Source of the DNA: Paragordius varius
Lineage: Eukaryota; Animalia; Nematomorpha
DNA: 64,000 bases
Direction: 5' to 3'
Assembly (NCBI GenBank): GCA_964247055.1
Contig: OZ176053.1
Location: 930,001-994,000, forward strand
Position numbers and translations under genes: made by a program
Part shown: in pieces, positions 1 through 64,000 of the stretch
Numbering within the stretch: the first letter of the stretch is position 1
How the letters are laid out: every line of letters begins with the position of its first letter
Notes under the pieces: model-generated
Told to the model about the DNA's origin: nothing
Database searches by the model: none
What the model saw: the letters and a program-made list of their open reading frames with translations, nothing else

Positions 1-3000
1 CTTTTTGAAAAATCTCGTGAAAATGCGCTTTCTTTTTAAAAGATCTCCTAAAAATGCGCTATCTTTTTAAAATATCTCCTAAAAATGCGCTTTCTTTTTT
101 AAAAAATCTCCTAAAAAGTTAATTCACTAAAAATGCGCTCTCTTTTTGAAAAATCTCGTGAAAATGCGCTTTCTTTTTAAAAGATCTTGTAAAAATGCGC
201 TTTCTTTTTAAAAGATCTCCTAAAAATGCGCTATCTTTTTAAAATATCTCCTAAAAATGCGCTATCTTTTTAAAATATCTCCTAAAAATGCGCTTTCTTT
301 TTAAAAAAATCTCCTAAAAATGTGCATTTTTTTATTGAAAAATATCCTAAAAAGTTAATCGAAAATTATCTAAAAATCGGTAATTTTTATTTACAATTTA
401 CTAAAAATGAGCTTTTTTTAAAAAAATGTCCTAAAAATGCGCGTTCTTTTTAAAAAAAATCTCCTAAAAAGTTAATTCACTAAAAATGCGCTCTCTTTTT
501 GAAAAATCTCGTGAAAATGCGCTTTCTATTTAAAAGCTCATGAAAATGGGCTTTCTTTTTAAAAGATCTTGTAAAAATGCGCTTTCTTTTTAAAAGATCT
601 CCTAAAAATGCGCTCTCTTTTTAAAAAAATCTCCTAAAAAGTTAATTCACTAAAAATGCGCTTTTTTTTAAAAAATCTCCTAAAAATGCGCTTTCTTTTT
701 GAAAAATCTCGTGAAAATGCGCTTTCTTTTTAAAAGATCTTGTAAAAATGCGCTTTCTTTTTAAAAGATCTCCTAAAAATGCGCTATCTTTTCAAAATAT
801 CTCCTAAAAATGCGCTATCTTTTTAAAATATCTCCTAAAAATGCGCTATCTTTTTAAAATATCTCCTAAAAATGCGCTATCTTTTTAAAAAATCTCCTAA
901 AAATGCGCTTTCTTTTTAAAATATCTCCTAAAAATGCGCTATCTTTTTAAAAAATCTCCTAAAAATGCGCTTTCTTTTTAAAAAAATCTCCTAAAAAGTT
1001 AATTCACTAAAAATGCGCTTTCTTTTTAAAAAATCTCTTAAAAATGCGCTTTCTTTTTTAAAAAAATCTCCTAAAAAGTTAATTCACTAAAAATGCGCTC
1101 TCTTTTTGAAAAATCTCGTCAAAATGCGCTTTCTATTTAAAATATCTCCTAAAAATGCGCTCTCTTTTTAAAAAAATCTCCTAAAAAGTTAATTCACTAA
1201 AAATGCGCTTTTTTTAAAAAAAATCTCCTAAAAATGCGCTTTCTTTTTGAAAAATCTCGTGAAAATGCGCTTTCTTTTTAAAAGATCTTGTAAAAATGCG
1301 CTTTCTTTTTAAAAGATCTTGTAAAAATGCGCTTTCTTTTTAAAAGATCTCCTAAAAATGCGCTATCTTTTCAAAATATCTCCTAAAAATGCGCTATCTT
1401 TTTAAAATATCTCCTAAAAATGCGCTATCTTTTTAAAATATCTCCTAAAAATGCGCTATCTTTTTAAAAAATCTCCTAAAAATGCGCTTTCTTTTTAAAA
1501 AAATCTCCTAAAAATGCGCTCTCTTTTTAAAAAAATCTCCTAAAAAGTTAATTCACTAAAAATACGCTTTCTTTTTAAAAAATCTCCTAAAAATGCGCTT
1601 TCTTTTTTAAAAAATCTCCTAAAAAGTTAATTCACTAAAAATGCGCTCTCTTTTTGAAAAATCTCGTGAAAATGCGCCTTCTTTTTAAAAGATCTCGTGA
1701 TAATGCGCTTTCTTTTTAAAAGATCTCCTAAAAATGCGCTATCTTTTTAAAATATCTCCTAAAAAGTGAATTCACTAAAAATGCGCTCTCTTTTTGAAAA
1801 ATCTCCTAAAAATGCGCTATCTTTTTAAAAAATCTCCTAAAAATGCGCTTTCTTTTTAAAAAAATCTCCTAAAAAGTTAATTCACTAAAAATGCGCTTTC
1901 TTTTTAAAAAATCTCCTAAAAATGCGCTTTCTTTTTAAAAAAATCTCCTAAAAAGTTAATTCACTAAAAATGCGCTTTCTTTTTAAAAAAAATCTCCTAA
2001 AAAGTTAATTCACTAAAAATGCGCTCTCTTTTTGAAAAATCTCGTGAAAATGCGCTTTCTATTTAAAAGCTCATGAAAATGGGCTTTCTTTTAAAAGATC
2101 TTGTAAAAATGCGCTTTCTTTTTTAAAAAATCTCCTAAAAAGTGAATTCACTAAAAATGCGCTCTCTTTTTGAAAAATCTCGTGAAAATGCGCTTTCTTT
2201 TTAAAAGATCTTGTAAAAATGCGCTTTCTTTTTAAAAGATCTCCTAAAAATGCGCTATCTTTTTAAAATATCTCCTAAAAATGCGCTATCTTTTTAAAAT
2301 ATCTCCTAAAAATGCGCTTTCTTTTTAAAAAAATCTCCTAAAAATGTGCATTTTTTTATTGAAAAATATCCTAAAAAGTTAATCGAAAATTATCTAAAAA
2401 TCGGTAATTTTTATTTACAATTTACTAAAAATGAGCTTTTTTTAAAAAAATGTCCTAAAAATGCGCGTTCTTTTTAAAAAAAATCTCCTAAAAAGTTAAT
2501 TCACTAAAAATGCGCTCTCTTTTTGAAAAATCTCGTGAAAATGCGCTTTCTATTTAAAAGCTCATGAAAATGGGCTTTCTTTTTAAAAGATCTTGTAAAA
2601 ATGCGCTTTCTTTTTAAAAGATCTCCTAAAAATGCGCTCTCTTTTTAAAAAAATCTCCTAAAAAGTTAATTCACTAAAAATGCGCTTTTTTTTAAAAAAT
2701 CTCCTAAAAATGCGCTTTCTTTTTGAAAAATCTCGTGAAAATGCGCTTTCTTTTTAAAAGATCTTGTAAAAATGCGCTTTCTTTTTAAAAGATCTTGTAA
2801 AAATGCGCTTTCCTTTTAAAAGATCTCCTAAAAATGCGCTATCTTTTCAAAATATCTCCTAAAAATGCGCTATCTTTTTAAAATATCTCCTAAAAATGCG
2901 CTATCTTTTTAAAATATCTCCTAAAAATGCGCTATCTTTTTAAAATATCTCCTAAAAATGCGCTATCTTTTTAAAAAATCTCCTAAAAATGCGCTTTCTT

Positions 3001-3365
3001 TTTAAAAAAATCTCCTAAAAAGTTAATTCACTAAAAATGCGCTATCTTTTTAAAATATCTCCTAAAAATGCGCTTTCTTTTTAAAAAATCTCCTAAAAAT
3101 GCGCTTTCTTTTTTAAAAAATCTCCTAAAAAGTGAATTCACTAAAAATGCGCTCTCTTTTTGAAAAATCTCGTGAAAATGCGCTTTCTTTTTAAAAGATC
3201 TTGTAAAAATGCGCTTTCTTTTTAAAAGATCTCCTAAAAATGTGCATTTTTTATTGAAAAATATCCTAAAAAAGTTAATCGAAAATTATCTAAAAATCGG
3301 TAATTTTTATTTACAATTTACTAAAAATGAGCTTTCTTTTTAAAATATCTCCTAAAAAAATGCAT
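1..3365. repeat. AT-rich satellite array, ~31-bp monomer AAAAATGCGCTTTCTTTTTAAAAAATCTCCT with ~16-bp AAAAAGTTAATTCACT sub-units (continues left of the window)
   Basis: About a hundred monomers read directly. A rare variant block (TGTGCATTTT...) recurs at 321, 2345 and 3241, giving a ~2.02-kb higher-order repeat. Confidence 0.97.
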
Positions 3366-3439
3366 TTTTGTTAAAAAGTGACCGAAAATTTCGGTTTTAA
3401 CAAAACTCTTTTTTATTTTAATGTATCATTTGTTTTTAT

Positions 3440-3950
3440 CTAATCAGCTGTCTTTATCTAATCAGCTGTTAGTATTTCAGCTGTTTTTATAATTTAGTTG
3501 TTTTTATTTATCAGTTGTTTTTTTATAAATTAGTTGTTTTTTATATATCAGTTGTTTTTTATATATCAGTTGTTTTTATATATCAGTTGTTTTTATATAT
3601 CAGTTGTTTTTATATATCAGTTGTTTTAAAAATCAGTTGATATAAATCGGTTGTTTTTATAAATCAGTTGTTTTTACAAATCAGTTGTTTTTACAAATCA
3701 GTTGCTTTTATAAATCAGTTGCTTTTATAAATCAGTTGTTTTTATAAATCAGTTGTTTTTATAAATCAGTTGTTTTTATATATCAGTTGTTTTTATTTCA
3801 GTTGTTTTTATAAATCAGTTGTTTTTATTATTCAGTTGTTTTTATTTTATCAGTTGTTTTTATTTTATCAGTTGTTTTTTATAAATCAGTTGTTTTTGTT
3901 ATTAATTTGCTTTGTCAGTTGTTTTTCATTATAAAGCAGTTGATTTTCCT
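3440..3950. repeat. Minisatellite, ~15-16-bp unit ATCAGTTGTTTTTAT
   Basis: Tandem units visible. A differently amplified homologue lies at ~23760-24200. Confidence 0.9.
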
Positions 3951-5482
3951 TAAAAGAGTGATTGAATATTTAATGACGAGTCAAACAACCTTATTTAGTA
4001 TTTAAATGTAACAAAACTCAAACATATATGTTTTTTAATAACAGATGTTAAAATTCGTAATATAACGATAAAGGATAATTAATTAGAATAAAATGAAAGT
4101 ATATTTAAATATTATAAACGATATGTGAAACCCTTCGTCAATAGTAATCACAGACTAGTTTCGTGCTTGTTAGCACTCATCAATACGAATCTATTTAATT
4201 ACCTTTATCGTTATATTACGGATTTTAACAACTGTTATTACAAAAAATAACCAATCCGTTATTTACCATTACAATATATGTTTTTTATTTATCAGTTTAT
4301 ATTTATCAATTATTTTTATTTATTTATTGTTTTTATTCAATCAGTTGTTTTATCTGTTTTTATACAATGTTTTATAGGCTATTTTAAAGTTTTGATATAA
4401 TGTCTTTATATGGTTTAAAACATTTTTAGCTAAAATTTTTCATAGCGTTTTTATTAAATTAAATTTAATTATGTAACAAATATATTTATTCTTCAAATTT
4501 AGATATGTATAGCTTCCCTTAATTCGTGCAAAAACTAAAACGAAACGTATAGAAGAACTCAACTCAACCTTGAATTATCCCAAAGATGGTAATTATTTTT
4601 ACTTTTTAAAGAATGATTTTCTTAATGTTTTGAAGACAAAAATGTTTTTAATAATATATTTTTTCCTTAAATTATTTTTTAAAAAAAAGAGTTATTTATA
4701 TACCAACTATATAAAAACCGTAAAAGTCAGCTGATATTTATAGATAACTTTTACTTTATGGCTTAAAGGATTTAAAATGAATTAAAGAATTTTTTAAAAC
4801 TTTCTCTTGGAAGCTGATAATACAACACCCACTATTTAGCAAAATGTATGAAAACTTTTAAATTATATATTTTATTTAAAACATTACTATTATATGCATT
4901 CTTATGCTACCCTATTTGATTTATTAATAATATTTATTTCTTTCCTAACTCACTTATGAAACTTACAATTATTTTTAGATTAGATATTATCTTTTGAAAG
5001 ATTTTGTAAATATATAAATAAATTTTTGTTTTGAGTTTTAGCTTTATAAATTTTTATATAACATAGAATGAGTCAACCGACCACTCTGTGGAAAACCGAA
5101 ATATTTGGCTTACTATTATTTGGAAGTGGTATAAATATTTTAATTATATAACCGTTGTTTTCATTAAACTATAATTAATTTACATTGAACTTATATTTTT
5201 ATATTAACGCCTTAAACAAATTGGATTTATTTTAGAACAGCTAAAATTAAATTTTTCACTATCGCTATCTTTTCATAAAGCGGATGACCAAACCCCATTT
5301 TTTAGGAAAAAGCTGTTTATTTGCTATAACAATTTATTTTATGAATCATTTTTATTAATTATATTTTTTTTCCATCGATATCTTGTTTAAATTTTTTTCA
5401 TACAGTATGTATCTATTTTTGAATAATTTTGATCTTTTTGGTAACATGTCGATGTTGTTTAACAGTAAGCTTTGATGGTGCA

Positions 5483-5880
5483 TCATCGTAAGCTATCCAT
5501 CGTGTTTTTTATGAAATAATTCTTTATCAATAGAATCTGTTTTAGCAGATTGTGTTCTTGGATCTCCAGATCAATCTTTTTATCCCAGGTTAGGCGTAGG
5601 CGACCGAGCTTATTGTTCCCGGGTGGAATGATGTCGAATGAGGTCCTGATCGGATTGTCAGGATTCATTTTTTTTGAATTGGGTAAATTTGTCTATTGGC
5701 ACCATTTTTATGTGATTGCGGATATCTTGGGGATTTAGTTGCGTTGACATCAAGCGTAGTATGCGATTTCCGCGCTGATAAAACCTTTTTCTTGAGGTTG
5801 TGTTAATGCCATGGTTTCTGTAGCATATGTCAAAATTGGTCTTATGCCCATTTTATAAATTAAGCCTTTTCTTTTATGTG
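5483..5880 (-). mobile_element. Decayed 3' end of an RTE-clade LINE (RT C-terminal region)
   Basis: Minus-strand frames read LIYKMGIRPILTYATETMALT and MNPDNPIRTSFDIIPPGNNKLGRLRLTWD, resembling the RTE C-terminal IYKxxIRPxLTYAxExW and PxGxRxxGRPRxxW motifs. Frameshifted. Confidence 0.7.
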
Positions 5881-6309
5881 GGGTTTATATCTAATTCTAC
5901 TATGCCTTATTATCTATCACTGTAAATAATTTGCTATATTAAGTTTTTTTGGTGTAGTTACGAACTTTCGAATTAATATTTTTTTAGTAATCATTTTTAA
6001 AATGATTCTAGGTGGTTGATTGAAGTTATGTAAAACAGTTAAAGTATGTTTTTGGGTAAGAAATATATTTGTTTTACTTAAACCCGCTATTTTCATTAAA
6101 AATGATTGTTTAATATATCATTGATAAGTTTATTTGATGTTCTTTAACTTTGTCACATGTGGATAAATATTTTATTGTTTTCCTTCCCAACGTAAATCCC
6201 TACCATAGGCTCAACTTTTATTAAAGACATTATTGTATGGCTTTTAGGTAATGAAATTAGGGTTACTAGAAATAATCATTTTAGCAATATAAGGAATAAC
6301 TTTAAGGGC

Positions 6310-6415
6310 TTCGAGTTTGTGGGCTAGGGTTAGGGTGAGGGATTGGAGTTGGTTCATTTTCCTAAAGAAGTCCGCAGGACTTCCTCGGGCTGCGAAGCAG
6401 GCCGAGACCCACGCA
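6310..6415 (+). repeat. Short dispersed element with twin GNA-loop hairpins (copy 1)
   Basis: Inverted near-identical copy at 17786-17900. Hairpins are GAAGTCC-GCA-GGACTTC and CGGGCTGC-GAA-GCAGGCCG. Confidence 0.75.
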
Positions 6416-7319
6416 TTTTTTTAATTTTATCCTCCAAACCCTTCTCTCTAAATTTGTAGATTTCTTTTATTTTTCTAATTCTGTTTTTTTTGTTCATAAT
6501 TTTATACCATTTTAGAAGACTTCAAAATTTTATTTGTCTGCGAACATTTCAATAGAATCCTAATAATGATTTGTAAAGAAATTAAAGCCTTTTACATTTT
6601 CATGGGCTGGGTTAGGTTAGGTACAGGATTTCTTTATTATTTTTTATAAGTTTTACTTAATCATAAAATTGGAATTTGTCAGCTAATTTTTTGTTTTAAT
6701 TTAGGAAGTAGAATTGTTAATCCCTGCTAAATTGTAAAGTAACTGCATAATTTTGAAGAACTGGAAAGCTAATTTATTTGGACGGTGAAAGCTCTTTTCC
6801 CAGCATTATTCTTATAAGCTATTGAGTAACATTAAATTTGTTTTTAGCCTTTTTACGGTGTTGGATTGAATTTTTTTGGGTCTATTTAATTCAAGGCGAG
6901 TTTGTGCACTATGGTTAGGTTAGAGTTTCCCGAATTATAAATAAGCCACAAAAACTATAATTATGCTAATTTTATGTTTTTATTCATTCAGAAACAAACA
7001 CTATTGACCGAGAAACAGAAAACAAAACTGGGACAACTACACAAGAAACAAAGCGAACTTACCAGAAGAAACATAAATTTCATCTAGACAAGAATTAATA
7101 TGGAACAATCAATAATTTAAATATATAAGATTCAATAAATGATAAAAATGTTTTATTTTATCTTTTTTTAAAAAAAATTAAAAAATATCAATAAATATAT
7201 ATAATTCCCCCCCCCCCCCCCAAAAGGCGAGAAAAAAAAATTAAAAAATATTCTAAGTCCAAAACTTAATTTTGAGCGACCGGGAGTATGAGTGCTCAAA
7301 ATGAAATTTTAGACTTAGG

Positions 7320-7940
7320 GGCCGACTCTTTCATGGGATAAATAAATCCTCCTTCACACGTTTGGAGAAAACAACTCTCTCAAAGAGTTGATTTTCCCCA
7401 AAGGAGGAAATGTTCTCCCACGAGAGAGTCTGCCCTGTAGAATGAGAGTTTGTTGCCCATCCAAATCATCCCCGAGTAACACGCAGGTTGTTGCATTGAG
7501 GACCCTACCAAGGCTCGTTGTCCATCGTGGCTTACAAGCTCCGCAAAGGACGTCTCACCACTAAGCCAATCCATACCTAAACATTACATTTACCTCGAAA
7601 TACGTAGCATCCTTTTCACGTTTGGCTCTTGTCCATATATCCTCCCATCGATCGGCCACTTCCAAGTCCCGCGCATTCGATCTTTCCAAGGTTCTGGTCA
7701 AAGCTCCGCAATGAACGCCTTTTTCCCATAGTTTGTGCCAATCAACCTAAATAATACATTTACCTCGTAATAGAAGCATTCGTTTGGCCCTTGCAATCTC
7801 TGGTTTCTAGTCTTCATTCGCGTTCCCATCCCTTTCCGTATGATAAGAAGGCTTAAGTCCTTCAAAAATACGTTTCCAACCATCCTTCTCTTATATATTT
7901 ATTTAAATTGCGATAATAGGCGCTCAAATCACTCAATACA
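7320..7940. other. Unexplained GC-richer island with an internal ~170-bp degenerate duplication, flanked by a poly(C) tract at ~7207-7221; probably TE-derived
   Basis: Sharp compositional contrast with the flanks. Second copy at ~28290-28920. No recognisable protein. Confidence 0.5.
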
Positions 7941-9099
7941 TCTATATATTAACTTTTAATTTTCAAGCGTTAACATAAACAAAGTGTGAAATTTATGAAA
8001 CCGAGGGTCATCTTTGAGATTATCTATTTAAATATATTTGATTAAATTCACCAGCTTAATTCCTTTTTATATGCTCTCTATATGTATTTTATCAGCGGAA
8101 TTGGTAAAAATAGCCAAAAATATACATATATGCATTATACTGTAATGCCATTAAATAATTATATTTTAATTTGCACATGGAGCGCATAATTTCATTCAAT
8201 CCAGCTGATCACTCTTAGTCTGTAAAACATATCAAGGTGTATCATGAAAGGGTGTAGCATACCCACGTACTGAAATTTTGCCCAGTTGCCAATGATTTAG
8301 ATTTTACCCAAATTGTTATTTGTATCGGAATTAATAGAAAGCTTTTAGAGCGCAGTGATATAAGATACACACACATCTTATGCTATAAAAGTATTTTATT
8401 GGTTTATAATATATCAAAGCTCCTGAAAGACCATAAAAAAGCCAGGCAAGAAACCCAAATACATTTTCGGATTGCAGTCTCTCAATGTGATAAAATGTAT
8501 TTAATTTATGTGATATAATTGTAAATATATGCTTAATTTAAAAAATTTATAAACGTGATTTTTTTTACAGTTTGTTAATAAAAAGTTGTATCCATATTCT
8601 TATTTTAGTTAATATATTATTTATATTTTTGTGTACTATTTTATAAAATGCCTTTATTAATAATTATATTTTAAATGAGTTTGATTGTAAATTTTAAGAA
8701 CCTAATGGTAATATATTATATTTTGGATATTATCATTTGTACAAAATGAAAATACAATTTCTAATAGTATTTTATTACTATCACCAATTTTAAAATTTAA
8801 GTTCATCTATATAAAATAATCACCTCTATTTTGCAAAAACTATAAAAAATATTAATTCTTCAAAAACAAAAAATGGATGACAATGCATTTCTTTATATCT
8901 TAACTTATTTATCATCTCTTGCTTTCATTTTGTGTATATATATAATTTTCCGAAAAAAAGAGATATTATTAAAAATAATAACATTCTATATTTAATTTTT
9001 GGATGACACCAATTATAATTTTTGTATACACGCTTGAAAATCGTGGCGTATTCATTTTAAAGTGTTTCGCAAAAAAGGGAAGGCAGGTAACGTAATGTA

Positions 9100-10338
9100 A
9101 TGAAGTTACAAAAACCAACAATCCTCATATACGGAGACAATGAAAACGTAAATGCAAAAATTATTCATGCCTTAGCTATTGTATTTGTGTTTGGTGTGAT
9201 TGGTAACATTGTTATATTGGCTATAGTTTTGAGTGAAAAACACGGGACAATAAACGATTCTCGCCGTAAATTCCGCCATTGTATCATCTACATTGCAAGT
9301 TTATCCATCACACTTTTTTGTTTTATGCTCACTTGGGTGAATCACGATATGAAAAGACCGCAAAAAACGCATTCCCTCAGATCGGCATATTGGTTTGCTC
9401 ATGTGGATTGGTTTGTGGAGGACATTCTACTAACCATTATAAATTATGTGTTATGTTACATGGCAATAGATCGAATGTTGGCTACGGTTAAGCCGGTGTT
9501 TTATCTCAATTACATGACCCTAAAAACGTTAAATATTGTCATTGCTTGCATATTTGTCGGGAGTGTCACCATGTCGATTCCTCTCATTTTTTATTACCAA
9601 GTTTTTCGAATCTTCATAAGTCCTGTAACACTCCGCATTGAATACTTGGTAGGTTTAAGTCCCAAAGTATGGACATCAGCCCAATCGAAAACTGTAATGT
9701 CTCTCCTACCAAAGGGTCCGGAAACAGCATTTTATTTTTCTAATGATTTCTTCACGAATGCCACAACAATGAACAATCAAAGCAGCGTTCATTATATTAC
9801 ACAATACATGGTGCTCGCTAACAATAACGTAGCTAACTTTTCCCTTGTGTACGATCGCTGGTCTGGCGTCATAAATGATTTAGTTCCTACTCTTATATTA
9901 ATCACATGTAATTTAGTTACACTTTTTGGCTTGTGTCGTCGATTTAGGAGACAAAAAAACCGTATACTAGCTTCAGGCATGGTACCTAATCAACAACACA
10001 GCATTATTATAATTAACGTGGGCAATTCACCAACTTCGATGGAGACCGCACAAGATAACACAACTGAAAGCAAAATTCAATCAATCCGCACTAAAAACCG
10101 AGATTTAACTCTAATGACCCTAGTTTTAAGTCTGACTGCCCTTGTATTTTCAACACCATGGACCATTTACGTATTCATGAAGGATAAGGCTTGGACCGAC
10201 GGGCTTATAGATGAACGTCCCTACCTGCAATTCCTAGTTTATGTAATGTTATATGGTCAATACAGTATCTATCCCTACATTATTATATCAACTACACCCC
10301 ATTTCAGGCATAAGATTGCACAAACGCTACATATATAA
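9100..10338 (+). CDS. Class A (rhodopsin-like) GPCR, FMRFamide/Srw-like orphan peptide receptor, intronless, 412 aa
   Basis: Seven hydrophobic segments. TM1 GVIGNIV, TM3 MAIDRM (DRY-like), TM5 DLVPTLILITCN, TM6 FSTPW, TM7 YSIYPYII followed by helix-8 PHFR. Confidence 0.9.
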   Translation: MKLQKPTILIYGDNENVNAKIIHALAIVFVFGVIGNIVILAIVLSEKHGTINDSRRKFRHCIIYIASLSITLFCFMLTWVNHDMKRPQKTHSLRSAYWFAHVDWFVEDILLTIINYVLCYMAIDRMLATVKPVFYLNYMTLKTLNIVIACIFVGSVTMSIPLIFYYQVFRIFISPVTLRIEYLVGLSPKVWTSAQSKTVMSLLPKGPETAFYFSNDFFTNATTMNNQSSVHYITQYMVLANNNVANFSLVYDRWSGVINDLVPTLILITCNLVTLFGLCRRFRRQKNRILASGMVPNQQHSIIIINVGNSPTSMETAQDNTTESKIQSIRTKNRDLTLMTLVLSLTALVFSTPWTIYVFMKDKAWTDGLIDERPYLQFLVYVMLYGQYSIYPYIIISTTPHFRHKIAQTLHI

Positions 10339-13225
10339 CGTAAATCATACGGACAAAACGTAAAATGTAAAAGACAAATGTTTTTTTTAAACAAAACAAC
10401 CTCACTGTTTTAATCCTTGTTTTTCTACATAACCTAATTGATGATAATTGTAAAATTTACATCTTGCCGCCCAAAAAAGTTTTTTTTTATAAAATATGGT
10501 TTAAAAAAGTATGGATGTTTTTATAAAAAATTATCTTTAAAATTTCGATTAATCGAAAAATAGCGAACCAAGATAATAAATATGGTTTTTAAATCATGTA
10601 ATAATTCTGTAATTTTTTACAAGTTTTGCTAATTATTTGCAAAACACTGCACAAAAAAACTAATATATAAGACACATCAGACATTTATGGTTCTACACAA
10701 TTTCTAAAATTTATTCGGTATTTTTAAAAATCTACTGTTTTTGGTAATTTTAAATTTTTTCATAAGCATTTAACAAAGTTGAAGCGTTGAAAGTTGGATG
10801 AAAGTTAAATAATTACATAATATCTTGAAAAAAAAATCATTTCCTAAAATATGACAAGGTGTATCTCACGGTGACAGGAAATTGACTGTAAAGTCTTTTA
10901 ACCTAAATATATAGCATATATTAATATTAAATATTCAGTTTTTATTAATTTTTTGTTATATATAAGAAAATAATTTACTCCAATTTTAAGTGGTTTCGTT
11001 AAAAGATTAGCGGTTACAGAAAACATATCATTCCCGTAAGCATAAATAACTTCACCCTTGAAACCGGGTTGAATAGGTTTCCCATCAAACTCAATATCTA
11101 CATAAATGATAAAATAAATACAGTAAAAATTGAAATTATAATATGGACAAAATGTAACAATATAAAGACAAATATTTTTTTTCTAAAAGACAACCATACT
11201 TTTTAATACCTTAATTTTTTATTTAAAATATATAATTACCACTGTAAAATATATAATTAAACCAAAATACATCTCAAATCAAATTTAAACCATAATATAA
11301 ATTTAAAAAAACAAGTCCTTGAAAAATATATTTGTTTTATAATTTTTGCGTTTTGTTTGTATATTCCTATTTTTACTGTATTTGTGGCAAATTTAGATAA
11401 TCATTTAAAGCACATTAAGGTTCTTTAAGTTTTTTATTATTTTATTTTAATCGAATGTTAGTTTAGCATATCTTATATTTTTGAACAGTAAATAGAGATA
11501 TTTTTAAAATTTGCCTTAACACTTTGCGACAATTTTCCGGCTTAGAGTGAATTTAAATATAAATATATCAAAAGTATACCTATTTTTTAATTTAATTTTT
11601 TTCTAAATTCGAGGTAAAGAAGTATGGCCGCTCTTACTCGTTATGATTTGTCTTTTTACCTTTAATTTTTACTGTAAATTATAGCTTGTCAGCTGTTTAT
11701 AGCAGAGATGGTCAAAACAATTGGCTTTGATGGGCCGCATTTTTTGATTATATCTGGGCATTTATTATAAATTTTATTGAATTTCAAACATAAAAGTATA
11801 GGAAAAACAAAATTTTTATAGTTAGTTGCTGATTGGAAAAACATATTTAGATTTTGTAAAAAAAATTTTTTTTTACTAATTACGATATTTTTGTTAAACA
11901 TCCTATTTGCAATACCCTTATCCTTACAAGTTTAAACTTGAACAAGTCAACAATTAAGATTAAATTTAATCAATTATATAAATAATATATTTATCATATC
12001 ATATACGGGGATAGTATTTGGGAATTTCTCCAAAGCTATCTTGATGTTTTTCAGCAGGAGCATGCCACGATATAAAGGAATCTCCAGGTTTAAGTTCTGC
12101 CAATATTTTGACCACTTCTAAAAATACATTATAAAAATTGAGATATTATACAGACAAAACGTAAAAACTAAAAGGCAACCACAGTTGTCAAACCTTGATT
12201 CTATTAAATATAACTCAAATAGATAGAAATGTCTCTCATTTGTACATGTGAGAAAGATCAAAATTCACAAAAGTATGATTGCCTTTTGTTTTTTAAAAAA
12301 ATATGGTTTTTTTAGATTTTAAATTTATATGTGTCTAATTTCAATTTTTACTGTAAAATAGTATACAGTCACAAATCGGGATATACGCCGTAAAGCCAAT
12401 TAAAAAGTAATTTACAAATTTAAAGATGAGAAACACCCTAATTCCATGTCTTATTGGGCAGGGAAGGTTAAAGTTTTCATTCTTCTAGTAAAGCAATTTA
12501 AGTCTAAACAAAAGAGTCAAAAATCAAAATTTTTTATAAATTTATTTATAAAAACAAGGTATGAAAACGTGAAAAAAATGTTTCTACTATATAAGACCAT
12601 ATTATTATTAAATTTTGATTTTTTTCAACAGATTTTTAAAATATAACCTTTTCTTTAATGGTACTAACTAATGAAAAAACATGTGGAATGGTAACAAACT
12701 CAATTTAAAAATTCACGTCTGTAATCTTATAGGTTGTGGTTATAATGAACAAGGTATCTATCTATCTTAAAAGAAATTTTTGCTTTTCTTTTTTATAAGG
12801 CATACTTGTGTCTGATTTCTCTAAAACAAGCTCTTCCGTAACTTGAACTTTTTGACAAGTGTCGTTTTTTCCCCCACAAACACCACACCCATCTACTACC
12901 AATTCCGAAAATAATTGGTCATCGCATCCAATACTCTAAAACATATTTTTAGTATATCACAAGTAAAAGACAAAAATTATACAGACAATATGCAAAATAT
13001 ATATTTTTTGAATTCCAACCTTGATTTTTTTCTTCTAAATTACAGTAAGAATCGAAATTATATGGACAAAAGGTAAAAACATTAAGACAAATCTTTTTTC
13101 AGACGACAATAACCAAACTTTTTTAACCTTGTTTTTTTTTATTTAAATTTTTTAATTACAATAATATGTAATTGATTGTGTTGGCAATTTACATTCTATA
13201 TCCTACTATTTGGACTACTCATATA

Positions 13226-13614
13226 AGGTATCTAGGGACCCCAGACATATTTAAGTTAATATTTCAAAATTTACTGAAAGATACGGTTCTAATTTAAATT
13301 TATACGTCTATCCTAATATAAATTATATAAAAACACCAAAATATTTAAAAAATTTAGTTTTAAATAGAGTTCCATATCAAACTACTTCAGCACCATTTTT
13401 ATTTTATAACACTTTGCAGAATATCGTGTAAAATAAGTAATATCACGTTTTTTTTAATTGAATCGTTTTATATATTTAGAAGCCTTCATCTTATATAAGT
13501 GCAAACTTTTGCAATTTTTTAAATTTGCTCCATATTAGAAATATTTGCTTTTAAACAGACCTGGGTCCCCCAATTCGAATCGGATGACTGAAATGAATCT
13601 GTTGTATCCAAGTG
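13226..13614 (-). mobile_element. Truncated piggyBac-like non-autonomous element (also 34400-34792)
   Basis: Terminus TTAA-CACTTGGATACAAC matches the element at 20540, and the inner GGGGT..TAGATACC motif is present at the other end. Confidence 0.55.
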
Positions 13615-14114
13615 TTAAATAATGAGTTTTATAAAAAAACATCAAGTGTTTAAAAAGTATAGCAGCAGTCTTTTAAATAAAATATTTGTCTTTATGGTTT
13701 TACGTTTCGTCTGTATAAAATTCCAATTTTTAATTTTGCGTAAATTTTAATACACTAAATTTTATACAATTGGCTGGCCATTTAAACAAATATATCGTCG
13801 ATTATTTTCCTGCAAAAAGGTCCCATCCGAAGCCATTCTTTCGTACAAAACTTCATTTTGATAATTTTCACAGTAAACCATACATTGTGTCGAACCTAAA
13901 AAGTGTATAAATTAATGGTTTATATTATATGATAAAAAAATGTTTTGAGACAACAATATAAAACTATATATATTTTGAGTGATGTTTCAAATAAAATGTC
14001 TTTAAACTAAGGAGAATTCTAACAACAAACACACGTAAAAATAGGTTCCCATTGTTAGTTATTTCATACATTAAAAAAGACATCGTTTAAATGAACTTTA
14101 AATATCATTTAAAG

Positions 14115-14485
14115 CAGGGGTGTTCAACACAAATGGCTTGAAGAGCCAGCCACCTTTTCGACTTTAAAATTCCAAAGAGCCACTTTTTATTTATATATAT
14201 CCAGACATAGGTAACTAATAAATTTATTATATTAACATATAGATGTGCTAATTTTCATATAAAAAAGAAAATAAACAGTATAAATATAATAATGTTTACT
14301 AATTAAATTATATCAATGTGTAAAAAATAAAAATACATGGATATGGTAAACTTATTTCAATTCGATAAGATGACTAGAGTAGACTGTGGCGAATTTAATT
14401 GCCAAAATGTAACCTTTTTTTATTTAATAAAAATAAAAGAAATAAATATTTTTCATTGCATAATTAAATTTTTAATGGGATATTT
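14115..14485. mobile_element. Remnant terminus of the hAT element (rest deleted in copy 1)
   Basis: ATTTAAAG + CAGGGGTGTTCAAC, identical to 35285-35306. Confidence 0.85.
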
Positions 14486-17400
14486 TTTTTTGAAAAAACT
14501 AGAATTAAAAAACATATAATTGATGTCATATTTGATAAAAAGTTGAAAAAGTAGAGCGCTTTTTTGAAAAAATATTTGTCTTTATAATTTTATGTTATGT
14601 CGTATAATTTCATTTTTATAATATACATTTACCAATATAATTACTATTGATATAAAAATGTTACATTTAATACTAATACGCTGAGACAAAAATATTAGAT
14701 TAAAATTATTTAAAATAAATATAATTTTGCAAAATATTAGGTCTATAGTAATATAAAGGTTTAGTAATTTACTCTGCTATACAATTCCTCGTTCTCTCAG
14801 TAATGCCATATTGAGTGTCGCCTTTGCAAGGGGTCCATTCACTCCAATTATCCCAACTAGATTTTAGGTTTCTCAATTGTTTAAGAGTCATACATTTCCC
14901 CTTGACGCAAACCTATTCAAAAAAATAATGTTAAAATTAAAGAAGACAGAAAATTTATTTTCGAAATGACAAACCATGCTTTTTTTCAACTTTGATTTTA
15001 CGTAAATAAACTATTTAATTAGATTAAACTATTATGAAACACAAAATGCAGGATATTTAAGTTTAATAATATGATTTTCTTTGAGAAAAAAAATTGTCTT
15101 AGTTAAAATTAAGGATGACAGTAAAATTTATTTTCGAAATGAGAAACCATACTTTTTTCAACCTTGATTTTACGTAAATAAACTATTTAATTGGATTAAA
15201 CCATTTTGAAACACAAAATGCAGGATATTTAAGTTTAATAATATGATTTTCTTTGAGAAAAAAAATTGTCTTAAGTTTTCATTGTGCAATATAAGAGTTG
15301 ACATGTCGTCTAAATCAGTAAAATTATATGTCACATAAAATGATATTTTAACATGTTTTACACAAAAAAAATAAAAATTAACACACACTTTTCAATATTG
15401 ATTTTCTAAATTATATGGATATGATTGATTCTTTCTTAGTATGCTTGCCATAAAAATTGGCTCATGTTATATATAAATAGTTGAAACTATGCTTTTTGGT
15501 AATATTACATTTTCAAAACATTATTATGCATTTTTGTAAAAAATATAGACATGTCTTAATTCCAATAGAATTCGTTTTTAATAAGCAATTTTAACAAGGT
15601 CAATTTATACATAATTATATAATCGCAACGTAAAAAGACCAATTTACATCTCTACTTCATACTTTGCAATTTAAAAGAGTTATATTTAAAAAAATCAAGT
15701 TAGATTTTAAAAAAATGCTTACCATATTGATTTTACATTTGTCAGTTTTCTTTTTGTTTCATGTTTTGTCCGTATAATGGCGAGTTTTTATATAAAATCT
15801 ATTTATAAGCCTTACAAATGTCCAAACTCATGTGGTATGGTTATAGCGGTATTGAATCTATTGACATGTATGATGGTACAACTCTCCGTTTACATTCTTT
15901 CAAGATCTGCAACGCCTTAAAATGTTTTTATATATATAAATTGATAATATGATATGAAAGTTTTATAATAATTAAATGAAAACAATTGTAGAAAATAAAA
16001 TATATTTATTCATAAGCGATATTAACCAAAAATATATAATCATTATAACAAGAGCATTTAAAAAATATATTTTTTAAAAAAAATTAAAGATTAAAGAACC
16101 ATTCTGCTAAAATTCAGGAATTGTCCAGGAATGCTGCTAGACGCCTTTTTTGAATTTATGTATGTGTGAATACCATCAGGCATAAAAAATACAACTTTAA
16201 GTGGGCGAGAATTTCTTTCGATATCTTTAATATAAATGTTATCCCATCTATCTTAATTTATTCCGTCACACTTAAAACCTTTGTATATTTTATACAAATA
16301 AGAATTAAAGATAATATAATGCTACGCTTTTATATTATCAACAAGTCATCTTTTTGTCGAATTGGTTAGTATATATCCATAATGAAAAAATATTACTTAC
16401 ATACATTGCGATGTCTTTTTTCGTAAATAAATAATTAAATACAAAATATTGCAATTTAGTGATAGTGTTTTAGCGAGTTAATATACAACATATATTACGA
16501 TATTTTAATATATTTAGTATAGTTACTATCTATATTCATCTAGTGAAACTAACTCAATTTTAAATTGAAAAAGGCTGAGTCTCCGCCTTATAAAAAAATG
16601 AACCAAATTCCTAACCTTAGCCCATAAAGTCAAAAGCCTTAAATATTTGCCAGGGTATCATGATGTACTTTTTATATAAATATGATATATTGGGTAGATG
16701 TGCGTATATAAGTCTATAAAATAAAATTTTTACCGCATCTTAAAAAGTTTTCAATTTAATGCCATAACATATGATTACCCTAAACATATATCTTAATTGA
16801 TAAATTTAAGTAATGTGTTGATTTATTATAAGTTTAAACTTAAGGAGATATTTAGTTGGGATAATTTTTCGGAATTTTAAATTTAAACCTTCCATTAAAA
16901 ACGTTTGGACTAATCGATTTTCTAGACAATACATAAAAGTAACTGAAAAGACAGTTCCAATTCAAATTGCTTTTATATTCAAAAGTATTTATAAATAGCC
17001 AAAAAAGATTATACTAAAGTATTTCGACGCCAATTTTATTTATGTTTTTTGCGAAATATCATGATTTGATTTTAACGCTAAATTTAAAGTTTATTTTTTA
17101 TCAAAAAGATACAAACATTATCAATAGTGATTTTTGGATTATTTTAATTAGCTAATGCACACATGTCATGATAGCCAAAAATTTTTCTTGAGGTTTATAC
17201 ATTAAATAGGCAGTATCAAGATATTAAATAAATCTTTTTTTATATTTTGCTTAATAGTTATAATGTAAACCCTTCCACTGGTTTTGATTTTGTTCCATAT
17301 TTAAAAAATATTAGATTTTAAACTGCCACTACTACTTCCTAATTTAATATATGATTGAAATTAATGTATTGTATCCAAGGGTTATATTATTAAAATATGT

Positions 17401-17785
17401 CATTTAATAAATTTTCAAATTAACAAAGTGGTGATAAGCAGTATTTTGAAAACATAAATGGTCTACTTTGGAATAAACATCCTTAAAATAATTTGCAAAT
17501 AAATACATTAAAAAAATTTAATTAAATCTCAGCATTAATATAAAGCAGAAATATCAGATAACTGAATGCCATTAATTTTTAGACTTTTACAAAATTTTAA
17601 TAAACTTCATAAAAATATTTAAATCCTAACCTATTTTTTTAATATTCAAGATTGGATAATAACATCTATCTAGAAATATTTAATGCCTAATATTAGTCTC
17701 ATCACATAAGAATAATATTAAATATATTTAGTAGAGCCAAATTATTTTTTATAAATACAAGGCCTAATATTTTTATAAATTTATA

Positions 17786-17900
17786 ACCGGAAGTGCGTGG
17801 GTCTCGGCCTGCTTCGCAGCCCGAGGAAGTCCTGCGGACTTCTTTAAGGGAATGAACCAACTCCAATCCCTCACCCTAGCCCACACACTCGAAAACCTTA
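17786..17900 (-). repeat. Second copy of the twin-hairpin short element
   Basis: Reverse complement of 6310-6415. The ~50-bp GC-rich core is identical. Confidence 0.75.
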
Positions 17901-19019
17901 AAATATATCCTTTAAAATCTGATTAAATAATTAACATTTTTCACTTAAACTATTTGGTTATCTTTGCTCTTTAAAAAAGATATCTTACAGCTTTCTAAAA
18001 ACTGGAACCGATATAAATCACTATTTTTTCAAAACAAGCAATAAGTATTAATGAGAAGATTTAATTTTTATTATAAATTGTTTATTGCGCGTGGCAAATC
18101 TCCGTTACATGATATTTAAACAATTTCTACTATTTATTAGGACGGTTTCAACGAAAATGTTGCTTTTGAGTCTCGAGAATATTTTATAGATAATGCATTA
18201 GATTTTAATTATTTTCACAATTGAAAATAAATTAATTTATGGTAGGAAAACAAACCTGATATATATGTATTGCTCTATGCCAAAAGTATAAAATTAGTGT
18301 TTAATTAATGTTCTCTCTTCAAAAAGATCCAACCAAGTCTTATCTCTTACCTTAACCCTTAGCCCTAAACAAGAGAGAGCCTACTCTAAACCTAATTTAT
18401 TTCAGTTCGTTTTAAAACAACCTAAGCAAAACAAATTATATATGAATGATTTCCATTTAAAATTTAATATTTATTAGAATGGACGGATTGAGATACATTT
18501 AATAAGCAGCTTTAAATAATTTTCACCTCCATATACATATATAATTATTATGTGTGATTGATCTTAATTTGTATTGGAAAAGGCTTGCATTTTATTTTTA
18601 GATAATAAATGAATAGTTATGATTTTAGCATTTAATATAGATTATAAGATTGCTGGACTATTATCTTTTAAAATTTTATTAATAAGTAATTTGATTATTA
18701 ATAATTTTATTGAATAATTATATTTAGCATTTATATATACAATTCAAAGCTTTGAATCAAGAAAAAGATTAACCTGAAAATTGTACCTTAAATATATAAA
18801 CCTCATCTATAAAATATTTTGGACAATTAATAAATATTAACATAAATTTGAATGAAAAAATCACTTATATTACCTATATCATTAACTTGATTTGTAATTT
18901 TTAGATTAATTTTAATTATAAGTATCATAATTTTATTTATATATTTTTTAAATAATTTATTTTTAGATATGCCATATTTTTTTAACATATAATTTTCTGC
19001 GAATTAACTTTTAATCTTT

Positions 19020-19290
19020 ATAGGCGCCAGCTAGTAATACAATGTTGTAATAAAATATATTCTTATATAATGTTATATATGCACATGAGAACAAAAAGGA
19101 AAACATTATGTGTGCGATCGAGCTAGGCGCCCAAACAAACAAGCGAATAATAAGAGAAGAGAGGGAAAAGCAATAACAAACAAACAGAAGGATTTTTCTC
19201 GAAGGGGAGAAAAGGCGCAAATGCGCACTTTATTTTGATTGGTGGAGAGGGAACGCACGTGTTCCCACTCCTATATATACAACGAAAAAT
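19020..19290. promoter_or_regulatory. Promoter-like GC-richer island (inverted CCAAT, TATATATA, two hairpins)
   Basis: ATTGGT at ~19238, CTATATATAC at ~19270, hairpins GCGCA-AA-TGCGC and GGGAAC-N7-GTTCCC. No recognised downstream gene. Confidence 0.3.
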
Positions 19291-20319
19291 TTAATAATTT
19301 TCATTTTTTATTTTTTTTAAAAATATTTTTTGGATACTTTGTGCGTGCATGCATGTTTCCTTTCCATGTCTTGTTCCGGTTACCATTTTGTTAACATGAT
19401 GTATCTGTTAATCAATCTCAACATCAACAAATCAAGTAAATTATTATATTTTAATTTAAAAGGAATTGTTAATTGTCAAAACAAGAGAATGTCCAAGCAA
19501 AACCTGGAAACAATCATTTCTTATGGTAAAAATCTCACAAATTAAAACAAACCACACATTGTATTGGAATGCTATGGTTATGAATGCTAAAACGAAATGG
19601 GAAATAGCTTAATACAATGCTTCTCCTATGATTTATGTAAGTTTTGCATGTTTTGAATATACTTTGTGATTAAAATAACACTCTACTTTTGGTAATAAAA
19701 TACTGGTAGATACGTTTTACATTAAAAACAACTAGTAGTTATTGCATTAATTTATTTTTGACTTTTTTTTGCTATTTTCTATCTGTTTTCGTTAATTTTA
19801 TGCGGCCAATTTAAACAAAACCTACCATCTCTATGTGTGTTGTAAATGTACTTTATATTATATGTTGTTTGAAGAAACGAAGAAATAAATTGAATAATAT
19901 ATATTTAATTATATATTGTTAACAAAGTATGTGTAGTCACTCTATTAAATTACTATAATTTTAAATAATTATTTTTTATTTGGGAGGTGTAGTACTTGTT
20001 ATTCCCTCTCAAATTCAACCGATTTTCTGCAATTCAAAACAAAACGCATCTATATATCTAATAAATCACAGCAATTTGCAATTTTGGTGGATGGTTTTTC
20101 ATTACATTCTTTGACAATTAACTGAATATCTCAAATTCTTATTTTTTTAAAAATAATTTTTATAAGAAAGCTAAAATCGTAAAAGGCGTAAGAAATGTAT
20201 CCGAAATTTTTTTAAACCAAAAACTGTTGAAATATCACTATATTAAAATATTTTTTAAAAAACGCTTTTTTATCAAAAAATCATTTAAATTAAGGTTTGG
20301 TTTTTAATTTAAAAATTGA

Positions 20320-23300
20320 CTAAAAATGCGCCTTTTTTTAAAAAATCTCCTAAAAATGCGTTTTCCTTTTAAAAAATCACGTAAAAATGTGCTTTTGCCT
20401 ATTTAAAAAATCATAAAAAGCGCTCTCTTATGAAAAAATATCCTAAAAATGCGTTATTCGCTAAAAATAAGCTTTTTTATTAAAAAATCCTAAATATGCG
20501 GATTCTTTAAAAAAATCTCCTAAAAGGTTGCTTTTTTAACACTTGGATACAACACACTCATTTTAGTCCTTCGATTCAAATTGGGGTAGTTAGATACCCC
20601 AGGCCTGTTTAAAATCAAATACTTTAAAAATTATGGAAGGACTCGAAACCATGGCAAAATTTTGCATTTATATAACATTAATAAACCGAAATATATAAAA
20701 AAATTTCTTCAAAAATACTTGATATTACTTATTTTGAGCTAAAACCGAAAGGTAAAAATATCGTCAACGTGACATGTGTCAAATTTTAAAATTAAAAAAA
20801 TAATACAAAATAAACCGCTTTTTCTATTTCTATCAATGTTAGATGTAATTTATATAAAAAATAGCTTTAGTTTTACCCTTAAAATTAAATGAAGACGATA
20901 TTTTGCAAAAAATTTGGAAAATAAAAATGGCGTCGAAGTAGTTTGAGATGGAACTTTTTTTTCAAAACAAAATTTTATCAAGATATTTTGGCATATTTAT
21001 ATAATATTTATCAGGATAGAAGCATAAATTTAAATTGGGACCGTTTCCTTCCGTAGTTTTTTAAAAATTTTAATTTAAATCTAGTCTGGGGTATTTAGAT
21101 ACCCCAATTTGAATCGAAGTGTTAATCAAACAATTATTGAAAATCAGCATTTTTAATAAATCACTAAAAATCGGTTATTTTTGTTTAAATTTCGCTAAAA
21201 ATAAGTTTTCCTTTATTAAAAAATTCCCTAAAAGTACTTCTGCTCATTAAAAAACTTCCAAAAATGTGCTTTCTAATTCAAAAAGTCACTAAAAATCCGT
21301 CATTTTTATTAAAAATTCGTTAAAAATAAGTTTTTATTTTCAAAATGCGGATTCATTTAAAAAATTTCATAAAAACGTGCTTTTTTAATCCAAAAATAAA
21401 AATCGGCCTTTTCACTAAAAATAAACTTTTTTTAAAAAAATCCTAAAAATAAGCTTTTTTTTATTAAAAAATCCTAAAAATGCGGATTATTTTAAAAAAT
21501 CTCTTAAAACGGTGCTTTTTTAATTCAATTATTAAAAATCAGCCTTTCAATAAATCACTAAAAATCGATTTTTGTTTAAAATTCGCTAAAAATAAGTTTT
21601 CTTTTATTATAAAATTCTCAAAACTTATAAAAAATCTCCTAATAACGTGCTTTTTTAATCAAAAAGTCACTAAAAATCGGCCTTTTTACAAAAATAAGCT
21701 TTTTTTAAAAAAATCCTAAAAATAAGCTTTTTTTTATTAAAAAGTCTCCTAATATGCCTTTTTTTGGGATTAAAAAATCTCCTAAATAATCTCGTAAAGC
21801 GCTTTCCTTTAAAAAAATCTCCTAAAAATGTGCTTTTTTTTATTGAAAAATATCCTCAAAAGTTAATCAAAAATTATCTAAAAATCGGTCATTATTATTT
21901 AAAATTCACTAAAGCTTTCTTTTTAAAAAAATTTCATGTAAATGCGCTTTCTTTTTCAAAAATCTCCTAAAAATGTGCTTTTTTATTGAAAAATATCCTA
22001 AAAAGTTTAAAATTATCTAAAAATCGGTCATTTTTGTTTAAAATTGACTAAAAATAAGCTTTCTTTTAAAAAAATATCCTAAAAATGTGCTTTTTTTATT
22101 GAAAAATATCCTAAAAAGTTAATTAAAAATTATCTAAAAATTGGTCATTTTTATTTAAAATTCACTAAAAATAAACTTTCTTTTTAAAAAATCTCCTAAA
22201 AATGCGCTTTCTTTTTTAAAAATATCCTCAAAAAGCGCTTTTTTATTGGAAAATATCCTAAACACTTAATCAAAAATTATCTAAAAATGCGCTCTCTTTT
22301 TAACAAATCTCCTAAAAATGCGCTTTCTTTTTATAAAATCTCCTAAAAATGTGTTTTTTTTTATTAAAAAATATTTTAAAAAGTTAATTAAAAATTATCT
22401 AAAAATTGGTCATTTTTATTTAAAATTCACTAAAATAAACTTTCATTTTAAAAAATCTCCTAAAAATGCGCTTTCTTTTTTTAAAATATCCTCAAAAAGC
22501 GCTTTTTTATTGGAAAATATCCTAAACACTTAATCAAAAATTATCTAAAAATGCGCTCTCTTTTTAAAAAATCTCCTAAAAATGCGCTTTCTTTTAAAAA
22601 AATCTTGTAAAAATGCGCTTTCTTTTTAAAAAATATCGTAAAAATGCGCTTTTAAAAATCTCCTAAAAATGTGCTTTTTTTATTGAAAAATATCCTAAAA
22701 AGTTTAAAATTATCTAAAAATCGGTCATTTTTGTTTAAAATTGAGTAAAAATAAGCTTTCTTTTAAAAAAATATCCTAAAAATGTGCTTTTTTTATTGAA
22801 AAATATCCTAAAAAGTTAATTAAAAATTATCTAAAAATTGGTCATTTTTATTTAAAATTCACTAAAAATAAACTTTCTTTTTAAAAAATCTCCTAAAAAT
22901 GCGCTTTCTTTTTTAAAAATATCCTCAAAAAGCGCTTTTTTATTGGAAAATATCCTAAACACTTAATCAAAAATTATCTAAAAATGCGCTCTCTTTTTAA
23001 AAAATCTCCTAAAAATGCGCTTTCTTTTAAAAAAATCATGTCAAAATGCGCTTTCTTTTAAAAAAATCTTGTCAAAATGCGCTTTCTTTTTAAAAAATAT
23101 CGTAAAAATGCGCTTTTAAAAATCTCCTAAAAATGTGCTTTTTTTATTGAAAAATATCCTAAAAAGTTAATCAAAAATTATCTAAAAATCGGTCATTTTT
23201 ATTTAAAATTCACTAAAATAAACTTTCATTTTAAAAAATCTCCTAAAAATGCGCTTTCTTTTTTAAAAATATCCTCAAAAAGCGCTTTTTTATTGGAAAA

Positions 23301-23705
23301 TATCCTAAACACTTAATCAAAAATTATCTAAAAATGCGCTCTCTTTTTAAAAAATCTCCTAAAAATGCGCTTTCTTTTAAAAAAATCTTGTAAAAATGCG
23401 CTTTCTTTTTAAAAAATATCGTAAAAATGCGCTTTTAAAAATCTCCTAAAAATGTGCTTTTTTTATTGAAAAATATCCTAAAAAGTTAATCAAAAATTAT
23501 CTAAAAATCGGTCATTTTTATTTAAATTTCACTAAAAATGCGCTCTCTTTTTAAAAAATATCCTCAAAAAGCGATTTTTTTATTGAAAAATATCCTAAAA
23601 ACTTAATCAAAAATTGCCTAAAAATGCGCTCTCTTTTTAAAAAATCTCCTAAAAATGCGCTTTCTTTTTAAACAAAATCTCCTAAAAATGCGCTTTCTTT
23701 TTAAA
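20320..23705. repeat. Second satellite array of the same family, degenerate on the left and more homogeneous on the right
   Basis: AAAAATGCGCTTTC / AAAAATCTCCT monomers organised in several-hundred-bp higher-order blocks. Confidence 0.95.
20540..21121. mobile_element. piggyBac-like MITE inserted in the satellite
   Basis: TTAA at 20536-39 and 21122-25. Ends CACTT...TTCGATTCAAATTGGGGTA..ATACCCCAG are inverted. Rejoining the flanks restores a satellite unit like that at ~21510. Confidence 0.8.
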
Positions 23706-24226
23706 AAGTCACCGAAAATTTCGGTTTAACAAAACTCTTCTTTATTTTAATTCATTTGTTTTTTATTAATCACTTGTTTTTTAATCAGCTGTCTTTATAG
23801 CTGTTCTAATCAGCTGTCTTTATCTAATCATCTAATCAGCTGTCTTTATCTAATCATCTAATCAGCTGTTTGTATTTATTTGTTTTTATTTCAGTTGTTT
23901 TTATTTTATAAATCAGATGTTATTTAAGTTTTTATTTTATAAATTATTTTTATTAAACAGTAGTTCTAATCAGTGTTTTTAATCAGCTGAATCATTGGTT
24001 TTTTATTTATCAACTGTTTGTATTTAACAGTTGGATGTATTTAATCAGTTTTTTTAGATCATTTTTTTTATAAAGATGTGTTTTTTATTTTATTAGTTGT
24101 TTTTATTAATCAGTTGTTTTTATTATGTATTTGCTTTGTCAGTTGTTTTTGTTATTTATTTGCTTTGTCAGTTGTTTTTCATTATAAAGCAGTTGATTTT
24201 CCTTACAAGAGTTGATTGAATATTTA

Positions 24227-25004
24227 CAGTACGTATGCAGTAAAAGATTGTTAGTGCAAATTAATCTTAATGAACACAAAACAGGGGGATATTATGGAGT
24301 GTAGACAAAATCAGGGGACAATCTTGGTAAATGTAAAAATGCGCATTTGGTTTTGTAAAATTGCGATGAAAAATTGCAAAAATATTAGTGAAACATTATT
24401 TCCCAGATTTCTTATAATAAAATATTAATTTTTGTGATTTGAATTATGGAAATGTACAAATACAATTAGAAATTATACAAAATATTTATTTAAATTATTA
24501 ATTGCTTTTCTCGATCTATTTAAAACTGAATAAGCGTGAGGTGAAAAATTAAAATATTTTTAAAATTTAGGGTTTTTTGTTAAAAATAAATTAAATAAAT
24601 TTACTAGTTAAATGCATTGCTTATATTATTATTAACCTCTTATTAACTGCTAAACTTTTAGATTTCTTAATTTTTTGTAATTTTCACAACATCTAATCTT
24701 CTAGTAACGTTATCTAAATTGGATATTTACTGTAATACATTTCTAGAAGTTTGTTGAATATTTGGTATTGTGGCTTCATTTTCTTCTGAGTATTCATAAA
24801 CATTTAATAAATTTTCAATAAAAAACTTCATAAATATTTCTCACAAAAATTTTATGTATTAGCTTTTCAATACCAAATATGCCGACCAAATGTCCTCAAT
24901 TTTCATTTATTAATTATAATTCAGTCCTATTTATAAACATATCCATAATATCCCCCTGTTTTAGATTATTTTGCACTAACAATCTTTTACTGCATACGCT
25001 ACTG
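24227..25004. mobile_element. Tc1/mariner-type MITE, ~70-bp TIRs, TA target duplication
   Basis: TA|CAGTACGTATGCAGTAAAAGATTG ... CAATCTTTTACTGCATACGCTACTG|TA. The empty site GAATATT-TA-ATGACG is at ~3970 in copy 1. Confidence 0.9.
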
Positions 25005-26536
25005 TAATGACGATTTGAACATTTTTAATACCTTTTTTTTGTCAAACAACCTTACTTCTTTGCATTTAAATTTAACAAAACTCAAACATATTTATTTTTT
25101 TAAAACAGTTGTTAAAATCCGTAATATAACGATAAAAGATAATTAATTAGAATTAAATGAAAGTATATTTAGATATTATAAACGATACGTGAAACTCTTC
25201 GTCAATAGTAATCGCAGACTAGTTTCGTGCTTGTTAGCACTCATCAGTACGAATCTATTTAATTATCCTTTATCGTTATATTACGGATTTTAACAACTGT
25301 TATTACAAAAAATAACCAATCCGTTATTTACCATTACAATATATGTTTTTTATTTATCAGTTTATATTTATCAATTATTTTTATTTATTAACTGTTTTTA
25401 TTCAATCAGTTGTTTAATCTGTTTTTATACAATGTTTTATAGGCTATTTTAAAATTTTGATATAATGTTTTTATATGGTTTAAAACATTTTTTTAGCTAA
25501 AATTTTTAATAGCGTTTTTATTAAATTAAATTTAATTATGTAACAAATATATTTTCTTCAAATTTAGATATGTATAGCTTCCCTTAATTCGTGCAAAAAC
25601 TAAAACGAAACTTATAGAAGAACTCAACATTGAATTATCCCAAAGATGGTAATTATTTTTACTTTTTAAAGAATGATTTTCTTAATGTTTTGAAGACAAA
25701 AATGTTTTTAATAATCTATCTTTTCCTTAAATTATTTTTTAAAAAAAGAGTTATTTATATACCAACTATATAAAAACCGTAAAAGTCAGCTGATATATAT
25801 AGATGACTTTTACTTTATGGCTTAAAGGATTTAAAATGAATTAAAGAATTTTTTAAAACTTTCTCTTGGAAGCTGATAATACATAACACCCACTATTTAG
25901 CAAAATGTATGAAAACTTTAAAATTAAACATTTTATTTTAAACATAATTACTATTATATGCATTCTTATACTACCCTGATTTATTAATAATATTTATTTC
26001 TTTCCTAACTCACTTATGAAACTTACAATTATTTTTAGATTAGATATTATCTTTTGAAAGATTTTGTAAATATATAAATAAATTTTTGTTTTGAGTTTTA
26101 GCTTTATAATATTTTTATATAACTTAGAATGAGTCAACCAACCACTCTGTGGAAAACCGAAATATTTGGCTTACTATTATTTGGAAGTGGTATAAATATT
26201 TTAATTATATAACGGTTGTTTAAACTATAATTAATTTACATTGAACTTATATTTTTATATAAACGCCTTAAACAAATGGATTTCTTTCAGAACAGCTAAA
26301 ATTAAATTTTTCACTATCGCTATCTTTTCATAAAGCGGATGACCAAACCCCATTTTTTAGGAAAAAGCTGTTTATTTGCTATAACAATTTATTTTATGAT
26401 TCATTTTTATTAATTATATTTTTTTTCATCGATATCTTGTTTAAATATTTTTCATACAGTATGTATCTATTTTTGAATAATTTTGATCTTTTTGGTAACA
26501 TGTCGATGTTGTTTAACAGTAAGCTTTGATGGTACA

Positions 26537-26950
26537 TCATCGTAAGCTATCCATCGTGTTTTTTATGAAATAGTTCTTTATCAATAGAATCTGTTTTAGC
26601 AGATTGTGTTCTTGGATCTCCAGATCAATCTTTTTATCCCAGGTTAGGTGTAGGCCACCGAGCTTATTGTTCCCGGGTGGAATGATGTTGAATGAGGTCC
26701 TGATCGGATTGTCAGGATTCATACGGTCAGTAGTACCTCATTTTTTTGAATTGGGTAAATTTGTCTATTGGCTCCATTTGTATGTATATGATTGCGGATA
26801 TCTTGGGGATTTAGTTGCGTTGATATCAAGCGTAGTATGCGATTTCCGCGCTGATAAAACGTTTTTCTTGAGTTTGTGTTAATGCCATGGTTTCTGTAGC
26901 ATATGTCAAAATTGGTCTTATTCCCATTTTATAAATTAAGCCTTTTCTTT
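26537..26950 (-). mobile_element. Decayed RTE-LINE 3' fragment (duplicate of 5483-5880)
   Basis: Near-identical to the copy 1 fragment. Confidence 0.7.
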
Positions 26951-28289
26951 TGAGTGGGGTTTTATATCTAATTCTACTATGCCTTATTATCTATCACTGT
27001 AAATAATTTGCTATATTAAGTTTTTTTGGTGTAGTTACTAACTTTCGAATTAATATTTTTTTAATAATCATTTTTAAAATGATTCTAGGTGGTTGATTGA
27101 ATAAATTGTTTAGAAACTTTGTAAAACAGTTAACGTATGTTTTTGGGTGAGAAATAGCTATTTTCTTTAAAAATGATTGTTTAATATATCATTGATAAGT
27201 TTATTTAATGTTCTTTAACTTTGTCACATGTGGATGAAAATATTGTACTTGCAATTTTTTGTTTTGCTTCCCAACGTAAATCCCTACCATAGGCTCAACT
27301 TATAGTAAAGATATTATTTATATTGCCTTAGGTGATGAAATACTAGGGTTACTAGAAATAATTATTTTAGCAATATAAGGAATAACTTTAAGGGCTTCGA
27401 GTTTGTGGGCTAGGGTTAGGGTGAGGGATTGGAGTTGGTTCATTTTCCTAATTAATTTTATCCTCAAACCCTTCTCTCTAAATTTGTAGATTTCTTTTAT
27501 TTTTCTAATTCTTTTATACCATTTTAGAAGACTTCAAAATTTTATTTGTCTGCGAACATTTCAATAGAATCCTAATAATGATTTGTAAAGAAATTAAAGG
27601 CTTATATTTTCATGGGCTGGGTTAGGTTAGGCGCAGGATTTCTTTATTATTTTTTATAAGTTTTACTTAATCATAAAATTGGAATTTGTCAGCTAATTTT
27701 GTGTTTTAATTTAGGAAGTAAAATTGTTAATCCCTGCTAAATTGTAAAGTAACTGCATAATTTTGAAGAACTGGAAAGCTAATTTTATTTTGTATTTGGA
27801 CGGTGAAAGCTCTTTTCCCAGTAACATTAAATTTGTTTTTAGCCTTTTTACGATGTTGGATTGAATCAAGGCGAGTTTGTGCACTATGGTTAGGTTAGAG
27901 TTTCCCGAATTATAAATAAGCCACAAAAACTATAATTATGCTAATTTTATGTTTTTATTCATTCAGAAACAAACACTATTGACCGAGAAACAGAAAACAA
28001 AACTGGGACAACTAGACAAGAAACAAAGCGAACTTACCAGAAGAAACAAATAATTCATCTAGACAAGAATTAATATGGAACAATCAATAATATAAATATA
28101 TAAGATTCAATAAATGATGAAATTGTTTTATTTTATCTTTTTTTAAAAAAAATTTAAAAATATCAATAAATATATATAACTCCCCCCCCCCCCCCCCCAA
28201 AGGGCGAGAAAAAAAATTAAAAAATATTCTAAGTCCAAAACTTAATTTTGAGCGACCGGGAGTATGAGTGCTCAAAATAAAATTTTAGA

Positions 28290-28920
28290 TTTAGGGGCCG
28301 ACTCTTTTATGGGATAAATAAATCCTCCTTCACACGTTTGGAGAAAACAACTCTCAACATATCAAGAGTTGATTTCCCCAAAGGAGGAAATGTTCTCCCA
28401 CGAGAGAGTCTGCCCTGTAGAATGAGAGTTTGTTACCCATCCAAATCATCCCCGAGTAACACGCAGGTTGTTGCATTGAGGACCCGACCAAGGCTCGTTG
28501 TCCATCGTGGCTCACAAGCTCCGCAAAGGACATCTTCCCACAAAGCCAATCCACACCTAAACATTACATTTACCTCGAAATACGTAGCATCTCACGCCTG
28601 GCTCTTGTCCATATATCCTCCCATCGATCGGCCACTTCCAAGTCCCGCGCATTCGATCTTTCCAAGGTTCTGGTCAAAGCTCCGCAATGAACGCTTTTTT
28701 TTCATAGTTTGTGCCAATCAACCTAAATAATACATTTACCTCGTAATAGAAGCATTCGTTTGGCCCTCGCAATCTCTGGTTTCTAGTCTTCATTCACGTT
28801 CCCATCCCTTTCCGTATAAGAAGAAGGCTTAAGTCCTTCAAAAATACGTTTCCAACCATCCTTCCCATATAAATTTATTTAAAATTGCGATGATAGGCGC
28901 TCAAATCACTCAATACATAT
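28290..28920. other. Second copy of the unexplained GC-richer island
   Basis: Near-identical to 7320-7940, with indels and stops. Confidence 0.5.
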
Positions 28921-30267
28921 ATATATTGACTTTTAGTTTTCAAGCGTTAACATAAACAAAGTGTGAAATTTATGAAACAGAGGATCATCTTTGAGATTAT
29001 CTTTTTAATATTTTTGATTAAATTTACCAGCTTAATTCCTTATTATATGCTCTCTATATGTATTTAATCAGCGGAATTGGTAGAAATAGCTAAATATATG
29101 TGGGTGTGCATTATAATCTTATGCCATTAAATAATTATATTTTAATTTGCACATGGAGCGCATAATTTCATTCAATCCAGCTGGTCACTCTTAGTCTGTA
29201 AAACATATCAAGGTGTATCATGAAAGGGTGTAGCAGACCCTCGTACTGAAATTTTGCCCAGTTGCCAATGATTTAGATTTTACCCAAATTGTTATTTGTA
29301 TCGGAATTAATAGAAAGCTTTTAGAGCGCAGTGATATAAGATACACACACATCTTATGCTATAAAAGTATTTTATTGGTTTATATTATATCAAAGCTCCT
29401 GAAAGACCATAAAAAAGCCAGGCAAGAAACCCAAATACATTTTCGGATTGCAAAAATGTCGTTAGTTTCTCAATGTGATAAAATGTATTTAATTTATGTG
29501 ATATAATTGTAAATATATGCTTAATTTAAAAAATTTATAAACGTGATTTTTTTTACAGTTTGTTAATAAAAAGTTGTATCCATATTCTTATTTTAGTTAA
29601 TAAATTGTTGTATTATATTTTTGTTTAGTATTTTTTGAAATACCTTTTTAATATTAGTATTTTAAATGAGTTTGATTATAAATTTTTAAGAACCTATGGT
29701 AATAATATTTTGAACATATTATGGAGATTATTTTTCTTAGCCTACCTTTGCAATTAGAAGTTATAGTAATTCCTATCAAGCAATAGGTGGCTTTATGAAA
29801 CGAAAATTTTAAGGGGACAGTTCTAATAATATTTTGGTTTGATTTATCATTTAATTTCAACAATAAATACAATTTTAATAATATATTCTTTTATCACCAA
29901 TTTTCAAATTTAATGTTCATCTATAAATATTAAATAACTCTATTTTGCAAAAACCATAAAATATTAATTCTTCAAGAACAAAAAATGGATGACAATGCAT
30001 TTCTTTATATCTTAACTTATTTATCATCTCTTGCTTTCATTTTGTGTATATATATAAAATAATTATTCTAAATTGGAAATAAAGACTAATCTCCTGTCTA
30101 CGGAAGATACAATTTTTCCGAAAAAAAGAGATATTATTAAAAATAATAACATTCTATATTTAATTTTTGGATGACACCAATTATAATTTTTGTATGCACG
30201 CTTGAAAATCGTGGCGCATTCATTTGAAAGTGTTTCGCATAAAAGGGAAGGCAGGTAATGTAATGCA

Positions 30268-31506
30268 ATGAAGTTACAAAAACCGACAATCCTCATATAC
30301 GGAGACAATGAAAACGTAAATGCAAAAATTATTCATGCCTTAGCTATTGTATTTGTGTTTGGTGTGATTGGGAACATTGTTATATTGGCCATTGTTTTGA
30401 GCGAAAAACACGGCACAATAAATGATTCTCGCCGTAAATTCCGCCATTGTATCATCTATATTGCAAGTTTATCCATCACACTTTTTTGTTTTATGCTCAC
30501 TTGGGTGAATCACGATATGAAAAGACCGCAAAAAACGCATTCCCTCAGATCGGCATATTGGTTTGCTCATGTGGATTGGTTTGTGGAGGACATTCTACTA
30601 ACCATCATAAATTATGTGTTATGTTACATGGCTATAGATCGAATGTTGGCTACAGTTGAGCCGGTGTTTTATCTCAACTACATGACCCTAAAAATGTTAA
30701 ATATTGTCATTGCTTGCATATTTGTCGGGAGTGTCACCATGTCGATTCCTCTCATTTTTTATTACCAAGTTTTTCGAATCTTCATAAGTCCTGTAACACT
30801 TCGCATTGAATACTTGGTAGGTTTAAGTCCCAAAGTATGGACATCAGCACAATCGAAAACTGTAATGTCTCTCCTACCAAAGGGTCCGGAAACAGCATTT
30901 TATTTTTCTAATGATTTCTTCACGAATGCCACAACAATGAACAATCAAAGCAGCGTTCATTATATTACACAATACATGGTGCTCGCTAACAATAACGTAG
31001 CTCACTTTTCCCTTGTGTACGATCGCTGGTCTGGCGTCATAAATGATTTAGTTCCTACTCTTATATTAATCACATGTAATTTAGTTACACTTTTTGGCTT
31101 GTGTCGTCGATTTAGGAGACAAAAAAACCGTATACTAGCTTCAGGCATGTTACCTAATCAACAACACAGCATTATTGTGTTTAACGTGGGCAATTCACCA
31201 ACTTCGATGGAGACCGCACAAGATAACACAACTGAAAGCAAAATTCAATCAATCCGCACTAAAAACCGAGATTTAACTCTAATGACCCTAGTTTTAAGTC
31301 TGACTGCCCTTGTATTTTCAACACCATGGACCATTTACGTATTCATGAAGGATAAAGCTTGGACCGACAGGCTTATAGATGAACGTCCCTACCTGCAATT
31401 CCTAGTTTATGTAATGTTATATGGTCAATACAGTATCTATCCCTACATTATTATATCAACTACACCCCATTTCAGGCATAAGATTGCACAAACGCTACAT
31501 ATATAA
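30268..31506 (+). CDS. Class A GPCR paralog, intronless, 412 aa
   Basis: Same motifs as 9100-10338; seven amino-acid differences between the two translated ORFs. Confidence 0.9.
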   Translation: MKLQKPTILIYGDNENVNAKIIHALAIVFVFGVIGNIVILAIVLSEKHGTINDSRRKFRHCIIYIASLSITLFCFMLTWVNHDMKRPQKTHSLRSAYWFAHVDWFVEDILLTIINYVLCYMAIDRMLATVEPVFYLNYMTLKMLNIVIACIFVGSVTMSIPLIFYYQVFRIFISPVTLRIEYLVGLSPKVWTSAQSKTVMSLLPKGPETAFYFSNDFFTNATTMNNQSSVHYITQYMVLANNNVAHFSLVYDRWSGVINDLVPTLILITCNLVTLFGLCRRFRRQKNRILASGMLPNQQHSIIVFNVGNSPTSMETAQDNTTESKIQSIRTKNRDLTLMTLVLSLTALVFSTPWTIYVFMKDKAWTDRLIDERPYLQFLVYVMLYGQYSIYPYIIISTTPHFRHKIAQTLHI

Positions 31507-31990
31507 CGTAAATCATACGGACAAAACGTAAAATGTAAAAGACAAATGGTTTTTTTAAACAAAACAACCTCACTGTTTTAATCCTTGTTTTTCTACATAA
31601 CCTATAAAATTTACATCTCGCCGCCCAAAAAAGTTTTTTTTATATAAAATATGGTTTAAAAAAGTATGGATGTTTTTAAAAAAAATTATCTTTAAAATTT
31701 CGATTAATCGAAAAATAGCGAACCAAGATAATAAATATGGTTTTTAAATCGTGTAATAGTTATTCTGTAATTTGTTACAACAAGTTTTGCTAATTATTTG
31801 CTAAACACCAAAAACTAATATATAAGACATATCAGACATTTATGGTTCTACACAATTTCTAAAATTTATTCGGTATTTTTAAAAATCTACTGTTTTTGGT
31901 AATTTTACATTTTTTCATAAGCATTTAACAAAGTTGAAGCGTTGAAAGTTGGATGAAAGTTAAATAATTACATAATTTCTTGAAAAAAAA

Positions 31991-34900
31991 TCATTTCCTA
32001 AAATATGACAAGGTGTATCTCACGGTGACAGGAAATTGACTGTAAAGTCTTTTAACCTAAATATATAGCATAAATTAAATATTAAATATTCCGTTTTTAT
32101 TAATTATTTGATATAAGAAAAAAAATTTACTCCAATTTTAAGTGGTTTCGTTAAAAGATTAGCGGTTACAGAAAACATATCATTCCCGTAAGCATAAATA
32201 ACTTCACCCTTGAAACCGGGTTGAATAGGTTTCCCATCAAACTCAATATCTACATAAATGATAAAATAAATACAGTAAAAATTGAAATTATAATATGGAC
32301 AAAATGTAACAATATAAAGACAAATATTTTTTTTCTAAAAGACAACCATACTTTTTAATACCTTAATTTTTCTTATATAAAATATATAATTACCACTGTA
32401 AAATATATAATTAAACCAAAATACATCTCAAATCAAATTTAAACCATAATATAAATTTAAAAAAACAAGATTTAAAAAATATGGTTGTCCTTAAAAAAAA
32501 TATATTTGTTTTATAATTTTTGCGTTTTGTTCTATATATTCCTATTTTTACTGTATTTGTGGCAAATTTAGATAATCATTTAAAGCACATTAAGGTTCTT
32601 TAAGTTTTTTATCATTTTATTTTAATCGAATGTTAGTTTAGCATATCTTATATTTTTGAACAGTAAATAGAGATATTTTTAAAATTTGCCTTAACACTTT
32701 GCGACAATTTTCCGGCTTAGAGTGAATTTAAATATAAATATATCAAAAGTATACCTATTTTTTAATTTAATTTTTTTCTAAATTCGAGGTAAAGAAGTAT
32801 GGCCGCTCTTACTCGTTATGATTTGTTTTTTTACCTTTAATTTTTACTGTAAATTATAGCTTGTCAGCTGTTTATAGCAGAGATGGTCAAAACAAATGGC
32901 TTTGATGGGCCGCATTTTTTGATTATAACTGGGCATTTATTATATATTTTATTGAATTTCAAACATAAGAGTATAAGAAAAACATAATTTTTATAGTTAG
33001 TTGCCGATTGGAAAAACATATTTAGATTTTGTAAAAAAAATTTTTTTACTAATTACGATATTTTTGTTAAACATCCTATTTGCAATACCCTTATCCTTAC
33101 AAGTTTAAACTTGAACAAGTCAACAATTAAGATTAAATTTAATCAATTATATAAATAATATATATTTATCATATCATATACGGGGATAGTATTTGGGAAT
33201 TTCTCCAAAGCTATCTTGATGTTTTTCAGCAGGAGCATGCCACGATATAAAGGAATCTCCAGGTTTAAGTTCTGCCAATATCTTTACCACTTCTAAAAAT
33301 ACATTATAAAAATTGAGATATTATACAGACAAAACGTAAAAACTAAAAAGCAACCACAGTTGTCAAACCTTGATTCTATTAAATATATGTCAAATAGATA
33401 GAAATGTCTCTCATTTGTACATGTGAGAAAGATCAAAATTCACAAAAGTATGATTGCCTTTTGTTTTTAAAAAAAAAATATGGTTTTTTTAGATTTTAAA
33501 TTTATATGTGTCTAATTTCAATTTTTACTGTAAAATAGTATACAGTCACAAATCGGGATATACGCCGTAAAGCCAATTAAAAAGTAATTTAAAAATTTAA
33601 AGATGAGAAACACCCTAATTCCATGTCTTATTGGGCAGGGAAGGTTAAAGTTTTCATTCTTATGGTAAAGCAATTTAAGTCTAAACAAAAGAGTCAAAAA
33701 TCAAAATTTTTTATAAATTTATTTATAAAAACAAGGTATGAAAACGTGAAAAAAATGTTTCTACTATATAAGACCATATTATTACTAAAATATGATTTTT
33801 TTTCAACAGATTTTTAAAATATAACATTTTCTTTAATGGTACTAAGTAATTGAATATATCATAAAATGGTAAACTCTATGTTAAAATTCACGTTGTCTGT
33901 AACCTTATAGGTTGTGGTTATAATGAACAAGGTATCTATCTTAAAAGAAATTTTTGCTTTTCTTTTTTATAAGGCATACTTGTGTCTGTTTTCTCTAAAA
34001 CAAGGTCTTGCTTAACTTGAACTTTTTCACAAGTGTCGTTTTTTCCCCCACAAACACCACACCCATCTACTACCAATTCCGAAAATAATTGGTCATCGCA
34101 TCCAATACTCTAAAACATATTTTTAGTATATCACAGTAAAAGACAAAAATTATACAGACAATATGTAAAATATATATTTTTTGAATTCCAACCTTGATTT
34201 TTTTTCTTCTAAATTACAGTAAGAATCGAAATTATATGGACAAAAGGTAAAAACATTAAGACAAATCTTTTTTTCAGACGACAATAACGAAACTTTTTAA
34301 CCTTGATTTTTTTCTATTTAAATTTTTTAATTACAATAATATGTAATTGATTGTGTTGGCAATTTACATTCTATATCCTACTATTTGGACTACTCATATA
34401 AGGTATCTAGGGACCCCAGACATATTTAAGTTAATATTTCAAAATTTACTGAAAGATACGGTTCTAATTTAAATTTATACGTCTATCCTAATAAAAATTA
34501 TATAAAAACACCAAAATATTTTAAAAAATTTAGTTTTAAAAAGAGTTCCATATCAAACTACTTCAGCACCATTTTTTATTTTATAACACTTTGCAGAATA
34601 TCGTGTAAAATAAGTAATATCACGTTTTTTAATTGAATCGTTTTGTATATTTCGACGCATCCATCTTATATAAGTAAAATTTTTTGCAATAGTTTCAATT
34701 TGCTCCATATTTTTAGAAATATTTGCTTTTAAACAGACCTGGGTCGCCCAATTCGAATCGGATGACTGAAATGAATCTGTTGTATCCAAGTGTTAAATAA
34801 TGAGCTTTATAAAAAAACATCAAGTGTTTAAAAAGTATAGCAGCAGTCTTTTAAATAAAATATTTGTCTTTATGGTTTTACGTTTCGTCTGTATAAAATT

Positions 34901-37900
34901 CCAATTTTTACTTTTGGGTAAATTTTAATACACTAAATTATATACAATTGGCTGGCCATTTAAACAAATATATCGTCGATTATTCTCCTGCAAAAAGGTT
35001 CCGTCCGAAGCCATTCTTTCGTAAAGAACTTCGTTTTGATAATTTTCACAGTACACCATACATTGTGTTGAACCTAAAAAGTGTATAAATTAATGGTTTA
35101 TATTATATGATAAAAAAATGTTTTGAGACAACAATATAAAACTATATATATTTTGAGTGATGTTTCAAATAAAATGTCTTTAAACAAAGGAGAATTTCAA
35201 CTACATACAAACGTAAAAATAGGTTCCCATTGTTAGTTATTTCATACATTAAAAAAGACATCGTTTAAATGAACTTTAAATATCATTTAAAGCAGGGGTG
35301 TTCAACACAAATGGCTTGAAGAGCCACCTTTTCGACTTTAAAATTCCAAAGAGCCACTTTTTATTTATATATATCCAGACATAGGTAACTAATAAATTTA
35401 TTATATTAACATATAGACGTGCTAATTTTCATATAAAAAAGAAAATAAACAGTATAAATATAATAATGTTTACTAATTAAATTATATCAATGTGTAAAAA
35501 ATAAAAATACATGGATATGGTAAACTTATTTCAATTCGATAAGATGACTAGAGTAGACTGTGGCGAATTTAATTGCCAAAATGTAACCTTTTTTTATTTA
35601 ATAAAAATAAAAGAAATAAATATTTTTCATTGCATAATTAAATTTTTAATGGGATATTTGTTTTGTAATTTTTTTGCTTAATTTATTCAGATCAATATCA
35701 ATATCTTATACAGCACATCTCAATTCATTCTCCAAGTTTTCATCAGTTAATAAAGAACGTGAAAGAGATTCTGTGTATTTCATTTAAAAAAAACTTTTAC
35801 AAAGATAAGTGGACCCAAAAAAATTAGGAAATTTATCAAACGTTATATATTTTTTATAAAATTCAATTTTATTTGTTTGCCCAAATAATAATTTTAATCA
35901 ATATTGGATTGCAAATCTAGTAATTCTATTTGTAAATTAATAGGAGCGTTGATAGCTTCAACGTAGAATGGACAACAAAAAAATCAAATATTTTTTCATA
36001 TTTTGTCATATCCCCGTATCGATTATTAAAAGCTTTTGATAATATGTTAATTTGATATATTTTGAAAAATCGTTAGTTTTACCAGCTTTAATCTATTCGA
36101 TTCTGGAAAATGTTCAGCATTATTTTTTTTAAATGGCATTCAAATAACGTCAATTTTTTACAAAACGCTTTAATATGGTTATTCGCATCAACAATTAATT
36201 ATCTTGCTTTTTCAAGGATTCATCTGATTAATTTAGTTTTTCGGTAATATCTACGGAAGAGCATAAATCTGACAATTAATCTTCATTGGTTAATTCCTCT
36301 ACCAAATTTCTGCAATAGAAAAATATTTATTTTTAATAAATAATAAAACCTGTTTAAACATTTCCCTCGACTACGCCACCTTACATTTGAAAAAATTTAA
36401 GATCTCCATATATTCTGAATGAATTTCTTTTGATAACTCCTTAAACTGCTTATGCTTCAAAGCATGAGATTATATAAAATTAACTACTTCAATAACAACG
36501 GTCATAACATTGTCCATTGTCAGAGCATGTGCGCAGAGATATTCACGGTGAATCATGCAATGCATTATATATATGGTCAATATTAATACCATCGGATTAC
36601 ATCTTACTAAACAATAATTTCACGGTTCCCTTGTTTTTTCCCATCATAGCTGGTGCACCATCTGTTGTCAAACAAGATAGCGCCCTCATGTTTAAATTAT
36701 TGTCCTCAATACATTTTAAAATTGCATGAAACATATCTCCCTTAGTTGTATTTTCATCGGAAGTAAGCCTAACATATCTTCTGTTATATTAAAAAAATTC
36801 ATCTATCCCTCGAATAATGACTACCAATTGTGATATGTTGCTTATATCTGTGCTTTCATCAAAAGACAAGGAAAACGCCACAAAATTTTGAATTCTTTCT
36901 TGGTTAAATTTCTTCTGCGATGTCTGTAATTCGTCGACACATAGTATTGCGCGAAAGACTTATACTGGATATTAATTCAACTTTATTAGGCAAAACACAT
37001 TTTATAATTTCCAGTACGCATTCCTTTACAAACTCACCATCAGAGTAAGGCTTGATTTTTTTGGCGATTAAATTGGCAACAATATAACTTGCTTTTACTA
37101 TCGGATAAGGTTGCGTGAATGTGTTGGTTGGAGATTTTTAATATTTTTTAAGAATCTAATTTTATTATTTTCATTTCTGTAGTCATATTAATAAAATCCA
37201 AATGCATGGTATTGGCATGTCTTTTAAAATTATATTCGCGAAACCCGTTTGTCGTAAATTTGCAAATAAGGCACTCCGCTTTGTTGAAAATTTGAGTAAA
37301 CCCATATTTTAATTTTTAGTCGGGATTGTATAGTTACTTTTTTAAATCTATGCATATTGAAAGCTAAATAAATTATTTTAAATACCTTTTTTGCAAGTAA
37401 TTTAATGTTTCAATAAACCCAAATTATAATTCCTAGTATTGGTATGAAAGCTAAATAAATTATTATAAATACCTATTTTTTGCAAGTTATTTAATTTTTC
37501 AATGGACCTTAATTATAATTCCCAGTATTGGTATGAAAGCTAAATAAATTATTTTAAATACCTATTTTTTGCAAGTATTTCAATGTGTCAATGGACCCAA
37601 ATTATAATTCCTATTGGTATCAGAGCTAAATAAATTATTTTAAATCCCTATTTTTTGCAAGCATTTTAATGTTTCAATGGACCCAAATTATAATTCCAGT
37701 TGTGGTATGAAAGCTAAATAAATTATTTTAAATCCCATTTTTTGCAAGTAATTTTTAATTTAGAGTGAAAGTTATCATCTTGAAGTTGGAAATAACATGC
37801 AAGAAAAAATGTGTTTTATAAATGATCAAATGAATGCGATGATAGATATTTATAATAAAGAATTTTATTAGTTTCTAAAAATAATTTAAATGTCAAAATA

Positions 37901-40900
37901 AAATACATATAAAAAATTTTTTTTCAAAATTTTCAAAGATCCACTCAAAATTTTCAATGAGCCACTAGTGGCCCGCGAGTACCCTGTTGGACACCCCTGA
38001 TTTAAAGCATATCACAAGTATTTTGAAGATACCTTCATATTAAGTTAATTTTTTATTGTAAACAAAAAAACCACTTCGGCTAAAATAAGGGATTCATCCT
38101 CAAATATTTAACAGATCTAGAAATACGGTTACCATAAATGTAATTTTGTTAAAATAAAAAAAAAATTTAAAAAAATTTAATGCCCTTGCTCACATTTTTA
38201 CGACCAGAAAAAGTCTAACCTCAAACCAGTTTCGGTTCTGAAAATAAATATACAATTATCAAAAAAATTAATTAAAACTAAATAAAGTTACGATTACTTT
38301 TAGGATCATATCTTATCTTTTGGTTTTGACGACATATTTCATCCATTGACAAATCGCGCGTCTAAAAAGGAAATAAGAAATTATCCACCAAAAAGTTACA
38401 ATATATTGTAATAAAATATGGAATTAAACTTTTGGATTCTTGCAGAGTTTGGTTTGGATTCCGTTTCCAATGCAAGGATGTACTCCGTATGTGCTAAAAT
38501 AATAAACATATTCCAATAAAAATTGAATGTATACAGACAAAAATTTAAATGTTAACAACAAACTACTTTATTAAAAAGACAACCCTACTTTTTAAAACCA
38601 TATTTTTTTGAAAAAACTAGAATTAAAAAACATATAATTGATGTCATATTTGATAAAAAGTTGAAAAAGTAGAGCGCTTTTTTGAAAAAATATTTGTCTT
38701 TATAATTTTATGTTATGTCGTATAATTTCATTTTTATAATATACATTTACCAATATAATTACTATTGATATAAAAATGTTACATTTAATACTAATACGCT
38801 GAGACAAAAATATTAGATTAAAATTATTTAAAATAAATATAATTTTGCAAAATATTAGGTCTATAGTAATATAAAGGTTTAGTAATTTACTCTGCTATAC
38901 AATTCCTCGTTCTCTCAGTAATGCCATATTGAGTGTCGCCTTTGCAAGGGGTCCATTCACTCCAATTATCCCAACTAGATTTTAGGTTTCTCAATTGTTT
39001 AAGAGTCATACATTTCCCCTTTACGCAAACCTATTCAAAAAAATGCTAAAAATAAAGAAGACAGAAAATTTATTCTTGAAATGAGAAACCATACTTTTTT
39101 CAAGCTTGATTTTACGTAAATAAACTATTTAATTGGATTAAACCATTTTGAAACACAAAATAAAATAGGATTTTTAACAAATTAAACAAAGAGGTGGCTA
39201 ACCAACAAAAAATTTATATAAACGCATTAAACAAAGGGTATAAATATTATCACCTCAGTCAAACAAACTATTGCAACAAAAAAAATATATTTATAAAGGC
39301 CCAATATTTAATTGCACTGGGATAGAAATCAATGAAAATGATAATATAATTAACAGATGGAAACAATAATCCACAGATCTCTACATTGACTCAAACGTTA
39401 CGCATTCGCCCTAAAACAACTCCCCATACATGAACCACCCAACCTAAAAGTGAGGTCCTCAAGGCAATTAAATTCCTTCCTCACAACAAAGCCTTGGAAT
39501 ATGACGAAATCCCTATAGAAATAGTAAACTACAATCCTATAAAAACACTTGACTTATCAAAAAATATTTCAATCCGGCATCTGGGAAAACAATTGGTCTA
39601 AATCTCTACTTACCGATTCACAAAAAAGGTAATCCTAAAATATGCAGCAAATACTGAACAATTGCGCTTATATCGCAAATCAAAAATATTATATTGTATT
39701 ATAGATTATTATCCAAGTTGAGAATACATCTCACAAAATCAAACTGGTTTTCGGAAGGGAACAGGCTGCAGAGACCATATCTGTAACCTTAGGTTTATCA
39801 TGGAAAAATATATTGAACACAACAAACCTTTTTATCTCTGTTTTATTGATTACACAAAAGACTTTGACAAACTCATTCACAACACACTATGGGAAGTTTT
39901 GGAAAAAATTTGTACAACACCTGGTCTCATTCAAATAACGAAATCTTTATAAAGCAACACTGAGGCATGTATTCAAACAGTACACGGTTCCTCTGATTCG
40001 TTTCCTACAAATAGGGGCGTGCCCGTCAAGGGTGCATCCTTTTACCCCTATTATTCAATATCTACACCGAACATATCACGTCCAAGTTAGATACTCAGAA
40101 TCATATCGGTTTAAAACTACATCCTGGAAAAATTACATCTTGAGAGCCAATCTCATATACTTAAAATTAACGTGGCAAACAAAGTCATATCTAATGACGC
40201 CAGATGCTGAATCAAAATGGTAACACTTTATAGAAACACTAGACAACTATATATATTTAGGAGTCGAAATTAATAATAATAAAAATACAACACCTGAATT
40301 TAAACAAGACCAGCCATAGACAGGGCCAAAAGGAAATCATATATCGCAAGATATGGTCTTCACGAAAAATAACCAAAACTACCAAATAAAAATTTTAAAT
40401 ACAATAATATTCCCAATCGCAACCTATGGATAGGAAAGCTGGGTATACAAAAACTCTGAACAAAAAAATATTCAAGTTTTGAGCAAACCTAATGCTTCTT
40501 GGCAAAAAATGGACGGACAAACTCGCTAATGAATGGATACGCAAATGGAGATTAGGCTACTTATACCACGTCATCTGCAACAACAAATTGGGGACAATCA
40601 TGCTGGGCCTGGTAGAAGGTAAACGTACAAGAGGCAGACCCAGAAAAAAAATGGTCAAAACAATTAACGAATTTCACCCACCTTATAATCTCCAATCTGA
40701 TTAATTAATCCTCAGACAGATCAGCCTACAGAAAATTTATCCATGAAATCCAGCAAAAAGTTGAATATTAACTACGCTGACATTCATTCATTCATGTAGA
40801 AAAAAATGTCTTTTAATTTTTCATTTTGTCCGTATAATTTATATTTACTGATAACTATAACAAACACTCAGTTTTACCCCTTTTGGTTTTTTTTGTGGAT

Positions 40901-43900
40901 CGAGAGACGATGTAGCTATATCACAGGGAACATTGTTGAGATATTCGGGTATAACGCTCCTTCCGCCATCGGATCGCGTGCAATATAAGCGTTCGCATGT
41001 CGTCTAAATCAGTAAAGTATTGTGTCACTTAAAAAAACTAAGGCTTTGCTCCTATAACTTAAAATTTAACAGATTTTCTATATTAATCTTAAAAAATATG
41101 ATTTTTTTCTTTGTAAGTTTCTATAATAAGAATGGCTTATGTAAAAATGGCTAATTTTATGAACTATACTCTTTTTAACTATACATCTTCAATCGTATAT
41201 TATGTATTAAGTAATATTAAAAATTATAAAAGTGCCTTATTTCCAATTTACGAATTAAATCTCCCTATATGAAATTTATTAATTAGCAATTTTAACCAAG
41301 AGAGTCTATTAATATATAATCATATAATCGTAACATAAAAAAGTTATTTAACCATATTCAAATCTATAGTGGCCGGCTGCCCAGATACATCGTTGCACCA
41401 ATTGTTATACTTGTAAATGTTCCATGTAGGAGGTCTCCCAATCGCCGGAATTTTAAAACCTGCTGGCTTGTCTCTAAGACATTTGGCTTGGGGAAAGCTT
41501 TACCATTATACAAGGAACAAATAATTAGTGAACAATAAAAATTAAAATGATAAAGGCCAAACTCTAAAACGTAACGACAATGATTTTTTTAAAAAAATCT
41601 ATACATTTTTTTAAACTTGATTTTTCAAAAATAAACTCATTGTTTTTAATAAAGTATGGAATAGATGTGAATTAATAACATGATGAATATGTTATTAAAT
41701 TTTCTCGTAGAATATAAATGAGATTTAAAAAATGGTTGTCTTCTAATTTACGTTTTGTCTGTTCAAGTTTTACTGCACATATTTAATAAAAATGAGTCTT
41801 TAGGCTTCATCTCCCCACAAATTAAAATTAAAATAAAAAAGCTGTGCAAAAAGAGGTTTAACTTTCGAATATAATTTTAAAGCCTTAAAAAACATTGCGT
41901 CCAAAATCTGGTAATGTTAAAAAATAATTTGATAATACATCCATATATATATATATATATATATATTCGATATGAAAAAGTATCATGATATAATGGTGCT
42001 CTAGCCCTTATGAGTGATATTAGAAAGTGATACATTTTTGTGATAAGTGCTCCATATCAGAAAATGAATAATTTTTTGGGGAAAAGCCATGTGCTTCATT
42101 CGAAATTATTCGCTCTAAAATAGGTTAGTTTTCTTTATATAAACGCAAAAATGCCGAAATAGCAAGATATAAATATAAGCTTTCTGCTAAAAATAAATTT
42201 GAAAATTGAATATTTTCAAAAATTTAATTTTTAGCAAATGGTTGAGAGGCAACGTGAAAACAGTTTAAAAACGCTTAAGATATTATAAAAACATCTTTTC
42301 TATAGATAATGATCCTTAACGTTTCTATAGCTTCAGAATTATAAATTAAAGGTTCGCTTGCCTTAAAATTATAATGATTTTTGTAAAAAAACACATATAT
42401 TTAACAAAGATTTGAAAACGACGTTATATTAATCATTATGATGGATAGAAATGTTTATTATTGAATTATATAGAAAGTCTTTTACATCATTTAAATAGTA
42501 GGAAACATACTTTGCTAAAAATTTAATTCTTTAATGAAGCAATTTTTTAAATATTTTAACGGATACCGACATTTAGTATACATTTAAAATTTATATCCCA
42601 CAATCTGGTCATCTTAGCCTATATTTTTAAAAAATTAGCCCATTATAGGAAAGAGAATTTGGGATTTTTGGACCCACATCTAAAAATTAAATTTTACAAA
42701 TATTATTTTGGTTTTTATATGTAGTTTATGATGTCTTTTAATGATATTTTTTGAAATGCAACATTTAGCTTTTACCAAAAATATTTGATTTAAATAAGTG
42801 CTCAAATTTTGCCATTTTCTGATATGGACCACTTAACACATAGTGTGCGAATAACCAAAACCAATTTGATAATCTTGATACATTTTCTTATCAAAATTTA
42901 TATATTTTATATTATTATTTTAGACATTATTTAAACGCTCTAATCGCGCAAGAATTCAAGCTCAAGAATTTATTACATATATTTGGTGGCCACACTCTCA
43001 AATTTTTTTAAAAATAATTATTTTTATATAACAAAGCGGTGCCAAGTATAAGGTGTTTACTTATTTGTTAAATTCGATTGTTGATTAGATAAATTTATAA
43101 TACAGCTTTTAATTTATTAATAGGTGGTTTGGATAAGATCGTTTGAGAAAGCATTCATGAGCGTGATTGTGACCGATTTCAAATTAACAGTAAAAAAATT
43201 TAACACATGTTCACCTTATGATGCATATAATTAAATTTAATTTAAAATATACCATATGCACTTCAAAAGTGTCCTGGGTTAAGTTGGTCCTTAATTTTTG
43301 AAATTTGATTTAACCATAATTTGTGCATGCATTTTTTTTCTTATTTTTTAACCAACTCTTTTCTTTATTTATTTCTATATTTATTCATTTAAATATAAAA
43401 ATTTCTATTCAACCACTTTTTTGCTTCAAACTAATTTTTTTCCAATTTAACATTATTATTAACTTTTAAATGCTAAAATTGCAAATAATAACCCAGAAAA
43501 CTATTTTTTTATTAAGTGTTAAAATCTTATAAATATCCAAATTATTTTAAAAAATAAAGATATACGGTTTTTCAATGGTTAATGCTTGATTGATTTAAAA
43601 TTTATTTTAAATAATAAAAAATAGGCTAACAATAAAATAGATGAATGATATAGGATTCGATTGATAAAAGTTAAAAACAAAACAAAAAAGTTAAAGGACC
43701 AACTTGAAGTGTTCAAAGACCAACTTAAAGTGTTCAAGGACCAACTTTAAGTGTTTAAAAAACAATGAAATGTTCTAAAACTTGAAGTGTTTAAAAACAC
43801 TATTGAAGTCAAATGGTATATTTATTTTAATAATCAAAACTTTATAAAAAGTAAGTGCTTAACCACATAATCTATGTGGCTGAGTTATATTTACTTCTAA

Positions 43901-46900
43901 TAAGTATTTACCGAAGGTAAGTCCCAATCGATTTGGAACTACACACGGACCATCTATAAATATCAGGAGCTGAGGCACCATAATGCATAATGCCTCCTTT
44001 GTCTTTGCATTCGTTTTCCATATCGTGGGGCGCACCCATTCTAAATGTTATTAAGTAAAATACAGTAAAAAGAAAATATTCAGACAAATCGTAAAATTTT
44101 AAAGATTTTTTTTTCAAAAGACAATCAGATTTTAAAAATATATGGGTGTTTAGGCTTAACTCCTTATTTTTGGCTAGCGAAATATGGAATTTGATTTACA
44201 TTGTTAATACACTGAATTATATAAAATTCAAGTTTTAAATAAATATGTGAAAAAATCAATCTTAAAAAAGTATGGTTTTATTTTCAAAAATAATTCTTTT
44301 AATTTATTGTCGGTATAATTTCATTTCATACTCTAACATTGGTACTCAAACCGCAGCCACGGGTCGTGTGCCGCCCTAAAAGGGCTTTCTATGGCCCTCT
44401 ATTATTATAATTAAATCATTTTATGTATTTATTTTGAATTCAAATATAAAGGCAAATATGTCAAACATTTTATCGGTATTGATAAATATATTTGGCGACT
44501 CTTAAATTATTTTTTAAAGAAGATGATTTATTAAGCCTTACAAATGGCCCAATTCATGTGGTATGGAAATACCGGCATTCAATCTATTGGGATGTATGAT
44601 GGTGCAACTCTCCGTCCCACACATTCTATCAAGTTGTGCCACGCCTTGAAACATAATATTAAATTATTTTGTTTTAATTTTGTTTTTTAGCCAAGTGGAA
44701 ACATAAAAAAGATTATAATAGATAGAGGATTTCATATATATGTGAAAAGATAATATGGCGAGATTTATAAGAATTAAATAATATTTGAGAGGATTTTAAT
44801 AATTTTACGGTGCTATTCAATTTATAAAACTGAGAATAATCTTGTAAAATATAATCTAGCTAACTCTTGTAAACTAACCGTACATAGTTTTTAAACCCAG
44901 AAAATGTGATAACCTCTAAAATAATACATAATCCATTAAATTTTTTTAAAAATTTAGCTCTTACAGATTAGAAGATCACATCTATCTCTTAATTATGTAA
45001 TAGCTTTTAAAATATTTCTTTAAATCAAAAAATAGATAAAGAAAGCGCTAAAATTACCCACAACAGATTCTTGCCGCCATTTACTAGAAATATTATAAAA
45101 TATACATTATTTTTTATGAAAAATCATATAAAAAATATTCAAAGTTTACTCGGATATAAGAATGGATACATCTTCCCCATTTTCCATGCGAGATGGCAAA
45201 GTATGGGCGCAAAATTTGTGTAACTCATCCTTTGTCCGTATCTCTGGTCCGTTCTAACGATATAAAAAGATTTTTGTACACAGAGATAAAACTATATCTA
45301 AGGTAACTTTAGTTAAAATTTAGTTAATTATTTTACATAAGTAGTTCTTCCAACAACGTACAGATATACTTCGGTATCGAGACTAGGGTCATTCAAAACT
45401 TGATTGATCTGTTCACATTAAATATATAAAACATAGAAAAGAGAAGTGACAGATTTGAAATAGAGTTATTTAAGACAAATGTAATATAAGAGTCTAAACT
45501 TAAGAAGAGCTGTCAAATTGGTAACATTGTCAACCATATTTTTTTGGTCCCTTTATTTTTTATAGCGCCAATATAAAGTACAGATTGTAAAACAGTGGTT
45601 GGAGTTTGATTAAATACTTAGCACTATTTTTACAATACCTTGATATAGAAGAATAAAAAATAAGAATCGTCTCAATTAAAATTGTTTAATTGCAAATTAA
45701 GTTTTGGACTTTTACTTTTGCACTTTGTTTATTTTCAGTGTATTTATTTCAAAATTTATTTTTTTAAAAAATATGAGAATAAACGTTATATTCCAACAAT
45801 TTCCAATCGCGATCATCGTAATAATTGCCATCGGTGTATATGCGAGCTTCAATGATTGCTGGAACATCGGCTAAATCTTTTGACAAACGATATAAAAAAT
45901 ATGTTTGTGAAATTTTTTTTAAATTATAAAAACAAATTTAAAAGTACAATTAATTACATTTGATAAACAAAAACGATATCTCTCGTGTCTGTACTGTGAT
46001 TAAAAATTATCTATTTATATTTTTATTAAATACTCTATATATTAAAAGAGCTAAAAATATGTTTTTTATATTTAGATTTCATTTTCATATTTTATCGTTA
46101 TGATTCAATATTTCTAAATTACAAGCTATATATGTTTTGCGGTAGAAATTAAAATACAGATGCAAAAATTAAAAGGCAATATTTTTTCAAAAGGTAAACA
46201 TAATTTTCAAGCCTTGATTTTTACAAGTGTAAAATCTATAATTAGTAACAAAATTTCCAACACAGCTTCCACAAAAATAACCTGATGAAACTTATTACAA
46301 AATGTATCATGATTATTATGGTGCTTTTGGTTTTGGCCCTTACGAGTAATTAGAAAGTTATTTATACTTTTGGGTGAGTGCTCCATATCATACACAGTAT
46401 GAATTTTAATGGTTGCTTATTTCACACTATATAGCCATTTGCTACACAGGAATGTATGGAAAAATAATGGATAAAATTGTTTATTCCACATTTTGTTGTT
46501 ATTCCATACCTTACTGTGTTGCAAATTGACCTACTATAGGGTAAAATAAAAGCAACCATGCAAAACCATATTTTCAAAATATTAATGTGGGCGCAGAAAG
46601 TCCCAATTTTTTTTGTTCGGTTCTTTTGAAATGAAAACAAAAATGCCGTGATTGTAAAATAAATATTTATATACCATTGGCACTTTAAGAGTGTTCTTTA
46701 ACACTTCAAGTTTTGGTCTTTAAAATCTTTAAATTTGGATTTAACAATACATTTCGCATGTATTTTTTATTTTATTTTTTAACTTGTTTCAAACTAAGCT
46801 TTTTTCATTTTAACAAAATTATTAACTTTAAAATGTTTTCAATGAAAAATTGTAAATAATAAACCGAAAAATTTATATTTTTTTAATTACGTGTTAAAAT

Positions 46901-48043
46901 CTTATAAAATAGCAAAATAATTTAAAAAAATTAGTTAAAATATACGGTTTCTCAATGAATAAAAGTGATATTGATTCAAAATTTATGTTAAATAATAGAA
47001 AATAGTTTAATAACGATGAATAGATAAATAATTTACGATTTGATTGATAAAGTTAAAAATAAAACAAAAAAGTCAAAGGACCACTTTAAATTTTCAAGGA
47101 CTAACTTGAAAAGTTCAAGGGCCAAACAAGGACCAAAGAGTTCAAGGACCAAGAAGTGTTCAAAGACTAATTTGAAATGTTGGACACTCTTTAATTGCAA
47201 GTGGTATATGCTAATTTTTTTTATCCACTAAAAGTATTTTTTAAAAACTGCATATTTCAAAAATTTAATTTTTAGCCAAATTATGTTTAAGCATACTTCA
47301 AACTATTTTGACGCTTATGAAAACGGTATAAAAACACACTTAATCCATACGATGGTGCTAAACATTCCTATTACCTCAGAATTTTTAAAAAGATCATTGG
47401 TCTTCAAATTTATGTTAAATAAAAATTCTGTTTTTTCTAAAAATGCACCAAAATTTTTAGGCAAAAGATTTAGATTACCACACGAATTCAGCATAAAAAA
47501 TTATATATAAAAAGTGGTCTTAAAGTGTTTTTATACCGGTACATCATGCCTCAAAATAGTTTGAAGTACACTTGAAAGTTGAAAAAGTATATTATTTAGT
47601 AAAAATAGTTTTAGTTAATATGAAAATTTGGCATATATTTAAAATTTTTATCGCACGATCCCGGCATTTTTTGCGTTTATTTAAAAAGAACTGGGACTTT
47701 CAGCGCCTACATCATTTAATTTTTTTGAAAATATGGTTTTGCTTTTAATTGTAGTTTATATAATATTTAAATCGTATTTTTTGGAATGAAGCCCCTAGCT
47801 TTCACCAAAAAATTTAGTTTAAAAATGTGTGCATATTTTGTTTCTCATAATATCCGATTTCGGACGCAATGTAATGAATTATATATAAAAAAACAGGTTA
47901 AAAAAGTTGTTTTTTAAAAAAATTGTTTTTAGAATTTTAATTTTGTCTGTAATATTTACTCTAAATATTAATATACCTGGCGTGGTTCCTACTACCCCAA
48001 AAATAAAAAGGTAAAGAATAGCAGTAGTAGCAATTAAATTCAT
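31991..48043 (-). CDS. ADAMTS-like secreted metalloprotease (M12B), 17 exons, 559 aa: signal peptide-catalytic-disintegrin-like-TSP1-Cys-rich-spacer, no prodomain
   Basis: Manual GT-AG, phase-consistent exons: 48043-47977, 45870-45785, 45408-45337, 45253-45150, 45083-45058, 44644-44542, 44040-43912, 41497-41353, 41003-40878, 39030-38891, 38493-38430, 38361-38298, 35073-34946, 34109-33980, 33292-33182, 32249-32131, 32056-31991 (1680 nt). Motifs: HELGHLMGAPHD, Met-turn GIM, WDNWSEWTPC..RTRNC, GCD..DGCGVCGG..TC, spacer LLTKPLKIGV..PVTVRY. Confidence 0.88.
35293..37999 (-). mobile_element. Full-length decayed hAT DNA transposon (SPIN/Charlie, GTF2IRD2-like transposase pseudogene ~35700-37330) in ADAMTS intron 12
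   Basis: 14-bp TIRs CAGGGGTGTTCAAC / GTTGGACACCCCTG and 8-bp TSD ATTTAAAG (35285-92, 38000-07). Minus frames CLIC..YNFKRH, ASYIVANLIAKKIKPYSDGEFVKEC, SLSRNT, FSLSFDESTD, TTDGAPAM, HCMIHRE, NVRWRSRG, with stops and frameshifts. Confidence 0.93.
37350..37760. repeat. ~88-bp minisatellite (~5 copies) in the hAT subterminal region
   Basis: TGAAAGCTAAATAAATT-type motif recurs at ~37358, 37444, 37533, 37620 and 37707. Confidence 0.85.
39161..40795 (+). mobile_element. 5'-truncated decayed RTE-clade LINE in ADAMTS intron 9 (antisense to the host gene)
   Basis: Frames LPIHKKGNPKICSKY, QTGFRKGTGCRDHICNLRFIMEKY..FIDYTKDFD, GVRQGCIL.PLLFNIY, MLGLVEGKRTRGRPR. (CATT)n 3' tail at 40781-40795. Confidence 0.9.
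41990..42860. mobile_element. TIR element family with AGTGCTCCATATC termini (other members 46318-46560 and 52260-53120)
   Basis: Inverted GTG(C/G)TCCATATC(A)GAAAATG ends. A ~80-bp terminal sequence GTGCTTTT..GGCCCTTA.GAGT is shared among copies. Confidence 0.6.
43240..43830. repeat. Dispersed ~550-bp repeat with a ~21-bp AAGGACCAACTT..AAGTGTTC internal array (second copy ~46670-47210)
   Basis: Colinear similarity between two ADAMTS introns. Confidence 0.65.
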
Positions 48044-49399
48044 GATAAGTTTAGAGGCAATAAAAATAATTAATTAAGATTTTTATACTAAAATTATATT
48101 AATTATTACTTCCTTATATACGATGGGATATATATATATATATTCTGATTATATAAAAATCTTAAATTTATTTAATATTAGTGTACTTTTAGAACAAAAG
48201 CTGAATAAATAAGAATCAATTCCCTATAATTTAATTTACGAGAGTAAGCATGAATCATTAAAATTATAAGACATCAATTTTAGCACCTGCACTGGTGAGT
48301 AAATTTGAGACTAAAATAGAATTTATTATATGTACCCAATGTTTTTTTATATGTAACATTCTGAGAATTTTCCCTATTATGCACATTTATAATTTATTTT
48401 GTCGTCTGGAATTCTCATATGAATCACTTGGAAAAATTTGTAATATGTTTTATTTGAAAAAATTGGCACCTGTAAATTTATTTTATAACTGAGTGTTGTT
48501 AATTAATAAAGCTGTGTATATACAATATATAAAATATAATCTATTTTAAGCGATAGGACAAGATTTTAACATAAATAATATGGAATAGTGAAAGCAGGAT
48601 TGGCACCCACACATAATTGGTATGTCTCATCAACAAAAAGAAGAGACTAATATATAATATCTCCATAGACAGAAAATAATTTGGTAACTTAACTTTGTAA
48701 ACTTAAATAGTATATTTATTATTTAAAAATTTAATAACCCCTTTCTTATATTAGGTACTCCTAGTATTCTTATTGATCGATATATTTTTTTTTCCATAAA
48801 GAAAATATTTTTTTAGTAGAAATGATAAATGCTGAGGTTAATCTTATTTAGTTCCCTTTCAAACTTTGGATGTTTTAGCCCCCAATATTGTGATGAAAAT
48901 GCTTTTATAATCCAGGTATAATAGTTTAATTTAATACGTTTCTATCATTTATTTTAGCTGATAAATCAGAAAATGATGGTGATTGAGATTTTTAGGATTA
49001 TCTTAATTTCCTAGTAATTTTTCGGGATCCTATGACAATTCCTTATTCTAAATTATGATCACCATGAACGCACACCGCATCGTATATTAATATTAGAATC
49101 ATCAAATTTACCTGCCATAATATCAATATGTTAATTTCACTCATAATCATAAAATACATTATATTATGAATGCAATCTTTAAATTTTATAGTGACATAAG
49201 GCGGTTGTTAAAATATACATAGTTGGATTTTGATAAATAAAATGTCAAAATAAAACCGCAACATGCATGTTAACTAATTTAATATATATAGTTATCGATG
49301 TAAAACCAAAAAATAATTTTCTTAAAAATTATAAAAACCGCAGACCATAGTATTTTTTACCTGTAATCAATGTATCAAATTACAGTAATTAAAAACAAT

Positions 49400-51301
49400 T
49401 ATCAAGGTTGAACAAAAATTTAAATATTTATAAAATCCCAATTTCTACCTCTATTTATTAAAATGTCCAAAATATGTAAATAATTACAATTAACAATGAA
49501 TAAAAATAACAAAAAAAATTAAAAATTTCACTAAAATTCATAAAAACAATTTTTAAATAAAAAATAAAAAATTTTATAAAAAAAACCGCAATTTTTACCG
49601 GATTTATTAAAATATCCAAAATATGTAATAAAGAATTACGACTAACAATGTTAAATAAAAAAACAAAAAATAATTAAAAATATTACTAAAATTTATAAAA
49701 ACCGCAATTTTTACCTGTAATTATTAAAATATCCAAATGTAATAAGTAACTACAATTAACAATGGTAAAAAAATAACAAAAAAATTAAAAATTTTAGTAA
49801 ATTTATAAAACCGCAATTAGTACCGTATTAAAAAAATAGTATTAATTAACAATGCAAAACCTAAAAAACAAAATAATCCAAAATCTACATTAATTTTTAC
49901 AAACCTATATATATTTACCAGTGTATTTTTTGATTGGTAATAATAACTATATAAAATAATATAAATACAAATTTTCCATAATACAGGTATTTATCGTGTG
50001 AAAAATATTAATTATTAAATTTAATTATAACCCACAAAATTTCGCATCTAAATACGTATAAACAATAAATTGAAATGTACTCAAAATTTAGTATTAATAA
50101 ATATCCATCAAATAGGGCCTATGTTAATTCTCACATCAATCCTCATTCATATGTGCAGTACGAAATTATTTTGTGGAGCAGTATGTTAGGCATATGATAA
50201 ACCATTTCTTTTATTTGACTGGCAATAATTTACTTACAGTCATGTAGACTTTATTTTACATTATAAATTTACTTTTATTCGTTAAATGGGTATAAATATT
50301 TGGTAAAGAATAGAAAAACAAGAGCTCTATCGTATTAACCATATCATATCCATTAAAAGAGTAAAAGAAACGTGGTGGAATGGCGTCGGAAATCTTTGGT
50401 AAAAAATGAAAATTTTAAAATATTGTTAAAGGGGAATGGTAATATTTTTGTTAATTTTTTAGCAAAATTCTATTACAATTTTTTCGAAATTTTTTTTATT
50501 TTAACCAAATAAATAAACCACGTAAATATTAATTTTTATATATAGGTAAAAAAATATTTATTATTATTTATTTAATAGATATCACAATGAATAAAACAAA
50601 CATTATAACGGACAAAATATAATTATTAATGGAAAACAGGAAATTAATATTGATTATATAGCGTTCATAAAAAAAATATTATCAAACTGAATGCGTTTCA
50701 TCCTAAACTGCTTTATTTTGGGAAATTTAAAAAACAATCATATGAATATACCAGTTTACCACTATTTAACCCTATTGAATGTTTTTCCATGATAACTATT
50801 TTAAAAAGGCATGATATATTTAAGAATTATTTTCATATCATACTGTGCGATCAAAGAAAAACGAAATCGTTTCTGATATTACAATAAATAATGGTTAAAA
50901 TTTCATTCTTCAACCTTAGTTTTTAAAGCAACATCAATTAAAATTCTTTTTGTAAAATCATATTAATTTTGAAGATAGCATCTATCGTGAATATCCCTTT
51001 TAAAATCGTTCCCATATTAAAACAAAAAATAATTATAATTGAGATAAAAATTACGATTTTCCCAACTTTTTTATAAAATAATTTTAAGTGAAGGGTTAGT
51101 TGTTAGTGTATTTTCATTACCAAAGATTTCCGACGCCCTTCCCCCATACTTCTTTTACTCTTTTAATGAATATGATATGTAATACCATAGAGCTCTTGTT
51201 TTTCCATTCTTACCAAATATTTTTACCCATTTAACGAGAAAAAGTAAATTTCTGATAAAATAAAGGATCCACGATTGTAACTCACATTAAAATGCATACT
51301 G
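49400..51301. mobile_element. Inverted, left-truncated copy of the 58390-59691 TIR element, carrying a nested Tc1-type MITE
   Basis: ~75-bp AAAACCGCAATTTTT sub-repeats and right end ATGCATACTG|TA. Confidence 0.65.
50237..51277. mobile_element. Tc1/mariner-type element, ~170-bp TIRs, TA TSD
   Basis: TA|CAGTCATGTAG ... GGATCCACGATTG|TA. The empty-site sequence is seen at ~59655-59690. Confidence 0.7.
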
Positions 51302-51351
51302 TAGATTATATGGGAGGTTTTCCTATTATTTAATTACTCAAAATTTTATTA

Positions 51352-51560
51352 CAGTCATGTATTCTTTATTTTATCCAAAATTTCTTTTGTTAAATGGGTA
51401 TTTGGTTATAAATGGAAAAACAAGAGCTCTATGGTATTAACAATATCATATTCATCAAAGTATGAGAATTACCATAGAGCTCTTGTTTTTCCATTCTTTA
51501 CCAAATATTAATACTCATTTAACAAAATAAAATAAATATTTGATAAAATAAAGGATTGAC
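51352..51560. mobile_element. Palindromic MITE of the CAGTCATGTA family
   Basis: Foldback GAAAAACAAGAGCTCTATGG / CCATAGAGCTCTTGTTTTTC. Confidence 0.7.
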
Positions 51561-52259
51561 TTAATTAGTCTATACGCATTTACAATTGCAAAAAAATTTA
51601 AGTTAAAAAAAAACAGGACAATAAAAAGTAATATAGAAAACTATCATTTTTGATCCCAGTTGTTTTTAAAATTAAAATAATTATTATAATTGATATTGTG
51701 AAATAAGAAATTGAATGTACCAATCTACAACTCTCTCTCCTTTCACAACAAAACGATAGTACAAGGTTAAATAAAAATTTTTGTGTTTTGTTGTTATAAT
51801 GCTAATTTTTACTGTGAAGGCATAAAAAGTTATTACAAGGGCTTAAAACGAACAATTGTGTACAAGAACATACCTGATGACCTGATTAAATTATTTTTGC
51901 GTGCTCTTTGGATACAATGCTAAACAATTTAATTTATACTTACCATATCAATAGGTCAAATATTTCAAAATATATTTTTAATTATTCCATTTATTGCATT
52001 TATTGTGGAATGAGCGATGTTTTGAAATAGAGGGTGTGATTAATACAGTTTTGGGTATTTAATATACTTTTTATTTTTTGACCAATTATTTTATATTATA
52101 TCTGCAGAAAAGGAAAATATGGGCTTTTAAAAGTTGATATAACTTATTTAGATGCATATTGACTTAAACACTAAATACACAGTATTTATCCTTTACTTTA
52201 AAGGTCAAAAAATATCCTGGTAAAATAATATTTTCTGAGAGGAATTTTTTAAGGATTAT

Positions 52260-53120
52260 TATAGTGCTTTTGATTTTGGCCCTTAGGAGTAATTTAAGAA
52301 AGTTATTAACACTTTTGTGTTAAGTGCTCCATATCAAAAAATGGCCAAATTAGCGCACATTTTATAATTTTTTTAGGTAAAAGTTAAATGCTTCCTTTCA
52401 AAAAATATACCTGTTAAACATATCATAAACTACATATAAAAATATTATATTTATGAAATATTAATTTTTGGATGTGAGCTCCGAAAGTCTCAATTGTTTT
52501 CGCCATTTTGAAATAAGCTTTGTTAAAATAAACGCCAAAATGCCGAGATTGGGCGATATAAATTTATGCTAAATTTTGACATAAAAAATGGATGTTTTGC
52601 TTAAAAATTAATTTATACCATAATTTGATGAAGTGTACTTCATACAATTTCGAGACATGATAGAAACGGAATAAATATTTATTATTAAAACATATATATT
52701 AAAACGTTTTTTAATCCTTTCCTATCATGCCTTAAAATACTATGAAGTACTATTCAACAAAATTTTGATAAAATTAAATTTTTAATCAAAATGATGTTAA
52801 AATTTAGCATATATTCGTAATTTATATCACGCAATTTCAGCATTTTCCTTTTATTTTTAAAAAAACTAGCCCAAGAAGGGCGAAAGGTTTGGGACTTTCG
52901 AAGCTATCATCTAAAAATTAAATATTATAGATATATTGATTTGCTTATTTGTAGTTCATGTTATATTTTAGAGAATTTTTAATATAAGGCAATTAGTTTT
53001 CACCAAAAAAAATTTATTTAACGTTGGAATTTTGCCATCTTCGATATGGAGCAGCTACCACAAACGTGTAAATATATATTTTATATCATTCGTAAGGGCC
53101 AAAATTAAAAGCACCATGGA
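52260..53120. mobile_element. TIR element (~80-bp TIRs) immediately upstream of the Hsp40 gene
   Basis: Left GTGCTTTTGATTTTGGCCCTTAGGAG..GTGCTCCATATC; right GATATGGAGCA..GTAAGGGCCAAAATTAAAAGCAC. Confidence 0.65.
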
Positions 53121-53287
53121 CATTGTGTAATCTCCGAAAAAAAATTGGCCCTTGACCTGAAATGTAGATTCAAAACTTCTTTTTATTAACGATATTGATA
53201 ATGTAATTTTTGACAACAATGAACGTATTATCAATGAAAAAAAACAACAAATGATTTCAAGTTAATTTACTTATTTGTATATGATTT

Positions 53288-55194
53288 ATGAAAACACAAC
53301 GGGAAAAGGATTATTACAAAATCCTGGGGGTAGGGAAACAGGCGACATCGGACGAAATTAAACAAGCATATCGTAAACTTGCTTTACAATATCACCCAGA
53401 TAAAAATAGCAGTCCTGACGCCTCAGAAATGTTCAAAGTCGGTTGTTTTACTTAATAATTGTTTATTTGGGTTAGGAAAGAGAAAGATTTGCAGTTAAAA
53501 ATTTTAAAAACTTTAAAATACTTTTCTTTACTTAAAATTTCAATAGGAAATAGCTGAAGCTTATGAAGTGCTGAGTGACACTAAAAAACGACAGCTGTAC
53601 GATGAATTGGGCCGGCCTAGTAGAAGGGGTTCAAACATCTTTTTCTCACCACCCACCAGCTCACCGAAGTTCTCAAATAAATCGTGCGGGAATTTCGCAA
53701 AAGATAGGATGTTTCGAAAAAATATCTTTCGAGATTTTTCCACAGCCAATAATGGAGGCACGGAAGGAACTAATTCCAATATGACTTTTATTCGCGTAAC
53801 GACTTTCAATGATGATTTGAACAATATCAATAACTTAAACAGTAATTTCAAATTTCATTCAGAGGATCCATTTAAAGTGTTTGAAAACTTTTTTGGAACT
53901 CGGAGTCCTTTTCGCGTATTCGATAATTTGGATACCATTTTTGGGCAAAATACGTTGCATCCCAGCGATAGCAATTTATCCATAATGTTAAACAATAACA
54001 TTTATAGCAAAAGGAAAAAAGGTCCATTCATGTCAGATTGGGGTGGGAAAAGCGGACACACTAAATCAAACATACCAACATACAGTAATATAGAAGTAAG
54101 CTTAGAAGAAATCTTAACAGGCGTAGTTAAAAAGCGCAAGATTACAAGTAGAATTTATTCGAGCGACACGCAATTCAGGTAGAATTTAGAAAAATAATTT
54201 TTTATATTAAAAAATTAAAATTATACACACACATAAAATATATCAAATATTTATTCTGAAAGATAACCTACCATACTTTTTAGCAGGGCTTCGAACCTAA
54301 ACATGAGGTTTCAGCAGGAGTCAGCTCTGCTGGGTTGCCCGGATTTATTAAATTATCAGGAACCAGACCAGCCAGGAACCGCCCGGTTCCGCCTACTGTT
54401 TTAAAACCCTAATTTTTTAACAAAAACTGTCTAAATGAAATTAAATAATTTAGCGTGCTACCAATTAAAATCTTTTTTTACCACTTAATCGATACTCTAA
54501 GGTTTGAAAAATATGATTGATTGTCTTTTGAAAAACACTTTGCCATTAAGTTTCCATTTTGTCTGTATAACTTAATTTTTAACTATTATAAACAAAAATA
54601 TGTTTGATTAAAACAATGATTAAATTAAATTTTTTTTCGTAAAAAATCCTTATTTTTTTAACGCAAACCAAGTGTGCGAGAAAAAAGCATAGAAATAGTC
54701 ATTAGCCCCGGCGCGTTAGAAAACACTCAAATACCATTTCTCAAGCATGGGAACCAAATGCCGGGACAAACTGAGCCTTCAGACATAATTTTTATTGTTA
54801 AAATTAAACGACATCCCCATTTTGAGCGGATGACTGAGTCCGCCTACGGTCAAGATTTAAAATATGTGGCAACTATTCAGTTAAAAGAGGCTCTGTGTGG
54901 AACAACTTTATCTATACCTCTGTTAGAGGGTGGAATTCACCAAGAAAGGATTAATCAAATCATAAATCAAACCACCGAAATTCGGATAAAGGGTTGCCCT
55001 ATTCAACTAGCCAAGAATCACAACAAAATAAAAATGATTTGATAGAAATGGATGAGATCCCTACATGCAGTTCAGGCTCTGGAACAAGCAAAACCGTAAT
55101 GAATAGAGGGGATATTGTCGTTTCATTTAACATTATTTTCCCACAAACCCTATCGCTTAGTGGGAAAAAAATTCTCGAGTCTATTTTACCGTAA
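53288..55194 (+). CDS. Class II Hsp40 (DNAJB1/4/5-like), 3 exons, with a frameshift near 54990
   Basis: Exons 53288-53437, 53547-54178, 54673-55194. J domain [34 protein letters not shown]-like region, [16 protein letters not shown]. The terminal [15 protein letters not shown] lies in another frame. Confidence 0.88.
54283..54411. mobile_element. Possible short hAT-like MITE in Hsp40 intron 2
   Basis: CAGGGCTTCGAAC ... GTTTTAAAACCCTA imperfect inverted ends and GC-rich AACCG/CGGTT motifs. TSD not clear. Confidence 0.3.
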
Positions 55195-55276
55195 AAGGAA
55201 TTATATTTTTGTGCTATTAATGCGAATTTCGGATTATAAGCGTATGTATGGCTGGTTTAAAAATAAATGAAAATGT

Positions 55277-57112
55277 TTATTTGGCACGTAGTCGATTAAC
55301 AACATGAGGAGTAAATATGATAGCTATAAATATCAATATGAATATAAGTGCAATACATATAAGGGTTGATTTCGTAATAAATGATTTTAGTCTATTATGA
55401 GATTTTGCGTACTCATTATTAAAATCCTTATTTTCAGGTGCGAGAATTAATGATCGACGAATGATATTTGGTATTTTACCATTTTCTGCTACCTTTAAAC
55501 GGATATTTTTAGGATGTGTTATATTATTTTTAAACAATTTTTCCTGAAATTTTATATGATGGATTAAAAGTTGGAGGGCAGATAACACCTCTTGAGCCGT
55601 AGGTATAATTTGTTCTGTCGGCAATATAAAAGAGTAATGTATTTTATTTCTCAGCTCGATAACTATGGAATAGGGGACCCCCAAAGCCGAATAAAACCAA
55701 TCAGCGGATGTACCCAATGCTGTGTAAAGAACTCTGGCAGAAGGGCCTGTCGTGTATGTCACATTATGTTGATTCTTGATAGCTTTTACCATTTCCAACC
55801 CTAGTTTGTTAAATTCGGCTTCATCCGGGGGTAATTGGGTCGTGTAAGTATAAGGGAATAAAATGTATTGTCCAAACGAATGTAAACTCAAAAATAATTG
55901 AATAGAGGAGGAGGGAAGCAAATCCACCCTTAGCTGTTCCGCAAAATTTCTTATGGCTTGAGTTTCGGGCTCGGAGAAGGGTTCTGGCCCGGCGTATTCA
56001 TTGCTACAGAAATGGGTGTAACGCACATTCTTATAATACTCGTGATTGACATCATTAGCGCTGTAATCTCCTTGGTCCATTGCCTGTTGATTTATGCGAT
56101 TATCCGTTTTGGGTTCGGAAAAATGCGTGGGCCAACCCACATTGTAATTCCGATTTATGTCAACACCCTCACACCGATCAGACATATCTTTTATGAGGCC
56201 AAGCACATCTTGATCCATCGCATGTTTGCTTTTTGGCATAAGCACTCTTCGGTTTTTACGCCAAAGTCGATCATGGGTATAACTGTAAACGTAACCGTCA
56301 GGATTCACAACTGGAAAAATGTACCAATCAAACCCCGTTCGCATATTAACATTTTTGTCATCAAACAGCAAATAATGAATGAGATTCAAGGCGACAGCTA
56401 AGCTAATCCATTCTCGGGCATGTTCAGTCGCTATGATTATCAGAGAATGCGAGGGTCTTGGATTATCACCCGTTATGTTTTCGCCAATACTAAAAAGTTT
56501 CAATCCCAAAATCGGTCTATTTTCCCATGTAGTTCCAATGTTCAAAAGTTTGACCGATTTACTTTTACCATACTTAGTGGCTATCAACTGCAACCATGCA
56601 TATACATCATCCAATTTGTTGTAAGAGTTCAAGAGTATGGTCCCATTGCTTCCATGAGACGCTTTTGCTATTTCCAAGCGTTCACGGTCAATGTTTCTAT
56701 CCAGATTCGCTATAATAGTTTTCAAACTATTTTGATACTCCTCATACCAGTCTAGGTAGGGTTGAAATTTAGCCTCATTACTTAAAGCTATGTCACGTTT
56801 AATTTTATGTTTCACGTGACTTGTGTCCGATCTTGATTTACGAATCAATAAATTTAGAATAGAACCAATCACCATGAAAATGGTTTGATTAACCCTTTCA
56901 GGAGGTTGTAGAAACTCCAAAGGAGGAGCTTTTGCGTATGATTCCTGATCCCTGAGAGATTTGAGGTAGAGACCTCTCATCCTTTTCAAATTTTCTGCAT
57001 TTGGAATGCGATAGGCTACAACCGAATAGTTGTTATATGATCGGGGTTCGCTATAACTTGCATATGCAAAAGTAATGGTAATCAAGACAACATAATAGAG
57101 GCAAAAAATCAT
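55277..57112 (-). CDS. M14A zinc carboxypeptidase (CPA/CPB-like), intronless 611 aa, with signal peptide, prodomain and C-terminal transmembrane helix
   Basis: HAREW, WRKNR, GVDINRNY, LSLHSF, LYTALGTSADW, IELR. N-terminal hydrophobic leader; C-terminal TLICIALIFILIFIAIIF followed by NRLRAK. Confidence 0.92.
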   Translation of the reverse strand: MIFCLYYVVLITITFAYASYSEPRSYNNYSVVAYRIPNAENLKRMRGLYLKSLRDQESYAKAPPLEFLQPPERVNQTIFMVIGSILNLLIRKSRSDTSHVKHKIKRDIALSNEAKFQPYLDWYEEYQNSLKTIIANLDRNIDRERLEIAKASHGSNGTILLNSYNKLDDVYAWLQLIATKYGKSKSVKLLNIGTTWENRPILGLKLFSIGENITGDNPRPSHSLIIIATEHAREWISLAVALNLIHYLLFDDKNVNMRTGFDWYIFPVVNPDGYVYSYTHDRLWRKNRRVLMPKSKHAMDQDVLGLIKDMSDRCEGVDINRNYNVGWPTHFSEPKTDNRINQQAMDQGDYSANDVNHEYYKNVRYTHFCSNEYAGPEPFSEPETQAIRNFAEQLRVDLLPSSSIQLFLSLHSFGQYILFPYTYTTQLPPDEAEFNKLGLEMVKAIKNQHNVTYTTGPSARVLYTALGTSADWFYSALGVPYSIVIELRNKIHYSFILPTEQIIPTAQEVLSALQLLIHHIKFQEKLFKNNITHPKNIRLKVAENGKIPNIIRRSLILAPENKDFNNEYAKSHNRLKSFITKSTLICIALIFILIFIAIIFTPHVVNRLRAK

Positions 57113-58389
57113 AAAGTTGAATGAGGTAGAAAAATAACCATCCGGGCTAAATTTTACAAATTAATCAAATCAATTAAGAATAAAAAGAGACGAGAATGAA
57201 TTTAACATTATATTTTGTTAAACAACTATTTCATTTTGATATACAATATATATGTATGATGTACATTCTTTTTTATCATGTCAAATTCTAAATTTATACA
57301 CTTAAAAAATTAACTTTACAAAAAACACTAAATTAGAAAGATTTTAGCGAATAATAATATTTTACTTATAATTATTACAGTAAAAACTAAAATTATACGG
57401 ACAATACGGAAAAATATAAGGAATTTTTTCTAAAAGACAACCATACTTTTTAAACCTAGATTCATATCAATAAACTCATTGTTTTAAATGGCAAAAAGTG
57501 AAATAGAGATATATATTACTAACACAATCAATTCTATATTTTAGAATTGTAACTAAGAAATGGTTGTTGTTTTTTTAAATTTGTCTTTATATTTTTACGT
57601 TTTGTCCGTATAATTTTAATTTACACGGTATCTTATAAAAATTTCCTCAAATCAAAAATCATCGTTAATCATGTACAAAAAAGCGCAAACTAACACATTT
57701 ACTGAATTTTATATTGAGTATAATGATTACAAGTTATTTTATTATTTTTTATTAGCCAATATCAAATAAAAAAACGCAGTTTTCGCACATGACATGTTAA
57801 TATTAATTTAGAACTAAGTTTAAGCCACACAGATTTATAAATGTCATTAACCATCATTTTTAGGTATTATTATCCATTTATTAATGAATATTAAGTTTTT
57901 TTCGCAACCCATATAGGGCTATTCACATAAAAGGAAAATATTTACAGTGTGAGATAGTATACACATTGCTAGAAAGTTATTAATTATTGCCAAATAGTAA
58001 ACAACAAAGTGCAGTATTATTGGCTTATAGTTTTTTTTACTTTTTGCCATTATTAACCAATAATACTTCCCTTTGTTGTGTATATACTATTTGGCAATAA
58101 TTAATAACTTTCTAGATAGTTATTCATACTGTTGTTATTTGTAAATGCATTGAAAAAGTAAAAAAACCTTTATTCATTTATAATTGCACCGACATCCTTG
58201 TTTAATTAGTGGTCCTACCCCGTGTAAAATAGGGTTTATACAGTAAAAATTGAATATAAGGACAAAAAGTAAAAATATAAGGATGACAAATATTATTTTC
58301 AAAAGACAATGATACATTTTCAAACCCAAATTTTTACCCTATAAGCTATTTAATTAAGATTGTAAAATAACAAATTGATTGTAGTAATA

Positions 58390-59691
58390 CAGTATGCATT
58401 TTAATGTGTGTTAAGTAATTTTATTGTGAGCCAAATAACATAAATGCTTTATCAAATGCGTAAAATACTGACCCACAAAATTATTTCTTAGTACACACAT
58501 GAAAGAGGATTGACGTGAGAATTAACATAAGCTTTAATTAGATGGATATTTTGTAATGTTAAATTTTGAGAATATTATAGCAATTTATGTTAACATTGAA
58601 ATATTGTTATTACGTATTTAGATGCGGAATTTTGTGGGATTTTATCTTTAATAAATATTTTATTTGTAAATTTTAAGATTATTTATGTTAATTATTCTTA
58701 ATTAAATTAATCATATATTTTCAATATGATAAATACCTGTATTAATCAAAATTGGTATTATTATTTTATATAGTTGTTATTACTAATCAAAAAACACAGG
58801 TTATATATTTGTGAAATTTTAAGTAGATTTTTGTCTTTTATGTTTTCTTGTTTTTCATTGTCAATTTTTAAGTGTTGAATGAGGTAAAATTGCGGTTTTT
58901 AATAAATTTAGTAAAAATTTAATTTTTTTGTTTTTTATTTAACATTGTAAATTGTAATTAATTAATGCTTATTTTGGACATTTTAATAAATACAGCTAAA
59001 ATTGCGGTTTTTAATAAATTTGGTAACAATTTAATTTTTTTTGTTTTTTATTTAAAATAGTTAATTGTAATTAATTATTACATATTTTGGACATTTTAAT
59101 ACAGGTAAAAATTGCGGTTTTTAATAAATTTAGTAAAAATTTAACATTTTTTGTATTTTGTATCATTGTTATTTGTTATTAATTACTAAATATTTTCAAC
59201 ATTTAAAAAACAGGTGAAAATTGCGGTTTTGAAAAGATTAATAAAATTTTTAATTTTTTGTTCAATCTTGCTAATTCATTAATTGTTTTTTAATTAGTAA
59301 TATCAACTATATAAAATAATAATACCAATTTCGATTAATACAGGTATTTATCATATTGAAAAAAATGATAAAGTAAGAATAATTAACATAAATAATCTTA
59401 AAATAGCTATTTTACAAATAATTAATTTATTAAAGATAAAATCTTACAAAATTCCGCATCTAAATACGTAACAACAATATTTCAATGTTAAAAAAAATTG
59501 CCATAATATTCTCAAAATTTAACATTATAAAATATCCATCAAATTAAAGCCTATGTTAATTCTCACGTCAATCTTCTTTCATATGTGTACTACGAAATAA
59601 TTTAGTGGGTCAGTATTTTTCGCATTTGATAAACCATTTATGTTATTTGACTGGCAATAAAATTACTTAACATACAATCAAATGCATACTG
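58390..59691. mobile_element. Non-autonomous Tc1/mariner-type element, long (~300-bp) TIRs, TA TSD, internal ~75-bp tandem repeats
   Basis: TA|CAGTATGCAT ... ATGCATACTG|TA, with extended inverted similarity. Confidence 0.85.
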
Positions 59692-60090
59692 TATATCTCC
59701 ATTTCACACTTTATTAAATACAATGTGTTATATTTGAAATAATTGAGAAAAGTATGGTTGTCTGTTTGTGAAAAATATTTGTCTTTATATTTTTTACGTT
59801 TTGTCCATAGTATAATTTCGATTTTTACTGTAAAAAAGACAAGTCTCAAAAAATCGTGTCCCTTTAGACAAATCAATATAATATACTTATTTTTTACGAA
59901 CGCGCCGAGTCCAATTTTTTTATAATTAACCCCTGCATTTAGCCGCTATTCCGGAAAAATGACATTTTTCAAAAAATACTAGGCCATCAAAAATAACTTT
60001 TCGAACCAGTTAACCATCCAAGTTATGAAAATATATATAAAATCATGAATGATTAGGCATTCAATGTATGAAGGAAGGAGAGAGAATATA

Positions 60091-60322
60091 CAGTCATGTA
60101 TCCTTTGTTTTATCAAAAAAATTTTTTTTTCTGTTAAATGGGTATAAATATTTGTTAAAGAATGGAAAAAACAAGAGCTCTATGGTATTAACAATAATAT
60201 ATTCATTAAAAAAGCATAAGAATTATTATAGAGCTCTTGTTTTTACCATTCTTTAACAAATATTTATACCCCCATTTAACAAAAAAAAATAATTTTTTGA
60301 TAAAATAAAGGATACATGACTG
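60091..60322. mobile_element. 232-bp palindromic Tc1/mariner MITE
   Basis: TA|CAGTCATGTATCC ... GGATACATGACTG|TA. Confidence 0.92.
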
Positions 60323-60637
60323 TAATTGAGCGTTTTTTTTAAAAAATTAACCCATAGGTAGAACCTGACCTATGTTCCCTTATAAAACCATATGGATTCA
60401 ATATCTCTCGTTTCAAGCAGATCCTTTTTTGGTTAATACATGGTTAGGACTGCTCTCTATTAAAAACGTCCCACCCAACCTAAAACTCGTGTTTCTCCAT
60501 GGCTATATTTTTTTCAGTTTATAGAAGAAAGCAAATGTTTATTAGAAATAAAATTTTTATAAATCAATCAATCATAATAATTTATTTACAAATCGAGTCA
60601 ATGAATATCATAGAGTATTTATTGTGTTTGGTGTATT

Positions 60638-63018
60638 TTATTTGATTTTCCGGAACGCAAAAACTATGTAATTACCTAAAAACATTAAAATTTAAAACAT
60701 ATGCATACCTATAGCCTCCCATTCTGATGCCGAAATGGTTAACTGTAAACACATGTATGGGAATAATTACAATAAAATTTTATTAAAAAATAAATATTAA
60801 GTATCTCAAATTTTATTTATAATATAATTTATAAATTAAGAATACTTTAGAGGGCTATATATTCATCCTTAGTTATATTATCTATTTAAGGGTTGTTGCA
60901 TAGGATAAAATGACTAACTTAATATTTGAAAACTTAAAACACCCCTGAAATGATATTGTTTTACAAAAAAACTAAAAATCGTAAAATATACTTTTGTTAA
61001 TAAATATATCAATTTTTATTTTTTGGTCCTTATATAATGATATCTAATCTTGTATTGAATATAAAACAGGTTTTAAATCCATAATTTATTTCAAATCTCA
61101 CTTTAACTTAAATAAAACAAATTTTATAACATATATAAATATAAATGGTACATACCAAAGGTAAGGTAACTTTTGAAGCGCCATCCTTACTTTGCATGAG
61201 TTTATTAACATGATCAAATTCTTTAGTGGAATGAAGATTGTTTTGAGATGAACAATGTGTATAAATTTTAAAGAGTTGAGCACGTTTCCAATGTTCAGTG
61301 TTGCCCTTTTCCCGTTCATCCGCGTAAAATGTATGGACATTTTTTTCAAGAATACAATGCATCCCATATTCACGGGCTACCAGCTCCCTGAGAAAAGGGA
61401 AATAAGCCAGGAATTCGGTACAATCGACCCTTTCTTTTAGTTTGTACCTTAGGTTGGCTCCTTAAAGAGTTATAAAAGGTAAATTACAGTAAAAGAAAAT
61501 TTCGTTTATAAACACCAGGATTACATTAATTCATTCCCTATTTTTCATTTAAAAGATTATTCATGTAATTTTTGTCTACACATTTCATTTGCATTTTTTT
61601 TATTTAAAAATAATTACCCACGAGGGGTGGGGATTGAGCATTTTTAGGGTCATGCCTGAATTTTGTGAAGCTTGGATGATCGAAAGATATCTCATAAACA
61701 GGATTTTCATAAACATATATTGATGTTGAGCTATTAGGCCCATTTTTACTTTCTTCAGATATTTCTAGAGAATTAGTTCCGTTGCTTTGTTTAATGGGTA
61801 CTTTCATGAGTTTTTCCCTAAAAAATAATTTTACATATAAGGAAACGGCTTAAAACGAATCAAAGGTATATAAAACTGATTTTTACATTGAAATACTAGG
61901 ATTTAAATACAGTGAAAAATAAAATTATAAAGATAAACCATAAAAAGTAAAATACAAATACTTTTAAGATAAAAACCACAATTTTTTTTACTTGTTTTTA
62001 TAAAAAACTAAAAGACACATTTGGTAAATATATAACTGGTTTGTTACCATTATACATCTCTTTTCCTTACTTGGCAACTCAAAACTATAGGTGATATAAT
62101 AAAAGTCAATCTTAACTTTTTAATTTTTCTATTACATTTCATAATTCATATCCTGATTTACGTTTAATTTCACATTATGGATGTAGGTTCCAAAAGATTT
62201 AATTGCCCTTTAAACGGGCAGGTTTTAATAAAATAAACGCAAAAATTCCGAAATTGCGCGATAAAATGTAAAGAAATGCCAAAGAATTCAAGAATAACTT
62301 TTTAATATTTTAAAATTAATTTTAAACCCAAATTTTGTTGGGAAAAAGATCCAAAAATATAATATGTTTTTATAATATTTTGTTTAAAGAAATCACAAAA
62401 ATATTTTACATCAATTTTTCGGCATCAGTCATGATTCCAATAAAAAGACCTCCCAACTGTAAAAGATCACTTACATTTTCTAAAATCCGCTTTAATCTGC
62501 TATATGATTCAAATGCGTAGTGGAGCGCATATTGACAATTAATCAGGTTAAATTTTATATTGGGATCTAAACCGTTTTTAGCCAATTCTGAACGCAAATT
62601 AACCCAAATATAACTTTAAAATTATACTTCACAGCAATCTAGGCATATGAATTTAGCCTTAAAAGGTAATTTTGATTCGTTATACCTTGTTTTGCATTCT
62701 AAAATACTCTCTGAAGCAATATCTATACTTTTATAAAAAATTTTAACCTACAAATACGACTAAATCGACTTTATCCTTATATTTTTTAAGGTCTCCCCCT
62801 TTACCACAACACAAATCTAAAACATACACGGGTTTCGTTTGACAGAGAAATAAATATTTTTCTGTAATTTAAAAATTATCATTTTTACCAATAAGGATTT
62901 GTTTGATGTAATTGTTGAAACATCTTAATTTAATTATTTCACTATTTACTCGGTGTTCTTCCTTTAAATTACTGTAATGATCGGCAATCTCGTTTTTAAA
63001 TCCACCTGAATTTTGCAT
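60638..63018 (-). CDS. RNMT: mRNA cap guanine-N7 methyltransferase, 8 exons, ~369 aa
   Basis: Exons 63018-62889, 62861-62748, 62722-62628, 62603-62410, 61817-61618, 61460-61156, 60742-60709, 60675-60638. Motifs IADHY, LRCFNNYIKQILI, VLDLCCGKGGDL, DIA, NCQYALHYAFES, GGLFIG, VDCTEFLAYFP, SEWEAI..YIVFAFRK. The start codon and one acceptor (GG) are inferred. Confidence 0.9.
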
Positions 63019-63065
63019 CTGTTTTTGCGCGTTATGAAATAGTTGACAGATGCGAAATCCGTCTC

Positions 63066-63199
63066 ATGTCACATCAAACTGGAATCAAGGGTATTCTTTC
63101 GCAATCTTATACTTTTAGCTAACAATGATTTACTGACCTTTTTTAGCGTCTGTAAAAGTTCCGATAATATAAGGGCCGTAAAGATATCAATCAAATCAG
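63066..63199 (+). CDS. TWF: Twinfilin, first two coding exons (63066-63090, 63119-63199); the rest probably lies beyond the window
   Basis: Spliced translation MSHQTGIKANNDLLTFFSVCKSSDNIRAVKISIKS matches the twinfilin N-terminus (MSHQTGIxA...KISI). Confidence 0.85.
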
Positions 63200-64000
63200 G
63201 TTTGTAATTTAAATTTTTTTATATAATTTAGTTTTTACTTGATTATTTTAATTTTGAAATAAACTGATCTTAGTTAAATAACTCCCTTATACTTTTATTT
63301 AAATCTTTTAACGAACATATAAAGATATATTTATATTTTTGTATTGTTTTTTAATGTGTCTTCATTATGTAATAGATATATAATGCCAATGTTCTTTAAA
63401 ACCATTTTAATGATTTATTAAAAATATTTTTATTTCTTTCTTAGCAGAAAACTATTTATTTTCTAACAAATATTTACAAATACGGACAAATTTCATCTGA
63501 ATATTTAACAATTGAACTAGGTTAATTTACCTAATTTCTTTAGTCCTTTTTATGTTATTTTTTTGTTATACAATAAAAATTAAAATTTAGACGTCTTAAA
63601 AACTAAAAGGCAAAATTTCCTTAATATAGCCATAATTTTTTGAATTTAACATAAATGGTTGTCATTTATTAATAAAATACTAGCATATTAGTTATACGTT
63701 TTGTTTTAATAATCTTAATTTTAACTGCAAATTCCATGCTAAATACAAAATTTTCAATGCTACATAAAGTCGCAAATGTTGTATAGAAAAAGCCATATTG
63801 TAAAAATTAATTAAAAAATATTTAGCAGTGTATTCATGTGTAATTACCGGTTTAATTCGCAGACGATTAATTTCATACATACCCATTTTGTTCATCTGAC
63901 ATTAAACAATTAAACACACATACACATGTCGAGTTCACTAAAAACTAGCCAGGTTTTTTATCATTCAAAAATTATGTCGAATTTTGTGCCTGAATAGGAA

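What the first reader, a model, noticed from the sequence alone, without database searches (positions are those of the whole stretch)
31991..48043. A minimal ADAMTS with no prodomain: signal peptide spliced straight onto the catalytic domain
Exon 1 encodes MNLIATTAILYLFIFGVVG-TTP (signal peptide) and joins in phase to ADVPAIIEARIYTD...INQVLNDPSLD, the first strand and helix of an M12B domain. The 2.1-kb intron 1 holds only repeats I can recognise. ADAMTS enzymes normally carry a ~200-aa latency prodomain removed by furin (ADAMTS13 has a short one). The zinc motif, catalytic Glu and Met-turn are intact, and the protein stops right after the spacer like ADAMTS4. It is predicted to be secreted already active, so it may be controlled otherwise (closed conformation, inhibitor) or act as an effector on matrix or host tissue. 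It belongs to a duplicating family (see copy 1). The gene is absent from the ORF track because all its exons are short.
Basis: partly seen in the sequence, partly recalled or inferred. Interest (0 to 1): 0.8.

Follow-up and report, generated by a model that had tools for sequence, protein, structure and literature searches.

The report
Hairworm ADAMTS protease lacking its prodomain
A horsehair-worm gene encodes a secreted matrix-cutting zinc protease that seems to have lost the two exons for the "safety catch" its relatives in another hairworm still carry, so it would leave the cell needing no activation cut; no RNA evidence could be obtained.

Summary
Gene model confirmed: 17 exons, all GT-AG, 559 aa, intact zinc motif, catalytic Glu and Met-turn, 24 cysteines in even sets per domain. 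A signal-peptide exon joins in phase to the first strand of the M12B domain. The closest relatives found, from the hairworm Gordionus, share the exon borders but carry a ~150-aa prodomain on two exons flanked by phase-1 introns, plus a basic stretch. The window gene is that structure minus both. Intron 1 is 78% repeats. No stop-free frame in it or upstream can hold the first prodomain exon, and prodomain profiles find nothing there. A separate 12-copy ADAMTS cluster in this genome has signal peptide and catalytic start in one exon, probably an independent loss; the scan noted a prodomain-less cluster before (s1-379319). The 3' exons show purifying selection against three broken sister copies (pN/pS ~0.12). 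Missing: RNA support for exon 1 or the junction, and any activity data. "Secreted already active" and "host effector" remain inference. New variant of a known kind; ADAMTS13, whose short propeptide is dispensable, is the nearest precedent.

The parts
47977..48043 (-). Exon 1: Met + signal peptide (aa 1-19, likely cleavage after Gly19) + TTP; phase-1 donor
   Evidence: Gordionus signal exon is 49 nt and also ends in phase 1
45871..47976 (-). Intron 1, 2106 nt, 78% dispersed repeats; position where Gordionus relatives carry two prodomain exons
45785..45870 (-). Exon 2: short linker, strand 1 (Glu30) and start of helix A of the M12B domain; lacks the basic stretch found in Gordionus and in paralogue B
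45337..45408 (-). Exon 3: helix A end, strand 2
45150..45253 (-). Exon 4: helix B (Cys90), strand 3; 52-53% identical to the two closest Gordionus relatives
45058..45083 (-). Exon 5: 26-nt micro-exon; a matching micro-exon lies in the Gordionus locus
44542..44644 (-). Exon 6: up to HELGH of the zinc motif; Pro at the position before the first His
43912..44040 (-). Exon 7: third zinc His + Asp, Met-turn, last helix; 55% identical to Gordionus relatives
41353..41497 (-). Exon 8: end of catalytic domain (Cys202, Asp205), start of disintegrin-like domain
40878..41003 (-). Exon 9: disintegrin-like domain
38891..39030 (-). Exon 10: end of disintegrin-like domain, start of TSP1 repeat (WxxWxxW)
   Evidence: (TSP_1 E=0.012)
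38430..38493 (-). Exon 11: end of the 4-cysteine TSP1 repeat
38298..38361 (-). Exon 12: start of cysteine-rich domain
34946..35073 (-). Exon 13: cysteine-rich domain
33980..34109 (-). Exon 14: end of cysteine-rich domain, start of spacer-like region
   Evidence: (ADAMTS_CR_3 E=0.0016)
33182..33292 (-). Exon 15: spacer-like region
   Evidence: assignment by position
32131..32249 (-). Exon 16: spacer-like region
   Evidence: assignment by position
31991..32056 (-). Exon 17: end of spacer-like region and stop; Gordionus relatives end at the same place
10839..15915 (-). Copy 1: broken partial duplicate. No exons 1-5, 7, 8, 11, 12; stop codon and a gap in the exon-6 copy; exon 9 cut short; exons 10 and 13-17 nearly identical to the gene

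Best explanation
An intact gene of a hairworm-expanded, shortened ADAMTS subfamily (signal peptide, M12B domain, disintegrin-like, one 4-Cys TSP1, cysteine-rich, spacer-like, stop). Its ancestor had a ~150-aa prodomain on two exons between phase-1 introns. Those two exons were lost, which leaves the reading frame intact, and the basic stretch at the start of the next exon is gone too. Shown: gene anatomy, the prodomain in Gordionus relatives, intron phases, absence of room for the cassette here. Inferred: the transcript splices exon 1 to exon 2; signal peptidase alone produces the mature N-terminus (about Thr20); the enzyme folds without a cis-acting propeptide, as ADAMTS13 does; it cuts extracellular-matrix or basement-membrane proteins and is restrained by when and where it is expressed, by a closed conformation or by inhibitors, not by zymogen cleavage. 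Whether the substrate is the worm's own matrix or the arthropod host's is not determined.
For: Open 559-aa frame over 17 GT-AG exons. Zinc motif, Met-turn, and candidate calcium ligands Glu30/Asp103/Asp205 present, cysteines in even sets of 6+6+4+8 (calcium role from my own knowledge). Gordionus relatives CAK9290282, CAK9290034, CAK9290021 and others have strand-1 Glu at residue 169-192, against 30 here. Their extra N-terminal part resembles ADAM/ADAMTS prodomains (TM 0.57-0.61 to ADAM32, testase-7 and ADAMTS10 models; feature score 0.94 with a PF01562 cluster). The catalytic fold of CAK9290282 starts at residue 168-170, aligned to the first mature residues of ADAMTS13/1/5 (Z 9.2-9.8). Phase-1 flanks in two Gordionus loci. 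No stop-free minus-strand frame of 95 aa or more in 45871-53560. No prodomain-profile hit there or in the genome (best E=2.66). Twelve open copies of a one-exon signal+strand-1 start on contig 2. pN/pS 0.12-0.13, p about 1e-4. ADAMTS13's short propeptide affects neither secretion nor activity (PMC8275829).
Against: No RNA contig lay on any exon in three probable RNA runs (no positive control possible). The prodomain profile misses other prodomain-like exons of this genome such as L017, so its blank is only moderate evidence. A chance signal-like exon within 2.2 kb has about 9% odds. ADAMTS9 and ADAMTS17 are not secreted without their propeptide (PMC8275829, PMC5296908). The selection signal comes from exons 10-17 and may predate the loss. 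Pro sits just before the first zinc His, where the Gordionus relatives have Ala or Gly. The grouping of this gene with the Gordionus family has only 41% support.
Confidence: 0.55

Rival explanations
1. Split zymogen: the prodomain was lost in cis, but a separately encoded prodomain protein chaperones and/or inhibits the enzyme in trans.
For: An earlier scan note (s1-257546) reports tandem stand-alone ADAM-like prodomain genes about 7.6 Mb away on the same contig. Propeptides of ADAMTS9/17 are needed for secretion. Two lineages here appear to lack the prodomain.
Against: The Gordionus prodomain profile did not hit that region. No co-expression or binding data.
Confidence: 0.15
2. A recently disabled gene: a deletion in a repeat-rich intron removed the prodomain exons and the gene no longer gives a folded product.
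For: Three neighbouring copies are broken. Intron 1 is full of repeats. No RNA support.
Against: All 17 exons are open with good splice sites. Exon 2 has also lost the basic stretch, a second, fitting change. pN/pS about 0.12. Twelve prodomain-less copies on contig 2 keep open first exons.
Confidence: 0.12
3. The protein is secreted but is a weak or non-catalytic matrix binder, so a latency domain became unnecessary.
For: Pro before the first zinc His could distort the active-site helix (inference). Earlier notes describe several ADAMTS pseudo-proteases in this genome (unchecked).
Against: All three His, the Glu, the following Asp and the Met-turn are kept. Exon 7 is 55% identical to intact Gordionus relatives.
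Confidence: 0.1
4. The prodomain is present but hidden: split into small, fast-evolving exons in intron 1, or upstream of 48043 with another signal exon.
For: Exons here can be as short as 26 nt. Prodomains diverge fast and the profiles miss L017. About 2-3 kb of unique sequence lies upstream.
Against: Only about 340 nt of unique intron-1 sequence in pieces of 60 nt or more, at 21-22% GC. No long open frame and no other signal-exon candidate up to the next gene. Loss of the basic site in exon 2.
Confidence: 0.08

Closest known systems
Gordionus sp. m RMFG-2023 short ADAMTS family (e.g. CAK9290282.1, CAK9299177.1, CAK9290034.1, CAK9290021.1; unnamed or automatically named 'ADAMTS-like' models)
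   Same: Same exon borders through the catalytic domain, including the micro-exon; TSP1 lacking the CSxSCG cysteine pattern; stop after the spacer-like region; 36-55% identity per exon with the two closest (25% in exon 3).
   Different: They carry a ~150-aa prodomain on two exons and a KKAK/KKAR-type basic stretch before strand 1; the window gene has neither.
ADAMTS13
   Same: Best solved-structure match of the Gordionus relative (6qig, E=1.2e-19). Propeptide very short and dispensable; latency set by conformation (PMC8275829).
   Different: ADAMTS13 keeps a short furin-cleaved propeptide and long TSP1/CUB extensions and is reported as vertebrate-specific (PMC8275829). No orthology is implied.
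ADAMTS4
   Same: Ends after the spacer with a single TSP1 repeat (own knowledge).
   Different: Has a full prodomain whose furin excision is needed for activity (PMC5296908), and 8-Cys catalytic and disintegrin-like domains, against 6 and 6 here.
C. elegans MIG-17
   Same: Shortened invertebrate ADAMTS acting on basement membrane (PMC4856095).
   Different: Keeps a prodomain, removed by autoproteolysis; has a PLAC domain.
Contig-2 tandem ADAMTS cluster of the same genome (G000:C2:1.30-1.42 Mb)
   Same: Signal peptide directly followed by strand 1 of an M12B domain with an intact zinc motif.
   Different: Signal and strand 1 lie in one exon; canonical CSKSCG TSP1 plus further C-terminal TSP1-like repeats; falls outside the window gene's clade (71-87% support).

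Membership tests
M12B (reprolysin/adamalysin) metzincin | HExxHxxGxxHD zinc motif with catalytic Glu | tested here: met
   aa 148-159, split over exons 6/7
M12B (reprolysin/adamalysin) metzincin | Met-turn | tested here: met
   GIMH at 169-172, invariant in alignment A3
M12B (reprolysin/adamalysin) metzincin | Reprolysin profile or fold match | tested here: met
   Indirect: single exons score nothing, but the exon-for-exon relatives hit PF01421 at E=2.6e-14 and fold like ADAMTS13/1/5. The joined protein was not searched or folded.
ADAMTS | Signal peptide, no transmembrane anchor | tested here: met
   The highest hydropathy windows all lie at aa 3-20; SignalP not available
ADAMTS | Prodomain with convertase site between signal peptide and catalytic domain | tested here: not met
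   Strand-1 Glu at aa 30; no RxxR, KR or RR in the first 120 aa; no prodomain exons found
ADAMTS | Disintegrin-like domain then central TSP1 repeat | tested here: met
   TSP_1 E=0.012 on exon 10; both domains have lost a cysteine pair (6 and 4 Cys)
ADAMTS | Cysteine-rich domain | tested here: met
   ADAMTS_CR_3 E=0.0016 on exon 14; 8 Cys
ADAMTS | Cysteine-free spacer domain | tested here: inconclusive
   About 114 cysteine-free residues at the right place; Pfam spacer not hit in Gordionus relatives; exons 15-17 not scanned
ADAMTS | Zinc-dependent proteolysis of matrix substrates | not testable with these tools
   needs recombinant protein
ADAMTS-like (ADAMTSL/papilin) | No catalytic domain | tested here: not met
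   A complete M12B domain with intact zinc motif is present

The most novel reading that the evidence does not exclude
Hairworms have split the ADAMTS zymogen into two genes at least once: prodomain-less proteases (this gene and the 12-copy cluster, lost independently) plus stand-alone prodomain proteins that fold or restrain them in trans, possibly for use inside the arthropod host.
Probability: 0.15. Interest if true: 0.85.

Novelty: new variant of a known kind. Interest (0 to 1): 0.6.

Why it matters
Almost all described ADAM/ADAMTS proteases are made with a prodomain that blocks the active site or chaperones folding; ADAMTS9 and 17 are not secreted without it, and ADAMTS13 is the known near-exception. 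A natural gene that has dropped the whole prodomain, with close prodomain-bearing relatives in another hairworm, gives a matched pair for asking what lets an M12B domain fold and stay controlled without one. A probable second, independent loss in the same genome suggests selection for ready-to-act proteases in a parasite that lives in arthropod tissue. My literature searches found no description of hairworm ADAMTS genes or of a prodomain-less ADAMTS, though the library lacks most subscription papers. Without RNA or activity data it remains a well-supported gene model.

Tried and rejected
RNA: three probable RNA runs of the same species label gave no contig on any exon; uninformative without a control. 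An 18th exon at 38237-38202 and longer forms of exons 9 and 10 were tried and dropped because they break the frame. Pfam on single exons mostly blank. Word searches with a contig-2 exon found nothing or only unrelated Cys repeats. Profile A2 and the contig-2 first exon found no solved M12B relative, so strand-1 identity rests on the Gordionus alignment and fold. My own model of the Gordionus prodomain was poor (pLDDT 43; ADAM17 prodomain only at Z 3.6-3.9); the Atlas model carried that point. The 5' ends of paralogues A (C4:0.84-0.85 Mb) and C (C4:0.67 Mb) were not found in the DNA held, and paralogue B's signal exon is unclear. Broken copies were only described.
Full report
Setting. The window is G000:C4:930001-994000 of a 110.6-Mb, 44-contig, ~26% GC animal assembly. 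The only close relatives of the gene in public protein sets come from the hairworm Gordionus sp. m RMFG-2023, and earlier scan notes call this genome a horsehair worm. I take it to be a nematomorph; the species is not established.

Observation. Exon 1 (67 nt) encodes the most hydrophobic stretch of the protein and ends in phase 1. Exon 2 begins in phase 1 and reaches the strand-1 Glu at residue 30. The zinc motif lies at 148-159, the Met-turn at 169-172, and the first 120 residues hold no RxxR, KR or RR. The 24 cysteines fall as 6 (catalytic), 6 (disintegrin-like), 4 (TSP1) and 8 (cysteine-rich). Catalytic and disintegrin-like domains normally have eight each (PMC5296908), so losses are in pairs. 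Pfam gives weak hits for TSP_1 on exon 10 and ADAMTS_CR_3 on exon 14. One oddity is Pro immediately before the first zinc His, shared with the sister copies but not with Gordionus.

Is exon 1 real? Its donor scores 7.5 against 3.2-9.2 for the gene's other donors. It is the only signal-exon-like candidate on this strand between exon 2 and the next gene at 53568; such candidates occur about 0.09 times per 2.2 kb in this genome's DNA. The Gordionus signal exon also ends in phase 1. No RNA confirms it: three probable RNA runs laid nothing on the exons.

Could a prodomain hide in intron 1? 1646 of 2106 nt match repeats elsewhere. The unmatched pieces of 60 nt or more total 340 nt at 21-22% GC, against 40.5% for exons, and a DNA run shows high-copy depth over 46165-47937. 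From 45871 to 53560 the longest stop-free minus-strand frame is 91 aa and 85% repeat. Prodomain pieces from this genome's canonical ADAMTS genes and two profiles built on Gordionus prodomains find nothing there; the Gordionus profile finds nothing in the whole genome either (best E=2.66). The profile also misses another prodomain-like exon of this genome (L017), so the physical lack of room is the stronger argument.

What the relatives show. A profile of exon-7 homologues found Gordionus CAK9299177.1 and CAK9303644.1, and the former led to about a dozen Gordionus family members. They share the exon borders of the catalytic domain, the micro-exon, the reduced TSP1 and the stop after the spacer-like region, at 52-55% identity in exons 4 and 7 for the two closest. 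But their strand-1 Glu lies at residue 169-192. The extra part resembles ADAM/ADAMTS prodomains by predicted structure (TM 0.57-0.61) and by features, although Pfam PF01562 misses it. A model of CAK9290282.1 places an all-beta domain at 5-126 and the M12B fold from residue 168-170, aligned to the first mature residues of ADAMTS13, 1 and 5. In two Gordionus loci the order is: 49-nt signal exon, phase-1 intron, ~290-nt and ~150-nt prodomain exons, phase-1 intron, then an exon that begins with a KKAK/KKAR-type basic stretch and runs into strand 1. Removing the two exons leaves the window gene's structure with the frame intact; the window's exon 2 is also about 14 residues shorter and lacks the basic stretch. 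A small tree from six exon blocks (247 columns) puts the window gene with the Gordionus family at only 41% support, inside a clade of reduced-TSP1 genes (71%) that includes prodomain-bearing members. Loss is therefore the derived state, though strict orthology is not proven.

A second case. A tandem cluster at C2:1.30-1.42 Mb encodes Met, signal peptide, a ~19-aa linker, strand 1 and helix A in a single 198-nt exon, with an in-frame stop 15 nt upstream. Twelve copies are open, at 88-100% identity. The zinc motif is intact in the copy read in full. These genes have a canonical TSP1 and group apart from the window gene, so this is probably an independent loss, and no intron could hide a prodomain there. 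An earlier first-stage note (s1-379319) appears to describe this cluster. The genome also keeps ADAMTS-like genes with prodomains: PF01562 at C3:4.93 Mb, E=1.6e-6, and prodomain-like exons at C4:8.04 Mb, C3:8.09 Mb and C1:7.20 Mb.

Is the gene alive? A ~21-kb unit with an intronless GPCR-like ORF and the 3' part of this gene is duplicated. The three extra copies (window 10839-15915, C4:885-890 kb, C4:905-910 kb) lack exons 1-5, 7 and 8 in the DNA held and have a stop in the exon-6 copy. Against them, exons 10-17 show 10-11 silent and 5 replacement differences (pN/pS 0.12-0.13, p about 1e-4; the three comparisons are not independent). That shows constraint on the 3' half, not that the loss of the prodomain is old.

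Mechanism. Most likely the mRNA joins exon 1 to exon 2, signal peptidase gives a mature ~540-aa, ~61-kDa protease, and control rests on expression, conformation or inhibitors. ADAMTS13, whose very short propeptide affects neither secretion nor activity and whose protease domain is allosterically latent, is the precedent; ADAMTS9 and 17, which are not secreted without their propeptide, are the warning (PMC8275829; PMC5296908). Rivals are a prodomain supplied in trans (stand-alone prodomain genes were noted on this contig, s1-257546, not checked here), a recently dead gene, a non-catalytic binder, and hidden exons. Nothing here bears on whether the target is worm or host tissue.

Novelty and verdict. 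It works like an ADAMTS and meets the M12B and most ADAMTS tests, but fails the prodomain feature: a new variant of a known kind. I found no paper on hairworm ADAMTS genes or on a naturally prodomain-less ADAMTS. Interest 0.6: a clean, testable architecture with a matched ancestral form and a probable repeat loss, limited by the lack of RNA and activity.

Noticed in passing
window 3980-15047 and 25041-39161: Tandem duplication of about 21 kb (92-97% identical) carrying an intronless 412-aa rhodopsin-type GPCR ORF (9100-10338 and 30268-31506; PF00001 E=4.8e-7) tail-to-tail with the ADAMTS 3' end; each unit is preceded by a 31-bp satellite (1-3400, 20240-23750).
   Followed up: partly
window 10839-15915; G000:C4:885-890 kb; C4:905-910 kb: Three broken partial copies whose exon-6 remnant is only about 80-83% identical to the gene while exons 10-17 are 94-100% identical: chimeras of an older duplicate and a recently homogenised 3' part.
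   Followed up: partly
G000:C2:1.30-1.42 Mb (L001-L004): Twelve-copy cluster of prodomain-less, otherwise canonical ADAMTS genes, each with an unidentified 192-aa frame on the opposite strand at its 3' end (L001 1101-1676; no Pfam hit).
   Followed up: partly
L009 2258-2592 (G000:C4:6.69 Mb): Paralogue B has the same exon-2 phases as the window gene but keeps a basic stretch before strand 1; the nearest signal-like ORF, about 220 nt upstream, ends in a stop before a donor, and no prodomain exon was seen in the 2.4 kb held.
   Followed up: partly
L021 1280-9500 (Gordionus OX940785.2): The public model CAK9299177.1 is 5'-truncated: signal exon, two prodomain exons and exons 2-4 lie unannotated upstream of it.
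   Followed up: yes
window 35275-37990 and about 39300-40800: Intron 12 holds an element with terminal inverted repeats and decayed transposase-like frames (hAT-like by eye); intron 9 holds a reverse-strand LINE-like fragment. Not tested with tools.
   Followed up: no
window 53568-57112: A DnaJ-like gene (+, PF01556) and an intronless 611-aa M14 carboxypeptidase ORF (-, PF00246 E=1.6e-75) with hydrophobic stretches at both ends lie upstream of the gene.
   Followed up: no
L020 4924-5277 (G000:C4:0.67 Mb): Paralogue C has Asn in place of the conserved Gly in its zinc motif and fused exons 4+5.
   Followed up: no
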